The notes below the pieces were generated by a model. The model ran no database searches. It worked only from the letters and a program-made list of their open reading frames with translations, and had not been told where the DNA came from. Made by a program: the position numbers and the translations under genes. From positions 50,468,001-50,532,000 of the forward strand of contig NC_059430.1 of NCBI RefSeq assembly GCF_021028975.2: DNA of 64,000 nt, given 5' to 3'. This document shows, piece by piece, positions 1-64,000 of the stretch. Numbering within the stretch: the stretch's first letter is position 1; the number at the start of each line of letters is the position of its first letter. This DNA comes from Sphaerodactylus townsendi. Its lineage: Eukaryota.

Positions 1-1599
1 CACTGAAGAGCCCCCAGGTAAGCATTCTATGTGTAATGGGCTAATTTTAACAATTTGTGGTCATAATTTACTTTCAAATTTAAATAGCGGAAGAAATACT
101 TACCACCTAGTTTTAAAAATGTTTATTGACTACTGTGAACTGTTAGAATAAAGTAAAAGTATTAATTCATTTTGTTCCCCTATCTTTTTTGTCTTTTTGA
201 CGTCTTACATCTACACATGTGCATATAAGCAGAAGCATCTGTTTAATAATCATGTTAAACTGCTATCCTATTCTGTCTCGCACCAACTCACTAATGCAAT
301 CAGCACACATAGATTTTTCATTAATCTTCAATTTGCTTAATTTTGGTGAACTGTTGTCTTTGAATGTTTCCCATCTTTCAGCTGTGTGACTAAACTGGTA
401 GAGCCATGTGCCATTCTTTCTCTGCTATTCCTGTTTCAATATAGATTTTATAGTTCATTAGCTGTCAATCAGTTTTAAATGGAGCAGCATTCATTTTATC
501 ATGTTCTGTAAAACACTTCTGTGATTCTTTCAGTGTCATACATTTATTTTGGTCTTAGCTCTATTTATTTCACTAAGCACTAAAGCCATCTGCAGCCACG
601 CTCATTTTAACATGTATTTATTTTAGCAAAAGCAATATTTGTTTCTTTTTATGCAGCATTCATTTGGGATGTTTATTCAAGCAAATAAATTGTGACTTAG
701 TGGCACTGTGAAAATTCCTTAGCTGTGCCAAACAATTCTTCCCCTTAGTATTTTTTATTTGTAGCAAACCATAGAGAGCTACAATTTCAAACAGTTCTTT
801 TCAAATCCTACTTAAGATGTATCAAAACAACAGGTGTGCATTTTAAAAAACCTCATGCACCTGATATAAACATTTAAAATCCTTTGTGCAATTGGAGACA
901 TGCAAAATTATCTTTTCAGTAGTTGCTAGCTGTTTTGGAGGAAAAAATTGGCCAGGGATGACTCACAGAACATATAATTGCCTTGTGAGAATGAAAGAGG
1001 GTGTTCAGTCTGAATAATACAACCAATATTCAGACCTGTCCACCCTGTATAGTACAAACATTTCCCTTAAGTATCAATATGCTATCAGATTTTAAATTAT
1101 GTCTTTATTCTAATTCCTTTAGTACATGTTATATTTATCGTAGGGATGCTGTTGAAAAGGAGCTCTTTGTAATACTAATTCCAGAGGAGGGTCAATATTA
1201 GTCTGTTCCAGTGCCTTAAAGATGAGCACATTTTTATTCTATGATATTTACAAGCTTAATCATTAAACTCCTTGGCAAATAAAATGCCCTTGCAGTGCCA
1301 CCTGAAAATGTGTAGAGTCAGTGTCCCCCTCATATCCCACAGAGTCACATCGACAGTGAAAAAGGTACAGGATTTGGGTGATTCCAAGCAGGCTACCTTA
1401 AGTTTCTCTGAACATCAGTAAATCAGTGACATATTCACAATTGCCAACTATGGGGGAATCTGAATATGCAAGATCTCAGACACCTCTAGTTGGCACACAG
1501 GGACATATGGGAAGAGACAGTGAGTGCTAGGCTGTGAAGGAGTTCAACGGTCATAACTAGCACCTTGAATCGAAAATTACAAAAAAACTGGCCACCAAT

Positions 1600-1950
1600 G
1601 TGAGATGCATTCCTGCTGGCTAATCCCAACAATAATAAGACTTCCATATTCTAAAACAATTGCAGTTTCTAGATTGTCTTCAAAGGCAGCCCAATATAGA
1701 GCATAGTCTTCTAGACAGTGCTGTTGACAAGAAGTATACAAAAAATAACTTTGTTTAGCAACCTGAGGCATCACTTCAGGTAAATAAGGCTTCCTCAGCC
1801 TGGTCTAGGGAGAGCTTTGGGATTGACTGACTCCTCCACCCAGAAATTAAAGTATTGCAGGAGAGTGACTTGGAAAAGCCACTTTCAGCATGGCTAAAGG
1901 CTTTGAAGACCCAGAAACTGAGTTGTTTGTCAATACATGGGAATTAGGAA
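1600..1950 (-). mobile_element. Old L2-like LINE fragment
   Basis: Reverse strand GCTCTATATTGGGCTGCCTTTGAAGACAATCTAGAAACTGCAAT resembles squamate L2 ORF2 3' region (recall). Confidence 0.45.
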
Positions 1951-4900
1951 GATGATGTCTCACCTCTCTGTACTCAAGTTGGTGCAGGTACAGACAGCAG
2001 GGGTTCAGTGAGTGCCTAAATATCTCCTGCAGCTTCTTAAAAATGAACCAAGTTGTTTCCCGTTAATTTAATCCATATTTGCTGCATGGGCTAAATTCTG
2101 AGTATTGAAATATGTGCAGGAATATAGCATATTTGAAGAAATACCTCTTACGTCTTTGAATATTGTGGTCTTTCGGATTCTTAATTTATGTTGGACATGA
2201 CTGTAGAAAAACTTAGGCTTGTTGGTAAAAAGGTACAAATAGTTTTCATTGTCTGGTAACGATGCTATTCTTATATTAGGTCCATTATAGAGTTCTGTTC
2301 CATTTGAATACACACTTAAAAAGTGTGTACTATAATGTTATGTAACTACATAAACAAATGTTTGTTTGACTGTGTTCAAAGTCATGAACATTTACAATTA
2401 GCACAAATGTTCACATAGCAATTGATTAAAATAAAGGTTTATGTACAAAGAATTCAGGTCCTAAGATAAATTATTCATTTCCTAAAATAAATTATTCATG
2501 TCCAGAGAAATGTGCTATCCAAGGAAGTTTACCATATTTGTTTCTTGAACATTCTACACACATATATATACCAAAACCAGTGTACCAATTGATTGTTCTT
2601 ACCAATTCCATTTCAATATCTTGCTTCCATATGTTTAAATAAAAAGAATATAGATGGCTTTGAGATAGGAAGTGTTCGTCTCTACAGATGGTCTAATATT
2701 ATGTTAATCCTTAGATTTTTAATTTCTTATGAACTTTTATTAAAGATCATGAGTATTTTTAAGTAAGAAGTAATGCCTATAATGTATGATTGTATACCTC
2801 TGTCACTTTATTAATATTCGTAGTCAGGAAACCATGATTCTACATTATTAAGAATCTCACACTGGATTGCATTTATTATGAATTACAGTTATTAAAATTA
2901 ACTGAAGCATGATAGTTTTTAAAAATGAAACTCTGGCTGCTTCCAAGTTTACAACTGTTATGAAATTATAATTACTATAATAAATATATTTTTCAAATTT
3001 ATTTCAAGCTCCTTAAGCTATAGTTAAATGAACCATGTAGTACATCAAAAGTTAGGTATATATTTTAAATTATTTAAATCAGGAAGTACCTGAGGTAGGA
3101 CTTTTTAGAACTTTTAAAGACCATCCTAAAAATGTTACTGAAAGCTATTGTATACTACATAAATTGGATACCAATTGTATATTCTACTTGAGATGGCGTA
3201 CCATGTCCTCATGTAAAAAAAAACACTGAGAGAGATGGAGACAATTAGATTTTTAGATTCCTGGACTCTTCTGGGCCATTGCTGGCTCTAAGTTGCTTTT
3301 TCCAGCAGCAGTGATAACTGCCACCACACAGTTGAGTAGTAGGACTGTCCACAAGGAAGAAGATGCTCAGAAAGTCAAAGAATTGAATAGTACTATCAGG
3401 CATAATACAGGGTTCTTTGGGAACTTTGGAGGCATGGGAGGGGGGAGAGTTTATTCTGTTTTAGTAAGTAAGAATAGTTTGATACCAGGTAGGTTGCCAT
3501 AGCAAAGTAAGCTAGACAAGATTTTGTGGTATCAAAATGTTGGAGTTGGTGGGTGGGTCTATGGTTGCCAGGCTTCCTGCTATAGCAGGTGGTTTCTCCT
3601 CAATTATGTCAGTTACTCGCTATCACTCCTAGTGGTAGCAATGGGAGAATAATGAAGAAAAAAGCATGGGTGGCCTTGTACCAATATTCCTCGTTTGAAT
3701 ACAACTTGAAGTGACAACACCTAGCTTAAGGAATCACCTTAAACAGAAGTGTTAGGCCAAGCAGGGGTCTTGATCTGGACAACTAAACATCACAGCAAAG
3801 CTCCTGCGGGCAGATACCCCATACAGAGGCTTTGCTCCATTGTGGGGCTCTGCTGAGCGGACGCTCCTGGCAAGAGGTGCTCCACAGATGCCCTATTTGG
3901 CAGGTGGTTGCCTCTTGCCACTGTCTATCATTCCCGAAGGGAGGGGTTAGCTCCCTAGCTCCCCTCCCCTGGCCCTTCCAGATCAATACCCATGTGCCAA
4001 AACTGCCAATGGCTATGACAAGTTAACGTGCATTAACAATCACTTGAAAACAGGGAGAGGTGGGTGAGCAAATCGCTAGCTGGCCCAAGCACATGGCCAG
4101 TACAAAGGATAGCCTGCTCCTTTAAATGTTCGGGCTAACCCTCCCCTCTTCTGATGTGGCCAGCAGGCGGCCTTTGTGTTGGTGCTTGCCCTAACCTGGT
4201 ATGGCCACTTCGCTGCTTCTGCCCTTACTGAGACCGAAATCAGCTCCTGCCCTATCCGCCCCGAGCAGCAACCGCAGCCCATGGTGATTCACAGGTGTCT
4301 ATAGCTTTGTATTGTGGTTCAGTAAAATTATCTTCCTAAAGACTGTGCAATCTTTATCTTAATCCTCTTCTCTGTACAATCCAGAAACTCATTGCTGAAA
4401 AGAAGCAACATAGAATTGGCTTCTACGTCAATCTCCATACTTCCATACTGAAGGCTGTTCTTGGGACAAATTTCTTACAAGTGGAATATTGGAAAAATGA
4501 GATAATGAAGCATTGTAAATAAAACATAGACAGCTGGAGGGGAATAATGAAGCAAATTCTCTTTGAGATATGTAAGTTAGGTAACCATGATTAAAGCTAT
4601 GAATGCATAATGTAAACCTCTCACGCAAAGGGGGATTTATTGAGCCAAAGACAGTGTTATTGTATAAGATTGGATATTAGCCCTCCAAATATAATATGCA
4701 TTCAGACCTCATTACAGAAGCTTATATTTGGATGGCATAAAAAAGGCAAAATGCCTAAATATAGTAATCATCACTGCATGCTGAATTTATGCATATTTTT
4801 ACTGAAAATGTTTAAGAAGGCTGTTTATGTTGAATGAAAATTGAAATGACAGGTATTAGGAGGAAGGGCATTGAAAAAGGATGTTCTGCTTAGAGGTCTT

Positions 4901-6360
4901 CTGTGGCATATTATGCTTTTAGATGTCTCACATAAGAACACTGATGAGAACTTATTGCCAACCCTGACAGGTAGAACAAGAATCACTGTGTGCAAATATC
5001 ATATTATCTAAACCAAATGCCTACTTTTCCAACCCAAACTCCTTTGCAGCATGCATACCATAAAACCCTTCTTGGTTTAGTCTGCTTGACCATGTTCGGC
5101 ATCGTGCTATATACAGAGAAAGCTATTTGTTTCTTCTTTGCATTCTGCAAGCAAACAAACAAGAACTGATCTTTGAGCAGCAAGAAAAATATCTTGGCCA
5201 TGAATTTCTGAATGGTACCTGTTTTAGGCTTTTGGAGCAGCAACAAAAAAAGACTCTAGTAACATTCTAAAGACAAATAGGTTTTTTGAACTTCCATGGA
5301 GTACAGGTCACATCATCAGATGCATGAAGCATATTTTCAGTTGAAAGATATGAGTATATACAGTTATTTGGAAAATAATAGAAATGGTCTTAAAGCTATA
5401 TAATGCAAGAGAGGACAGGCAGTGACATTTCTATTTAAAGCTTGTGTACAGGATAAGGACAGTGACTATTCACAAAAGCACTGATAAGGTATAATTCCTA
5501 GTCTTTTTCTAATCTGGAAAGCACTATTTTATACCAGAAATCCATTGATAGTGCTGCATATTTGTGTGTTTCCAACAACCACACTTTGAGATGTCAACAA
5601 CCAAGCTTTGCAATACAACCCCATTTGCTCGGTTTCTTGAGACGAGGACTTTAGATAGAAGGATTTGCATTTATCGTTCTTAAAAATGAAACACCTACTT
5701 TAGTGACTGAAGAAAAGAAAAAGATTGACAAGGCCAAGCTGTTGCACAAGAGTAGGCTTCTACAAGTAATTTCCGAAATAGAAAGAAATATGACAATACT
5801 TATGTAAAATTCAGTGAAGTTAGAAGGGTGAGACCCTGTTCAGGATTGCATTGATGTTATCATTTACAGATCTCATCTAAAACAATTTTATTGCATGAAT
5901 GATCTACAGCCACTATTACCCAAAATGGTGGGAGTATCTCCCTTTTAGAGTTGGGGATTAGTAAGAGCAGACTCTTGGTTTAGGAAAAGGTTGGGCAAGC
6001 TCAGGTTCCTTGTGGCCTATATACCAAGATGAGCTTTTGCAAGAAATTCCACAGGAAAATGAATAAAGTTTAACAATTTTGTTCATGGATAATAGGGGTA
6101 CATAAGCACACAATAACCAAAGCAGTAGAGTACACACACAGTCCTGGAATGAGGGGATAGGTGTGGAATAGCAAGGAATTGGGGAAATTATTAGGAATGA
6201 TACTGTACCAGATTCTGAAGTGGCTTTGGGTCCATGAAGCAGAGTCCAGCAACCTGTACTGAACTCCAAGGAAACAGGGTAGAAAGCAGATGGTACATAG
6301 CAGCAACTGAACCAAAGTACTTCTGGCTCAGAAGTACTGGGGAGAATGGTGTGACCAAAC

Positions 6361-6495
6361 TAGTGGTGGGATTCAGCAGGTTTGCACCACTTCGGCAGAA
6401 CCGGTTGTTAAAATGGTGCTTCTGTACTATTAGTTGTTAAATTATTTGAATCCCAGCACTGGAACCGGTTGTTAAATTATTTGAATCCCACCCTG
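6361..6495. mobile_element. hAT MITE (9326 family) with duplicated end
   Basis: AGTGGTGGGATTCAGCAGG...; GTTGTTAAATTATTTGAATCCCA occurs twice. Diverged TSD GACCAAAC/GGCCAGAC. Confidence 0.8.
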
Positions 6496-9325
6496 GGCCA
6501 GACCAATGGTCCAGACATACTAAAAACTGTGCGTGGGCCTATTTTATAGCTAAGAGAGCTTAATCTCCCAGAACAAAGAGGAGTCTTGCCTTTCTGGGGA
6601 AAGACAAGAAACAGTCATGAACCTTAAGTGTTGGGTCATTAATCTAATGGACTGAGCTTGAAGGGTCAAGCTTGTGAGTGCTTTAAAGGGGGAAGGTAGC
6701 TGATGGAACTGCAGCTATAGAACAATGGCAATGTGAATGAGGTGGTGGTTAGAAATATTAGTCATAGGAAGAAGCATTTGGTTAATACAACACTGGGCAC
6801 AAACACTCCAGGCAAACACATTAACAAGTCCTTTGTCTATGCAGGGGTGTATAGTCCAGGGATTGGAATGCTCTCCAGGGCAGGATCATTGTGATCTATT
6901 AACGACTTTAGGAAGGGTGTGAGACAGGTGCTTTGCAGGGCAGATATGGGCAAGGTCATATCCAGAGAGGTTTTTTCTGTGTCCTTGTGGGTATGCTCAG
7001 CCAATACAGAGAATGGGCTCCTCATTTTGGCACTGCACTGCTAGGCACCCCAAGGGTTGGTAATAGTGGCTTAGCATCCACTGGGTGTGGGGGCGACGTC
7101 CTGGGTGGAGCAGCGACAGAGACATGGCTGGGCTGTTGAGGGGGTATGGTGGGGACATGGCGAAAGCATTCCTGGGTGGGGGTGGGTGATGCTGTGGTAG
7201 GGGTGCAGGGTGCAGTTTCCCCTCGCTCCACTTCTGGTTGGTAAGATGAGTAAAGATATTGCTGTCATAAAAGTAGGGCTCTCCAAGGGTTAGTCTGGTA
7301 ACATTCCTGAACAATATTTCTGCAGGCCTTTCCTTGTTTATAACTCCACCCCATCTAAATCATGAACTATTATTACAGGACTCAATGTGAAGCAGTTATT
7401 TACATCTGTAAATGGGCCCACTAACAGAGACTCAAGGCTAGAAGGTTGCAGCAAGTCCATATGCTATGAGATAATATTATGACATGACACAGTATAATCC
7501 ATAACATTACATGAATATTCTCTGCTCAGTCACTTTAATCTGTTCAATCATTTCTCCTCAGTATAATTCAGCCTTCCATTTAAAATGAATTAGTTAGTCT
7601 CTTTGCAAAATAAAAAAGTGGAGACAAACTTGACTTCCAAAAGGCAACATTTGGAAACCAGAGGAAGCCTATTCCAGCTTGTCAAGATATCTTATGCTAA
7701 CCTGAAAGCCATTCTCTTCATTTGGGCCACCCAGCAGCTTTGAAGAAAGTCTTCTTGCCTTTCATAACTTTCTCTACTCATTAATTTTACAAGTGGTCTC
7801 TTAAGACTTTTTTCAAGCATAGAGAATAACTTTCAAGCATACTGGGGACACACTTCAACTCTCCCCCCTTGATTAATTTCTGTTCATCCCCTTCATACTT
7901 CTTTTTACATTTTATTTTAAAAATAATTTCAAAACTCAAACAGGGAACCTTGTACTTCAAAATACAAGCAATCATTGACTGACAAGATAAATGAAAAGAT
8001 GAAAATGCTGATTATGTTGTAAAGTTCCATGGACTAGAACAAATGACATACACATGCTCACACTTGGTTTTGGGGAAAAATATAAATAGCGGGGTGAAAA
8101 ACCATGAAATGCAACTGGTACCAGCAACTGGTATGGCTTTTCTAGACAATTCTGTATATTATAGAAGTGGTCACTTTTCACAACAACAAAAAATTGTGCC
8201 AGAACAATACATAAATGAGCAGAAATGATGATCTGTTGCTACCATGAAAACCTTAATGCAGTTCAACCTAATACAACATATGGATATCACAGTTCATCTT
8301 AGAAAACATCTTGAACTGTGGAAGTACACAAAGAACTGGGCAAAGCTGTGAATCTGGCCAATAGATTTTCATTGGGAATCCATGGTTTGGGAAAGGAATC
8401 CACACACAAAGGTTCCAGTCTAATTGGTACACTTTGTGTGATGTTTGTGACCTCATTTTATTCAGCTTTGTTCACAGGCTTCATGTATAGCTCTATTATC
8501 CCATGCAAGTATTTGCATGCCTTCAGACAAGAACCCAAAAATTTATTTTGATTTATCTTAATGGAAAATAGGGATGCAAGAAAACTGGATGAGAGCAGTC
8601 TGTTATTTACATAGGGTTAGATTATAGATTTGAAGGGCACTTTCCACCATGAAATGGCTGCAATGAGAAAATAAAAGCATAGAATATCCTTGCATAATTA
8701 GTATAATATATCTCTATTAACTTTTCTTCCTCATCCCAGGTTTTTTGAGATGTTTCTGATAACATTTTAGACAGTCATCATGGGGACTAGCATTTAACTT
8801 CTCTGTTTCTCTGCCCTATTCTGTCATGCTTCTCCTGTCAGGTCAATTTCTCTTTCCACAGTTGAATTAGTCTTCAAGAGCAGGTTTGTATGTTTCTTGG
8901 TTTTCCCTTCTTTTCCTTAGCTACTGCTGTCCCCTCCCACAGGCAGGTAGCTTGGGTAAGAAAATGTGACAATATTTTAATAATTCTCTTTTTCCCCCCC
9001 ATTGTGTTAAATTTCCCTTTCCTTTGTGAAAACCACATAACCTTGTTTTAAAATTATTTTTTCTCATTAGTTAAATAAAAGCCTCCTTTGTATTGAAAAG
9101 TTTATTGCCGTAATTCTTTTTGAGTATTGGTCTGAACCTCAACCTCAGTGTACATTGGGTTAAAGAACTCAATTTTAACTAGCCCACAAAGCATGCATCT
9201 GCACCCTGCCAGCAGAGTGATGTCTTTGCTCATTATGGGACTTTCATGTGAACAATATTTTGGGTGACATCTTCTGAAATGACAGCAGCTGGCAGCGGGA
9301 CATTAATGTTGCTTTTGGCTGGAGG

Positions 9326-9426
9326 CAGTGGTGGGATTCAAATAATTTAACAACTGGTTGTTTACAAGCACCATTTTAACAACCGGTTTTGCCGAAGTGG
9401 TGTGAACCTGCTGAATCTCACCACTG
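9326..9426. mobile_element. ~100-bp hAT MITE
   Basis: CAGTGGTGGGATTCA...TGAATCTCACCACTG with 8-bp TSD GCTGGAGG. Confidence 0.9.
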
Positions 9427-10539
9427 GCTGGAGGACTTCCTTCCCCAAAAAACTTTCTTTGCAACAGTTTACTAAGTATTAGGAAAAGCAATTGAAAAAT
9501 ATTGTGTGGGATCTTATGCCAATTTGAGTCAAGTGTATTCGCTGGCTATTTCTGTCAGGAATACATTGAAGATGAAGAGATCTATTTCTAGATGGTTACA
9601 ATGGAAAATCATATTGAAGGGACTGGTTGAATGAATCAGAGATTTTTACTGTGTAAAATGTTATTTGGGATTTCAAAAAAACTTTTATCTCATCAACACC
9701 AAGGGTCTATCCAGTTAATTGACAATTTCATGGATGGCTTCCATTCTTTGTAATCTTTGCAATTTAATGCTATGTTTATTATTTGCTTATTAAATATAAA
9801 TATTGCTGCTGGTGGCTGCAGTCACTGGAATATTTCTTTCTTGGCATGCTTGAGCACATTTTGTGGTTATTACTGATTTCAGCACTAGGTATATTATGTA
9901 TAACCAGCACAGCAAGAAGCTAGTTTCCAAGAAGCTGGGTCAGAAGTAGCCACTAACAGAAAAGCAGCTGATTGAAGGGGGGAGGGAGTATTTCTTCTCC
10001 ACACTACTTGGTGCTAACTTATAATTCTTCACACATCTTTTCTAAGATGTTTTTGTTTCCAGCTTTGGTGCTATATTTTAAAGCTGCATGCAGAGAGCAA
10101 ATTCAGAATCTGGGCCCCTCAGCCTGTTAGATTCTGAATGTGGTAATTTAGCAGAGTACATAAAAGCTATTGTGCACAGCAAAGCCCCATCTAATTTGTA
10201 TGTGTGCCAGGAACAAAATTACTTGAAGCCTTTTTATCTATTCAAATGAATATACTTCGTTTATTGTAGAAACTCAATTTTTAAAATAAAGTAGAAATTT
10301 GGAAGAGTAAATATTGGAGGGTAAATATAATTTCCTAATCTAGTCAAACTAACTAGGATGGAAGGTGATACAGGACCTACTTTCTTCCCTCATGGTTGAT
10401 AGACAGAGAGGAAGTGTGGAGAGAAGGTGTAAAAGAAGAAAGTTTCCCTGAAAATAACAATCTACACCTCAAAAGGGATAGTGTCAGAAAAGTAGAGAAA
10501 GGATGCCCAGTGGATTGATCTCTCAGTCTCTCTGACTGT

Positions 10540-10903
10540 ATTATTATCTCTGGTTTTGGTTGATTTTACAGCTGCCAGTTCTTCAGCTGGTTGTTGGCCT
10601 CTCATTACAATTCGAGCCTACCCAGAGGCCTAGGAAGTTGTAATGTATTGGCATAGTATTCATGCAGATCCTAGCAGGGCTGTCTTCTGAATCTGACAGA
10701 TGTTGATTTTGTCAATTTGAATATGTTTCAAGTGCTGCCCTAGCAATTTTGGAATGGCGCCCAGAGTGCCGATTACCACTGGGATGACCTCAGCTGGTTG
10801 GTGCCATAGTTGCTGTAACTCAGTTTTCAAATCGTGGTATTTTATTATTATGGCTGTTTTCACAGCTGCTAGTTTTTTAGCTGGTTGTTGACCTCTCATT
10901 ACA
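10540..10903 (-). mobile_element. R4/Dong-like (RLE) non-LTR retrotransposon 3' ends, two in tandem
   Basis: KYHDLKTELQQLWHQPAEVIPVVIGTLGAIP...IQKTALLGSA is typical of the RLE C-terminus. (TAA)n tails near 10540 and 10845. The 3'UTR segment is duplicated (10564-10609 and 10857-10903). Confidence 0.75.
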
Positions 10904-11540
10904 GCATGCTCAATTGTTAGGTCTGTCTCTGGTGATGAACAGATCTTGTACAATTTATTGCCCAATCCATATTGGGGGGGGGGGAATCCCCTTGCAGAGG
11001 CAGCATGGGGCTGTGCCAACATGTTTGCCCCCTCTGCTGGTGTCAGTGGAGGGAGCAGCAAAGGACCAGTGGCTGGCTATCCCTCAGCTCTTCAGTGGCA
11101 AAACCCAGATGTTGGCATGAGGTGGGCAGGACATTCCCAGTGGTAGAATAGATTTCAGATCCCTTCCCAGGTTTGTGGCTAGTTGCACTGTGGCTCCGGT
11201 CCTGGATTTATGCCACTCTTTTGGGTGGTGTAAGTCCATTAAGCTCTATGGATGGCTTTCTGGCAGAGTGGTGGTATTTTGCCATTTTCTTTTTCCCTGC
11301 ACTGTTAGAAAGCCCTCTGGATCTGCATCTGACTAGTAACCAGTCACCTTTCCATACTTGCCTCCAAGTCTAATACAGGCCATGCAGTTGGCCTTGAAGG
11401 CCAAGTGTCCCCCTTTGTGTATTCCATTCAGAATTCTCTGGAATATCAGTGTCTGAATCTAAATTCACCTCTTCCATCATTGCTGATAGATTCAATTCTA
11501 GATTTATGGTAAGGTCTTTTCAGGTGATTTTGATAAGTGT

Positions 11541-11838
11541 GGAAGGGTATAGTGGTTAAGAGCAAGTAAATTATAAACTGGAGAACGGGTTTGATTCCCC
11601 ACTTCTCCATCTGAGTGGCTGAGGCTTAACTGGTGAACCAGATGTGTTTACGCACTCCCACATTCCTGCTGGGTGACCTTGGGCTAGTCACAGTTCTTCG
11701 GAACTCTCTCAGCCCCAAATACCTCACAAAGTGTCTGTTGTGGGGAGAGGAAGAAAAAGGAGCTTGCAAACCCCTTTGAGTCTCCTTACAGGAGAGAAAA
11801 GGGAGGGGGTATAAATTCAAACTCTTCTTCTTCTTCTT
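11541..11838 (+). mobile_element. tRNA-derived SINE (squamate/gecko type)
   Basis: Box A TAGTGGTTAAG, box B GGTTTGATTCC and a (TTC)n tail. Confidence 0.85.
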
Positions 11839-12045
11839 ATAAAAGAAGGGGCTTCCTACATAAAGTCAGAATGTTGAATTGTGTACAGAACTTAACTTTT
11901 AGTCCATTTCATTCCCTCATGTAAATAATCAATCAAAAATGGTGCACCAAATTTTCAGGACCTCTTTGTAAATGCTCTTAAAGAACCTGATCTAAAGACT
12001 ATTGAAGAGAAGAGAAACTCTCATCACAATGGCCCTTCTTTGTGG

Positions 12046-13424
12046 AGTCCATTCCACAAAGAACAAATAAGATGTCCTGGGGACATTTTAAAAAGGCATT
12101 TTGGGAAGCAATTCTGTGCAGCTTTCCCCCCAATATGTCCTCTGGACGCTTTATTTCAGCTCAAGGCAGTTTTTTAAAAAACCTTGAAAGTGCACCTTTT
12201 TTCTTTAAGGCAACTGCAAGATGTCCCCTGCCTGGCTGGGTGGAATGCACAGTTCAGGAGGCATCTTATTTTTCCCACCCAACTTTTTTGCTGTTTGGTC
12301 AGTTTCACCCTCCACTTGCACCCAACATTTTGTGTGCTGGTGAAGAGATTCTTCTTGCCTCCATTTGCTGAAGATTGCCCCGCAATGTTCACTCTGCAGG
12401 CTCTGATTCTGGGTGCCTTTTCAGCCCCCAAAATACATAGTTGTACTCAGCATATCCTACCACTTTCAGCAATATATATAGTTTTCTTATTTTCTTTTCA
12501 AGGAGCTATCTTCAAAGATATAGAGACACACATAAGTGAATCTTAGCCTCTCGGAAAACTTCAATTGAAAAGCATTGAGACCATAGAAGACAGGTCTACC
12601 ACCCATTGGTGGATTCCACCTGGGCCACAACAGCAGCTTCCCACCAGAATATATGATTGTGGTGGAACCTGGGGGCCATTTGCACGCTAAGGTGTGAGTG
12701 GCCCCAGAGCAGCCCCAGAGGAGCCGTGGCACCTTCACATGGAGGCATCTCTATTTTTTTCCCCCACACTTACCATCTCTCCCTGTGGAGCTCTGCAGGG
12801 AGAGAAGATAAGTGTGGGAGGAAATGGAGGGACCGAAAAGCTCCACGGGGAGAGAAGGTAGGTGTAAGGGAAATGGAGGCGCTGAAAAGCAGCGCCTCCA
12901 GCCTGGTGCTGGTTGCATGGCACTGGCTGGGAAATGCTGTTTCCCAATAGCCTCACTCATTGAGCAAGGAAGGGAAACAACATTTCCACCCTGGGGGGTG
13001 GGGGAATCATGCCACTGCATTGTAATCCCAATGCTTTTCAATGTGTGTCCTCCAAGCAGCTAAGATTCTCTAATGTGTATCTGAGTATCTTTGAAAATAA
13101 CTCCTGCAAAAAAAAAATTCTGGAATCAGCAGGACAAGCTGAATACAACTTTCTATTTTTTGGGCTGAAACGGCACTCAAGATTGGAGTCTGCAGAGCAA
13201 ACATCCTGGGGCAATCTTCAGCGAATGGAGGCAGGGAGAATCCTTTCACCAGCACACAAAATATCAAGCACAAGTGGAGGGTGAAACTTACCAAAAAATG
13301 AAATGGTCAGGAGGGAAAAAGCCTCTTTTCCTCTCTGACACCTTTGCTGTCTGGAACCAAACTGGCAGCCACCTCTTTTTAAGATGTCCCATAGATGTCT
13401 TTTTTGTGCTTTGTGGTACAGGCC
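12046..13424. mobile_element. Harbinger-type MITE with long inverted arms
   Basis: 12300-12560 is the reverse complement of 13050-13290. Termini AGTCCATTCCACAAAG / CTTTGTGGTACAGGCC. Confidence 0.72.
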
Positions 13425-14511
13425 ACTGAGATTGATGTCTTGAGTTGGAATAAGCAATCCAGATACTGCCATGCAATTGAATTGGACAATTTATTAGAAA
13501 CATTCTGAGATAGCATCTGATCAAGCCATTGGGAGTCGCATCACACTCCCATTTCCTTTGGAGCACAAATAATGATATAAAATCAGTATAATAAAAACAA
13601 AATAGTTAAAATACGTTTGTAATTATTTCTTAAAATTCTTTACCATAGTGAGAGAAATGATTGAAACGATTGTATCCTCTTTCCTTTCAGGTCCTTTGAT
13701 GCATGCAATGCTACCAATTTCAACTCCAGGGACAAATAGAAAGGACTGCAGTAATCTATTTTCAGCTATAAATGTGTCTCCTTAAGGAGAAAGCTTTCAC
13801 CTTATAGCAGTTTTGGCACGACTATTTACAGAATCAAGGTAAATACATTTCCAGTAGCAAGACCACCAAAACTGACAAGAGTTCAGCCTCTCTTATTTTT
13901 TCCTTGTCTGAGAATCTTAGTAGTTATAATTTGCTATTGCAACAAATTGCCCTATGCTGAATGTTTTTTTCTATTTTTTTTCTTTTTCTGTTTACAGAGG
14001 GAGTTCTAAGGCACTAATTATTCAAGCAAATACTAGGTTTATCACCTTCATTTTAGCCAGGCGATTCTAAAGCTGTGCAGTGTGTGAGGGAAGGGCTGGA
14101 TAACAAGCCAAAATTTCTAAATTTCATGCAAAACCATAATTAAAATGAATATCAAATAGTTTAGACCCTGATTTGATTTACCCTAAGTAACCACAGTTAA
14201 TGGAGTGGTTTCTGTTTGGAGGATTACAATAACCAAGCTTGAATTAACTAAACCACGGTTTTGTACAATGTCTAAAATGAGTATTTGTCTTGAGGCTAAC
14301 TTCTAGAGTGACTTCAAAAATGTGGAGAACTCCATGCTATTTCAGGGCATTTCTTCCATTGCTTCACAAAGTGATTGGAAGAACTCTCAGTGATGATAAC
14401 AATCCATTAGATATGCTGTTCTCTAAATTACTGCCCCTAATGTGGATCTCTTACTATGTTAAAAGAGTTTCCAGTGGTCTCCATGTGGAGGGCTGCTGCT
14501 GAAAAGTCATT

Positions 14512-15808
14512 GGTCCATTCTGTACAGCACAAATCAGACATCTTGAGGACCTGAAAAAAGGCATATTGGAAGGAAATTCCACATAACTTTCTTCTCAAGA
14601 CATCCTTGGGACATCTTATTTCAGCTCAAGGAGTCTTTTTTTCCCCGGAAAATGCTTTGAAGCGCACTTTTTCCCTTAAGGAGTTTGCAAGATGTTCCCT
14701 GCCTGGCTGTGTGGAATACATACCTCAGGAGGCATCTTATTGTTCTCACCCTACCATTTGCTCTCGGGTCAGGTTCACTCTCTGCTTGTGCCTGACATTT
14801 TGTGTACTTGCAAAAGGATTCTCCCTGTCTCCTTTGCTGAAGTTTTACCCTAAGAACATAAGAAAGAGCCTGCTGGATCAGACCAGAGTCCATCTAGTCC
14901 AGCACTCTGCTACTCACAGTGGCCCACCAGATATCTTTGGGAGCTCACATGCAGGATGTGAAAGCAATGGCCTTCTACTGCCGCTGCTCCCGTTTGTGCC
15001 CGACATTTTGTGTGCTGGTGAAGGGATACTCCATTTACTGATACTCTATTTACTGAAGGTTGCCCCAGGACATTTGCTCTGCAGGCTCCAATCCAGGATG
15101 CCTTTTCAGCTTGAAAAGTACATTGTTGTACTCAGCTCATCCTGGTGATTCTGGCAATATATAGTTTTCATATTTTTGTTTTTATTTTCAAAGAGCTATA
15201 TTTGTAGCTAACACACACAAGAGAATCTTAGCCACTCAGAGAATTACTTTACTTCCCATTGAGAAGTATTGGGTAGACCTGCTCTTTGCAGACCATCTTA
15301 ATTTTTTTTACTGCACAGAAAAACTAAAACAGTCCATGTATGCAAGTCTCCTTAATGCATCTCAGTGGAAGGTAAAGCAGTCCTCTGAATGGCTAAGATT
15401 CTCTTATGCATGTCTGTTTAGCTACAAAAAAACAGCTCCTCATTTTTTAAAGGAAAACGGTATATTGCCAGAATCAGCACGACAAACTGAGTACAACTAT
15501 GGGCTTTGGGGGTGAAAAAGGCACCCAGCCTCAGAGCCTGCAGAGCAAATGTCCTGGGGCAACCTTCAGTAAATGGAGTATCCCTTCACCAGTACACAAA
15601 ATGTGGGGCACAAACAGACCAGAGAATGAAAAGATTGGGTGAGGAAAAAACTCTTTACACTGATGCCTTTGCTGTCTAGAACCAAACCAACAGTCACTTC
15701 TTTTTAAGATGTCCCCTGGATGTTGTTTTTTTTTTTGGTGTGCAGAGTGAAAAGAAGTAGTATTATTTTTAACACATCCCACAGACATATTTCTGTGTGG
15801 AATGGACT
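14512..15808. mobile_element. Second copy of the long-arm MITE, with a CR1 3' fragment inserted at ~14853-14990
   Basis: Homologous to 12046-13424. Termini GGTCCATTCTGTACAG / CTGTGTGGAATGGACT. Confidence 0.7.
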
Positions 15809-16804
15809 GTTGTCTTCCTTTAAAAAAATGGAAGTTGAAAAAATGTAGATATTTGTGATCTGTAACCAAGCTCCTTATCCCTTCCTCACTTTATTTCATA
15901 ATTCATGACATTTAGATTTGTTGAAGAGTATTAATTTGTAGCTGTGGGGTGAATAGATATACATTTACAAAAAAATGCCCCGTTAATAAAGAAATTTTGA
16001 AAATTCAAAATGACAAGGTTGTCACAGTAACTTTAACTTAATTAATGCATGGGTTGAGGTAGAGTAGAGGAGGCAGCTTGTCACAAAACAGTGAATGAAG
16101 TCAGTGGAGAGTTCTTAATAGCTTAGAAATTTGGGAGAAAATTCCTTCTTAAACTATTCAGCTGAAGTCTTGATCTCTTTTTCAAATTAAGTTGCTGGGT
16201 TGGTGAGTATTTACATATCTGCCATGTGTCTCTCATACGTTATTTCTTGTGGTCAATTTATAGAAAAAATCAAATCATTATCTGTCCATCTCCCTGCCAT
16301 CCAGCAGATACATTATAAAAACCTTCTGACCATAATGATGAAAGAGAGAGGAAAAATATACCTACATGGGTGGTTTCAAAAAAGCTATTAACAAGACACA
16401 TGAGGTTTCTCATTTGCATTGCTGCATTTAAAATAAAGAATATCCTTGTAAACACTGTGTTTCAGGGGGGATGGGTAGTAACTGTCTGTAGGAATTCTTC
16501 TGTTTCTTCTCACAGGTGCTTATCTTTGTGTGTGGCCTCTGAAGGCCAAGTGCTCCCTGTTCTCATAACTGTTGTAACTGCTAGTTCAGGGGTGTGGAGG
16601 GAGTGTGAATTATACTGTGGAAAGTTTGATTTGGGAATCAGAACTTTCCTTGCTGTGGTTCCTGATTCATCTTATGTCTTCAATAAAGAGATCTTTGTTT
16701 CAAACAAGTCTACTTATTGAATGGTCAAGTGAGTCTTGCACTCAACTTGGTATGAGGCATGTGGTTTGTTTTCATGTGATATTTTGTATCTGGTGGTGCA
16801 GTAG

Positions 16805-16990
16805 GACCAGTGTGATATAGTGGTTAAGAGTGTCAGACTCATATCTGGAAGAACAGGTTCAAATTCCCACTTGGGCCATGGATGACTTTGGACCAGTCAC
16901 ACTCTCTCAGACTTCCCTACCTTACAAGAGTGAAGTGAGGATAAAATGGGGGAGAGGAGAACTATGTAAGCCATTTTGGAAAAATAAATA
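16805..16990 (+). mobile_element. Older tRNA-derived SINE
   Basis: TAGTGGTTAAGAGTG...GGTTCAAATTCC A/B boxes. Confidence 0.65.
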
Positions 16991-18892
16991 GAGACAGAAA
17001 GAAATATGTCTGGGCACCTATGGTAGCTTTCAGCACTCTTGCTTGAGAAAATGACATCAAAAATTGCTGGCTGCCAGGGACTGGTGCTGAAATATGGGAC
17101 TAACTAAGGCTAAAGCAAGGACCACCATGCTCCATCCCTTTACCACCCCCTGCCTGCCACTTAATAAATAACACTGCAAGTTGCTAGAAATGGTCTGTTT
17201 ATCCAGGTGCATGTAAAATTCTGCTGTTCCAGGTTTCTGCCTGATGTTAAGGCAAAGATACACTATGTTTCTTTGTATGCACCTGGATAAACAGGAGTGA
17301 GTGAAATTGACAAGTGAATTTACTTTTGCAGGAGAAAATTGACAAGAGACTCCCACAGTAATAATTGTGTGTTACTACAGCTCTAATTTGTCAAAAAAGT
17401 GGGATTTTTTGGGGGGAGATACATGTTTCGGTTCCTTCAGGTAAAGACATCTGTTCCGGTAGGTTTTTTAAATTTGTTTTGCTTCCATTGTGTGTGGTAG
17501 TTCTCAATGATAGAAATGGAAGCTGAGAAATTTTTTGATTTGCTGCTTTAATGTAACAGCACAGTAACACTAGAGTGTCTATGCAAAAGAAAAAAGGGGG
17601 AAGGTTGTTCTTTTGCATCAAGAATGACATCCCATCACCATTAGAAGTAATACAATTTCAGCAATGGTATGTGGAATAAATGCAATGGAAAGGGCAAAGG
17701 GAAAAACAATGAGGGGAACAGAGGTGCACAGAATGATTTCACAGAAAACTTTTCCAATACAAATAGTTTGACTTCTGGGAAAATCTGTGATATGCTGTGC
17801 ATGTGGCAAAGGTCTCTGTCCCTTAGGAATTACAATCTTGAGGTGTTAGCTGGTAAATCTTTTTTTCTCACTCTTACCAGAGCCATTTGCATCTCTAAGG
17901 CCGTTTCCGCACGGGCAATCAATGACGTCGTGGAAACGGGAAAAGAAACGTCAGAACGAGAGCGTTCGCACGCGCAGCGACGGAGGTGCGCTGTTGCGCC
18001 ATCGCGAATACGCTTACCCGGCGCGAGGACACCGTATCCAAAAAATGCTTCGAAGCGCTCCTTTTCCATATGTGACGCACCGAAGCCGCAGTCGTGCGAA
18101 CCGGCGCCACGGAGGCGTTCTCAAACATGGCGCCTGCCAAATGATCTCCCGCAGTAGCGGCGGCCATATTGGGAAGGATGAACTGCTCCAGCGGCCATGA
18201 TGGTGAGGTCAGCAGCCACACTTTGACAGAGCTCCTCTTCAAGTGGCGTTGAGAGTCACGCATCCGCGCAGCTGTGAAGCTACATGATTGCACAGCTACA
18301 CAACCTCGAGTCTGAAGGGCGGCGAGGCGCCCCCTGGGCAGACAACGCTGCTGCCTTGATTCAGATCATGCATAACAGGACGCAAAGGTGGAGCCATGGT
18401 CTAAGACACTTCCCCTGTGCCCAATGGGGAGGGGGGAAAGTGTCTGTCCATCCCATTGTCACTTGAGGGCTTCCTGCCATTGGCCAGGAAGTTTGGAAAA
18501 ACTACCCAGCAGACTCTATTGCAGACGCACATCAGACACCACAGCATCAGGTGGATTTGGCTGGTGGCTCTGTGTGTTTGCCCACCCCAACAATGCCCAA
18601 TGAAAGGGCACCTGCCGAGCGGCAGCCAGGAAGAGGAGTCGCTTGGAGAGACAGGGAGACCCGTGACCTTTTGGAATTATGGGGGGAACCGCAAGTGCAG
18701 CGTTCTCTCGCTACGAGCCAACGCAACATAGATGTCTTTCAGCGGATAGCCCAGCAGATGACAGCTCGGGGCCACCGCCGGACAGCCATTGAGTGCCGCA
18801 CAAAAACAAAAGCCATGCGGTATGAATTCAAGCGTGTGCAGCAGCATAACCGAGGGACAGGCAATGAGAGAGCCACCTGTCCCTACTTTGAT

Positions 18893-19174
18893 GAGCTGCA
18901 GCGTATACTGAGAGTGGATGTGAGCATTCAGCCTGGACGAGTGGCAAGAACCTACACCCTGCCAGCCCCACAGAGGGGCAGAGGGGCAGCACGTTGCCAC
19001 ACCAGCACCACAGTACAGGAGGACAATTCAGAGGAGCTGCAGCGTATACTGAGAGTGGATGTGAGTGTTCAGCCTGGACGAGTGGCAAGAACCTACACCC
19101 TGCCAGCCCCACAGAGGGGCAGAGGGGCAGCACGTTGCCACACCAGCACCACAGTACAGGAGGACAATTCAGAG
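18893..19174 (+). repeat. 141-bp in-frame tandem duplication (47 aa) in Myb1 exon 1
   Basis: GAGCTGCAGCGTATACTG starts at 18893 and 19034. The two copies are nearly identical (ELQRILRVDVS[I/V]QPGR...EDNSE). Confidence 0.95.
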
Positions 19175-20309
19175 GAGGCACCCTCAGCTGCTGCAGGCAC
19201 CCCAGCACCCAGCAGCCCTGCAGACTCAGGTGAGAGAGGAGGTTCTGCCCTCCACCTTGTTAAACACAAACTGGCATCCCGGAATGGCTGCCTACCCCTC
19301 CCTCCCTGTGAATGCATGAACCATGGGAACCAGAAGCCACACTGAGTTCTACTGACTGCTGCTCCCCCGCAGCACAGCTGGCCCAGCTGATAAGTGCAAG
19401 TATGTGCAGGGCAACAGGGAGGAATGGGGCACGTCAGGGTCACTGCCAAGGCCACTGGCATGCTGCCAGCCTCTGCCTCACAGAGGTGTGGTGCTCCTTC
19501 CATCCAGCAACCCCCCTTAATGAAAGTCACTTACTGTGTCCCACAGACATAACTGCCACCCAAGAGACAGACCCTTGTGAAGGACCATCCACACGGCCAC
19601 CCTCAGTTGCCTCAGGTAAGTGGCCACCCCACCTGGCCGTAGCTGCAGAGGGGAGAAGGGCTTCCTGTGTGTGCCTCATAGAAGTACAAGGGGCTGAAAT
19701 GCACTTTGTCCCTCTCTCTGACAGGAGCCGCATCAGAGTCACCCACCCAGGGGGAGGATGAAGACCAGGAGGGGGAGGAGCAACAGAGAGATGAGGAGGG
19801 AGATGGTGGTTATGGGGAAAGGCCACTCAGACAGCCCCCGCAGCGAGGTAAATCTCCACAGATGTCTGTATGGGTGGGTCCAGGGAAAGGGGGGGAGATG
19901 CAACCAACAGCCCTCCATTTCTCATCAACAGTCGGTCCTAGACGACAGCAATCGGAATCACCACCTCCAAGGGAAGAATCCCCAGAGAGACGACTGGTCC
20001 CACAGCCTCCGAAGGGGTGCTGTCATGGCAGAGATAGGCCGTCAGTTGCTAGAGCACTGTGCAGCTGACGCAGACAACCAGCGGCTGGCTCAGGAAGCAG
20101 AGCAGGAGTGGCGGCAGGACATTTCTGACCAGATGCAGCTGGATCGTGAGACTTTCCTCCTCACAGCAGCCCGCACCCATCGGGCTTTCCTCCGCACAGC
20201 AGCCCGCACCCACGAGCTCATGGCTGAGCGGACAGAAGTCCTAAGGAGAATGACAGACCTCAGCCTTCAGCAGCAAGGTGCCCGTGTGTGTGGGCGTTGC
20301 CAAGCAGCA

Positions 20310-21800
20310 CTGGCCCCCCTTCACCTGAGCTCCTCAGCAGCAGCCAGCTCCCGCAGCTAATGACACCCCCATCCCCTGTGCGAGGCAGATGTACTCAGAG
20401 GAGGGGACCAGCTGGGCCCACTTGCAGCCCAGTGGCCACCCACAGCCAGCTCATGGAGCCAAGCCACAGCCACCTCCTGGAGGCAGCTTGCCCACCTTCC
20501 CCTGAGCTCCTTGAGTGCAGCGAGCCCCTGGAGCCACCCACTCCCCCACCCCTTGTGCGAGGCAAGCGAGGCCAGAGGAGGGGGGCGGCTGGATCCACTT
20601 CTGCCACAGTGCTCACCCACAGCCAGCTGAAGGAGCTTGCTCGACCCCCTTCCCCTGAGCTCCTCACTTGCAGCCAGCCCCTGGAGCAGGCTGCTCCTGC
20701 ACCCCCTGTTCAAGGCAAGCGAGGCCCCAGGAGGGGGGCAGCTGGACCCACTGCTGCCACAGTGCTCACCCACAGCCAGCTGAAGGAGCTGGCTCAGCCC
20801 CCTTCCGCTGAGCTCTTCACTTGCAGCAAGCCCCCGGAGCAGGCTGCTCCTGCACCCCCTGTTCGAGGCAAGCGAGGCCAGAGGAGGGGGGTGGCTGGAC
20901 CCACTTCTGCTGCAGCACTCACCCGCAGCCAGCTGAAGGAGCCTGCTCGACCCCCTTCCCCTGAGCTCTTCACTTGCAGCCAACCCCTGGAGCTGGCTGC
21001 TCCTGCACCCCCCCGTTCGAGGCAAGCGAGGCCCCAGGAGGGGACCAGCTGGGAAGGCTTCATCCACTCTGGTTACCCACAGCCAGATGGAGGAGGATGC
21101 TCGGGCCCCTTCCCTGGTGCTCTTTCAGTTGGCAGCCAGCCCTGAGCTACTGCCTGCACCCCCCCGTTCGAGGCAAGCGAGGCCCCAGGAGGGGACCAGC
21201 TGGGAAGGCTTCATCCACTCTGGTTACCCACAGCCAGATGGAGGAGGATGCTCGGGCCCCTTCCCCTGCGCTCTTCAGTTGCAGCCAGCCCCTGGAGCTG
21301 GCTGCTCCCGCACCCCCCGTTCGAGGCAAGCGAGGCCAGAGGAGGGGACCAGCTGGGAGGGCTTCATCCACTCTGGTTACCCACAGCCAGATGGAGGAGG
21401 ATGCTTGGGCCCCTTCCCCTGAGCTCCTCATTTGCAGCCAGGCCCTGGAGCTGGCTGCTCCCGCACCCCCCCTGCGAGGCAGGGTGGGCCAGCGGGGGGG
21501 GTCCACCAAGAAGCCTTCATGCACTCTGGTCACCCACAGACAGCTGCAGGAGACATCTCGGCCACCTTCTCCTGAGCTCCACACCTGCAGCTTGTTCCTA
21601 GACCTCAAGTAACACCCTCCCCCCATGCAGCGGCATGGTATGCTCAGAGAGGGGAATCAGCTAGCCCAGCTCCCTCCTTGCTGCCCACCCACAGCCAGCT
21701 GCAGGAGCCAGCCCAGCCCCCGTCCCCTGTCCTAGTTACCAGCAGCCAGCTCCTGAAGGCAGCCACGGCCCCTCCCCCAGTGCGGCATCGGCGTAGCCAG
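20310..21800 (+). repeat. ~153-bp minisatellite encoding a 51-aa Pro/Ser/Arg-rich repeat
   Basis: The GGCAAGCGAGGCC-type motif recurs near 20558, 20711, 20864, 21018, 21169, 21322 and 21475. Unit peptide is about PPVRGKRGQRRGAAGSTSATVLTHSQLKELARPPSPELLTCSQPLEQAAPA. Confidence 0.93.
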
Positions 21801-22045
21801 TCCCATGAGGTGGTTGGTGCTGCTACCCAGCTGCCCCAGGTGACAGGGAAACCAAAGGAGGAATGGGCCCGCTCCCCACCCACCAAGCGAGCCCGGAGCA
21901 CCCCACCACTTGCAAGGGGCGGTGTACGTGGCAAGGCTGGCCACCAGGGCAGCCAGGGCAAAGGACAGGGTGATGGGACAACAATGTGAGGGAGGGGGTG
22001 GTTGTGGTGGTGGTCAGATAATCCCTGTGAGGGCACATAACTTGA

Positions 22046-22051
22046 AATAAA
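22046..22051 (+). terminator. Putative polyadenylation signal of Myb1
   Basis: AATAAA about 57 nt after the last stop, followed by a GT/T-rich tract. Confidence 0.55.
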
Positions 22052-22698
22052 GTTACCTGAAAGAACCCCACCCTTGCTACTGTGGTTTCTGTTCTGCTAC
22101 AATGTGAGTGGAAGTGGGGCTTGTGAGTGGGTGCAGGGGCTGGTGAAGGGCAGGGACATTCTGATCAAAGGGGGGGCAGATTGGTGGCCCTTACATCAGT
22201 TGCTGCTCCTTTATGTGACTTTGGCCCATTTTTCCCTTGACAGATGGAAAATTGGCAATGAATCTGTGTTGTGCCAGGCAGGTCAGGTGTCAGCGAGGTC
22301 AGTGTTAAGCTTGGCCCTGCACCATTGTGACTGGGTCAGCATGCAAGGGAGGGGAGGGAGGGAGAGTCCCCACCCCCCCAAGGAGCTCCATGGAATCTCT
22401 GCACCATGCACAAGTGGGGCAGCTGTCTTGCTACTTGAGGGAAGGCTGGCCAAGCAGTGTAGCGAGGTCAAGGGAGAACTCCTGTAAGGAAGCGATCGTG
22501 GTGTGGTGGCAGTAGCAGTGGCATCCCTGGTGGCAGTAGTGATCCCAGATGGAAAAGGTGTTCATGCGATTCCCACCCTGCCTAGTGTGTGTTTGCACCC
22601 CCCCTGACTGGATGTGGAGATCATGTGAACCGAGCACTGGGGGCTGGTGGGTGCTGCAGTGACACAAAGATGAGCCTATTGTGAATGATTGAATAACT

Positions 22699-23175
22699 TT
22701 TATTAAGTGAAAACATTATCAACACAGGAAACTGCCACAGCATGCCCCAGACCCTCCCCACGAGGCTCCACAGCAGACTCCCCTGCCCATAGCAGCAAAT
22801 TCCCTCAACTCCCAACAACAAGCCCTACACCCTCCTACTCCTGGACTCCATTAAACAAATCCCCTCCGCTCTCCAACGCACAAAGTGCTGCAGACCCTTT
22901 CCACCCCCCCCCACAAACATCATGGACTCCCCACGAATGCCTCCCCCCCCCAACAAGGCCCTTGTGGCCACAGTGCCATTAGGGGCCAACTAACCTGGCT
23001 ATCTCAAAGATGCCGCATAAAACCCCTCTTTAGTCCCAATTGGTACCCCTCGCCCAGCTACTTGCGTGTTTCCTCTGAGCTGGGCGGGCAGACCTGTGGC
23101 AGGTGTGGGGGCAGCCACCCCACTCAGGTGCTCTTGTAGGGACACCCTGGGCACCGAGGATGGTGGACTCACAGC
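22699..23175 (-). pseudogene. Remnant 3' end (last-exon tail, 3'UTR, AATAAA) of a Myb2 paralog
   Basis: 23060-23170 aligns by eye with 30102-30210 (GGGCAGACCTG..CAGGTG.GGGGCAG..CACCCCACT). Peptide SPPSS...GLP is shared. AATAAA on - at 22699-22704. Confidence 0.7.
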
Positions 23176-23743
23176 CATGGTGCCTTGCCGCTCCCAGCTC
23201 CATCCAGGGGGGGGGGGATTTCCCCATTCATGTTCAAAAGCTCCAGCCACGCCTTTGCACATTGTGTTTTCCAACCGTTTTAATACTCCTATTTGGTTCT
23301 GCTTGGCCTGCAGGGGGTTTTACGAAGTACTGGCTTGAAACAGCACTAAACTTTCAGGTATTGGTCGGGGAAGTCTCCTGATGTTCCCACCCAGGTTTTG
23401 TGTGGCTTGGTCCAGGGGGGGTCCAATGGCATGCACTCTCAGTAAGGGTGCCCCCCATCCCCATTGTTGCCACTGGGGAGCTGTGAAGATGGTGCAACAC
23501 CTTTGCTTGGATCCATACATTTGGACCCCCCTGACCTGAACGATCACCAAACCTGGGTAGTATCATCAGGAGAGTCCCCCAATCAGTGCTCTGCTGAAAA
23601 GTTTGATGCTGCTTAGGGGTTAACCAGTGCACCCCTGACAGCAGCCACCCCTAATTTTTTCCATCGTTCTCCTTTTCAGATCCACTCCCTCCCTTTGTGG
23701 CATGGATTTACAGGGATAATCTGAGGTCCTAAATTTAGAATAT

Positions 23744-24010
23744 GAGGAAGAGTGTGGATCTATATCCCCCCCTTTCTCTACTGTAGGAGGCTCACAGGGG
23801 CTTACAATCTCCTTGCCCTTCCCCCCTCACAGCAAACACCCTCTGTGGTGGGTGGGGCTGAGAGAGCTCCGAAAAGCAGTGACTAGCCCAAGGTCACCCA
23901 GCTGGCGTTTGTGGGAGTTCACAGGCTTATCTGATTCCCCCAGCTGAGCCTACACAGCTCAAGAGGCAGAGCACAGAATCCAGGCAGGGTCCTGCAGATT
24001 AGAGTGCTCC
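23744..24010 (-). mobile_element. SINE inside the Harbinger (related diverged copies at ~26412-26620, ~26890-27065, ~31095-31300, ~33273-33480)
   Basis: CCAAGGTCACCCAGCTGGC and other blocks shared with 53805-54050. Confidence 0.8.
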
Positions 24011-24405
24011 TTCAGGGTGGGGGACGATCAACCCCCAAACAGCATTAATTTCACTGTTGTAAGTAAGGACCCCAGATTCTCCCTGTAAGGTAGACCTAGT
24101 TTAAAAAACCTTTGAAAGTGATGCTGTTTGGGGGTGGATTCCTGCATCACAGCTGCTGTCCCAGGGGATGGGGGGTGGGGGTGGGGGCCCAAAAATCAGC
24201 TTCTGCATCATGCTCCATTTCCCCTCCATGCCTTGGTCCAGAGGAGAGGGGCAGGGGAGGGCAGGGCAGGGGAGCTCCCATAGGCCATTCTGTAGGACTT
24301 GCATGCTATGCAGCAGGAACAGATCAGGCCGAGCCACTGGCACTCATGGCCCAGCCGCCACCCTCCCCCTATGGCACCGTGGCCGAGCTCTGAATAGATA
24401 CCCAG

Positions 24406-25813
24406 CTAGGGCCTCTCTGACAGCCTGCCCCTCTCGCCTGTGCGTATCATCCTGGGGGTTGTATGGGCGGCCAATGGAGGGATCTGCTGCTTCTTCCTGC
24501 TGGTGTGCTTCTTCTTCGCTAGAATTGGAGCGACCTGCTCATTGGGGAGATCTGGAGCTCTGTGGCCATGGCTCTCACACAGGTTGTGCAGCACCACGCA
24601 CGCCGCCATTACCCGAGGTGGCATTCTCGGTCTGACCCACAGACAGTTGAGAATGCATCTCCACCGCGCCTTCAGGCGGCCAAATCCATCAGCCTCCACC
24701 ACGCTTTGGCGCGGGGACAGATGTGAGTTGAAGTTTCGCTGCTGCGTTGGAAGGAACCCGGTAAGGTGTGAGCAGCCACGGCGCTGGGGAAAGCACCATC
24801 CTCAATACCACAGGGGGGTATGGACACGCCGCTGATTGTCAGCATGGGGTTTCAGGCAAGTAGATGCCCATGTCCATGGCTTGACAGAAGCAGTTCTAGA
24901 TGAAACACAAATGCATCATTGTTGCGAGCAGAGTAGCCAGTTTCAGCATTGATAAACATTCCGCGAGGTTGCCAGCAGGAGCTTGGAGGAAAAGTTTTTC
25001 GACACGATTAATGAGGCTGACCGGTGCTCCACCTGGGTTACAGATCCGATGACAGCCATCCACGGCCCCGATGCAGTGGGAAAGCCAAGGGCAGCAAAAC
25101 TAGCCATCACCTGTAGGGAAACAGACATTGGCACATAGGTTGGGGAGGTTGGCAGTACAGGGAGGGGGGATCTGCAGCTGCTGTTTAGTTGTAGTGGCAT
25201 AAGCATGTACAGCTCTGTCAGCACTTCCACAGCCATGGCAAACTCCAGGACACAGTGGCCAGTCCAACTCCAAACTGTTGGCCCACTTCACGATAGCTGT
25301 TGGCACTTGCTAGGTACCACAAGGCCATGGCCACGCGCTTTAGCATGGGAATGGCAGGACGCATATTGGTGTCTTGTCGTTCCAAGTGTGGACGCAGGAC
25401 ATCTGCGAGGTAAATGGCTGTTGCCTTGGCCATCCTGAAGTTTTGCACCCACTCCTCATCTGTCCAGACTGTCATTACAAGCACATTTAATTATGCCATT
25501 AAAGGTTTATATATATATATACAAGCACATCCCACCAGGTGTGGCTCTGGGGACCTATCCAATGGCGGGGGGTGTTGGGAACACTTGCGATAGCAAACCA
25601 GCGCAATATTGCGCGCCTACGGGGCCTGCGGTGCACTGTGGTGTCAGATTGAGTCACTAGCCCTTCGGTAAGATGGCGGCGTAGCCTCCCCACCAGACGT
25701 CGCATCAGCTGGCCTCTGCGTGCCATGAAGGTGTCTGTGGTTGAGGCGCCCTGCTCCTGCTCATCGTGCAGTACTTCCTGCCGCACCACCTCTCCCAGAT
25801 CCATGTCTGCCAT
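24406..25813 (-). pseudogene. Harbinger transposase (DDE_Tnp_4, HARBI1-like), disrupted
   Basis: Motifs reconstructed across frameshifts: WWDVLVMTVWTDEEWVQNFRM, RVAMALWYLASANSYREVGQQFGVG, GFPHCIGAVDGCH, GYSARNNDAFVF, DGAFP..WLLTPY, VVE..FGRLKARWRC and ACVVLHNLCE. Intron acceptor (ctacag) at 25111-25112. Confidence 0.92.
25476..25530 (+). mobile_element. Ultra-short 5'-truncated LINE 3' tail inserted in the transposase
   Basis: 11-bp TSD TACAAGCACAT (25476-25486 and 25520-25530) around TTAATTATGCCATTAAAGGTT(TA)n. The same TATGCCATTAAAGGTT ends the LINE near 60745. Confidence 0.85.
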
Positions 25814-25938
25814 GCAGACAGCAGCTAGCCGTATGGTTCCCTGGTTCCACTGAACACCTGAGCACGGAATGGAAACTGGTGGGAGGCGGCCAGACTACAG
25901 ATTGGGGGACGGACGAGCCCTCAGAATAGTTGCCTTGG

Positions 25939-26030
25939 CCAATCGTTCTGCTTGATGTCTGTGACATCAGTCTGCCACAACTTTGTGAGTGTTTAGCCCG
26001 GACAGGGCGGAGCAACATGCAGCATCCGCA
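25939..26030 (-). promoter_or_regulatory. Putative transposase promoter module, copy 1 (CpG-decayed)
   Basis: CCAAT at 25939 and TGACATC at 25962, upstream of the transposase ATG at 25813. Confidence 0.5.
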
Positions 26031-27259
26031 GCATTTTGTTCGGGATGGCAGCAGCAAACTGCTAAGGTGACTCTCATAATGATAATGACGGGTTTGCCTT
26101 AGGTTTGCTTCCGGGGCAACAATTCTATGGACTGCAAAACATGTACTCACCATCCCCTATTGTGTCAAATGGGATTTCAGAGAAGATAGGGACTGCACCT
26201 TTGAGGGTCCATTACTGGGGAGTCCATGACACAAACCTCACCAAATTGGTGCAGGCTCATTAGGAGAGTATTCTGCATATAGCGGCACAGTTTTGTAATT
26301 CCAGCTGACCAATTGCACCCTGCCAGCAGGCACAACCTGAAAATCTCCATGTTAGATCTTTTACATCCAGTCCTGGATGTAACGTGAGGATTTCAGTTCC
26401 TCAGCTTAGCAGAAGAAGAGATAGGATCCACCCCCCCCTTCTCTCCCACAGAGGATCCAAGAGACAGGCAATCTCCTTGTCCCAGCCAAACCCCACCTGT
26501 AAGGGAGGTGGTGATGAGAGACCTGGCATAATCTGTGTATGGGCCAAGGTCACCCAGCTGGCCTGTGTGGGAGTGCACAGGCTGAGCTGAATTCCCCAAA
26601 TACACATGTGCAGTGCAGTCATGTTAGCTGGGAGCAGAAACATGTTCCTAAGCATTGTAATGTCCCTGCTCTGAAACACTGCATCACTTTGCAAGTTCCA
26701 TTGCTTTCCCCACCCCCATCCCCTGTGCGAGGCAAGTGCGCTCAGAGGAGGGGGGTGACTGGGTCTGCTTTGTCCACGCTGGCCACCCACAGCCAGATGA
26801 AGGTGGATGTGTGGGTCCCATCCCCTGAGCCCTTCACCTGCAGCCAGTGCGTGGAGCTGACCAATCCACCACGAACATGGGCTTCCAATCACCTTTCCCT
26901 TCCTCCCCTCACAACAAGCACCCTGTGAGGTGGGAGGGGCGTAGAGAGCTCCGAGAAGCTGCGACTAGTCCAAGGATACCCAGCTGGCGTGTCTGGGAGT
27001 GCACTGGCTACTGTGAATCATCCAGACCAGCATGTACAGCTCTGTCAGCATAGCCCTAAACCACTAAAGCTGTCACTGTGCCAGTGATGCCGTGTCAGGG
27101 TGGGGGATGAGCCATCCCCAAACAGCATCAATGTCCATGTTGTGCTGTCTGGAGACATGGCATTGTCCCTTTAAGGTGGCGTTAATGTAGGAGTTAGGAC
27201 TGTCCAGGTAACATAATATTGGCAAAGATGCTGTTTGAGGGTGGACTGTAGCATCACAT

Positions 27260-27394
27260 NNNNNNNNNNNNNNNNNNNNNNNNNNNNNNNNNNNNNNNNN
27301 NNNNNNNNNNNNNNNNNNNNNNNNNNNNNNNNNNNNNNNNNNNNNNNNNNNNNNNNNNNNNNNNNNNNNNNNNNNNNNNNNNNNNNNNNNNNNN
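27260..27394. other. Assembly gap (N)
   Basis: Run of N inside the Harbinger. Confidence 1.
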
Positions 27395-27900
27395 CCTGCA
27401 GACATATGCCTCTGAAGGAGTGGTGCCAGGGGTAGAAGTGTGAAGAGCATGGCCACGCCGTCGGAGCTTCAGACAGGCCCCCCCCCTTCACATGTGTCCC
27501 TGGTGATTTCAGTGCATGGACAAGCACCTTTCACAGATCCCTCTTGCCTATGCAGATAGTGGCTGCCCATACAAGCTGCGGTGTCACTGGTGACAAAACT
27601 GGGACTGACAGGAGCAGGGAGGAGAGCCAGACTGAGGGGGGGGGGGCAGCCAGAACATCAAGCTAGTCACGCGCATGGTCGCAGGCGCGTACCGGCGGAG
27701 GATTGGGCGACCGCCCATCCGAAAGAGAGGCGGTGCTGCCTCCCCCACAGAAGGCTCATCAGCTGGCCGCTGTGTGCCATGCAGGTGTCCGTGGCCACCC
27801 GCACTTCGTACTGCTCCTGCATGCCTGCGATCCCTGCCTGCTGGAGCATCTCTCCCTTATTCACGTTGCCCAACCAGATGGCAACTCTCCATATGATTAC
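27395..27900 (-). pseudogene. Second, degenerate transposase 5' remnant
   Basis: TDTCMAHSGQLMSLLWGRQHRL matches TDTFMARRGQLMRRLVGRLRRHL of the main transposase. Adjacent DNA is homologous to 34230-34420. Confidence 0.7.
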
Positions 27901-27998
27901 TAGTGCCACTGGGCACCTGACCAGGGACGGAAAACAGCTGGGGGGAGAGTGGATGACAGATTGGGTGAACAGTCGAGGCGGCAGGACACTCCCCTCTG

Positions 27999-28095
27999 CC
28001 AATCATGCTGCTGAGCAGCCGTGACGTCGGGCTGACGCGGCTTCGCGAACGCGCTGCTCCGACAGGGCGAAGCGACACGCCGCTCCCACAGCGCG
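27999..28095 (-). promoter_or_regulatory. Putative transposase promoter module, copy 2
   Basis: CCAAT at 27999 and TGACGTC at 28022, then GCGGCTTCGCGA. Confidence 0.5.
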
Positions 28096-29034
28096 TTTTT
28101 TGACCAAGCAGTGCCAAACTTCTAGTGAGTGTTTGGGGGGCCCTCTTGAAGATACTCACTGCAAGTGGTGAGGTTTGATTTAGGGTAGCCGAAGGTATGG
28201 ACTCCCAAAGGGGGTGTCCCTATCCCCCATTATTCCCAATGGGAGCTATTGGGAGATGGGGGCTAAGGTTTTGAAGGTCCATAACTTCGGCCCCCCTGGA
28301 CTAAACTGCACATAAGTTGGGGGGTTCCATAAGGACAGTCTCCTAACGATCTGCTGGAACTGTGGTGCTGATATGTCTAACAATGTGTACGAAACCAATG
28401 AAGAGCACAGCGCATACAGACAGTTCAATTCGTGAGACCTTCGAATCAGGATGAGTAAGCAGAGAAGGAAATAGCAGTAATAATTACATGGCACAGAAGT
28501 CAAGCACAACTAGCCACTAAAGCTAGTCAATCAGCCAACCCTTATTGCCAGACCTACATCGGGGGCAATTCTCACTCCCCAAGGTCACGGGGGATCCACG
28601 TTGCTTCACATATTTATTTTCATTTTAATAATATGGTATCCTGGGGGGGCGGTGGTGGGCATTTGCACATGTTCTTGGGAAGCATCCACAGATTTTGGAA
28701 CAACTGCTGAGTGGCCTCGTGCCGATGTGCCCACATTTAGTGGATTCCGACAGAATCCGACATAGGGAGGTGAAAAAGAAATGGTGGCCACGGAATTTCC
28801 CCAAGCTTGTTAATCAGGCTGTGCGCCGCATCCAGAGTGGTTCGCCGGAGGCTCGAGTCAACATTCGAGAGTACAGTTGTCGACCCCGCAAATGGCGGCG
28901 CGTACCTCACGTGGCCGCGTAGCTCCAGTGCGTGTGTACGTTTCCCGTTTTGGGTTCAAATGGGCCAATGGAGTTTCTGGAAAGTTAACTGCCCAAAGCC
29001 CCCCTTCCGTTTTCCCTTTATTCTCTGGTCTGCC

Positions 29035-29147
29035 ATGGAAGGAGCTAGACATGGAGTGGCCTGGCAGCCGGAGGAACTGAACATCATGTTCAGCACGATC
29101 CGGAATTGCGGATACGCCGCACTGTTAATGGGCAGCCTAGCTCTACG
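29035..29147 (+). pseudogene. Truncated Myb/SANT-like 5' fragment (Myb3), inverted paralog of Myb2
   Basis: MEGARHGVAWQPEELNIMFSTIRNCGYAALLMGSLAL compared with Myb2 GVYWQAQEEVTIL..RVKDREDAPWLSLMASTGL. Upstream TTGGGTTCAAATGGGCC (28950-28966) matches the reverse complement of 32701-32717 at 16/17. Confidence 0.65.
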
Positions 29148-29685
29148 GTAAATATGGTGCTAGTGAAAGTGGAATGGGGAAAGGTGACCTATGTTCCATG
29201 CTCCTTGGATTACAAGGTCCTAGATGGGTACAATAACTGCACGACAGATGTGATGTCACCGTGCTTTTCTGTTCTAATCAGAGAGAGGCTAATCCTTGGC
29301 AGCATCTCCTTACCCATGTTAAAGGACATGAAATATGGGGGTAAAATGAGTCCACTGTGTTCCCTGTGGTGTTTCCCCTATTGTCTAGCACCAGCCTAAT
29401 TGGGTGAGTGGTGCATCCACTGCACAATGAGGGGTGGAGAATTGGTGCCAGAAAGGGAAGGGGAGGGGACCCAGCATCTGGGCATGGCCCTGCCACCCTA
29501 GCGGAGGGAGGGGGAGGGGAGGGGCTTGTGAGTGTGTGCAGGGACTGTGGAGATGCAGGAACACAAAGATGAGACAAATGCAAACAGTTAAAAAGTTTTA
29601 TGTATTGTCGAAGGCTTTCACGGCCGGAATCACTTGGGTGCTGTGTGGTTTCCAGGCTGTATGGCCGTGTTCTAGCAGCATTCTC

Positions 29686-29728
29686 TCCTGACGTTTCGCC
29701 TGCATCTGTGGCTGGCATCTTCAGAGGA
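29686..29728 (-). ncRNA. Minimal hammerhead ribozyme motif (antisense arm)
   Basis: Reverse complement of TCCTGACGTTTCGCC...GGCATCTTCAGAGGA gives the same intact core. Confidence 0.75.
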
Positions 29729-29753
29729 TCATGGAGTTTCTGAAATCTTCAGA

Positions 29754-29796
29754 TCCTCTGAAGATGCCAGCCACAGATACAGGCGAAACGTCAGGA
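29754..29796 (+). ncRNA. Minimal hammerhead ribozyme motif
   Basis: TCCT-CTGAAGA-TGCC-loop-GGC-GAAAC-GTC-AGGA: CUGANGA and GAAA cores, GUC cleavage triplet, short helices I and II. Confidence 0.75.
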
Positions 29797-30101
29797 GAGA
29801 ATGCTGCTAGAACACGGCCATACAGCCCGGAAACCACACAGCACCCAAGTTAAAAAGTTTTATTGAACACACACAATGACAAAAGCACAACTTCCCCAAC
29901 AGTCCCTGATACCCTCCCCCAATCCCACAGCACAACCCCCCTAACCCACAACAAGTCCCACCTAGCCCACAACAGCCCACCCTAACCCTCCAGAACCCCC
30001 AACACACAACAACAACACCCTAACCCACAACAAGCACTTGCCCACAACTATTGTGCAATGTCCTTGCCCCAGTGCCCCTCTGTCCAAAATCCCACACGCC
30101 A

Positions 30102-32625
30102 TCACTGCGAGTCCTCCGAACTAGAGGGCAGACCTGCCAGGTGCGGGGCAGGCCCACCCCACTGTGGGGCTTCTGGTGGCGCCCCTGGAGCAGAGGAGGG
30201 AGGACTGGCTGGCACTGTGCTGGCCTCCTCCAGGTCAGAGGGCACAGGGGTGGTGCTGCAGTTGGTGGAGGAGGAGGCAGCCTGCTGTGTCCCACTGCCT
30301 GGTCCTGAGCTTAGGACCAGCGGTTGCTCTGTGGGGGGTGGAGGGGAACGATCCCCTGCCACCTGCCGCCGCTCTACCACTGCCAGCCGCTGCTCGACCG
30401 CTGCCAGCCGCCGTCCCATGCGTGCCAGTCACCGATCCATGTGAGCCACTGCAAAAGAGGAGCATAATTAGCTGGGGCAGCTCTTCCCAGCTGCCCATGG
30501 CCTGGCCAGCTGGCATTGTTGACAGTCATTCCCGCTTCCCAATGTGACTTCCATCACTGTGCCACACCCAGAGCAGGCTGCAGCAGAGCAGTCAGAGGGA
30601 GTCTGTGCAATCTGTTCTTACACAGCTGGAAGCAGTTGCAGTGCTGCTGCTGTGGTTGGTGGCCTGCTGCTGCCATTCCAGATGGCCCTGGAGGGGAGGA
30701 AGTTGAATGTCACATTTACTGGGCCACAACACTTGTACATGGGGGGTCGGGGGGGGACATGATCCTCCATGTCATGGCCTCTGCAACTGGCTGGAGCAGG
30801 GATGCTGTTGTACCCATGCACGGGGGAGGGGCCACAACCCCACCTGCCCTCAGGTCATGACTGCCCCTCCCATAGCCCTGTTGTGGCCACAATAGGTATA
30901 TGAGAAGCTGAATGAGCTCAGTCATGGCACACTCCCTTGACCTACCCTTCTCTCTCCCTCCCCTCTGGGCAGCAGCATAGATGGAAGATGGAAGATAGTG
31001 CACATTCCCCCCTTGGCCACTGTGTGGCTGGCATCCACCCCCCCCTCCCACAGCATCACTTTCAAAGCTTGTGCACCCAGGGAGTCATTGCTACTGTGGA
31101 TTAGTGGTGAAGGGCAGGTGCACTCTGAGCTGCAGGATCTGGTTTTGTTTCCCTGCTCTGCCACCTGAGCTGTGGAGGCTCATCTGGGGAATGCACATTA
31201 GCCAGTGCCTCCCACACACAGTTGCTGGGTGACCTTGGGCTAGTCACAGCTTGTGGGAGTTCTCTCATCCACACCCATCTCACAGGGTGTGTGGTGTGAG
31301 GGTGCAGGGTCAAGGAAAGAAAGGGGGGATGTCACTCCAAACTACTACTGCGCTTGTACACTGAGGACCTCGGTTTGTCATTTTCAATCCATGGGAATGG
31401 GAGTGTCTGCACAAAAGTAATATGTGTGAATTTGGATGGTGCCTGCTTTCAGGGGTGCAATTGTTCAGCTACAAGCACCAAATTGCCAGGTTATATGTGA
31501 GGGACTCTTCTAAGGATAACACAAAGGTTTGGTGAAGTTTGGTTCAGAGGGCGCACAGGTATGGACTCCCAAAAGTGTTGTCACGATCCTCCATTAGCTC
31601 CCATTTGAAAAAATGGAGGTCAGTGGCACCCCTTTTGGGAGTCTGTATCTGTGGACCCTCTGAACCACAGCTCACCAAATCTGGCTGCCATCATCAGGAG
31701 GTTCCCCCTGAAAAATCCCTGCAGTGTAGTGCAACTGGTTCAAGCAATGCAGGCCAGGCAAAATGCACTTCAGAAAAACAGCCAAATGGTGGCCACACCT
31801 CCAAATGGAGAGGATGGCTTCACATGTGAAGGGGGGAGCATTGAAAACCATGAATTCCCCCCCACCTGAGCACATGAGCTGAAGGTGCGCATGTGCGAGG
31901 CTGCATGTCACCGCACCTGCACACACGCACACTCACGACACCGCATCCCCCCGCAAGCGCCCTGCTTACCTGGTTGCTGGCTTGCCTCCACTGGACGCTC
32001 TTCCATAGAACTGGAAGAGCTCTGGTGTGGGGCCGCAGCCTCGCCTCTCTCCTCGCCTGGCGACACGGAGTCCCCACCAGAGGAGATTTCTGCCTCCTGG
32101 CCCTGGACTGGGCCTTCCAGTGGCTCCCGTGGGGGTGCCAGGGCGTGGCGTCGAGCGGCGGCGCCTGTCGGAAACAAATAACAATCAGATGGGATCCTAC
32201 ACAGGGAACCCACCTGCGCACAATCGCGTGTGCGCACGGTCGCGAGCTCGAGTAAACGCGCACTCACCTTCAGGCCGATGGTCCACCCAACGGGGCTCCC
32301 CAGCCAGCCGCCACAGCTGGCGCATGGCAGCAAAATGCGGGGGCCAAGCGGAGCGGCGAGGGTGGCCTTCATAGGCCTCCATTGCAGAGAAGAAGTCCCT
32401 TTTGAGGGCCTTCCACTTGGTGCAGGCTTGCACCTCTGTACGGTGGAAGCCTGCACGCTGGAGTGCCCTCGCCACCGCCCGGAACGCCCGTCGATTGGGC
32501 AGTCCCGTGCTGGCCATGAGGGATAGCCAAGGCGCGTCTTCGCGGTCCTTGACGCGCGCGTGAGGCGAGGATGGTGACCTCCTCCTGCGCCTGCCAGTAG
32601 ACTCCCACGCCTGGGTGCACCTCAT
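30102..32625 (-). pseudogene. Second Myb/SANT-like gene (Myb2), spliced
   Basis: GVYWQAQEEVTIL...NRRAFRAVARALQRAGFHRTEVQACTKWKALKRDFF...PPHFAAMRQLW. GT-AG exons 32625-32268, 32164-31970, 30687-30622 and 30448-30102, all phase 1. The last exon is coiled-coil-like (RRLAAVEQRLAVVERR) with one TGA, probably from CGA. 5' frameshifts. TATATA at 32667 and AATAAA on - at 29859-29864. Confidence 0.82.
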
Positions 32626-33584
32626 GGCTGTCCCGGGAAATGGCTGGGAAAAGGGAAGGGACCCTCTATATAGAGAGTAGATCTGGCCCTGTAGCAATTC
32701 GGCCCATTTGAAGCCAACAGACTTCCAGCGGCTACGGCAGCCTCAGAGGGACTCCTTTTTAAAAATCACGCCGCCATGGGGATGCGCTCGCAGCCCTCGC
32801 GAATTCCCACGCCATCAAGGCAAGAGCCGCGGAGAGGGCGCACAGATCCCTCCTCTTCGGCTGCGGTGACGCACCCCTGTTTCCCGAAAAGAAATGAAAT
32901 ACACACAACGCTAAAAGTAGTTTGTAGAAATTGTCATTTGCACTTAGTACAGCCAAGGGTGTGCATTTTCGCCCCACAGATCAAAAGCACCACTCAGGCC
33001 CCCACTTGGCATACTCTGCAACACCGCCGCTGGAGCCACAGCCAGGAGATCAGGCTGCCCCAATGCCAGTCATTGGATGGCAGCAGCCCACACCCTTTGT
33101 TGCTGGTGGCCAGCTCTGAAGCGATACCCAGGTAGGGCATTTCTGACAGCCTGCTCCTGACACCTGTGGGTGTCAACCTGGGGGTTGTACAGATGCCCAT
33201 GTGGTGGCATAGGCACATCTTCCTGATGCTGCCCTGCTTCTTCAGTGTAGCAGTATAATCTATCAATATATAGAAGAAGAGTTGGATTTATATGCGCCCT
33301 CCATTTCTGTCCTGCAGGAGACTCAAAGGGGCTGATATTGCCCTTCCCCCCTGGCATAACAGACCCCTGTGAGGGAAGAGGTGGTTGCCTGAGAGAACTG
33401 AGAGAGGCTGTGTATGGGCCAAGGTCACCCAGCTGGCATGCGTGGGAGTGCTCAGCTGAAGCTGCATGTCCCAGATACACATGTGCAGCTCCATCAAGTT
33501 AGCAGGGAACAGACACCTGTTCCTCAGTTTTGGAATGCCCATGCTCTCCAACACCACAACATCACTTTGCCATTGGATGCTGTT

Positions 33585-33940
33585 TTTCGTAAGAACTGCT
33601 CTCCAGCGAACTATAATTCCTATCGAAGTCGCCGTCAGCATGGCCAATTGGCCATGCTGGTAGGCTGATGGGAATTGTAGTTCCCGAACATCTGGAGAGC
33701 CGCAGGTTCCCTACCAGTTGCAGTAGACTTCCGCGTTTTCCGATAGCGAACTGATAATCATCAAGTTTCGTCAGCATGGCCAATTGGCCATGCTGCAGGG
33801 CGATGGGGAATTGTAGTCCTGAACATCTGAGAGCCAAGAGGTTCCTGGCCCTGGCGTGGGGAGTAGGGACACCGGCTCAGATGTTTTAGGAACGCTAATT
33901 CCCATCAGCCTCTCTGTCAGCATGGCCAATTGGCCATGTG
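33585..33940. mobile_element. About three tandem, garbled copies of the palindromic hAT MITE
   Basis: Repeated CAGCATGGCCAATTGGCCATG and GGGAATTGTAGT motifs shared with 43001-43148. Confidence 0.7.
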
Positions 33941-34476
33941 ATGAGCTGATAGTAGACCTGGCCTCGACATTCTACCTGGCGATGGTCTTTATTCCTAGGC
34001 AGCATCAATGTCCACATTTTGCTACCTGGGGACATGGGATTTTACCTCTCAGGTGGCCTTAGCGGAGCAGCTCAGACTCTCCAGTTGACACACCATTGTC
34101 AGTAATGCTGTTTGAGGGTGGCCTGCAGCAACACAGCAGCTGCCAGGGGGAGGGGCAGGGTAGGGCAGGGCAGTCTCCACTCCCTGCCAGCAGAGTGATG
34201 TTTTTTAGGAGCTGGCCCAGGGTTGTGGCCAGGATGGCCACACCTTTGGAGCTTTGAGAAGTTTGGTCACTTCCCCCCCTCCCCCGCCCCTTAAGTGTGT
34301 CTCTGGTGATTTCTCTGAATGGTCCAGCACCTTCCCCAGATTCGTATAGGCTGCACAGACAGTGGCTGCCCATACAAGCCGTGGTGTCACAGGTGACATA
34401 AACTGGGACTGACAGTAGCTGGGAGGGGAGGCGATGACAGCTGGGGGTGGCCAAAACTTTAGGGTAGTCACGTTGG

Positions 34477-34575
34477 CCAATCGCGCTGCTGTGCGGGCAT
34501 GACGTCGGCCCTGCGCGGCTTCGCGAGTGCGCAGCCGCAACGGAGCGTAGCAAGAAGCCACTTCTGCAGCGCCTC
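34477..34575 (-). promoter_or_regulatory. Putative promoter module, copy 3, in the right subterminal region
   Basis: CCAAT at 34477 and TGACGTC at 34500, then GCGGCTTCGCGA. Same 23-bp spacing as the other two copies. Confidence 0.5.
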
Positions 34576-37064
34576 CGTGCGAACTGGCACATTTCTCGCG
34601 CGGACTCGCGGACGTTAGCAGCTCCGGGCCTTTCAAGGTCTGTGCGAACGCTTTTTTTTTCGAGAGGCGTCAGCCGATTTCTCGGTACGCTCATCTGGTT
34701 AAGTGCGCTGCTTTCTCGGCCGTCGCGGAAACGGCCTTCCGGGTTTGAAAGTACTCTGCTTGTAGATCAATGACTCAGCCTCTGTATTTTGCCTCTTGGC
34801 ATTTGCCAACTTGCAGTAAGCTTCCTGGACATAGGAAATAATATAGACATGGTCTCTAGAGTGGAAGGCTCATCTTCACACAAGTTGTTAATTAAGTCTC
34901 ACCTGGCACCAATATACTTTCCTTTAGGCACTGCAATGTCTTTACATAGCCTGTTAACTAAGGGGATCCATCTTTTAAAGCTGTTTTATGGTCTTCTCAT
35001 AGTCTGAGGACTGTTTTATCAATATCAGTTTATATGCTCTATTTTGTTTGTGTTTTTATGCCCTGGCTTGGTTTTTGACATTTTTATTTACTTGTTTTTA
35101 TTTCACTTCATTGACTTTATTTGTTTTATTGGCATGACTTGTTTTTATTGACTTTGAAAGGAGTTTTTCTTTATTGTTTGACTTGTGAGCTGTCTTGCAT
35201 AAGACTACAAAGTTAACATACAGATTGTTAACATTAATAAATAAAAGCTGGACAATCTTGCTTAATTTACACTGCAATCCTAAGTACACTTGAATCCTTC
35301 TTCTTGCTGCCAAATGCTACCATATTAGAAGTAGCTTAGTCCCTGACAAAAAAGGTGAGAAAATCTGAAAAGCTTGATCAATTAGAGGTTTCCCTGTCTT
35401 GGTGTTACTGGAAGGTGTGGGTGCCCATTGCAGCCATTATTGCGTATTCTCTTGAATTATATTCCCAGTTCTCTAACCTAGGGTATTCTTTTGCTTTCCA
35501 ATTTGCTGCACTCTAGCTTTTGTCAAATATCAAAAACAGTTCTTCTGAGTTTCTTGAAATGTTCTTTGGTAATATGCCTAGTAGCTCAGTCTTGGCGAAT
35601 TTTTGCTTTTCCCTCCCCATTTTTCTGAATGACCATTACATTCAGAAACCACCAACTTTATTGCACTTTCAATATTTTCCTTTGTAGCATTCTTTGTACA
35701 ACAAATTGTAGCACTTCCACTGACACCATTTGGGAATATAATTACCGTGCTCACGTCACTGTCACAAGATGGGAAATAATGTATTTACATACTCCCCATT
35801 ATATTTTGTTCAAGGAAACACCCTATAATTTTTCAAAATGCATTTCACATGGATCAAGAGTTACCAGGAAAATAAGATCACAACTCAGTTGCAAAATGAG
35901 CACATTAACCACAAGGCTATCCTTTCTCTTTGTTTGTTATCCAGCATAAATAAGAGAGGAAAGCAGTCTCTAATTGATCTTTTGATTTTTTTTCTTTTTA
36001 GGTAGCAAAAAGAACTAATAAAGAAAAGCAAAAGCAATGCATTAATTGTAAGAGAGGGTTCCTTTCATGAAGTTTCCCTTAAGAATGGAATTGACTGGGC
36101 ACATCTCTCTTAAATTCAATACAAGCATGGAAATGAAGGCAATTAGGAATTTGGAAAATGGAATGAACTGCTTTCCGTCCACAGTTAGGATTTCTATCTT
36201 GTCTCCTGGACAACTGCACTGATACAGTTATTAGAAACTGTTAAATTAACTAGTAGTTGATAGATTAACGAGAAGATACTAATTCATGACCAGACAAGTG
36301 GCACCCAGGGACATAGGTTACCCCATGACCCTCTGGCAGGTATGCCACTGGTTGCCTGTTAGTGGCAGGAAGAAGGAACATCTATGGAGATCTCTGGAAC
36401 AATATTCTTCTTTGCTGTATGGAAATGGACTTATGTGCTGAATGTTATTATCAAGAAGCTCACCAGAAATGCTGAGATAGTACAATGTGTATGTAAAATT
36501 ATAATTAGATTCTAGATAGACTTACAGTTACATCCGAGGTGGGTGGAATCTGCTGCTGGGAGCTGCTTGGGCCACCGCTGGCATATTTGCCCTCACCAAG
36601 GCAGTTGCCCTGGTATTGGGGTGGATCCACTGACAGGTGGCTGCACAGCCCTCCATGGCGGTAGGATGCGGCACTGAACGCCACACCAGCATCCGTACAC
36701 CCATGATACCAGTGTAGTGGGGTAGTCTGGGAGTGTGGCCAGGGGAGGAACCAACAGTAGTCAGCTTCCACCCTGCTATTGCCGTGTTCCACTGGCAACC
36801 AGGGCTTTGAATGTATGACACCTTTATGGTGGTGTGAGTTCATTAAGCTCAGTGGGGGCTTTCCAGAGGTAGAAAGGCTTTTTTGCATTTTTATCCTTCC
36901 CATGCCACTGGAAAGCCCTTTTGGGAATGACAGGCCAGTATAGCTGTGGCACTGCAACCTGGCACCCAGCCTTTTGGATGGGGCTGCCCATCAGGTTTTT
37001 GGTTTTGTTTTCCTTGTGTGGACTGGGTGCTTTATAGTTTGTGGCACTCTGTGAACTAATAAAT

Positions 37065-37125
37065 ATGATTTACAGTTACAACAGCAACAACAACAAGCCT
37101 TTATTGGCATACATGATTTACAGTT
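37065..37125 (-). mobile_element. Ultra-short LINE 3' tail insertion
   Basis: 13-bp TSD ATGATTTACAGTT (37065-37077 and 37113-37125) around the reverse complement of GTATGCCAATAAAGGC(TTG)n. Confidence 0.85.
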
Positions 37126-39229
37126 TGAATCATCTATGAAATTATTGACTGGACAAAGGTACTCCTTAGAATGGGACCCAGAGGGTGAGGTGTATTGCCT
37201 AACCACATTTGCCTAACCACAGGAATAACTGTACCAATGCTTGAAGAGAGAGGCTTGGAGCACTCTATCTCTACCCATATATTTGTCTGAAATAACATTT
37301 CCAGTATCTGCTGTATGTGATCTTATTTTTGACTCATTGAAAATTGATATATACTATAGTTCAATGTCTCTTGAGCCATGGGAAACAGACTTTTTTCCAT
37401 TGTTCTGAGGAAATTTTAAGTTCTGATGGAAAACACCCAGACTACAATCTGGGGGCTAGAAGAATTTGGGTTCCCAGTTAACAAGGAGAAAAGCCTCCTC
37501 CTCCCTGTCAGGGACATCATGCACCCAGGTGCCAGGATAGACAAGTTGACAGGGAAGGTTTACTTACAGCAGGGAAAGCAGATCATATCCTAGCAATCTT
37601 AGCTGTTTGTCATCAGTAGTGAAGGGACCTGGTGAACCTCTCAGCAATCCTAGGTCTGTTGGTCTACACTCTAGATGTGCTGTCATGGACAAGAATCTAG
37701 GCAAGGTCACAGGGATGGACACTACTTCCTCACCAAATAGACATTTGCTGAAAGTTATATTAAAAAGTGCACTAAATTGGTAGTCTGAAACACCTAAAGA
37801 AGCCTTGGCAAGGTGCTCTTGGAACTGGCCAGGCTCCCTTGGACCCCCAAAGGAAAGCAGAGTTAGAACATCTTTCCTGGAAGGTTGCCTTCCTTATGGT
37901 TATCACTTTGACCATCACATTATAGAAAATGCCCCAACTCACAAATCTGAACACAGCAATAGTCCACGCCACTCATCAGAAATAAAACATTTTGACGTTT
38001 TCAAAATGCTTTTAAAATGTTTTATTACTGCTGTGAAAACGTTTATGGTGTTATATCCAGCACCCCCAATTGCCTCCCAGCATTGGAAACACAGCACAGT
38101 GCCAGGAGGGAGGGAGGGAGGGAGGGAGGGAAAGGAATTTTGTTGCAAAGCAGCCTTCCAGTGTATATGTGACATAGTACCATCTACTACCAAAGCCTAG
38201 AAGATAAGAAACTCATCTATGAAACTAAGAAGGCACTCCACATTATCTAAGAAGCCCAATTCAGAACTATTCCATACAGAAAATTCTATCTCTACAAAAT
38301 GATTTGGTGATTTTAATCATTTAGTCCATCTTAGCTCCTTCCTGACCACATATATTCATCCTTTAAAATACTTTTATTCCACTTTTCTACACAAAAGGTG
38401 CCTGAGGTAGTAAAAAAAGCAATTCAAAACAACATCAACAATAATGATAATTTAATGCAATGTTGTAGAATGAAACCAGTTCAAGTCCACTGAAGATTTT
38501 CTCAACATTAATTTCCAGTCAGCAGCCACCAAAATCCTAAAAAGCAGTAATGTGTAATGCTTTTACAACACCAAAACCCAGAGATTTCCACTGGGGCATA
38601 AGTTTACTTATATCAAAAGGAAGCACTTTGTACAACACTAAAGCAATCCAGGAACTTCCTGCTACAAGATGTGGTCCTGAAATGGCTGTCAAAGGAAAAA
38701 AAGGGGAGTGATGAAAATACGAAGGGGGGGTGGGATGTGACACTCCTCCTGCCTCCAGCAGTAGAGGTTTTTTTACAGGATATGTTGGGGATAATACTCT
38801 ACCCATGCCCCATGCTGCCTCCCATACTGCCTCTCAGTGCTCAACCCATTAGACTAATGTCCCAATACTTAAGTTTCATGTCTTTCTTGTGTCTCTCCAG
38901 AAAGTCAGTACTGCTCTTTGCCCAAGCAGATTAAGCTCTCTTAGCATGGTCAGAGGGCCCAACCTTCCCTATAAAATAGGCCCTCACCCAACACTCAGTG
39001 TTCAATGTGTCTGGACTGCTGGTCTGGCCATGGTGTTCCACCCAGTACTTATAAGCCTGCCATAGGGTTCAGCTGTGCTGTGTGCCATCTGCTTTCTATC
39101 TGTAACCCCCCCTCAATCTGTACCAGCTTCCCCCCCCACACACACACACCCCATTCAACTGATGGCACTGGAGGGAGGAAGCCTCACAGAAAGCTGATTG
39201 GGGAGAGAAAGAAAGAGGGACAGGCAGGC

Positions 39230-39485
39230 TGCTGGTAGAGAATGAAAAACAAAAAGAGTGTTAGAAAGAGGGAAGGGGGCTTCTTGGAGAGAATAAAAGA
39301 CAGAAAGCTCTTTGGAGAGAAGGAAAGACAGAATGCTCTTTGGAGAGAATGAAAGGCAGAAAGAGGGTTGCAAAGAGGGAACTCTGTCCTGCTCCTTGGA
39401 AAGAAGGAAAGACAGAATGCTCTTTGGAGAGAAGGAAAGACAGAAAGAGGGTTGGAAAAAGGGAATGGGCTATTTGGAGAGAACG
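39230..39485. repeat. Purine-rich degenerate tandem repeat (~28-bp units)
   Basis: TTGGAGAGAAGGAAAGACAGAATGCTCT recurs several times. Confidence 0.8.
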
Positions 39486-40884
39486 AAATATGTGTGTTGT
39501 GTAACACCGGAGGGAGAAGGCACCTTCGTGGTTTGGCCACATTTCTCTCCTGCAGAGGAAGGCACCCAAGAATGGCACCAATGGCTTCACCCCCACTGAA
39601 TACCCAAGGCACTTCACTCCTATTTCAGCAGACTCCCTTTCCCCCAGGTCTCCCCATCCAGCACCCTCCCTTCCCCAGGGCACATCCTTCAGCTCTAATC
39701 CACATTTGCCACCACCACCAACAAAAACGAACTTCCCCTCGTCCTCACTTCAGCGATCTCCGCAGAGGCTCCTTTCTTTTCCCTGGAGGCGTGCCTGCCT
39801 TCCTTCCTGGGGTCTCCCACAGCCTAGTGTGGGGAATGGCAGGGGCAGAGGAGTGAAGCTGCCATGCTGATGCTGTGATGCTCTGCCTGGAGGAACCAAA
39901 ACTGGTGGTCCACCTCTTGCTGGGGCCAGGGTGGGGGGAGTCATGAGTCTGGAGCCGGGCTGGTGCCCCGTGGATCAAACAAACCTTCCTTCCTCCTGTT
40001 CCTGAGGAACTTAAGCCAGTTTTGAGGAACCAAAACCTTCCTTCCTCCTGTTCCTGAGAAATCGAAACCAGTGGTCTGCCTGTTGGGCCGGAGGGGGTGA
40101 GGGGAGCGATGGGGCGGCGGCCGGGTGGGTGCCGCCGCTGCGCACCCACGGTTGACAGAGCAAACAAAAGACAAACCTTCCTTCCTCCTGTGGCCCCCGC
40201 CCTGTAGATGCATTCATGGAGGAGCTGCTGCTGCCGGGCGGGGAGCCGGGGACTCCCCAGCTCCACGCTGCCACTGGCCAGTCAGCCCGAATAAGGCTTG
40301 TGATGATGCGACGCTGGGAGGCGGAGATCCCTCGTCCTCCTGCTGGCTTGCTCGGACTGGGAGATGGAACTGGCCCAGTGGGCCACTGTCCACAGGGCGG
40401 GGCTAAGGCAGCCTGAGCTGAGTGCTAAGTAAAGCAGCTTGCCAGCGCTGCCGCTTGCTTGAAGTTGCTTCACATGATGGTGCAGTCTGTGGGGGGACAT
40501 TTTGGCACCCCCCACATGATTGAAATTGATGTGCCCGGGGACATGGGTTACCCCATGTCCCTAGGTAAATACGCCCCTGGGAGAAGGAATGGCACACTTT
40601 GGACATACACAGAGTCTTGAAGATTGATATCTATAGGACTGAACCCTTCCAAAACTCAGATGCCTGATGGTTATCCTATATAGGCTCAATTAGACTGGGG
40701 AAAAGGCATCAAAAGCTTTCATTGTCCAATGGGTGAAGCTTTGCATACAACTAGCTTATAAGGTACAAGGCCCTCAGGCACTGGTCCAGATCTTGGCACA
40801 CTCCACTAGAGCAGCAGTAACATCAGCAGCTTTTGTGGCCAGAGCCCTGGTTGATGAAATTTGCCGAGCAGTGATGTGGTCATT

Positions 40885-41125
40885 GGGGTGCTGTGTGGTT
40901 TCCGGGCTGTTTGGCTGTGTTCTAGCAGCATTCTCTCCTGACCTTTCACCTGCATCTGTGGCTGGCATCTTCAGAGGATCTGATAGTAGGAAAGCAAAGC
41001 AAGTGGAGTATGAAAGGAAAGCAAGTGGAGCATTCAGGAGAGAATGCTTCTAGAACATGACCATACAGCCTGGAAACCACACAACACCCCAGTGATTCCG
41101 GCCGTGAAAGCCTTCGACAATACAC
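40885..41125. mobile_element. Short Penelope-like insertion
   Basis: 13-bp TSD TGATGTGGTCATT (40872-40884 and 41126-41138). Same family as 29602. Hammerhead core mutated (GAAAG). Confidence 0.82.
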
Positions 41126-43000
41126 TGATGTGGTCATTCTTTTCTACCTTCATCAGACTCTGTAGATTGGACCAACAGACCTCCACTGAGGCAGCATTTG
41201 GGAAGAGAGTGAAAGTTGCAGACAATAACCATCATTCTTTTTCCATTCCTACTGACAAACTCCCACTCTGACCTTTGGCTTAGGTATATAGCCAGCCTAC
41301 GTGACTGAAGCTCCACTGATGAAGAATGATACATTGGACTTACAATGAAGATGAGATAAAGTCATCCCCATCACACCTGGGCTAGAACTGGACCAGAGGA
41401 GGAAAATGTAAGAAAGTAGTATATGATGTTTTACCAGACTTTTAGACAACTGGAAGGTTCAGCCCCTGACAGTCCAGGAGAAACAATACAAATTTGCATA
41501 GCCCTGCCTGAACCAAATTGGGTTTGACCTAACCATTCTGGATGATATTGCCCCACTGAAGAGAAAACACCCTCATGTAAATCCGTTGTGTCCAGCCTAC
41601 ATTACAGATTGTTGTGAGGCTAATGTGGGACAGCTGTATGAATACTTCACTGAATCCCTTGAGGGAAAGTGAGACATAAATGTGGCAAATTGACAACCTG
41701 GGTTTACACAGGTGAAGAAAACATTTAAAACACAGCCCTTTGTTTTGGTTTGTTCCTACCCAGTGGTGAAGCACAGTTCTACTACAGACTCAGCATCATT
41801 AAATGAATTCAGTCTTCCAGTTCTCCAGATTGTCAAGATTCCAGGTATAATCACTTTGATCTCAGCAGTGCTTAACCACTGCTATGACTTGCACTCCAAA
41901 TATCTTTGCCTTGTTTACTTACCCATTAGAAAAACTGGGGGGAAATGGATCAGAAGACACACTGGGGGAAATTCAGCACAGAATAAAGAGCTAGTACAGG
42001 AATACCTGAATACTTCAAATGAATTCAAATCTCCATGGCCTGATGAAGTACATCCCAGAGTATTAAAAGAACTGGCAGAACTAATCTCAGAACTGCTTGC
42101 TATAATCTTTGAGAACTCCTAGAGAACAGGAGAACTCCCAGTGGACTGGAGGAGGGCTAATGTTGTCCCCATCTTCAACAAGAGGAAAAAGAGGACCCAA
42201 ACAACTACTGCCAATGTCAGCCTGACATCAATATCAGGACAGATTCTAGAACAGATAATTAAGGAGACAGTCTATAAGCATTAGGAAGGGAAAAATGTAA
42301 TTACTGAAAATCAGCATGGATTTCTCAAAAACAAGTCATGCCAGACTAACCTTATCTCTCTTTTTTTGATAGTGTGAAAAATTGGTTGATGAAGGGAATG
42401 CTGTGGACGTAGCATACCTTGGTTTTAGTAAGACCTTTCGCAAGGTGCCCCATAATTTTCTTGCACAAGCTGGAAAGACATGGACTAGACAATGCAACTG
42501 TTAGATGGATTTGTAATTGGTTGACTGGCCAAACATAAAGAGTGCTCATCAGTGGCTCATTTTCATCCTGGAGAGGAGTAGTGTAATGCCACAGGGTTCT
42601 GTCCAGGACCCCCGTATTATTCAATATTTTGATCAATGACTTGGATAATGAAATAGAGGGCATGTTAATCAAATTTGTAGATGATACCTAATTAGGAGGG
42701 GTAACTAACACCCTGGAGAACAGGGGCAGGATTCAAAATCATCTGGACAGATTAGAAAGCTGGGCCAAAATTAACAAAATGAATTTCAACAGAAATAAAT
42801 ATAAGATTGTTCACTTAGGCAGAAAAAAAATGAAATGCACAGATATGAGATGGGTGACATCTGTCTTGACAATAGTACATGTGAAAGAGATCTGGGCATC
42901 TTAGTAGACCACAAACTGAACATGAGTCAGCAGTGTGATATGGCAGCCAAAGAAGGCAATGCAATTCTGGGATGCATCAATAAGAGTATAGTCTCTAGAT

Positions 43001-43148
43001 CAGGGGTAGGGAACCTGCGGCTCTCCAGATGTTCAGGAACTACAATTCCCATCAGCCTCTGTCAGCATGGCCAATTGGCCATTCTGGTAGGGGCTGATGG
43101 GAATTGTAGTTCCTGAACATCTGGAGAGCCGCAGGTTCCCTACCCCTG
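43001..43148. mobile_element. Palindromic hAT (Charlie-like) MITE
   Basis: CAGGGGTAGGGAACCTGCGG...CCGCAGGTTCCCTACCCCTG with 8-bp TSD CTCTAGAT (42993-43000 and 43149-43156). Confidence 0.92.
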
Positions 43149-43296
43149 CTCTAGATCAAGGGAAGGAATTGTACCACTCTACTCTATTGGTCAGACCTCA
43201 CCTTGAGTACTGTGTTTAGTTTTGGGCACTGCAATTTAAGAAGGATATTGACAAGCTACAACATATCCTGAGGAGGACAACCAAAATGGTAAAAGG

Positions 43297-44304
43297 CAGT
43301 GATGTGATATAGATTTTTAATGGGGTGGGTTTGGGGGTGGGGGCATAGCCACCCCTGGAGGCATGACCATGCCTCCACAAACCACACCCCCATCCTCAGT
43401 GCTTATAAAAGCAGCTCTCCGAGGCCAGGGACAGCAGACTCCCTGCTCCGCCTGACCCCCCCCCACCGGCTGGGCTCCCAGCTGGCAGCCCCTTCTGCCT
43501 TCCCTACGGGCAGAGGCGTAGCTAGGAAAAATGGAGCCTGGTGGAAAATCTGAGTTTTGCGGGAGGGCCCATGGGTGGCTGCTGTGATGCTGGAATCCAC
43601 CCTCAAACAGCATCACTTTCAATGGTGTTTAAACTAGGGAGCTCAAATTCTCCTTTTAAATCTACCTTAAAGGGACAATCTGGGGTCCCCAGTTAAAACA
43701 ACATTGAAAGTGATGCTGTTTTGGAGTGGATTCTTCCCCACTCTGAAACAGCATCACTTTCACTGTTTAAAATGGGGATTCTTCCTTTAAATCCATCCAG
43801 ATTCTCCCTTTGAAATCCATGGAGAAAAGCCGTGGATTTAAAAGGAGAATCTGAGAAATAATGGGGAGTGCTCTGCTGTCCAGGGGGTGCAATTAGTTAA
43901 GTTAGCAGCATCATATTTCTCTCAGGGCATCATTAGGGAGAATGTCCTGATTATACTACCCAGGTTTGGTGAAGTTTGGTTCAGGTGGTCCAAAGTTATG
44001 GACTCCCTCACAAAGGTGTAGCCCCTATCTTCTATTAGCTCCCATTTGGAAACAATGGAGTATGGGGCACCCCTTTGGGATTCCATGGGGTGGTATCATC
44101 AGGAGGAGTCTCCCCCAAAAATCCCTGAGAAATTTTGGTGCTGCTTATCCTAAAACTACTGCACTCCCCTGTGCCCAGGCCAAAAAACTGAAAAGGACTA
44201 AAAAAATTCAAAAAAAAAACCACAAGCGGGGGCCAGGAAGCTTTGGACATGTATTATCTTGGGGTTTGAACCTGGGAACCCCCCCCCCTTTACGTACATC
44301 CTTG
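43297..44304. mobile_element. ~1-kb non-autonomous hAT-like element
   Basis: 8-bp TSD GTAAAAGG (43289-43296 and 44305-44312), imperfect CAG...TG termini, and it interrupts the CR1. Confidence 0.75.
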
Positions 44305-45774
44305 GTAAAAGGTTTAGAATCAATACTCCTAAGTGAAGAGACGAGACTTAGGGGGAGCTGGGGATATTTAGTCTAGAGAATTGAAGGTTAAAGAGGGGAC
44401 ATGATAGCTATGTTTAAATATTTGAAGGGATGCCATGTCAAAGAAAGAGCCAAGCTTTATTTTCTCTGCTTCCTCAGAGACTAGGACATGGAGTAATGGA
44501 TTCAAGGTGCAGGAAAAGAGATTCCACCTAAAACATTCAGGAAGAAGAACTTTCTGATTGTCGAGAGCTTGTTCAACAATGGAATTCCACTGCCTCAGAA
44601 AGTGATGGAGTCTCTTTGGAGGTTTTTTAAACAAGAGGCTGGATGATCATAAGCCAAGGACGCTGCTTTATTTGATTGTGTTTTCCTGCATGGCAGGGGG
44701 TTGGGACTTGATGGCCCTTGTGGTCTCTTCCCAACTATGATTCCATGATCGTACCATACAGTTTTTCTACATACAACAGAAGAAATAAAATAATCCAGAT
44801 TAACTGCACATCTAATGAACCACTATGCTTGTAGATTGTTCTTTAATATAAGTTATCACAGAGATGTCCAATAGTAGTTTCCATATTTAAGGTTTTTTAA
44901 TGTTCTCTCTGTTGACCAAATGCAAGGCATTTATTATCAGCAAAATTGGTGTTATTTATCATTTTTTCTAATTAGTTTTAGTAGAGCTAATAAAGCAATT
45001 GATTTGTGTTGGAGATTATTTTCCCAGATTTGTGGGGGCAGCTGATGTCCCTCTTAATTAGGTGAATAGAATGCTGCCCTAATAAAAGTATTCCACCAGA
45101 AATTATACTATAAAATTACATCCTGTTTGCTCTTTATAAAATCACATGGTAGAAGAGTAGAAAAGCTACAAAGAGAAGACCCCAGCCAATCAAGGTTTCC
45201 AGGACCATCCCATTTTATTGAAATGGAAACCTTCCCATAACCCTTTTCTTTAACTCAGTAGCTTACAGTGCAAATTGAAATTATTTCAACTTTCAGTGAA
45301 TATATGCCAAATGTTCTACAGTTACAGAGCTGGGATGTAATATATTTGTTTATGATGAATTTAATAAAAGCGTAATCTGTTTGCTTGAATTTAAGCATAG
45401 AGTTTAAAAGGGATCTGGAGACTCCAGTCTCTTGAAAATCAGGACCAAAATGAGCAGCAATGTTTTTTGAGAAAAAAGCAGAATTTCAGTTGGAGTCCTA
45501 AATTAAAATCAACTCTTGAGATGGATAAATCCATGAAACATAAACTTGATATAAATAATACAAAATAATGTTTGGATTTGGTTTGGATTCTAATGAGGTC
45601 TTGCTGAACACTTTGTCTAATACCTTATGCAATCCTTTTTTTGTGGGAATCCTATTTAAAACTGGCCGGGGCCTGAAGCCACGCATTGCTGTGGCAATTG
45701 TCCCTTCTCATCACAGTCTGCAACCTACACAGATGTCCATGTGTAGGTCCAATGATCCCCCAGCATAGCCTTTT

Positions 45775-46060
45775 GGGAGCAGCGGTGGCGTAGTGGCTAG
45801 AAGCAGGTGCACTCTGATCTGGAGGAACTGGGTTTGATTCCCCAGCTCTGCCGCCTGAGCTGTGGAGGCTTATCTGGGGAATTCAGATTAGCCTGTACAC
45901 TCCCACACACACACCACCTATGTGACCCAGCAGGCTGAGTCGCAGCTTTTGGGAGACTCTCTTAGCCCCACCCACCTCCCACAGGGTGTTGTTTGTTGTG
46001 AGGGTGAGAAGAGCAAGCAGGTTGTAAGCCCCTTTGAGTCTCCTACAGGAGAGAAAGGGA
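45775..46060 (+). mobile_element. tRNA-derived SINE ending at an assembly gap
   Basis: GGAGCAGCGGTGGCGTAGTGG...GGTTTGATTCCCC...GAGTCTCCTACAGGAGAGAAAGG. Confidence 0.85.
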
Positions 46061-46215
46061 NNNNNNNNNNNNNNNNNNNNNNNNNNNNNNNNNNNNNNNN
46101 NNNNNNNNNNNNNNNNNNNNNNNNNNNNNNNNNNNNNNNNNNNNNNNNNNNNNNNNNNNNNNNNNNNNNNNNNNNNNNNNNNNNNNNNNNNNNNNNNNNN
46201 NNNNNNNNNNNNNNN
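46061..46215. other. Assembly gap (N)
   Basis: Run of N at a SINE tail. Confidence 1.
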
Positions 46216-46649
46216 AATCCCTCTTTCCTTTTCAGATTCACATTATTATATGTGGTGCTGTCTTGGTTTTAGTATAAAGGTAACTCTTTCCATTCCACAG
46301 CGGAACTGTCCAGAGTCGCGAGATCACCCTGCTGTCCATGAGGCTGGTTGACAGCACAGTCACAACTGAGTAGGCTGCAAAGGCAGAACTGGGGCACAGG
46401 AGGGCTATCCCAGTCAGGCAGCAGCAAGAGGCAGGAATGGTGAGGAGTGTTCAGATCGAGGCCAGCTCCCTGGGTTTGCCAGGGGTACATGCACAAAGAA
46501 GTGGAGCCAAGGTAGTCCATTGGTTCACCCCCCACCCTCACCGGATTTTTCTTAGAAGAAAAAAAGGCAAACTCCAGCTTCTGCTTTTTAGTAAAAGAGA
46601 GCTGTGGCGAATCATGGGTGAAAGAAGTGGGTAAGTGGTGGTTGGATGT

Positions 46650-47300
46650 GAGGGCAAAGTGAGGTGTGTGCCGATCATCAGAGGCTTAGCTGGAAGCTTT
46701 GGAAGCATTTGTTTGGGAGCGTCTGCACATACGCTGGCGTCGAGCATAAAAATAAAGTGAAAATCAGTTCTTGCCTAGCTTCGCCACCGACTAATAGTCT
46801 GAGATTACTGAGTCTGCAGCACCTGGCGGCTGTGTGAATTAGCCAAACTAAATTAAGCTGTGAATTTGCAGCAATAAACCCATGAACAAAGGGAATCAAC
46901 TCTATCGTCACGTCGCGTTGTGCACACGTCTCAAGCGTCTTCATGTGTCAGCTTCATTCCTGCGCACTGACGGTGACGCCCTCCCCAAACAAAATGGGAG
47001 GATTCTTTCCCCTGATTGGCCGGAAAGCTCTAAGCTAGCCAGATCAACCGTAGCTGTCATCTTCGAGGTTCCCCACTCTCCACCGCCACGCCAAAGCGGG
47101 GTTTGGGAAAAAATGTTGCTGTTTTTTGAAGAGAGCAGATTTGACGCCCAGCCAGGGGAGGCAAGGAGGAAGAGTGGCAATTTCTCGCCCAGCTTACGCG
47201 CAGTGGACGCAGCTGAGGAAGGATGTGGGGAGCGTCCTGGCTCCCAGCGTCTGGAACAGAAGAAAACAGCGGCTAATGTGGTGAGTGGGGAGCGACCCTG
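46650..47300. promoter_or_regulatory. CpG-rich island with CRE-like, CCAAT and ETS-like motifs
   Basis: Many CpGs in an otherwise depleted background. CGTCACGTCG near 46906, TGATTGGCCGGAAAG near 47013, donor-like GTGAGT at 47281. Confidence 0.4.
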
Positions 47301-48875
47301 TGTGTATGTGTTTTACTTCCACTTTCATTATTACCTACCAGTATTACCCTATTTACTGTTTTCACTGCTCATCTCTTGGCCAGATTTGAGAACATTCTAA
47401 GAGGCATACCTCAAGGCCTCAGGCCACAGACGAACTGCACAAACATTCCTAAGGGTGACAGTGAAGTTAAACAGGGAGCCAGCTTTAGGGCTCTGGTGTG
47501 CCAGGGGAAAAAGATGTTTTACCCTGGCTCCAGGTATGGACTTTTAATAAATTGAAGGAGTCCGATTACCTGCCCGCAACAGGGAGGGGCTATGTGAAAT
47601 GTGAAGATTGGTGGGGCGATCCGGTCCAACTGGTGTTTTGGCGTTAGGGGCAAGACCAACAAACAAATTGTTAGTTTTTTATATATATAGATGATGATGT
47701 GACCCGAGGGGTTAATTTTTTATACAGCAGTATAAAGACGGCAAATAGAAGAGTATAAATACATATTTATAGCAGTATGTGTAATAGCTAGAGTTATCCT
47801 CATTCCTCAAGACCATTGTTTCTTGGACAGATCATTAATCATCTCCAGTGTACTTGCTGAGAGTGACTGATACTTTTTTCAATTCCTTTATATTTATAGA
47901 AATTTCCTCCACACTCTATTCCACAGATCAACATAGGCCACCCAATGGTTTCGAGCTGTCAAAGCTGAATGATCCATAGAGATTTTAACACAGTTGGTTC
48001 TGTGGTAGTATTTGAAGGTGCACTCATTTTTATTGATTTCTACCTTTGCCAGAGGCACAAGGCAACTGTCACTGCCATCTAAAGTAATGATCTGATCATG
48101 AAACCATTGTCACCTTCTATTCTCTCCTGGATAACCAGGTCTCCTGTTTCCAGACCAATCTATAACAAGTTCAAACTCTCAAATAAAACGAATCGAATGC
48201 GGTATGTGCTAGAGGAGCATTTATAATCCCTGAGTAGGCCCTGAGGAAGCCAACTCAGCCCAAAAATTGAGCCTGGTTGATCCTCAACTCAACTCCTGAC
48301 TCTCTTTCTCTGTAGGGCAATATGGAGCAAACCCCTGTAAGCTGCTTGGTAACATGTGAACTCATATCTGAATGGACTAATGAAGGCGAGATAAAGAGCA
48401 TGCAAAAGTCAAGTTATTTGCAACACATTGTTCATTACAGAAGTTGATACCAGATGCCCAGCAACTTCAATGCTATTTATTTGGGAAGGGATCTGAAGAG
48501 CTAAATACATCTCGATATGAAGGATTATGTTCTAGAACTGAACCCTACAAGTGACAAGACAGCTCCAGTTATTGATAATGTTATTTAAAAGAATTTAAAT
48601 GCAAATTGGTTGGCCTTGAAATATCCACCTTAACACTAGCATTAAGCTAGCTTCTTTGCCACACAATTTGAATATACATCAAAATGACACTTAGGTGAAA
48701 AGGGATCCCAAGAAGAAGCCATGAGAAATTTCAGACCTTTTCAACTCAAGGATCTATTCGGAGTAAATTAATTTTGGAAGGCATTATTAAACCTGTGTTA
48801 GTACCATGTAATAGAAGAAACATTGATGAGAGAAAATCAACATGGTTTGTGTTAAGGATATATCTGTAGTCTGAT

Positions 48876-48985
48876 CAGTGGTGGGATTCAGCAGGTTCAT
48901 ACCACTTTAGCCAGAACCATAGTTGTTAAAAATGGTGCTTATGTAAACAACTGGTTGCTAAATTATTTTGAAATCCCCAACACTG
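48876..48985. mobile_element. hAT MITE (9326 family)
   Basis: CAGTGGTGGGATTCAGCAGG...AATCCCCAACACTG. Confidence 0.78.
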
Positions 48986-49599
48986 TCCTTGATATATTCT
49001 TGATATTATATCAAAAAGCCATGCATGTTCTGGGTTGACAAAAGATCCCGTATAGTAGTCCCTTGAGAGAAGATTTTGAAGTTGTGTGATAAAAAGAATG
49101 AATCAATTAAAATTAAAGAATAAAGAAGGGAGAAAAGGGTAGAAATAAATGGGAAGCTAGATTAGAATTTTTTGAGATAACATACTAATTATTCATGATG
49201 GTTAGCAAGTATGCTGTGAAGAGTTCTCAGTCACAGGAAATATTTTTTAAAGTGCTACCTGTTCTTCTTTACTCTCGTCTCCACAGGCATGCCAGATATT
49301 GGATTTAGGATGCCCAAAGAAAGAAAGTGCACATGCCCAAAGGAAATGACATGCCCAAAGGATATGCCCAAAGGAACACACTGCAGGGGTGTTCCGAGGC
49401 TGCACAGCCAACTTTGTGAAACCAATGGAAGGATAGCTGTTCCTTTGAATAGCCATACAAATGGAAAAGAAGGACCACTACAAACACTTACAAGATCGTC
49501 TCACCCTTCCCTTTCCTACACTATTTCCTCTTTCTCTGTTTTCTTCCCCAGTCTCATCTGCTACACTTTTTTTCAGTCATTCCACCCGAACATACCTTT

Positions 49600-49760
49600 T
49601 ATCTGGTTGTAGTGGGTTTTCGGGCAGTGTGGCCGTGGTCTGCTGGATCTTGTTCCTAACATTTCACCTGCATCTATGGTGTATCACAGAGGAAGTCTGT
49701 TACACACTGTGTCCAATGAAGAGGGAATGTTTTAATGGGAGTATAAAATTGTCATAGTCC
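49600..49760. mobile_element. Degenerate Penelope-like fragment
   Basis: GGTTGTAGTGGGTTTTCGGGCAGTGTGGCCGTGGTCT...ACATTTCACCTGCATCT resembles the 29602 family. Confidence 0.55.
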
Positions 49761-52700
49761 CAGGCAAACGTAGCTGGGCCCGAAATGGCCGGTGCTTTTA
49801 CTCTGCCTTTTTTAAGCCCTCTAGACTGTGGTATTGCCCCCACTCCTCACTCCTTTAGAAACCCGGTGAAGGCTCAGGAAAACAGGCAGCTTCCCAGGTG
49901 CTGGGTGGAACTACATTTCCCAGGGCCAGGAAATGTAGTTCCACAGGAAGGCCTGCCTAGACACCGGTTTCAAGAATGAGGAGAACTTTGCGCCAAGGCT
50001 TCCGAAAAGCCCGAAAAAGCCAAGTCTGCGAGGCGCTGCTTCTGGCTAATGCCTACCCTGCCAAGGTTTATGGCAATGGTACCTACTCCACTGCGCTGTC
50101 CCTTCTCATTGTGAACACAGTGTGATAATAGACAATCCTCTGTGCCTTTACAGCACTGGGGGGGGGGAGCACCGCTCAAGGGGGGATGGGGAAAAGGGGG
50201 GGGAGGGGCCAGGAGGACTTTTTAACTGCCCCCATTGACCCAAATTTGTGATTAGCAGTGTGTTGTGCACCCTGCCCGAGCCCCTGGGAGCTTAAGCTGT
50301 CCCCAGGTGGCAGGAAGCATAGCACCAACAGGGGTGGGGAGATCCCTAGGCAGCGAATGGTCCCAGGCGCCGCGAAATGGGAGGCTCCAGGCAAGAGAAA
50401 CCTTTCTCTGCCGGCCAGAGCAGACAGCTGCCTGCTCCATCAGGCAGTGGGGGGGGGAAATAGTGGCTCTGACCAGCCCAGTGCTGCCGCCTCTAACAAT
50501 GCTGCAGGAGGTAGTGGCACCCGGACAGGGGAGGTACCCCCTCTGCCTGCCTGATGAGCGGGCAACTGCCTGCTCTGTTAATGAGGGCTATGGGGGGGAT
50601 GGCAGAGTGCAGCCGCCTGATGCCGCTGCCTTTGATGCTGCAGGAGGCAGCAGCGCCAAGGCAGAAGAAACCCCTCTGCCTCACCGAGCGAACAACCGCC
50701 TGCTCCATGGAACTGAGGGGGATGGCAGCTGTGGCCTGTCTGGTGCAGCTGCCCCTCGTTAACAATGGCGAGGAGACATGGCGGCATGCGGCTAAAACCC
50801 CTCTGCCTGATGGAGCTTGAGGCAACCGTTGTATTCTCCGGGGACCTCCATTTTTGTTTTGCTCTCTGGTTGATTTAGCTTCTGGTGGATTTTATTTTAT
50901 TATTATTTTTCATTTACTTTTGTGAAAACATAATGTGAAAAAATGTGCCAAATATCTATGAACTGTAACCATAAGACCTCTGTTTGTCTTAAGGGGATCT
51001 GAGGGGATCCATGCTGACTTCTGCCAGCCCTGGAGAATTTTTTTGCCTGCCATGCCTGCACCAAGTTGGAGAGGAATCCCAGCAGGCTTGGGAAACACTG
51101 TGTTGAACTAGCGACCATCAGTGGATCACTATATAAATACTACATGAATACTGTTAGAAACGTGGGTCCAAGGACCCTCAAAATAATCTGGACAAAGTTG
51201 GTGAAGCAAATAACAAAGCTTTTATTGGTTTACGGTCTTGCAAGATCGGGTGTCCACCCAGTAGTAGGCACACCCTTCCTTTTGTTCTACAACAGTTTAT
51301 AATACTCTTTCAGGACCACCCAATCCCTCCCTCACTTCTCCATTGAGCTGGGAGATGAGGGCCATAATCCTATTACAATTCATCTAGGCATACTATGTCA
51401 TATACCAGGTGGTATCTCCCTCCAATTAATACATCTCTATATGGTCATTTCCTGTAATTAATATTTGGTTCTTAGTTGTCAACCCTTCTGTTGAATGTCT
51501 TCATGATATATAATCCATGCACCTGCCACATCTTTGGTTCCCTTTATCTTACTGTAGAAGACTACCATCATATTTTTACCCCTTCATCCAAAAGGCCTTC
51601 CTATCTTGGCACCTTTTGGATCTTAGCCTCCTATAAGCCAAGTACCTCTTGGCACGCAGAACCTAGGGTCTTCCTCCTGACCCACTCCCCTGCTTTGAAG
51701 ACACTATCCCAAGCTTGCTAGGGGCCCTCTTATCAACGGGTGTCTGTTTGGCACAAGAACTCATGTTCCGTTACTGTTTATGACTAATTGAAACCAGGCT
51801 TCAAGAAGCATCTTAGAAAAAAAAAAGACTTTTAGCTAGAGGCCTTAAGAAGCTTCCTGAATGGAGTTTCTAAGCTTAATAGCACCTACTGATTAGGATC
51901 TAGAGAAGCAAGCTGTTTTTAGCTTATTTTACACTTTAAAACTGAGAGAATAAGCATTTATAACTGGGATTCATTACACATGAAGCATTAGGATACATAT
52001 ATTGAACATGAGTGATTAACATATTCTTTAAGTTTCATTATTTAGCTTTACAATATACAAAGCATTCAGAAAATAATACAAACATGATTATAAACTACTA
52101 CATCACCACATCACCTATTATTCCCCTCTAACCCTTGACCTTTCTGTTCTGCTAGCTTATTATTTTAAAGCAGGTGTGCTTTTAATTGGGATATGATAAG
52201 AAATACACAGGTCAAATGGAATATACCTAAATATCATACTCCCATCTCTCTTTGAATTCCATCCAACTTAACAGGCTTTATTCCAAGTGTAGATACTATA
52301 TATGGACTTTTATATTCAGAGTTCACCTACTAAAATCTTGTGTTGTTGATTCTGTGAGAGGGTATATTCTTTGTGACTTCTAAATCCAATATTTGTGCAC
52401 TAAATATGTTTATGTGTTAGTAGATAACTCAATATAATCTTACACCTTATGAAAACACCCTAAAACTGCTACCTTCTTTTTTATAACTTGTAAGGGCAAT
52501 CATTGTCATTGTCCCGTGTATACTTTATAAAAGTAATAATAACACCTCTTTGGCATATGTAAAAACAACATTTCTCATCTATCACAACATACTTATTTTG
52601 TAGGAAATCTACTTTGGGAGTTTTTTTGCCATCCTTGTTGTTGTTGTTGTTAGGGTTTGCAGGGCACCACCAGTCCTGCTGGCAGAAAGCTCTAAATCAC

Positions 52701-53713
52701 TTGCTGGGTTTCCTAATGCTTCTTTGTGATTCAGCAGTAGTTTCCAGCAGAACCCCCCCCCCCCCCATTACCATGGCATCTACGGGGAAGTGTTTTTGCT
52801 GCCTTCTTCATCCATACTAGTAGAGTCGATAATTTTCCACTGCTGGTAAATTCAATGTAGCATTGCATCACTATTTGAGATGTATCAAAAATACAGTGTT
52901 TCAATATATTACATTCCTTTGAAACATGTTTACTGTAAGTTTTTATTACTACCCCCTTCCCAGCAGAGTTTTAGATAAAGTGCATATTAGCTTCCTGTGA
53001 ACACTGATCCACATAGGTGCAATAGAATTTCCCCATGCTACGATTGAAGCCGAAGCCACCAGGGGAAAAGAGGGTCGCCAGCGCTGTACCGGTTTACCTC
53101 TTAATTCTGGTCGTAATGTGGGGGGGAAACTCCCTTGTGCTCCTTCCTAGCAATGCCCCCAGCTCCCTTCCGATACCCCGGCCCCTGCTCCCTGTAGGGG
53201 AGGCAGTTCCCCCACGGCAGCACTCTCCTCACTTAGCTTTTAGGAATGGAACATCTCCAGAGAAGAGAAGCCTGCCTGCCGTTGCCCTGGGCCTGGTGAG
53301 AACCACGATTTCCCAGGGGCTCCCTGGGAAATGTGGTTCCCACAGGCAATGCAGCGAAACAGCTTGGTTTCGACTGCTACTCCTTTCCTAAAAAGTAAAG
53401 GGTAGGAGAATGAGTGAAATGCCGATGGGAGGAGGGTGCTACAGAGGGGCCCGGCGAATCGTCAGGGGGGTCCTGGGGCACAGTGGGAGGTTTAGCCTGG
53501 GGGCAAAAAAGCTAGAGTGTGCACCAGGCACACGCTGGCCTAGCTGTGTCTCTGGCATGCTAGTTCCCCATGCAAATTTTGTAGATGTGGAAACACCCAC
53601 AGGCAACACATCATGGCTACAGCACAAACCCAAGACAGATTTGCAAGGGAATGCATTATTCCTGCACTAAGCCAGGGAAAAAAGCTAAAAAGGCAGGGAC
53701 AAGAATGTGCAAT

Positions 53714-54093
53714 GAAGAAGAAGAAGAAGAAGAAGAAGAAGAAGAAGAAGAAGAAGAAGAAGAAGAAGAAGAAGAAGAAGAAGAAGAAGAAGAAGAAGAA
53801 GAAGAGTTTGGATTTATATCCCCCCTTTCTCTCCTGTAGGAGACTCAAAGGGGCTTACAATCTCCTTGCCCTTCCCCCCTCACAACAAACACCCTGTGAG
53901 GTAGGTGGGGCTGAGAGAGCTCTGAGAAGCTGTGACTAGCCCAAGGTCACCCAGCTGGCATGTGTGGGAGTGTACAGGCTAATCTGAATTCCCCAGATAA
54001 GCCTCCACAGCTCAGGCGGGAGAGCTGGGAATCAAACCCGGTTCCTCCAGATTAGATACATGAGCTGTTAACCTCCTATGCCACTGCTGCTCC
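53714..54093 (-). mobile_element. Full-length tRNA-derived SINE with expanded (TTC)n tail
   Basis: About 30 GAA repeats at 53714-53805. Reverse-strand box B; same family as 11541 and 45775. Confidence 0.9.
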
Positions 54094-54188
54094 AATGCAC
54101 GCTACTTGCCTGACATGAAAGGGAGGTAATTTTAATGCTGACAAAGGGTTGAATAAGATGTGAGGGCATCATTGGTCTGTGTGTTTTA

Positions 54189-54783
54189 GGCCTTTTTCAC
54201 ACAAGTCAATCAGAATGCTTACAAAACATTTTCAACCCTCCTACCCTTTACCACAACATTTGTTCACAATCACCTCTTTCAAACATTTCATGGCCACTGT
54301 AATTTTTTTTGCTTATTTGTAGAAACAATGCTCCTTTGATCCATCGATTTGATGTTTTGTAGATTTGTTTAATGAATGCTTCATTATCACCCAAAACAGA
54401 AAAAAAAGAAAAAAAGAAAAAGAAAAAATGCATGAAATGATGAAAATGAAAAGGTGAGGGGGAAAGGAGTGAGGTGAGGGATGTGAAAAAATAGCAGATA
54501 AGGCACTGAGGTGAAATTGGGTGATGGCACAAGGGTATAGATAACAACCAGGCTTTTGAACGAAAAAGATAAACTTTTAAACATGGCCACACTGTGGGCA
54601 AAGTCAGCTTGGAAATGTTTTCAGTGGAAAACATAGTGCTTGATGGGTTTTCAGAAATGACAGAGTAAAAGGTAAATGCAATGTTTCTGGCACCAATCGG
54701 GGAAAATGATTTGCGAAAGTTCAAGAATGAAACATTTCATTATTGTTCTGGAAATGTTATAAATGAGTTGTGCAGAAAGGGGC
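54189..54783. mobile_element. Harbinger-type (Tourist-like) MITE
   Basis: GGCCTTTTTCACACAA...TTGTGCAGAAAGGGGC with TTA on both sides. Confidence 0.65.
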
Positions 54784-54934
54784 TTAATTTAATTAAATTT
54801 TAAACTGTGTTTTAACAGTTTAAATGTTTTATGTTGGCCACCATGTGGACCCTAATTTGGTGGAAAGGTGGCATTAAAATGTTTGAATAAATAAAATAAA
54901 TATTCGAAGATAGTTGACTAGCAACAAAGGAACA

Positions 54935-55126
54935 TGTTTGGGTGCTGTGTGGTTTCTGGGCTGTATGGCCGTGTTCTAGCAGCATTCTCTCCTGACGTTT
55001 CGCCTGCATCTGTGGCTGGCATCTTCAGAGGATCAGGAGAGAATGCTGCTAGAACACGGCCATACAGCCCGGAAACCACACAGCACCCAAGTGATTCCGG
55101 CCATGAAAGCCTTCGACAATACATTG
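54935..55126. mobile_element. Short Penelope-like insertion with intact hammerhead motif (54990-55032, -)
   Basis: 12-bp TSD AACAAAGGAACA (54923-54934 and 55127-55138) and inverted arms. Confidence 0.85.
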
Positions 55127-58100
55127 AACAAAGGAACACTTTTGTTATTATTCAGTGTTTGGGAGCACTTTGGAAGCATGAGGTGATCAAATTTGGGTAT
55201 TTTACAATTTCATTTTTTTACCTAACAAAATACCCAGGATAAATCCAGAGTTCAAATGTGGAAGGAAAAGAATGTTATCAACTTGGACAAAAGTCCAGTT
55301 TTATAATCATTAAGAGACCATTCTACACAGATAAGAATTTTATGTTTTATTCTCCACTGCTGTCTCATGTATTTTGAATGTATCTACGTTTCAGGTTAGA
55401 ACTATAATATATTCAAGAACAGAGAATCATAGCGGCAATAATTATTTTAGCTCCAAGTTATACAAGCTGGTTAGTCAGCAAGCCAATGCATTTTTAACAG
55501 TATTTTGTGTCTTGGAATGTAAGCAGGTTAAAGCAAATTTGTCTGTACTTGATTTTTAACTTCCCTGCAGTGTTGGATATTAAGCTTCCTAGCCTCAAGC
55601 ATTTACAACATTTTTGTCCAAGATGAGATAATTCAGCTAACTGCAGTCAACACATAAAGGACAAAAGATTTGGATGTTTGTACATAGAAATTCTGCTTCA
55701 TATTGAACATTTGGATTTTACGTTAGACATTAATTGTATAAAACTGTGGGGGGGGGGGGAACTTGTAAGAAAGACTGATTTAGTTCCCATGGGAGAAGAA
55801 TGGATATATAAATCCTCTTCCTAAATAGGTTGTAATTCTTCATATCGGAAGGTGAAGGGTGAACACGTGCTTTGCGTGCAGCAAGTCCCATGCTTAGATC
55901 TTGATATCTCCAGTTATGGGCTCTTGGGCAGCATGGTTTGGAAAGGACACCTCTCTGCCTAAGGCACTGTCCTCTACCAGTCAAAGGAGATAATTCTGAG
56001 GACCAATCACATGACACTGGGGATTGCATGACTGTTCCTAACTTTTCCCTTTTAAAATCAAGCATGTGGGTTTCCAGGTGTTTGGTATAGGACTGACAGT
56101 ATAATCCTCCACCATTATCCCATTCTATTTTTCTAACTGGAACATGGAACTGTTCAGCATTGTGGTGAACATGCAGGCTATCCCCAGTGGAGCAAATTAC
56201 AGCTCCATGGTTCATCTCAGGTATGGAAAATTGAATGGAGAGGAAGACTTTACCCTATTCCAGTAGTTATGTTACCAATCAAAATCAGAGGCCTGCAGAT
56301 GTCCTCTTAGCAGCGAAAACAACAGGCTGATTCACTCAACTTCCAGTGTCATGTCTCTGTTTTGGATCTGAGTTTGCCTTGGTATAAGGCAACTTCATGA
56401 GTTCATAAAGGTACAGTCATTTGATTCTTCCTTCGTAGTCACTCTTACATGTGTTTTTCTATCAAAGCCTAAGTTATGTTAAGTGCTGCTACAGTCATTT
56501 TCTTGTTTTTCCCAAATGCTTGTACTGTGTCATGACTATATTAAACTGAAATAACATAAATTAGCCATCGGGCAATGATACTACCTTTAGAATTTTAATA
56601 TTTGGATGAAGCTATGCATGGCTGGAAAAATCAATGTTACCAGTAACATCCTACAGCACTTGATTTTATATCAGATAGTCCTCCTGTGACTAGTTTTAGT
56701 ATCTATGATCTCCCCCCCCCCCCGCACAAACACAAATAAAAAAATTAAAATAAAATAGATATCACACTCGTGGAAACTAAAACAGGATTGTTGTTTTAAT
56801 CAATCTCATTTATGTACCCTATTATGCCAACTTTATCTACAGAATATTTTAGGAAGGAAAAATCATTCTTGCTGTTGTTCTATATTGCCTATAGCTAAAT
56901 AAAGGAGGACTTGAATGCTTGAATCTATTAGTGTATACCTTCAGAGAATTGTAATCAGAGAAGATAGAAGGCAACATGATGGCCTAAATGGAATTCTTCA
57001 GCTCAGCGGTCTGAACTGTTACATCTGATTAAAGTGTAGCATGCCACCACTGATTAATAGCTTTAATACTTTCAGCTGGTGAGAAATGCTTTGCTCTGGC
57101 ACCCCCCCCCCCCATGATAACATGAGACAACATAAAAATGGGTTCAAGTAGATTGATTTATTTAAAATGGTTTAAAATAACTAAATGGCTGATCTATGTC
57201 ACTGTTTATTTCAGTAAGCTGACCATCTTGAGGGTGGGTCATGTTAGGCATCTGCCCGGTCTGCCTTTTGGATAAATCTACCCTGGCTCTAAGTACAGCC
57301 AGCACTTCCACAGGCTTTGCTTATCACTATCTGAACATCCACACATATGAAGTGGCACCATGCTTCATCCCTTTCCTCCAGTGTGTCTCAAGGCTCCTAC
57401 CAAATTCAAAAGGTGCCGCTCAGGAGTTCTCCTTTACAATGCACCCAGCTGCAAGGCATGTAATTGCTTCTTCCAGACCCCCCCCCCCCGAATCATGCAG
57501 ATGTCTCAGGGTGCATTCCAGATATTCCAACCTATCCTGAGCAATATGCTCTATTCTTGCCAAATTAGTTGTGGCCTAACCAGTTTTACATCCAGGCCAA
57601 TGTAATGGAGCAAAACCCTGTCCATTGAGGCAACAGGCCAAAAATGAACTTTGCACTTAGCCAATCTTGAAATCCCCCACCCTTGCCCTCCGCAATTCCT
57701 GCTCAGCCCTAAATATAGCAATCAAATATAGCAATCTGGGGGAGGGCGGTATATAAGCCTAATAAATAAATAAATAAATAAATAATCCCACACTGCCCAT
57801 AGGAAAGGCAGGTAGGTGAGCCATAGCAAAAATGCAATAGGTGAGAAGATGCAGCTGAGTAAAGCAGCCTACTGACTACTCCTGATTGACTGACCAGATT
57901 CACAGACAACCAGTTGTGCCTCAATTAACTGGGGCTGAGTAAACTGATCTAGCATAATTTGTGGGTTTAACTGGGCTGAGTAAACTGGGGCTGAGTAAAC
58001 TGATCTAGCATAAATGTGGGTTTTTTTCCACGAGTAAGTAATTGCAATGCTAATTGCTCTTACTTGGATGTCAGTCCCATTTCACATAAGTAAGATTATT

Positions 58101-59486
58101 TATGAGTGAACATGCTTAATCTCTATTTACTCCTGAGATGTGTGTGATTACATATGTGTGTGGGAGGAGCGTGACAGGAATGGCTATACTATGCATTTAT
58201 TAAGCAAAGATCATACATAAACTTTAACCATCTGGCACACTGTGGAAACATGACTTGCTTGCAGTCAAACAAAGATATTCTATGCATATCACAGGGTATC
58301 ACTCATTAATGGTGTGGTTAAAATAGTTCATCTTTTTTGCACCTTTTTAAATGGCATATCTCCTAAATATGGGGATAATAATCTGCAGCTTTTATACCTA
58401 CCTGACCAGTATAGTTATTTTCCAAGACCTGCTTCATGTGCCTCTACCTTCTGAGATTGGGTGGGTGGCAACCCAGAGGAGCACCTATTTAGTCATGACA
58501 CGAAAACTCAGGACTTTTTCCCTACAGACACTCACCTGTACCATTCTGTTGCTATTTTTTGCCAACAGGTGAAGGCTGCTTTGTTTCATGAGACATTCCC
58601 TCAGTGATCTCTCCTTATATTTTAATTGTTTTTATGCATGTACATTTCATTGTACTTGTAGGTGTATTTTATGTGAATGTGTTCTAGCTCGGTTTTCAAG
58701 TGTTTTAATACTGCGTTTTCATTTGTTTTTAATGGTTTTAAGACAGGTTTTTATTATCAGTGTTTTAATGTGTTCGCTTTCTTGGTGGCTCTGTTCAAGG
58801 CAGAAAGGCAGGGTATAAATTTTGTAAGGCAGAATTCCAAATGTTAAAGTCTTTCAAAATTAAATAAACACAAAACTTTTTTCTAATATGTACATCTAAA
58901 AAATAACCTCTGTACAATATCCTCTCCTCCTTTCTCTCTGTGTTATAACTATTACAGTTGTTGAAACTCATTGATACTTGAACACACCTTCATGTTAAGG
59001 CTGTCACTACTGAAATATCATTATAGTCTTAGAGTGTTTAAATAATAGGCTGTTATGTGTATATTGGGCTGGTGTGGTAAACCACTTTTAAACTGAGATT
59101 ATGGAATTAATTACATTTTTAAAAGAATATAACATATAATTCGTAATATCTATCAAAGCCATTCCAGTAATCAAAGCAAATTGTCATCCGCCCCGAGTCA
59201 ATTTTAGGGTTTCTTATTCTGTTGCAACCTGAGTGACATCAGGGCTTTTTTAAAAAAAAAAATTTAGGACCCTGATAGGGTCCTAAGACATTACATTTTT
59301 ATAAAGATGGATTTAATTAGTTCATATGAGTAATTGAAAACCCAGAATTTCATATTAAGTAGGTTTTATTGGATTAATCTGTAGAAAAAAACAAATTCCT
59401 GTTCACCTCTAAGCATTTGAAAAGCACAATAATATATTAGAAATTCGCACATGGGTTAACAAATGTAATTAACTTAAAATTACTGT

Positions 59487-60765
59487 GTTACTGTCTCGGT
59501 CCAAGGTGGGCCTGCAAAGACTACTTCAAACTAACTGCTGACGTACTGCCTACAAACAAGTGCCCTGTTAATCGATTAGTATTATAACAAATCCAAAGTG
59601 CTGATCTTTTCCAATTCAAAAAAAAAACTCAGCCAACGTGTGAAAGAATAAACGGTACATTGATTGAACAGGTCCATTCATACAGATATTTAGGAATCAC
59701 CTTCCATCATTCCTTAACCTGGACCTCTCATATCCACCAGACTCTCAATACAAGTAAAATCAAAGTGTTGGCAATATCAGATTTTTTTTTCACACCAGAG
59801 GCGGTCAATTTTTTCCTGCCGCTTAATGGAAGTTTTCAGTTAAAACGCTACTGCCACAAAATTTACTTTACGGGAGCTCCAATCTGGGGGGAGCAAAACA
59901 GCTGAGAAATTAGAGAGTGTTCAATCTTTGTTTTCTTAAAATTAGTTTATTGGGTCTTCCAAAGCTCAGTCGCATTATCAGAAGAGTTCTTTGTTGTTTA
60001 GAAACCGGAGCCAAGACAATTTTTTCCCGGGTTTGGCTCTCTTTGTTTAAATACTGGCTGCGCCTTCAATATAGAGCCCGTCCGGGCAGTCTCACACATT
60101 TTCTGTTAAGCAAGCACTTCCAATCCACCGGGCACACCAAGAGTATAAAGGAAAGAAACAACAGAGGTGTATCTTTTGACCAACTCCTACTGATGGACGA
60201 AAGACAGGCTTTTCGGAGTTTTGAAAACACCGTACTCTTGACATTGAAGGGCAGCTGCTCACAGCTGGAGCCTGCAGAACTTGTCCACCCACATTTTATG
60301 GCATTTCACCACCATTGCCGGGTTTTATGGCTAAATATATGAGTAATTTAATCTATCCCACATCTCCGCCAGATATTTTTATGCTTGCTTTCGGCTAAAT
60401 GTGTTACCGACTGCCCAAACAAGAGGCAGATATCATGGCATCCCACAGATGCGAAGCAGGCATCTTATTTCCTGTTGCAGCGAACCTACCCGAAACAACT
60501 GGACACAAGATCAATAATTGCAAAGATTTGGCAGTCTATCGGTTGCTTTTTATCTAGGCCATCTTGAAGCAATTTTCAGTGAGATCAGTCAAGGAAATAG
60601 TTTCACACCTGCTTAGTGACCATCATCCCCACACTACTGAATCAGTTGCCAGGTTTTTAACAAAGGCACTTGGATCAAGAGTGAAACCTTTGTGTAAATT
60701 TTAGTCAATTGGTTTTAACATAATCTGTATTTTACCACTCTTTATATGCCATTAAAGGTTTTGTA
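59487..60765 (+). mobile_element. 5'-truncated LINE, RTEX-like (RT C-terminus to 3' end), heavily frameshifted
   Basis: KSKVLIFS...INGTLIEQVHSYRYLGITF..W..HI. 3' end TATGCCATTAAAGGTT. Near-perfect TSD AAAATTA[C/A]TGT (59476-59486 and 60766-60776). Clade assignment from recall only. Confidence 0.75.
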
Positions 60766-61830
60766 AAAATTAATGTACAATAGTCACTGAAAATTTTCAA
60801 GTCACATATGTGAAGAGAATAACCATTTTGCTTGTACATTGCCATGTCCAAAGAAACTCCATTTCGTTTTTTGGCTTATAAAAAAATCTTGTTTTCTGTC
60901 ATGTTTTTTACATAGCTCAGTTGCAGGTGTTTGTAACTAGAGATAGAGATCGGCTGTACCACCACCAAGGGTTAGATTCCTCATTATGAGCATGGAGTCA
61001 CCTCCAATTATTTTAAGCTGGATTTGACAGCCAGCAAGAACCATATATATTTATAGAGAGAAATAAGGAGATCTCTTTGTAGCTATGCAGACATATATAA
61101 GAAAATCTTAGCTGCTTGGAAGACTGCTTTACCTCCCATTGAGAAGCTTTGGGTAGATCTGCCCTCAATGCACCATTTTTTCCTTACTACGCAGGTTAGA
61201 TAATTGAGCTCAGGCATGTTGGTGGCATGTTGATACTTGTATAAAATGTATAAAACTTGTATAAAATGATACTTGTATAAAATGTATAAAACATCTCTGA
61301 TTTTACAATAGAGATGTTCATAAATTATAGAGTGTCCACTATGACACCCAGTGTTTGCATCATGTGCTGAATTTTCACCCTCTATTTTCTTCCACCAGCA
61401 TTTGAGGTGCTGGCAGGAAAGCACTAGGATTCCAGGAGGTATCACAGTATACAAACCTGGCAACCCTTCTTTCATACTAGGTTCTTGTGTCTTTAAGCAG
61501 ATACACAACAGACCAAAGACCTATTCACTGATTCAGTATACATGTAAAATGGAGGGGGAGGAGTTGGGATCAGATCTATTTGCCTGGATGATTACTTCTA
61601 CATATTCAGGAATCTGATCAATATGGGACCTTTCTATATATATGAAACCACATTCAAATAAATGTCCATTGTCTCCAAATACAGAGTATCATGAATACAA
61701 GGAGATGTGGAGCAAACACTCTCCCAATGTCTCCCATCCACATGATTCACCTGACACTTTCCCTAGTATGGGGGGAAAGTTGTAGTGACAGGAGATTCTG
61801 AGCCCTTCGGGGGAGGGCAGTATACAAATG

Positions 61831-61831
<1 letters not shown>

Positions 61832-61906
<75 letters not shown>
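61832..61906. repeat. (AATC)n microsatellite, probably a retroelement tail
   Basis: Direct reading; preceded by GAGCCCTTCGGGGGAGGGCAGTATACAAAT. Confidence 0.9.
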
Positions 61907-61907
<1 letters not shown>

Positions 61908-62824
61908 GACTCAGATCGGGTTTTAGTTTGACAGAATTTTCCATCCTGAGTGCCACTTCTTCATTCCAGTCAAAGACTTCTAAGAAAAGTAAGCGTGTGC
62001 AACCTCTTACTTTAGAATTGTGCCCTATCTGTTTTATTTTTCATTCTCTGCAACACAGTGTGACATGCTGCTACTAGATAACTGTTTTAATTACTTTTTA
62101 ATTTAGAACCAAGCATATAAATCCCAATAGCAATAGGCTAGCAGAAATAATTTAAAGGCAATTAAATGAAGAAAGCTTTGGATTCTTGGATGATACTACA
62201 ACTCCTTTTTTTAAAAAATATAAAACCCTGCCCATAATTAGACTTTGTTTGGTTCTTCTGTTTAATCAAAATTCACTTAAAGCTCCTTCAAGAGATATTC
62301 CCTGCTAAGCTTGGTGCTGAACAACAGGCAGAGCCAATTTCCAAAAGAATGATTAGAAACATTTATTTTATTTATAATTTAATTGTAGCAGGACAAGTTA
62401 AATCAAAATGAATTATTAAAAAGGTTCTCTGAATACCAGATAATTGGGAAAATGAGAACAAGCTGGAAGGCAGAATTCCAAATGCTAAAGTCTTTCAAAA
62501 TTAAATATATTATAAACCAGCCTTGTCCAAGGACAGGTTCTTCATGCAGCTAAGATTATCATGAATGAGAAAAAGCTCAGATAAGTAACGTTTTAAAAAT
62601 TCTTTCCATGACTCTTCTGGATTTGCTGCAGCACACTAACATGGCTACTGCAATGTAAACTGTGCCATTAACTCCAACTTAGTCTAAGATTTCCGTGGCA
62701 TGAAACTAAGCATTGTCATCTACTGATATAAAAAGGGTTGCTTATCATTAAAATTACCAGGGGCCAGGCAAATAAGCTGGCAATCTGATATACAGCAGTT
62801 TCAAATGGAAAAGGAGAAAGTTTA

Positions 62825-63055
62825 GAACATAAGAAAGAGCCTGCTGGATCAGACCAGAATCCATCTAATCCAGCACTCTGCTATTCAGTGTGGCCCACCA
62901 GATGCCTTCAGGAGCTCACATGCAGGATGTAAAAGTAATGGCCCTCTGCTGCTGCTGCTCCCGAGCACCTGATCTGCTAAGGCATTTGCAATCTCAGATA
63001 AAGGAAGATCAAGATTGGTAGCCATAGATCGACTTCTCCTCCATAAATATGTCCA
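62825..63055 (-). mobile_element. CR1-type 3' end fragment
   Basis: AGAACATAAGAAAGAGCCTGCTGGATCAGACCAG..., the same as 14853-14990. Confidence 0.65.
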
Positions 63056-63223
63056 TAAATCTGTTCATAAGAACAGTTCTAAATTGTTGCTTTGCAATTC
63101 TAAAGCTAGATGTTCCAAAAATAAGGCAGCGTAAAACATTTCATCCTCCACTTTGTATAAGTCTGGACATATATCAAATCAGTAGCAGAGAGAGTCATGT
63201 GAGGACAGTCTTGAATGTACATC

Positions 63224-64000
63224 CAGTGGCGTTCCTGCCTAGGGACAGGGGGTACCCTATGTCCCCGGGCGCCCCCCATTTAGTCACGTGGGGGGCACCA
63301 ACATTTCAGGGCCATTTGTGTGTTTTTACATTTTTAAGTGTTTTTTCACGTTCTGGCCTGCAGGGGGCGCATTTTTAAGGCCAGCGGCACCAAAATTTCA
63401 GCGTACCGTCCAGAGACTGCCCTGATTATACCACCCAAATTTGGTGATGTTTGGTTCAGGGGCAGCAACGTTATGGACCCCAAAGGGGATGTCCCATCCC
63501 TATTGTTTTCAATGGGAGCTAACCTGAGATGGGGGCTACCCATTTGAGGGACCATAACTTTGGTCCCCCTGAACATAACTTCACCAAACCTGGGTGGCAT
63601 CATAAGAATAGTTAACAGATGATACCCTGAAAGTTTGGTGTCACTAGCTTTAAAAATACACCCCTTCCAGGCACCCCAAGAAATTTGCCCAAGATTCTTT
63701 GTTTTGCAGTGACTTTGCTCCATTGTAGCTAATGGGGAATTTCTGAGTGTGTGCAAGGCAGACTGCACATTTTTTTTTGAAGATAGAGGCACCAGACTTT
63801 CAGGGTGTTGTTGGCTCAGGAGGGCCTCCTGGTAATAGCATCCCAGGTTTAGAGACCTTTGCACTTCTGGGGGTTCAATTTTATGCATGGGCCCCCAAAA
63901 GGCACTTCAGCCCACATTTCCCCGCTCCTGCACATGAAAGCCTGTGGGCTGAGTTCTCTCAGAACTCTCTCAACTCCCCCCCCACACACCGAAGCAAAGC
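63224..64000. mobile_element. Non-autonomous hAT-like element, running off the window end
   Basis: Starts CAGTGGCGTTCCTGCCTAGGGACAGG. Internal blocks (TTTGGTTCAGGGG..TTATGGAC..) are shared with 43960-44150. Confidence 0.6.

Follow-up and report, generated by a model that had tools for sequence, protein, structure and literature searches.

Does the 16.8-kb block of Harbinger-like sequence at positions 17899-34736 of a 64,000-nucleotide stretch of the Sphaerodactylus townsendi genome (NC_059430.1, positions 50,468,001 to 50,532,000, assembly GCF_021028975.2; hereafter the window) represent a single transposon carrying more than one Myb/SANT gene? A preliminary description of the window proposed that it does, with Myb1 on the forward strand, and a transposase, a complete four-exon Myb2 gene and two further Myb2-type remnants enclosed by the same terminal inverted repeats (TIRs). 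Canonical Harbinger elements have two ORFs, only one of which encodes a Myb-like protein. We find that the block is a decayed copy of a large Harbinger element whose family carries a transposase and two different Myb/SANT genes. The tests that could have counted against this interpretation came out in its favor wherever they could be applied.

Structure of the window copy

The sequence GGCCGTTTCCGC lies at 17899-17910 (+), and its exact reverse complement lies at 34725-34736. While a 12-mer inverted pair is not rare by chance in 64 kb, this pair coincides with a step in GC content from 0.40 to 0.55-0.65 and with the ends of homology to a second S. townsendi copy, designated L002, where similarity stops 1 bp outside the left TIR. 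The perfect TIR is 16 bp in L002, and a 1-bp insertion after base 12 of the right end shortens it in the window copy. No matching target-site duplication (TSD) flanks the window copy, with TAA on the left and TTC on the right.

Myb1 (type A) is read from an ORF at 18467-19342 (+), with exon 1 running from the first methionine at 18593 to 19342. Its domain at 18641-18907 matches the Pfam profile Myb_DNA-bind_4 (PF13837) at E 1.2e-17. This exon is 95.9% identical in DNA to that of L002, the only indel being an in-frame 141-bp tandem duplication (18890-19171), and it is the only intact part of the coding sequence in the window copy. By tblastn with predicted S. townsendi proteins, downstream Myb1 sequence extends over 19543-21800 (+) and includes exons at about 19543-19617 and 19718-19849, a coiled-coil segment at about 20202-20285, and a 153-bp (51-aa) tandem repeat array that the predicted proteins read as the C-terminus.

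The HARBI1-like transposase spans about 24347-25804 (-) and is a pseudogene. Only the last third of the DDE_Tnp_4 domain is in frame (24583-24753, E 4.4e-7, profile positions 102-158). The gene, which has two exons in the intact relative, is 91.7% identical in DNA to the intact 458-aa gene of L002 (10001-11519) but carries about 17 indels, including changes of +44, -10 and -75 bp.

Myb2 (type B) occupies 30108-32625 (-) in four exon blocks, at about 32625-32257, 32171-31990, 30691-30620 and 30464-30108. An ORF at 32200-32742 matches PF13837 at E 6.3e-10, although only over profile positions 28-89, and the domain remnant lies at 32314-32508. The gene had been described as complete, which is overstated, as insertions of 1, 7 and 6 bp shift the frame inside the first helix of the domain. 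By tblastn, P0004 and P0010 match it at 98% and 87%, respectively, and intron 2 holds an inverted copy of repeats a and b (31116-31745). Myb2 lies between the transposase and the right TIR and thus outside the Myb1-transposase pair, rather than between Myb1 and the transposase, as the preliminary description had suggested testing. The two further Myb2 remnants are both short. One is an N-terminal 37-aa fragment at 29035-29145 (+), with 54% identity to amino acids 1-37 of P0007 (the intact Myb2 of L002) and a match to a type-B profile at E 4e-7, but with no Pfam hit. The other is a 3′ fragment near 23000-23214 (-), downstream of the transposase, which is seen only at the DNA level through similarity to the last Myb2 exon and flank of L002, where the counterpart at 12671-12807 matches P0007 amino acids 269-315.

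A transposase 3′ fragment lies just upstream of Myb2 at 33047-33246 (-), with 55% identity to amino acids 401-451 of P0012, the transposase of L002, and with blastn similarity to 24321-24517. An extra copy of the transposase 5′ region, comprising upstream sequence and the first codons, lies at 27478-28094 (-) and is absent from L002. By tblastn it matches P0012 amino acids 1-61 and amino acids 223-301 of the predicted protein P0006, and by blastn it is similar to 25660-26032 and to a terminal copy at 34282-34596 (-), next to the right TIR, that is 94.6% identical to L001 8428-9028. Self-comparison also identified a block of interspersed repeats a, b and c at 23333-24156, which occur outside the element as well, a second a-b-c block at 26150-27259 with a solo 153-bp unit at 26711-26859, a nested MITE-like hairpin with 99-nt arms at 29600-29850 with copies at 40880-41124 and 54936-55143, and nested high-copy repeats (b and a palindromic repeat) at 33268-33938. 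Repeat b has a word depth of 1e5-1e6 in DNA runs, and the repeats at 33268-33938 reach this depth and are also abundant in RNA runs.

An assembly gap at 27260-27394 lies in repeat-rich spacer between Myb2 and the transposase and not in any exon, and ORFs that run through it are artefacts. Its two flanks are colinear with a paralogous segment at 34000-34472, with anchor offsets of 6877 on the left and about 6803 on the right, which fits continuity but does not prove it.

The three genes in other copies and hosts

The 14,227-bp L002 element has TIRs at 3102 and 17317-17328, a perfect 3-bp TSD (TGT), flanks unrelated to those of the window copy, and the same gene order, Myb2 - transposase - Myb1. 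It is colinear with the window at 82-96% identity. Its transposase P0012 is intact (458 aa, full DDE_Tnp_4 domain at E 1.5e-27), as are its four-exon Myb2 P0007 (315 aa, PF13837 at 4e-12) and its Myb1 ORF. The fit is not perfect, as identity is mosaic (71-96%), suggesting that recombination between subfamilies is likely, and the 2.7-kb block at 27395-30100 has no counterpart in L002. No internal copy of the TIR was found, and nothing suggests that Myb2 is a nested foreign element.

In Eublepharis macularius, five copies on four chromosomes are 99.88-99.93% identical over 11.95 kb, have imperfect TIRs of about 15 bp, and each carry their own 3-bp TSD (CAG, AAA, CTG, TAT, CTG). These copies hold the transposase plus two Myb_DNA-bind_4 ORFs, and represent a very young family that moves as a whole. 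The type A protein of Eublepharis is 52% identical to Myb1 (E 2e-44) and the type B protein is 43% identical to Myb2 (E 9e-21), compared to 25-33% for cross pairs. A second Eublepharis family, a Heteronotia locus and a locus from the iguanian lizard Sceloporus carry the same three genes, although only one locus each was read for the latter two and element ends were not defined there. Phylogenetic analysis splits types A and B with 100/100 support, each clade holding 4 or more genera. Comparison of the two Eublepharis families indicates purifying selection on all three genes, with dN 0.09 and dS 0.98 for MybB (dN/dS about 0.09), pN 0.14 against pS 0.77 for MybA, and pN 0.17 against pS 0.82 for the transposase.

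Gene order differs between Sphaerodactylus and the other hosts. In Eublepharis and Sceloporus, A and B form a head-to-head pair a few hundred bp apart. In the Sphaerodactylus family, an old internal partial duplication of a [transposase -> MybB] unit re-ordered the genes, leaving as traces the transposase 5′ and 3′ fragments upstream of Myb2 and the Myb2 3′ fragment downstream of the transposase. The window copy cannot move on its own, and it has also collected nested high-copy repeats and an extra transposase 5′ fragment.

The role of the second Myb protein and competing interpretations

What the second Myb protein does is inferred only. By analogy with Harbinger3_DR, HARBI1-NAIF1, ALP1-ALP2 and HDP1-HDP2, in which a Myb-like protein binds the transposase and the subterminal DNA, both Myb proteins are probably needed by the element. 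The most likely arrangement is a co-expressed A/B pair, possibly a heterodimer through the C-terminal helical regions, that would read subterminal motifs and bring the transposase to the ends. Fold-based pairing of P0012 with P0007 gave weak support, with a score of 0.56 against a best control of 0.27, agreement between runs in at least 15% of contacts, and an uncertain fold for the partner (pLDDT 48). While the mark was reached by 51 of 78 solved complexes and 2 of 108 mismatched pairs, scores of 0.60 or under were seen in only 5 of those 78 and in all 4 mismatches that passed. RNA reads gave only a few hits on the last Myb2 exon and no splice joints, so expression is not shown, and no experiment shows that either Myb protein is needed. 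We place the probability of this overall explanation at about 0.85, with the function of the second Myb protein remaining an inference within it.

It is possible, although less likely, that MybB is kept by the element without being part of the transposition machinery. It could be a regulator, for example a dominant-negative competitor for the ends that limits copy number, or a chromatin or anti-silencing factor that protects the element's promoter. MybB is more divergent from the Pfam model than MybA (E 1e-10 to 1e-14 against 1e-15 to 1e-18), canonical Harbingers transpose with one Myb protein, and plant Harbinger-derived Myb proteins act in chromatin complexes (PMC9392472). Copy numbers of these giant elements also appear low, with only one intact annotated transposase of this family in S. 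townsendi. On the other hand, purifying selection on MybB is as strong as on the transposase, its head-to-head position with MybA in two hosts suggests co-expression, and there is the weak fold-based support for contact with the transposase. None of this excludes a regulatory role.

It is unlikely that the internal structure of the window copy is partly an assembly artefact, with the block at 27395-30100 misplaced or collapsed from another copy. The gap sits exactly where colinearity with L002 breaks, and the region is built of multi-copy sequence. However, both gap flanks are colinear with 34000-34472, and P0006 joins Myb2 exons to the same kind of transposase 5′ fragment, 67% identical to 27709-27945, so that a copy with this order probably exists elsewhere.

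A composite, in which a two-gene Harbinger lies next to, or nested with, a separate element that owns Myb2, might be suspected from the frequency of chance 12-bp inverted matches, the three copies of the transposase 5′ region, the transposase fragments next to Myb2 and the missing TSD. This is largely refuted by the same content between the same TIRs in L002 with its perfect TSD, the lack of an internal TIR, the five Eublepharis copies that move as one unit, and recurrence of the trio in four other element families. A cluster of domesticated host genes, as proposed for Anolis Harbinger ORFs that lack TIRs or TWA TSDs (Novick et al., 2010; PMC3014272), is very improbable given the TIRs and 3-bp TSDs, the multiple dispersed copies with unrelated flanks, and the decay of the window copy, which is not expected of a host gene.

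A more speculative reading, which is less likely than not, is that squamates harbor an old, still active lineage of giant Harbingers whose transposition complex uses an A/B heterodimer, made from a head-to-head gene pair, to read the two non-identical subterminal regions. The low-copy “domesticated” HARBI1-like ORFs reported in lizards would then partly be such elements, overlooked because their ends lie 12-17 kb apart and their TSDs are not TWA. This would make them a natural three-component cut-and-paste system and a plausible source for paired Myb-gene domestications.

Comparison with known Harbinger systems

[quoted passage not shown] They differ in having two paralogous Myb genes instead of one and sizes of 11.95, 14.2 and 16.8 kb instead of a few kb. 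The preliminary description suggested looking for a TWA target, but none of the six clean TSDs is TAA or TTA, the usual although not universal preference of the superfamily. We found no paper describing a two-Myb Harbinger in the literature searched, although Repbase and Dfam may already list such elements.

Plant PIF/Pong/Ping elements are a two-component system, with a Myb-like ORF1 protein needed together with the transposase (PMC2836001), but have one ORF1 only, a size of about 5 kb and a TTA/TAA TSD. The Anolis carolinensis ORFs (PMC3014272) are squamate HARBI1-like ORFs of 442-466 aa, with low copy number and no nearby TWA-flanked short TIRs. In geckos, the equivalent ORFs lie inside 12-14-kb TIR-bounded, TSD-flanked elements with two Myb genes. 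Finally, the Harbinger-derived host pairs HARBI1-NAIF1, ALP1-ALP2 and HDP1-HDP2, together with the MSANTD1-4 genes, have the same two protein folds and show that the Myb-like partner binds the transposase-derived partner (PMC9392472). These are single-copy host genes without TIRs, while the element described here is mobile, as seen in the Eublepharis copies, and carries two Myb partners.

Structure and gene content of the window copy

The sequence between 17899 and 34736 is a GC-rich block (0.51-0.65) set in surroundings of 0.40 GC, and the compositional step falls exactly on a perfect 12-bp inverted pair, with GGCCGTTTCCGC at 17899-17910 and its complement at 34725-34736. While a 12-mer inverted pair alone would be unremarkable, its position on the compositional boundary, and on the ends of homology to a second copy in Sphaerodactylus townsendi, makes it real. 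The flanking triplets are TAA and TTC, and a search for a TWA or any other target-site duplication (TSD), with TIR lengths of 12-14 bp, found none, so this copy has no recognisable TSD.

The Myb1 (type A, MybA) gene lies on the plus strand, where ORF 18467-19342(+) matches Pfam Myb_DNA-bind_4 at E 1.2e-17 and contains an in-frame 141-bp tandem duplication. Predicted S. townsendi proteins (P0001-P0003, 76-91% identical) show that the gene continues through short exons and a coiled-coil segment, and then runs into a 153-bp tandem repeat array at about 20.2-21.8 kb (20228-21800). This array is open in several frames and is read by S. townsendi gene models as 51-aa repeats at the C-terminus of Myb1, while one solo unit, at 26711-26859 in the window, sits upstream of the transposase in both the window and the second copy. 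The transposase lies on the minus strand at about 24347-25804, and its N-terminal half is recognisable, being 82-89% identical to P0012, the intact transposase of the second copy. Only the last third of DDE_Tnp_4 is in frame, and against the intact gene the DNA is 91.7% identical but has about 17 indels, including +44, -10 and -75 bp. It is a pseudogene.

The Myb2 (type B, MybB) gene also lies on the minus strand. A Pfam scan of 140 stop-to-stop ORFs from 21.6-35 kb found only one further Myb hit, along with one DDE hit, and the Myb hit is ORF 32200-32742(-), which matches at E 6.3e-10 and covers profile positions 28-89 only. Exon blocks at 32625-32257, 32171-~31990, 30691-30620 and 30464-30108 match the predicted proteins P0004 (98%), P0010 and P0007, in agreement with the four exons of the NCBI model LOC125431295 (P0007). 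Insertions of 1, 7 and 6 bp break the frame in the first helix of the domain. RNA runs of a related or the same species gave a few reads on the last Myb2 exon only and no splice joints, leaving expression undecided.

Two short Myb2 remnants exist, at 29035-29145(+) and about 23000-23214(-). The other internally repeated blocks, at 23333-24156, 26150-27258, 31116-31745 and 33268-34140, are interspersed repeats that also lie outside the element and are extremely abundant in DNA and RNA runs. Very high-copy interspersed repeats of this sort, with a word depth of 1e5-1e6 in DNA runs and also abundant in RNA-seq reads of a related or the same species, were seen at 31048-31375, 33180-33835, 53791-54056, 11550-11837, 45785-46059 and 43005-43146, and one of them is built around the palindrome CAGCATGGCCAATTGGCCATGCTG. 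A MITE-like hairpin repeat with about 99-nt arms (98% complementary in the element copy) is likewise present inside and outside the element, at 29600-29850, 40880-41124 and 54936-55143 of the window and at 18686-18898 of L002, one of the two loci read around the second copy. The transposase 5′ region is present in three copies, at 25660-26032, 27478-28094 and 34282-34596, and the ORFs at 25502-25894, 27670-28002 and 34062-34766(-) are copies of the transposase N-terminus and 5′ region, not Myb genes.

An assembly gap at 27260-27394 lies in the spacer between Myb2 and the transposase, so no gene call depends on it. Its flanks are colinear with the paralogous stretch at 34000-34472, which fits a short real gap, although it also marks the edge of a 2.7-kb block that the second copy lacks. 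P0006, a predicted protein from another locus, links Myb2 exons to the same kind of transposase 5′ fragment, so that block is probably genuine. A second assembly gap, at 46061-46215, lies next to a copy of one of the interspersed repeats (45785-46059).

A second copy and related elements in other lizards

The predicted proteins P0007 and P0012 lie together on S. townsendi chromosome CM037617.2 (loci L001 and L002). The same TIR occurs at L002 3102 and 17317-17328, where it is 16 bp long and flanked by a perfect TGT duplication, bounding an element of 14,227 bp. This element is colinear with the window element at 82-96% identity (71% in the last Myb2 exon), while the flanks are unrelated. The gene order is TIR, transposase 5′ and 3′ fragments, Myb2 (four exons, intact), transposase (two exons, intact, 458 aa, full DDE_Tnp_4), a Myb2 3′ fragment, 153-bp repeats and Myb1 on the other strand, and TIR. 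The fragments indicate an old internal partial duplication of a [transposase -> Myb2] unit. In the predicted protein P0008 the transposase tail runs straight into the Myb2 start, and in Heteronotia MybB follows the transposase directly. The S. townsendi predictions P0008, P0009 and P0006 (UniRef), which splice transposase pieces onto Myb2, or Myb2 onto a transposase 5′ fragment, are annotation chimeras caused by the internal duplications of the element.

In Eublepharis macularius, the transposase P0023 (about 50% identical to P0012) is encoded at five places (L004-L008, with the element at about 9637-21583 of each locus). The five loci share an 11.95-kb segment at 99.88-99.93% identity, with imperfect TIRs and distinct 3-bp TSDs (CAG, AAA, CTG, TAT and CTG), and this family, which offers intact proteins and ends, is probably active now. 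Each copy holds the transposase and two Myb_DNA-bind_4 ORFs head to head, at 16353-16880(-) with E 2e-17 and at 17390-17887(+) with E 3e-11. The first is 52% identical to Myb1 (E 2e-44) and the second is 43% identical to Myb2 (E 9e-21), while cross comparisons give 25-33%. A second Eublepharis family (L010), at about 70-82% DNA identity to the first, has the same layout. A Heteronotia binoei locus (L011) has transposase, MybB and MybA-type ORFs side by side, and a locus of the iguanian Sceloporus undulatus (L012) has a transposase and, about 3.5 kb further on, a head-to-head A/B pair at 9482-10345, with MybA(-) and MybB(+) less than 200 bp apart at their starts, which suggests a shared bidirectional promoter. 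The loci of S. townsendi P0015 (L003) and Podarcis P0053 (L009) showed no A- or B-type Myb within 10 kb, although this search relied on two small HMMs and the blank is weak.

A profile of the B-type domain finds 177 cluster representatives at E<=1e-10, including Gekko, Rhineura, Anolis, Zootoca and teleost proteins. Among the teleost predictions, P0113, P0121 and P0117 (Megalops, Denticeps and Centroberyx) are 850-1600 aa long with 7-8 tandem B-type Myb/SANT stretches, and are either real multi-Myb proteins or models run across arrays of elements. In S. townsendi, P0126 carries a B-type Myb domain annotated inside a "zinc finger protein with KRAB and SCAN domains 2-like" isoform, a possible fusion or domestication. 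In a maximum-likelihood tree of 15 domains, A and B separate with 100/100 support, and each clade holds Sphaerodactylus, Eublepharis, Heteronotia and Sceloporus. The A/B duplication is therefore older than these element families.

Selection and possible roles of the two Myb proteins

Between the two Eublepharis families, all three genes are strongly constrained, with dN 0.09 and dS 0.98 (ratio 0.09) for MybB exon 1, pN 0.14 and pS 0.77 for MybA exon 1, and pN 0.17 and pS 0.82 for transposase exon 2. Between the window and L002 the ratios are 0.42 (Myb1), 0.26 (Myb2) and about 1.4 (transposase N-terminus), a pattern that is expected when one copy is decaying. Three genes travel together between one pair of TIRs and are all conserved. 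The preliminary description, which proposed a three-gene Harbinger lineage with two divergent DNA-binding proteins, is confirmed in its observation and supported in its interpretation. The window copy itself is an ordinary dead insertion, and the interest lies in the family to which it belongs.

How the second Myb protein acts can only be inferred. In Harbinger3_DR, and in HARBI1-NAIF1, ALP1-ALP2 and HDP1-HDP2, a Myb-like protein binds the subterminal DNA and the transposase. With two conserved paralogues, often in a head-to-head pair that would share a promoter region, the simplest model is an A/B pair acting together with the transposase. A fold-based test of P0012 with P0007 gave weak support only, with a score of 0.56 against a best control of 0.27, agreement between runs in at least 15% of contacts, and a partner pLDDT of 48. 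The mark was reached by 51 of 78 solved complexes and 2 of 108 mismatches, but scores of 0.60 or under were seen in only 5 of those 78 and in all 4 mismatches that passed. This result is a hint and not evidence of binding. Short 8-mer motifs shared by both subterminal regions (GTTCGCAC and ATGACGTCG) are candidate binding sites. A regulatory or anti-silencing role for MybB is the main alternative to this model.

Comparison with known Harbinger elements

Harbingers are the textbook example of a DNA transposon that needs two proteins, and are also the source of several vertebrate and plant host genes (HARBI1, NAIF1, MSANTD1-4, ALP1/2 and HDP1/2). The literature searched treats them as two-ORF elements of a few kb, and no paper describing two Myb genes was found there, although without recourse to Repbase and Dfam the view that a second Myb gene sets these elements apart is provisional. 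A conserved lineage with a second Myb/SANT gene under selection raises the questions of whether the ends of the element are recognised by one DNA-binding subunit or by two, and whether some host Myb/SANT gene pairs arose from such elements. In Anolis, the few Harbinger ORFs were called domesticated because no TIRs or TWA TSDs flank them (Novick et al., 2010). The gecko data suggest looking for ends 12-17 kb apart and for non-TWA TSDs, and warn that "TIR-less, domesticated" Harbinger transposase ORFs in reptile genomes may belong to very large elements.

Follow-up and report, generated by a model that had tools for sequence, protein, structure and literature searches.

PIF/Harbinger transposons are described as two-gene systems with two ORFs, each required for transposition, whose Myb and transposase genes evolve together with little recombination between them, and their hallmark is a 3-bp target duplication, usually TWA. 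Known elements carry two ORFs according to the excerpted texts of PMC4482050 and PMC9179366, and the Myb-like protein binds both the transposase and a subterminal motif, as related second-hand in the excerpt of PMC9710019. In fish Harbingers, tree incongruence in four elements points to a possible Myb/transposase exchange between families; such recombination is termed rare, and breakpoints are absent from the text considered (PMC9179366). The gecko element described here is alike to PIF/Harbinger (PHIS) elements such as zebrafish Harbinger3_DR in its DDE_Tnp_4 transposase, PF13837 Myb/SANT-like partner, short TIRs and short non-autonomous derivatives, and in part in its 3-bp target duplication. 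It differs from the two-ORF Harbingers of the excerpts cited above, since two Myb genes are already present in its ancestral form and three in the composite. In contrast to the fish recombinants, as far as that text describes them, the change was the gain of a Myb gene instead of an exchange, and one genome holds both the donor family and the crossover. Accessory third genes are also found in HarbingerS (SET domain) and PHISTA (TET/JBP), but in the excerpt of PMC12730594 these are chromatin enzymes, while the gecko extras are further Myb/coiled-coil proteins. Separable Myb and transposase modules and losses by deletion are likewise seen in solo-ORF Harbingers (Harbinger-Snek, PMC8437027; Harbinger-1M_cIno, PMC13668399; Myb-bearing newt elements, PMC5741667), in which functions are split between separate elements, whereas the gecko composite splits them between duplicated halves of one. 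Template-switch gains or internal duplications followed by amplification are shared with Pack-TIRs (FoSTeST, PMC8277862) and Galileo variants (PMC4168063). Pack-TIRs, however, join host fragments at microhomology (PMC8277862), whereas the cargo of the gecko composite is another transposon's whole gene, joined in a shared passenger MITE and showing purifying selection among copies. No two- or three-Myb Harbinger was found in the literature searched; Repbase/Dfam entries or paper supplements may hold one.

Element identity and gene content

The window, a stretch of 64,000 nucleotides from Sphaerodactylus townsendi, holds between 17899 and 34736 one Harbinger transposon of 16.8 kb with a single TIR pair (Table 1). 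The TIR GGCCGTTTCCGCAC at 17899, with its inverse ending at 34736, is common to other copies and is short and G/A-initial as in PIF/Harbinger; between these positions the family motif has no internal match, and neither inner TIRs nor target duplications were found around any module. The target duplication of the window copy is mismatched (TAA vs TTC). A matching 3-bp duplication is present in 12 of 20 two-ended copies, just two of these 12 being TWA; against this usual motif, gecko duplications read ACA, TTC, TCA, ATG, TCT, AGG, AGA, TGA and TTA, and none of the 12 is CWG, the duplication that marks NuwaI (PHIS) in the excerpt of PMC4482050. PF13359 (DDE_Tnp_4 / IS5-like) was detected in the window at 24409-24801 (E 4e-7, above cut-off), the D, D and E motifs are seen in the majority sequence of A transposase copies, and PF13837 (Myb/SANT-like) was found on Myb1, Myb2 and Myb3. 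Composite copies are 14-23 kb long with three Myb genes, at a gene content of three or four, and non-autonomous copies of 0.7-1.2 kb have the same block as module C at their right end. Captured host (non-TE) sequence as in Pack-TIRs was not found among the foreign pieces traced, all of which are Harbinger, MITE or SINE.

Table 1. Features of the composite element and its modules (window positions).
Feature	Position	Strand	Remarks
Composite Harbinger, whole	17899..34736	.	TIR type GGCCGTTTCCGCAC; flanks TAA / TTC
Myb1 gene	18593..21760	+	PF13837, E 1e-18
Myb1 3' / convergent polyadenylation region, two copies	21900..22818	.	third copy 29516-29950
Module A Myb2 3' tail remnant	22992..23200	-	self-BLAST match to module C
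SINE-bearing hAT-like MITE piece	23333..24281	+	replaces A's lost Myb2 exon 1 and middle exons
Module A transposase, two exons	24282..25800	-	PF13359 on C-terminal frame
Transposase start and promoter/subterminal block A	25773..26042	-	without last ~130 bp and TIR of ancestral right end
MITE/SINE passenger block	26066..27258	+	Myb1 coding-repeat unit (26713-26870) with a SINE piece on either side; masked N run follows
B1, copy of C-type right-end block	27478..27671	-	groups with C and short non-autonomous copies, 100/100
B2, transposase N-terminal remnant and promoter	27673..28094	-	86.8% to C15a, 63.3% to module A
hAT-like MITE piece with crossover near 28197-28215	28091..28384	+	identity switch
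Segment of Harbinger family 2 origin	28200..29138	+	upstream region and codons 1-37 of Myb3, start 29035
Young palindromic insertion	29600..29850	.	~14-bp target duplication; outside family structure
Module C Myb2 gene	30100..32630	-	PF13837, E 9e-10
Module C transposase C-terminal remnant	33033..33245	-	just upstream of Myb2
SINE/MITE piece	33272..34222	+	replaces C's lost transposase body; later small MITE insertions 33608-33950
Module C right end	34312..34736	-	first ~30 transposase codons, promoter/subterminal block, right TIR

Modules A and C: duplication with reciprocal loss

The first-pass annotation had read the interior as an internal triplication, in which a Myb2-transposase-promoter cassette gave three direct-repeat modules A, B and C that end in the same promoter-like block and lost complementary genes. 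In a sensitive self-BLAST of 17-36 kb, the non-MITE diagonals expected from such modules are real (E 1e-9 to 1e-35), with 23071-23200 matching 30112-30236 (71%, E 1e-9), 25784-26032 matching 34325-34570 (61%, E 1e-12) and 27478-27671 matching 34282-34472 (78%, E 2e-35); further matches join 25647-26274 to 27701-28344 (63%, E 4e-56) and 22116-22158 to 29521-29563 (81%, E 1.5e-4). The shared anchor ACACAAAGATGAG...TTTTATT, placed near 22660 and 29560, is present at 22662 and 29561, the latter interrupted by the young insertion. Several long diagonals, however (23333-24274, 26066-27258, 30798-31870 and 33272-34222), stem from fragments of a SINE-bearing hAT-like MITE that moves independently (of 41 SINE/MITE junction matches, 31 fall outside Harbinger copies); its copy at 30798-31870 sits inverted in the Myb2 intron of module C with an 8-bp target duplication (6 of 8 positions match). 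As the SINE/MITE junction belongs to this mobile family, it was discarded as evidence that the modules share an ancestor. The promoter-like block is indeed repeated, but four right-end blocks are counted instead of three, at 25773, 27512, 27833 and 34314.

It is highly improbable that the modules are chance look-alikes from independent SINE/MITE insertions or a mis-assembled GC-rich repeat. Independent mobility of the MITE does account for the MITE-derived diagonals, and many copies are ridden with indels resembling assembly error, but as a whole explanation this is refuted by the non-MITE diagonals and by the junctions, which recur across several chromosomes, B2 being found in 7 copies, and also in contigs built from the runs of three studies. 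Contigs from public runs bridge B1/B2 and transposase end/SINE (X5), B2/MITE and the deletion at 29138 (X4), and Myb2 intron/MITE (X1).

Module A, described in the first pass as keeping the transposase and only the 3' tail of Myb2, is borne out by the first of the matches above; its transposase contains stops and frameshifts as assembled here, and the majority sequence built from six A copies has an open frame. For module C, retention of Myb2 is likewise correct and the transposase trace at 34300-34420 represents the first ~30 codons, but the C-terminal end of the gene is kept as well (33033-33245, 67% to its module A counterpart), and therefore it was the middle of the gene that was lost. The transposase ends of A and C group with both units of C15a in a single clade (100/98) that excludes all single-cassette copies. 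The proposed comparison of divergence between modules and between genomic copies gave 67% for A vs C in the window against 90-92% for the same module vs another copy, and the duplication is therefore older than the amplification. Shorter relatives with a single Myb1 / Myb2 / transposase cassette, which the first pass had proposed to search for, are present in the genome at 4.9-7.1 kb and root the family; the basal ones, which have no right-end MITE, are C3a (7061 bp, with a matching TTC target duplication), oC4c (6960) and oC9b (4857). The composite grew from such a 5-7-kb ancestor with two Myb genes and a transposase, and C15a, which retains Myb2 twice, once per unit, and the transposase in a single unit, is a preserved intermediate between single cassette and reciprocal loss.

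Selection was assessed by omega for each gene or remnant against single-cassette copies and by pN/pS among composite copies. The kept genes are under purifying selection, visible from omega (A transposase core 0.09-0.10, C Myb2 exon 1 0.08) and pN/pS (transposase catalytic part 0.15, Myb2 0.11), while the A and C remnants look neutral, with omega 1.06 for the transposase C-terminal remnant of C and pN/pS 0.96 for the Myb2 tail of A (shared variants 4 synonymous, 10 non-synonymous). Against neutrality of this tail stands its omega of 0.24, similar to C's 0.23. The middle of A transposase exon 1 gave no selection signal among copies (pN/pS 0.70). A and C thus genuinely arose by internal duplication and each lost the gene that the other kept, and for these two modules the idea of a duplicated cassette with complementary gene losses holds on the grounds of clade, selection and single-cassette relatives.

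Module B and the third Myb gene

The transposase N-terminal remnant that had been assigned to module B is present as B2, but it is sister to the full-length transposase gene of the C15a lineage, apart from A, and the downstream part of the module is captured. Module B is a mosaic of a copy of the C right-end block, the transposase start of a sister lineage and a third Myb; a Myb1 repeat unit (26713-26870) and the start of this third Myb, on the + strand from 29035, had been overlooked. A true triplication of one cassette within one lineage, with an early-duplicated transposase start, a fast-evolving A and later loss of the A-type copy from C15a as the two copies recombined, is unlikely. All modules are direct repeats without internal TIR, B1 was copied from C's block within the lineage, the A N-terminal region lies on a long branch (0.31) where its placement beside C7 may be wrong, and rejection of the tree that sets A, B2 and C15a against C7 reaches only p 0.033. 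However, A+B2 monophyly fails the AU test (p-AU 6.8e-10), B2 is far closer to C15a than to A (Table 1), and Myb3 and the crossover to family 2 would be left unexplained. Of the claimed triplication, the A/C duplication stands, while B is better described by inter-element recombination. As a selected truncated regulator, B2 was uninformative (omega 2.0, p 0.23; shared variants 2 synonymous, 5 non-synonymous), and the region matching it is unconstrained in A also.

Myb3 groups with Harbinger family 2 (100/100), which has its own TIRs and relative to the composite family only 53-54% aa in Myb1 and 44-47% aa in the transposase. An inverted Myb2 duplicate as its source is ruled out by rejection of Myb3+Myb2 monophyly (p-AU 1.2e-4). 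Across the crossover, identity to C15a falls from 84% on the left to 67% on the right, while identity to family 2 rises from 60% to 86%. The source of Myb3 is thus a Harbinger family that is only distantly related and has TIRs of another type, and the crossover lies inside a hAT-like MITE shared by both. The captured segment includes all four Myb3 exons; in the window copy a deletion at 29138/29139 has removed the rest of the gene (~3.1 kb, exons 1-4), while sister copies keep it, Myb3 being present in 7 of 13 composite copies. The two family-2 copies are collinear past the captured segment, and a search for further ones returned, among the best candidates listed, only these two. Trees do not nest the captured Myb3 within them, and the direction of transfer therefore rests on congruent distances. 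Composite-only Myb3 alleles in at least 2 copies comprise 42 synonymous and 25 non-synonymous changes (pN/pS 0.20, p 1e-10), from which Myb3 was likely kept under selection by the composite's descendants after capture. The dS to the nearest family-2 copy is 1.17, far above the non-coding flanks (about 15%), and apparent selection could be overstated if Myb3 was imported more than once from donors outside the sample.

Whole Harbingers, one of them from family 2, could also have jumped into each other with later deletion of the inner ends. The pieces do stem from three lineages, the family-2 segment retains its native orientation relative to the transposase, and MITEs and one L1 did insert into these elements. 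We nevertheless consider nested insertions quite improbable, since no inner TIR or 3-bp target duplication remains, the family-2 join is a clean switch within shared MITE homology, the A and C ends are mutually closest, and blocks A and B2 end before the TIR is reached, both at the same site of an ancestral MITE insertion.

Proposed origin, expression and Myb1

We propose, with a probability of roughly 75%, that the composite arose from one cassette duplication with reciprocal loss and from pieces of related Harbinger elements, likely acquired by template switching. Established are the single-cassette ancestor, the duplication that gave A and C, the intermediate copy C15a, the origin of B2 and Myb3 outside this lineage, the place of the crossover and selection on the kept genes; around these, events may have run as follows. 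The Myb2-transposase-promoter cassette was duplicated once internally, A retaining the transposase and C retaining Myb2, with the two losses presumably caused by MITE insertion or MITE-MITE recombination. Pieces of related elements would have been copied in by template switching during repair, probably of excision gaps, one join falling inside a passenger MITE common to donor and recipient. Remnants may survive through overlap with cis signals, in that the Myb2 tail could supply the transposase poly(A) site and the transposase end could carry the Myb2 promoter; transposition probably depends on the right-end block, and Myb3 may act as an accessory regulator of the element.

The family displays a three-gene ancestral form and a preserved series from single cassette through duplicated intermediate and reciprocal loss to capture, and a mapped crossover adds a Myb gene whose family of origin has other ends. 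Two points can now be tested, namely the role of a second or third Myb in a Harbinger and a possible part of passenger MITEs in driving the exchange of genes among families of DNA transposons. Rather speculatively, gecko Harbingers might hold a second class of Myb/coiled-coil genes, open to exchange, that act as accessory regulators or in anti-silencing and not in end-binding; passenger MITEs would be the crossover hubs at which families with unlike TIRs swap them, and Myb3 would have given the composite subfamily a selective edge. If true, a vertebrate DNA transposon would have a pool of accessory genes to draw on; a bearing on host function is not evident.

Three RNA runs labelled as another organism were considered, with 6-24% of each read. 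X11 gave few reads on the last exons of Myb2 (depth 1-5) and on Myb3 (about 1) and almost none on the transposase, and X12 and X13 gave nearly none outside repeats; the reads are sparse and not assignable to the composite subfamily, and were excluded from evidence. Protein searches returned close matches labelled Sphaerodactylus townsendi and many distant Myb-like proteins without genomic context.

Selection on Myb1 among copies is weak (pN/pS 0.47, p 0.053). Its coding region contains about ten 150-bp repeats (20310-21760), which dominated a tblastx self-comparison that added nothing further, and Myb1 also carries a recent 141-bp tandem duplication (18890-19177, 98%).

The composite element and its single-cassette relatives

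The window corresponds to G000:C6:50468001-50532000, G000 being a genome of 1.81 Gb; the translation of one G000 locus matches a UniRef protein labelled Sphaerodactylus townsendi (a gecko) at 100% identity along the aligned part. The composite element is a GC-rich block with one TIR pair at its bounds (coordinates of this and other features are listed in the table). Its modules A, B and C, the direct-repeat parts, are not flanked by TIRs of their own, as no inner copy of the family TIR motif was found between the two bounds. By its transposase, Myb domain and TIR, and by a 3-bp target duplication seen in part of its copies, the element is a PIF/Harbinger transposon. The analysis covered 48 element regions and eight MITE loci of G000. 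The 3-bp duplication was identical on both sides in 12 of 20 two-ended copies, the window copy showing a mismatch. The Harbinger plan comprises two ORFs (PMC4482050, PMC9179366), from which the composite element departs by its additional genes. The literature searched yielded no Harbinger that carries two or three Myb genes; supplements or Repbase could hold one.

Features of the composite element and its relatives (bare numbers are window positions)
Feature	Position	Strand	Description
Composite element	17899-34736		
Myb1	composite element	+	coding gene
DDE_Tnp_4 transposase	composite element	-	coding gene
Myb2	composite element	-	coding gene
Repeats in Myb1 C-terminal part	20310-21760		about ten 150-bp coding repeats
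A transposase N-terminus and promoter	25500-26040		branch 0.31 vs 0.065 for core
Myb1 coding-repeat unit	26713-26870		flanked by two SINE pieces
B1	27478-27671		groups with C block, 100/100
B2	27673-28094		found in 7 copies
Myb3 frame	from 29035	+	starts like Myb2
Young palindromic repeat	29600-29850, 40880-41128, 54938-55127		
C3a			single cassette, 7061 bp, TTC/TTC target duplication
oC4c			single cassette, 6960 bp
oC9b			single cassette, 4857 bp
C10b, C9			single cassette
C2a	G000:C2:133787000-133807400		two full Myb2 modules
C17 copy	G000:C17:10600000-10615300		second B1/B2 junction
L1-type retrotransposon in C15a	G000:C15:9158890-9165070 (L035-L036)		6.2 kb
C3m	G000:C3:163926653-163946320 (L091-L093)		family 2
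C10m	G000:C10:81317644-81331200 (L094-L095)		family 2

An assembly artefact was rejected as the origin of this structure, since its junctions are spanned by single contigs from public runs. The stretch is covered by contigs from three studies with three organism labels, and single contigs span B1|B2, B2|MITE, Myb2 intron|MITE and transposase end|SINE, as well as a deletion at 29138 (one difference, depth 12; the run concerned, X4, is possibly the source sample). Runs of single-base indels in the contigs relative to copy C12a render the copy divergences upper bounds, and the broken frames of the window may therefore partly be error. RNA reads were too sparse to serve as evidence.

The single-cassette relatives sought by the first-pass annotation do exist, in the order left end, Myb1, Myb2, transposase, right end. 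In more distant copies, which root the trees, the transposase start is directly joined to the right TIR. Two Myb genes are therefore the ancestral state in this family. Short non-autonomous copies (0.7-1.2 kb) combine the left end with a C-type right end, which identifies the "promoter-like block" said to close all three modules as the right subterminal region; the block does repeat, in four instances instead of three. These derivatives (L068, L069, L099-L110), likewise assembled from the composite's two ends, fall into size classes of about 0.68 and 1.06-1.19 kb. Apparently, single-cassette copies have a smaller number of the Myb1 repeats, with none in C10b and C9. Copies of the palindromic repeat, which we take to be Penelope-like, are up to 96-100% identical and extremely abundant in public runs.

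Duplication and loss in modules A and C

Self-comparison bore out the repeat matches reported earlier: the Myb2 tail (71%, E 1e-9), the B/C block (78%, E 2e-35) and the A/B transposase start with promoter (63%, E 4e-56). The original observation is confirmed in part; the proposed cassette duplication with complementary loss of genes holds for A and C and fails for B. Module A is present in 13 copies. Module C, described as keeping a transposase trace, has indeed suffered a loss, but of about 1.3 kb from the middle, with both gene ends kept. In a tree of transposase C-termini (40 rows, none excluded), the ends of A, C and both units of copy C15a cluster in a single clade that excludes every single-cassette copy (100/98). 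Within the window the A and C ends share 67% identity, compared with 90-92% for the same module in copy C4a, which indicates that the duplication predates amplification. C15a, in which each unit has Myb2 but only the first the transposase, is the predicted intermediate of duplication and reciprocal loss; identity between its units is 94% at the transposase end and about 67-80% over Myb2, suggesting later conversion. The L1-type insertion lies within its transposase remnant, and C2a displays another arrangement of the same parts.

With the single-cassette majority sequence as reference, omega was 0.10 for the catalytic exon and 0.09 for mid exon 1 of the A transposase, 0.08 for C Myb2 exon 1, 0.21 for Myb1 and 1.06 for the C transposase remnant, while the Myb2 tail gave similar values in A (0.24) and C (0.23). 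Among composite copies, with variants common to at least two of them, pN/pS was 0.15 for the catalytic part and 0.18 for the C-terminus of the transposase, 0.70 for its mid exon 1, 0.97 for its N-terminus, 0.11 for Myb2, 0.96 for A's Myb2 tail and 0.47 for Myb1. This pattern fits reciprocal loss with maintenance of the kept genes.

The mobile MITE and the assembly of module B

The longest diagonals of the self-comparison are pieces of a MITE that carries a SINE; we name these hAT-like MITE and SINE by their TIR and SINE motifs. The MITE is mobile independently of Harbinger, since its SINE junction has 41 matches, 31 of them outside Harbinger copies, eight such loci have a common structure (L113-L120), and the Myb2 intron holds a copy in inverted orientation that is flanked by an 8-bp target duplication. 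MITE pieces coincide with both losses in A and C. The family was amplified together with its internal SINE; a SINE-free version is present in L107.

Module B contains the blocks B1 and B2. B2 is sister to the full-length C15a transposase gene (100/100; 86.8% identity, compared with 63.3% to A), and the A transposase start is sister to copy C7 on a long branch. With six rows omitted as long or error-rich, monophyly of A and B2 was rejected (p-AU 6.8e-10), as was A+B2+C15a without C7 (p 0.033). The long branch of the A N-terminus and promoter may be due to co-evolution with Myb partners that had changed, or to replacement of the region by that of a different lineage. The Myb1 unit between SINE pieces is a further sign of template switching. 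The second B1/B2 junction, in the C17 copy, is split by an inverted MITE.

Probable capture of Myb3 and proposed order of events

Sister copies contain about 3.1 kb extra at 29138/29139, including a four-exon gene, Myb3, whose 5' part is present in 7 of 13 A-type copies and whose last exon alone is found in C2a. Myb3 matches C3m and C10m, both of which belong to a second Harbinger family (family 2), and groups with them (100/100); its grouping with the composite Myb2 was rejected (p-AU 1.2e-4). Family 2 differs in its TIRs, its Myb1 (53-54% aa) and the C3m transposase (44-47% aa), a transposase not being detected in C10m. C3m and C10m are also collinear past the captured segment, the left join of which lies inside a MITE piece common to both families: the similarity of the window to C15a falls from 84% to 67% at about 28197, where that to C3m rises from 60% to 86%. 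Only two donors are known, and the direction of capture rests on congruent distances.

Rearranged TIR elements of this kind are established to arise from abortive repair and template switching (PMC4168063, PMC8277862). We propose that excision gaps were repaired off a sister or related copy. Starting from a single cassette, a MITE would have inserted close to the right end, and the Myb2-transposase-promoter unit would next have been duplicated in tandem, after which C lost the transposase body and A, later, the Myb2 head. B1 and B2 would then have been copied in, Myb3 captured, and the element amplified with ongoing shuffling, until most of Myb3 was deleted in the window copy. Overlap with cis signals may be what preserves the remnants, and Myb2 and Myb3 could be accessory regulators.

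Over three exons, Myb3 alleles shared by some composite copies and absent from both family-2 copies comprise 42 synonymous and 25 non-synonymous changes (pN/pS 0.20, p 1e-10). The exon 1 dS to C3m of 1.17 (L015:5440-5790 vs L092:4710-5054) is oddly high against non-coding flanks about 15% divergent; possible causes are turnover of CpG sites and sequence imported from a different donor, and repeated import could therefore mimic part of the selection signal. Family 2 has TTTCCCCACT-type TIRs and likewise two Myb genes, and Myb3 of C3m is apparently intact, at 279 aa (P0001).

What the first reader, a model, noticed from the sequence alone, without database searches (positions are those of the whole stretch)
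30102..32720. Myb2: a divergent second Myb/SANT gene with its own promoter, phase-1 introns and polyA signal
The SANT-like exon differs markedly from Myb1: W-QAQEE rather than W-RDRET, and a PPHFAAMRQLWRLAGEPRW tail. The architecture is parallel: Myb exon, two low-complexity exons, then a coiled-coil exon, with all introns phase 1 and internal exons of 195 and 66 nt that preserve frame. It has TATATA about 42 nt upstream and AATAAA downstream. Coiled coils in both proteins suggest possible Myb1-Myb2 heterodimers (inference).
Basis: partly seen in the sequence, partly recalled or inferred. Interest (0 to 1): 0.78.

Follow-up and report, generated by a model that had tools for sequence, protein, structure and literature searches.

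The report
Broken Harbinger transposon Myb gene copy
This stretch is a real but disabled copy of a four-exon Myb/SANT DNA-binding gene that a gecko Harbinger "jumping gene" carries just downstream of its transposase; intact sister copies elsewhere in the genome show the full protein, and it lies inside the same inverted-repeat ends as a second, different Myb gene, whereas the papers read here describe one Myb-like gene per element.

Summary
The gene model is real. On the minus strand there are four exons (32625-32268, 32164-31970, 30687-30622, 30448-30102) with GT-AG phase-1 introns, internal exons of 195 and 66 nt, TATATA 42 nt before the ATG and AATAAA after the stop. Exon 1 passes Pfam Myb_DNA-bind_4.

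This copy is broken. The first helix (W-QAQEE) lies in a different frame from the rest of the domain. An in-frame TGA (30431-30429) cuts off the helical exon and the tail.

The genome is Sphaerodactylus townsendi. At least 16 of its predicted proteins belong to this family, including an intact 315-aa RefSeq model. In intact members the layout is Myb domain, disordered linker, heptad helix, conserved tail. Relatives are multi-copy in other geckos.

Three chimeric gene models from other loci, plus a transposase 3' tail at 33195-33040, place this gene directly downstream of a PIF/Harbinger transposase. Myb1, transposase and Myb2 lie within one TIR pair (17897-17914 / 34738-34720), but the interior is rearranged and holds an assembly gap.

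RNA reads gave no splice junctions, so expression is untested.

The scan reported this three-gene Harbinger before on other DNA (s1-750847).

The parts
32667..32672 (-). TATATA hexamer 42 nt upstream of the ATG (candidate TATA box, not conserved)
   Evidence: There are only 3 TATATA loci in the 16.8-kb unit. The X1 contig lacks letters at 32671, 32673 and 32675.
32268..32625 (-). Exon 1: ATG plus Myb/SANT-like domain (helices 2-3 and tail in the ATG frame)
   Evidence: Pfam PF13837, 39.8 bits, profile 28-89/89. It is 100% identical to P0001 and 85-88% identical to P0002, P0003 and P0006.
32552..32614 (-). First helix of the Myb domain (GVYWQAQEEVTIL), out of frame with the ATG
   Evidence: P0005 residues 4-23. 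Related contigs lack the window's extra letters at 32621, 32603 and 32585.
31970..32164 (-). Exon 2, 195 nt, Ser/acidic low-complexity linker, phase 1
30622..30687 (-). Exon 3, 66 nt (GPSGMAAAGHQPQQQHCNCFQL), phase 1
   Evidence: It matches P0001, P0005 and P0007.
30102..30448 (-). Exon 4: heptad helix (LARMGRRLAAVEQRLAVVERRQ) plus conserved Ser/Pro tail, up to the family-frame stop at 30104-30102
   Evidence: 82% identical to P0005 residues 127-256 and 58% to P0006. In the model of P0006 the helix spans residues 203-231.
30429..30431 (-). Premature in-frame TGA where paralogs have Arg or Gln; it ends the annotated 212-aa product
29859..29864 (-). AATAAA, 238 nt after the stop
   Evidence: There are 5 such hexamers on this strand in 16.8 kb, so chance is not excluded.
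31096..31316 (.). High-copy SINE-like repeat inserted in intron 2
   Evidence: blastn matches at 54050-53863, 45785-46006 and 24011-23810. Read depth there is enormous.
31525..31700 (.). Palindromic MITE-like repeat in intron 2
   Evidence: It matches itself in inverse and also matches 43962-44080 and 63421-63591.
33040..33195 (-). Remnant of the transposase 3' end (…DTHRCQEQAVRNALPGY…) directly upstream of Myb2
   Evidence: Homologous to 24320-24470, the end of the transposase ORF. P0003 from another locus reads from the same tail into Myb2.
24409..24801 (-). Transposase C-terminal piece (DDE_Tnp_4); the rest of the gene up to about 26153 is in frameshifted pieces
   Evidence: PF13359, 30.1 bits, cut-off 24.8. 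Pieces are listed. The HTH piece at 25364-25239 is 86% identical to P0004.
34720..34738 (-). Right terminal inverted repeat
   Evidence: 18 of 19 match to 17897-17914
17897..17914 (+). Left terminal inverted repeat
29017..29145 (+). N-terminal fragment of a second Myb2 subfamily (MEGARHGVAWQPEELNIMF…), in the opposite orientation
   Evidence: 59% identical to P0012 and 55% to P0011

Best explanation
Window 32672-29859 (minus strand) is a decayed copy of the Myb/SANT-like (trihelix, Myb_DNA-bind_4) accessory gene of a PIF/Harbinger DNA transposon family of the gecko Sphaerodactylus townsendi.

In intact copies the four-exon gene encodes a protein of about 315 aa with four parts:
- an N-terminal three-helix DNA-binding domain;
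- a disordered Ser/acidic linker;
- a helix of about 30 residues with a 3-4 hydrophobic heptad pattern;
- a conserved Ser/Pro-rich tail.

The gene sits immediately downstream of, and co-oriented with, the transposase gene.

By analogy with the Harbinger3_DR Myb-like protein (inferred, not shown here), the protein would bind sites near the element's ends, bind the transposase N-terminus, bring it into the nucleus and recruit it to the ends. The C-terminal helix would serve oligomerisation or partner binding.

The copy in this window cannot do this. Small insertions right after the ATG put the first helix, with its conserved Trp and Glu, out of frame. A nonsense codon at 30431-30429 removes the helix and tail. 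The neighbouring transposase is also frameshifted. The whole 16.8-kb unit is therefore a dead, rearranged element.
For: Gene and domain:
- Pfam Myb_DNA-bind_4 scores above its cut-off for exon 1 and for the intact paralog P0006 (46.8 bits, profile 3-89).
- The AlphaFold model of P0006 has pLDDT 94-98 over residues 10-110, a helix at 203-231 and disorder elsewhere.
- Its nearest folds are Sap1, NgTRF and the GT-1 trihelix (Z 7-8.4).

Family:
- At least 16 predicted S. townsendi proteins belong to it.
- Between P0006 and P0009 the Myb domain is 83% identical and the linker 55%.
- Multi-copy relatives exist in Eublepharis macularius, with identical 375-aa proteins at several loci, and in other geckos.

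Transposon context:
- A TIR pair matches 18 of 19.
- A DDE_Tnp_4 piece scores 30.1 bits.
- A transposase tail remnant lies at 33195-33040, just upstream.
- Chimeric gene models from other loci join transposase parts to this Myb gene: P0003 (Tnp C-tail + Myb2), P0004 (Tnp HTH + Myb2) and P0009 (Tnp exon 1 + Myb2).

Defects in this copy:
- The frame change is shown.
- The TGA is shown.
- Related contigs lack the window's extra letters at 32621, 32603 and 32585.

Mechanism of Harbinger Myb-like proteins: as summarised from Sinzelle et al. 2008 in PMC9392472 and in PMC8437027.
Against: - No RNA junction reads were seen. Only thin cover lay on exon 4, and it came from other family copies.
- No paralog DNA could be fetched, so splice-site conservation and dN/dS are untested.
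- No clean 3-bp target-site duplication flanks the TIRs (TAA on the left, TTC on the right).
- DNA binding, transposase binding and oligomerisation are inferred only. The homodimer job gave no answer.
- An ATG-frame ORF of 212 aa is still open, and the depositors annotated it as a protein.
Confidence: 0.8

Rival explanations
1. Myb1 and Myb2 do not belong to one canonical three-gene element. The 16.8-kb unit would be a composite of two or more Harbinger copies, each with one Myb gene, produced by nesting, partial duplication or mis-assembly. 'Second Myb gene' would then be an artefact of this locus.
For: - Three transposase-exon-1-like copies are present (34572-34461, 28094-27709, 26034-25652), along with two transposase 3' tails.
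- A fragment of another Myb2 subfamily lies on the opposite strand at 29017-29145.
- An assembly gap at 27260-27394 sits inside the duplicated block.
- In my data only Myb2 is linked to the transposase by independent loci. Myb1 is linked only by the TIR pair of this window.
Against: - Only one TIR pair was found, and it sits at the outer ends.
- A 9-mer motif, CGTGCGAAC, occurs only in the two subterminal regions.
- Myb1, with its repeat tail, recurs in at least one other locus (P0129).
- An earlier report of this scan (s1-750847, not re-tested here) describes a compact 9.3-kb element with the same three genes.
Confidence: 0.25
2. The locus is a working gene. The 212-aa ATG-frame product (P0001) would be made and function as a truncated Myb/SANT protein, for example as a regulator or repressor of the element, or as a domesticated host factor.
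For: - An ORF of 212 aa is open across four exons with good splice sites.
- The depositors annotated it.
- Host genes that fuse this domain type to KRAB or SCAN exist in squamates (P0013, P0015, P0042).
Against: - The product lacks the nearly invariant W10 and E14 helix of the family, as well as the conserved helix and tail.
- The out-of-frame first helix is still recognisable, and the post-TGA reading frame is still 82% identical to P0005. Both point to recent decay rather than a new design.
- No RNA reads lay on exon 1.
- The partner transposase is broken.
Confidence: 0.07
3. The match is a chance ORF or a gene-prediction artefact with no real Myb gene behind it.
For: The sequence is GC-rich and yields many long ORFs on both strands.
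Against: - Pfam scores above its cut-off.
- Paralogs are 85-100% identical and share the same exon boundaries.
- The big protein search returned 124 relatives, and the 20 looked up by name were from squamates, apart from one koala protein.
- The fold is predicted with confidence.
Confidence: 0.01

Closest known systems
Myb-like (SANT/Myb/trihelix) protein of animal Harbinger elements, e.g. Harbinger3_DR of zebrafish (Sinzelle et al. 2008, as summarised in PMC9392472)
   Same: - A separate gene beside a DDE_Tnp_4 transposase, inside TIRs.
- A three-helix Myb/SANT-like DNA-binding domain with bulky aromatic residues.
- The expected role is binding the element's ends and importing and recruiting the transposase.
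   Different: - No sequence relative outside squamates and a koala protein was among the 20 hits I looked up by name.
- It has a four-exon, phase-1 structure, a C-terminal heptad helix and a conserved Ser/Pro tail.
- The element also carries a second, unrelated-looking Myb_DNA-bind_4 gene (Myb1, 25% identical).
- Its function was not tested here.
Solo-ORF and deleted Harbinger variants (Harbinger-Snek of sea kraits, PMC8437027)
   Same: The Myb2 copy here follows a transposase that has been deleted down to its 5' region and its last ~150 nt. This resembles the 'DNA-binding-protein-only' variants produced by large internal deletions.
   Different: - It belongs to a different, gecko-specific lineage.
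- This unit also retains a second, frameshifted transposase copy and Myb1.
Domesticated Harbinger Myb genes of vertebrates: NAIF1 and MSANTD1-4 (PMC9392472)
   Same: - The same broad domain clan (Myb_DNA-bind_4/5).
- From my own knowledge, MSANTD4 is also named for C-terminal coiled coils, which would be a similar layout. This was not checked here.
   Different: - Those are single-copy, syntenic, conserved host genes.
- This one is multi-copy, lies inside TIRs and is disabled.
- Only weak feature-level resemblance was seen (NAIF1 cluster score 0.79).
Plant trihelix factor GT-1 DNA-binding domain (PDB 2ebi, 2jmw)
   Same: It belongs to the same Pfam family and has a similar fold in the model of P0006 (Z 6.7-7.0, 76-78 residues aligned, 20-24% identity).
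   Different: - It is a host transcription factor, not a transposon gene.
- Z values in this range are common for small helical domains.

Membership tests
Pfam PF13837 Myb_DNA-bind_4 (Myb/SANT-like, trihelix) | HMM score above the curated gathering threshold | tested here: met
   Window exon 1 scores 39.8 bits against a cut-off of 27. The intact paralog P0006 scores 46.8 bits.
Pfam PF13837 Myb_DNA-bind_4 (Myb/SANT-like, trihelix) | Complete three-helix domain in one reading frame, including the first helix with the conserved Trp and Glu | tested here: not met
   - In the window's ATG frame only profile positions 28-89 are matched.
- The W-QAQEE helix lies in another frame.
- The feature is met in paralogs P0002, P0005, P0006 and P0009.
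PIF/Harbinger Myb-like accessory gene | Encoded next to a DDE_Tnp_4 (PIF/Harbinger) transposase gene | tested here: met
   - A DDE_Tnp_4 piece at 24409-24801 scores 30.1 bits against a cut-off of 24.8.
- A transposase tail remnant at 33195-33040 lies directly upstream.
- Chimeric models P0003, P0004 and P0009 from other loci join transposase parts to this gene.
PIF/Harbinger Myb-like accessory gene | Lies between the element's terminal inverted repeats | tested here: met
   17897-17914 matches 34738-34720 at 18 of 19 positions, E 7e-4 in a 600 x 600 nt comparison. The interior is rearranged.
PIF/Harbinger Myb-like accessory gene | 3-bp (TWA) target-site duplication flanking the TIRs | tested here: inconclusive
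   The left flank is TAA and the right flank is TTC, and no other register gives a match. This may reflect mutation or rearrangement.
PIF/Harbinger Myb-like accessory gene | Binds the element's ends and the transposase; required for transposition | not testable with these tools
   Only a candidate subterminal 9-mer was seen: CGTGCGAAC, three times, all within about 200 nt of a TIR, against 0.04 expected.
Coiled-coil / leucine-zipper-like oligomerisation helix | Long helix with a 3-4 heptad spacing of hydrophobic residues, kept across relatives | tested here: met
   - The model of P0006 has a helix at 203-231, pLDDT 73-88.
- W, M, L, M, L and L are spaced 3-4-3-4-3 in MWARMERRLFTMERRLSAL.
- The window reads L, M, L, M, L, V, L, V across the TGA.
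- The motif R-L-x-x-[VLM]-E-x-R is kept in P0005, P0008, P0009, P0011, P0012 and P0017.
Coiled-coil / leucine-zipper-like oligomerisation helix | Self-association or partner binding | tested here: inconclusive
   The complex-prediction job on two copies of P0006 193-242 scored 0.04 against a mark of 0.32. The verdict was 'no answer'.
Domesticated Harbinger-derived host gene (NAIF1 / MSANTD type) | Single-copy, intact, outside any transposon, with conserved orthologs | tested here: not met
   The gene is multi-copy, lies inside TIRs, and is frameshifted and truncated here.

The most novel reading that the evidence does not exclude
This gecko Harbinger lineage is a genuine three-gene transposon that needs two different Myb/SANT proteins. 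One is the transposase-linked Myb2, with a zipper-like helix. The other is Myb1, with a 51-aa repeat tail. They might serve one end each, or work as a hetero-oligomer that bridges the ends. In addition, Myb2 may be expressed partly by splicing from the transposase's first exon to an acceptor just upstream of its ATG, as the P0009 model and the Py-tract/CAG at about 32645 suggest. One promoter would then yield both the transposase and a transposase-N-terminus/Myb2 fusion.
Probability: 0.25. Interest if true: 0.65.

Novelty: new variant of a known kind. Interest (0 to 1): 0.45.

Why it matters
The Harbinger papers read here describe elements as two-gene systems: a transposase plus one Myb-like protein (PMC8437027, PMC9392472). 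A lineage that carries two dissimilar Myb/SANT genes between one TIR pair would be a new layout. It could show how accessory DNA-binding proteins divide the work of end recognition, nuclear import and regulation.

It would also bear on squamate host genes. KRAB, SCAN and zinc-finger genes in squamates contain the same domain type (P0013, P0015, P0042), so the element family may be a source of such domains.

For genome annotation the practical point is plainer. P0001 and many 'uncharacterized proteins' of S. townsendi are transposon genes or their wrecks, not host genes.

The copy in this window adds no new biology by itself. It is a dead exemplar that documents the gene's exon structure and its position behind the transposase.

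Tried and rejected
- **The look-up of encoding contigs:** No DNA of paralogous copies could be fetched, so there is no dN/dS, no splice-site conservation across copies and no TIR/TSD comparison.
- **RNA evidence:** three RNA-seq runs of a related or the same gecko ('organism C') gave depth of at most 7 on exon 4, about 1 on exon 2 and none on exon 1. No joints were seen. The reads carry variants of other copies (30391 T>C in all 10 reads of X11, plus the single X12 read). The result is inconclusive.
- **Complex prediction:** two copies of P0006 193-242 gave 'no answer' (0.04). This is not evidence either way. The Myb1-Myb2 and Myb2-transposase pairs were not tested, because only one job is allowed.
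- **Foldseek against PDB:** no hit reached E <= 0.001. The VIA second look gave middling Z values for Myb, SANT, trihelix and homeodomain folds.
- **Self-blastn of 29800-33000 against the window:** no second DNA copy of the Myb2 exons was found, only SINE- and MITE-like repeats.
- **Pfam on exons 2 and 4 and on most transposase pieces:** nothing was found.
- **ESM Atlas:** only generic Myb_DNA-bind_4/5 clusters below 0.9.
- **Literature:** no paper was found that describes Harbinger elements with two Myb genes, or gecko Harbingers. This is absence in the searched library only.
- **Joined model:** the spliced model was searched exon by exon, by reference. The joined protein was not assembled or searched.
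- **Other limits kept:** The N runs at 27260-27394 and 46061-46215 were left untouched.
Full report
**What is there.**
The finding lies on the minus strand. Reading 32760 to 31900 and the exon script gives this layout:
- TATATA at 32672-32667.
- ATG at 32625.
- Exon 1 at 32625-32268, with donor G|GTGAGT.
- Exon 2 at 32164-31970 (195 nt), with acceptor …tttccgacag| and donor |GTAAGC.
- Exon 3 at 30687-30622 (66 nt), with acceptor …cccctccag| and donor |GTAAGA.
- Exon 4 from 30448, with acceptor …ctcttttgcag|.

Every intron is phase 1. AATAAA lies at 29864-29859, 238 nt after the stop at 30104-30102.

The deposited annotation of the genome independently uses the same junctions. P0001 (UniRef A0ACB8FNW8, 212 aa, Sphaerodactylus townsendi) is 100% identical to these exons. 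That hit also identifies the genome as this gecko's.

**It is a Myb/SANT gene, but this copy is broken.**
Exon 1 scores 39.8 bits against Pfam Myb_DNA-bind_4 (cut-off 27). The match covers profile positions 28-89 only.

The missing first helix is present in the DNA, but in another frame. 'GVYWQAQEEVTIL' (32614-32552) is read in a different frame from the one that holds the ATG and 'LMASTGLPNRR…PPHFAAMRQLWRLAGEPRW'. Paralogs read straight through: MSAPRRGVYWQAEEVTILLRTVRDRGHAWLLMASTGLPNRR… (P0002, P0003, P0005, P0006).

Contigs of an independent run (X1) laid on the window lack single letters at 32621 and 32603, and three letters at 32585. These extra letters therefore belong to this copy and not to the related copies in that run.

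The family's nearly invariant W10 and E14 are thus lost from the ATG-frame product.

Six codons into exon 4 there is a TGA (30431-30429): LAHMDR*LARMGRRLAAVEQRLAVVERRQ…. Paralogs have Arg or Gln at that position. Beyond the TGA the frame stays 82% identical to P0005 down to the family's normal stop. The decay is therefore fairly recent. The annotated 212-aa protein is simply the model ending at this premature stop.

**The family.**
Word-based and exhaustive protein searches gave only 124 relatives at E <= 0.001 among 1.84 billion representatives.
- Every hit above about 44% identity whose source was looked up is from S. townsendi, which has at least 16 predicted proteins in the family.
- One of them is an apparently intact 315-aa RefSeq model (P0006, LOC125431295).
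- A second subfamily exists (P0011 and P0012, 44-47% identical).
- At 28-45% identity come multi-copy proteins of other squamates.
- Eublepharis macularius has one cluster of 14 near-identical members, with the same 375-aa protein annotated at several loci on different chromosomes.
- Other relatives come from Heteronotia, Gekko kuhli, Hemicordylus, Rhineura, Sceloporus and Zootoca.
- Host-type fusions to KRAB or SCAN also appear (P0013, P0015, P0042).

Alignments show one architecture throughout: Myb domain, Ser/acidic linker, a helix with the motif R-L-x-x-[VLM]-E-x-R, then a Ser/Pro tail.

The AlphaFold model of P0006, built on a 45-sequence alignment, gives pLDDT 94-98 for residues 10-110, disorder for 125-200, one long helix at 203-231, and a disordered tail. 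The domain resembles the Sap1, NgTRF and GT-1 trihelix DNA-binding domains (Z 7-8.4).

In the helix, hydrophobic residues follow a 3-4-3-4 spacing, as the sequence shows directly. Self-association remains unproven, since the homodimer job gave no answer.

The Myb domain is more conserved than the rest. It is 83% identical between P0006 and P0009 against 55% for the linker, and 56-58% against 24-26% towards the second subfamily. This is the pattern expected if the domain has been under constraint, but it is not a dN/dS test.

**Transposon context.**
- The GC-rich block 17.9-34.7 kb is bounded by an 18-of-19 inverted repeat, 17897-17914 against 34738-34720.
- A frameshifted PIF/Harbinger transposase lies on the minus strand at about 26153-24409. 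Its C-terminal piece passes DDE_Tnp_4 (30.1 bits), and its HTH piece is 86% identical to the N-terminus of P0004.
- Immediately upstream of Myb2, at 33195-33040, lies a second copy of the transposase's last codons and 3' flank (…DTHRCQEQAVRNALPGY…). It is homologous to 24470-24320.
- Further upstream, 34526-33378 repeats the region that precedes the transposase (28048-26505).

On the minus strand the order is therefore: TIR, transposase 5' region, a large deletion of the transposase body, the transposase 3' end, then Myb2.

Three gene models from other loci tell the same story:
- P0003 reads from the transposase C-tail into Myb2.
- P0004 joins the transposase HTH to the Myb2 domain.
- P0009 joins transposase exon 1 to a point just before the Myb2 ATG.

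A fourth model, P0007, runs from Myb2 exons 1-3 into a transposase-exon-1-like stretch, as in the window, where the block at 28094-27709 follows Myb2 on the minus strand.

Myb2 is thus the transposase-linked Myb gene of this family. Myb1 (18551-19345, plus strand; Pfam 64.7 bits) is only 25% identical to it. Myb1 recurs with its 51-aa repeats in at least one other locus (P0129).

**Is it a 'second' Myb of one element?**
Both genes lie within one TIR pair. A 9-mer, CGTGCGAAC, occurs only in the two subterminal regions (3 hits against 0.04 expected).

The interior, however, is rearranged:
- There are three transposase-exon-1-like copies.
- A fragment of another Myb2 subfamily lies on the opposite strand at 29017-29145.
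- An assembly gap lies at 27260-27394.
- No clean TSD is present.

An earlier report of this scan (s1-750847) describes a compact 9.3-kb three-gene element on other DNA. I give the composite-locus rival 0.25.

**Expression and promoter.**
Three RNA runs gave only thin cover on exon 4, with variants of other copies, and no junction reads. The TATATA is one of only three such loci in 16.8 kb, but it is not preserved in the one related contig that overlies it. AATAAA is not rare enough to be evidence. 'Own promoter' is therefore unproven. A polypyrimidine tract with CAG at about 32645, together with the P0009 model, leaves open expression by splicing from the transposase's first exon.

**Mechanism.**
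What is shown: the domain identity, the architecture, the linkage to the transposase, and the defects of this copy.

What is inferred from Harbinger3_DR as summarised in PMC9392472: intact family members bind the element's ends, bind the transposase N-terminus, import it and recruit it, with the helix mediating oligomerisation or partner contact.

The papers read here describe Harbingers as two-gene elements (PMC8437027; PMC9392472). I found no paper on two-Myb Harbingers or on gecko Harbingers.

- The spliced model was searched exon by exon, by reference. The joined protein was not built or searched.
- N runs were left alone.

**Verdict.**
The finding is a real, correctly drawn gene. It is a dead copy of a transposon gene, and the scan has already described the interesting part, the two-Myb Harbinger layout, elsewhere. 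Interest 0.45.

Noticed in passing
window 29017-29145 (+): This is an N-terminal fragment (MEGARHGVAWQPEELNIMFSTIRNCGYAALLMGSLAL) of a second Myb2 subfamily, 59% identical to P0012. It lies on the strand opposite to Myb2, inside ORF 28807-29151.
   Followed up: partly
window 34572-34461, 28094-27709, 26034-25652 (-); gap at 27260-27394: Three diverged copies of the transposase first-exon region (MADMDLGEV…-like) lie inside one TIR pair. The blocks 26505-28048 and 33378-34526 are 76-82% alike. An assembly gap sits inside the duplicated block, so part of the 'triplication' could be rearrangement or mis-assembly.
   Followed up: partly
window 17964-17972, 18093-18101, 34576-34584 (one-mismatch copy at 34641-34649): The 9-mer CGTGCGAAC occurs three times in 64 kb, against 0.04 expected. 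All three copies lie within about 200 nt of a TIR. It is a candidate subterminal binding site for one of the Myb proteins.
   Followed up: partly
window ~32645 (-), between TATATA and the ATG: A strong polypyrimidine tract followed by CAG (tcccttcccttttcccag|cc) lies 20 nt upstream of the Myb2 ATG. The P0009 model from another locus joins transposase exon 1 to about this point. This hints at alternative splicing from the transposase promoter.
   Followed up: no
window 24409-26153 (-): The Harbinger transposase is itself split over several frames: exon 1, the HTH piece, the 'CIGAVDGCH' piece and the C-terminal DDE_Tnp_4 piece. It is a pseudogene too.
   Followed up: partly
window 29632-29850; also 40886-41093 and 54938-55092: A near-perfect palindrome (99-nt arms, 98% complementary, 21-nt loop) lies just after the Myb2 AATAAA. 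It recurs elsewhere in the window and looks like a hairpin-forming MITE-like repeat.
   Followed up: no
window 26657-26872 (+): One unit of the 153-nt (51-aa) Myb1 tail repeat sits alone, about 5 kb from the main array (20310-21774), inside the duplicated block upstream of the transposase.
   Followed up: no
window 33605-33941: Local repeats are built around the palindrome CATGGCCAATTGGCCATG, with three copies spaced about 140 nt apart. They lie between the transposase 5' region and its 3' remnant.
   Followed up: no
proteins P0022 and P0130-P0142 (Eublepharis macularius): Identical 375-aa Myb2-like proteins are annotated at several loci on different chromosomes of the leopard gecko. This is the signature of a young, recently active element family there.
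   Followed up: partly
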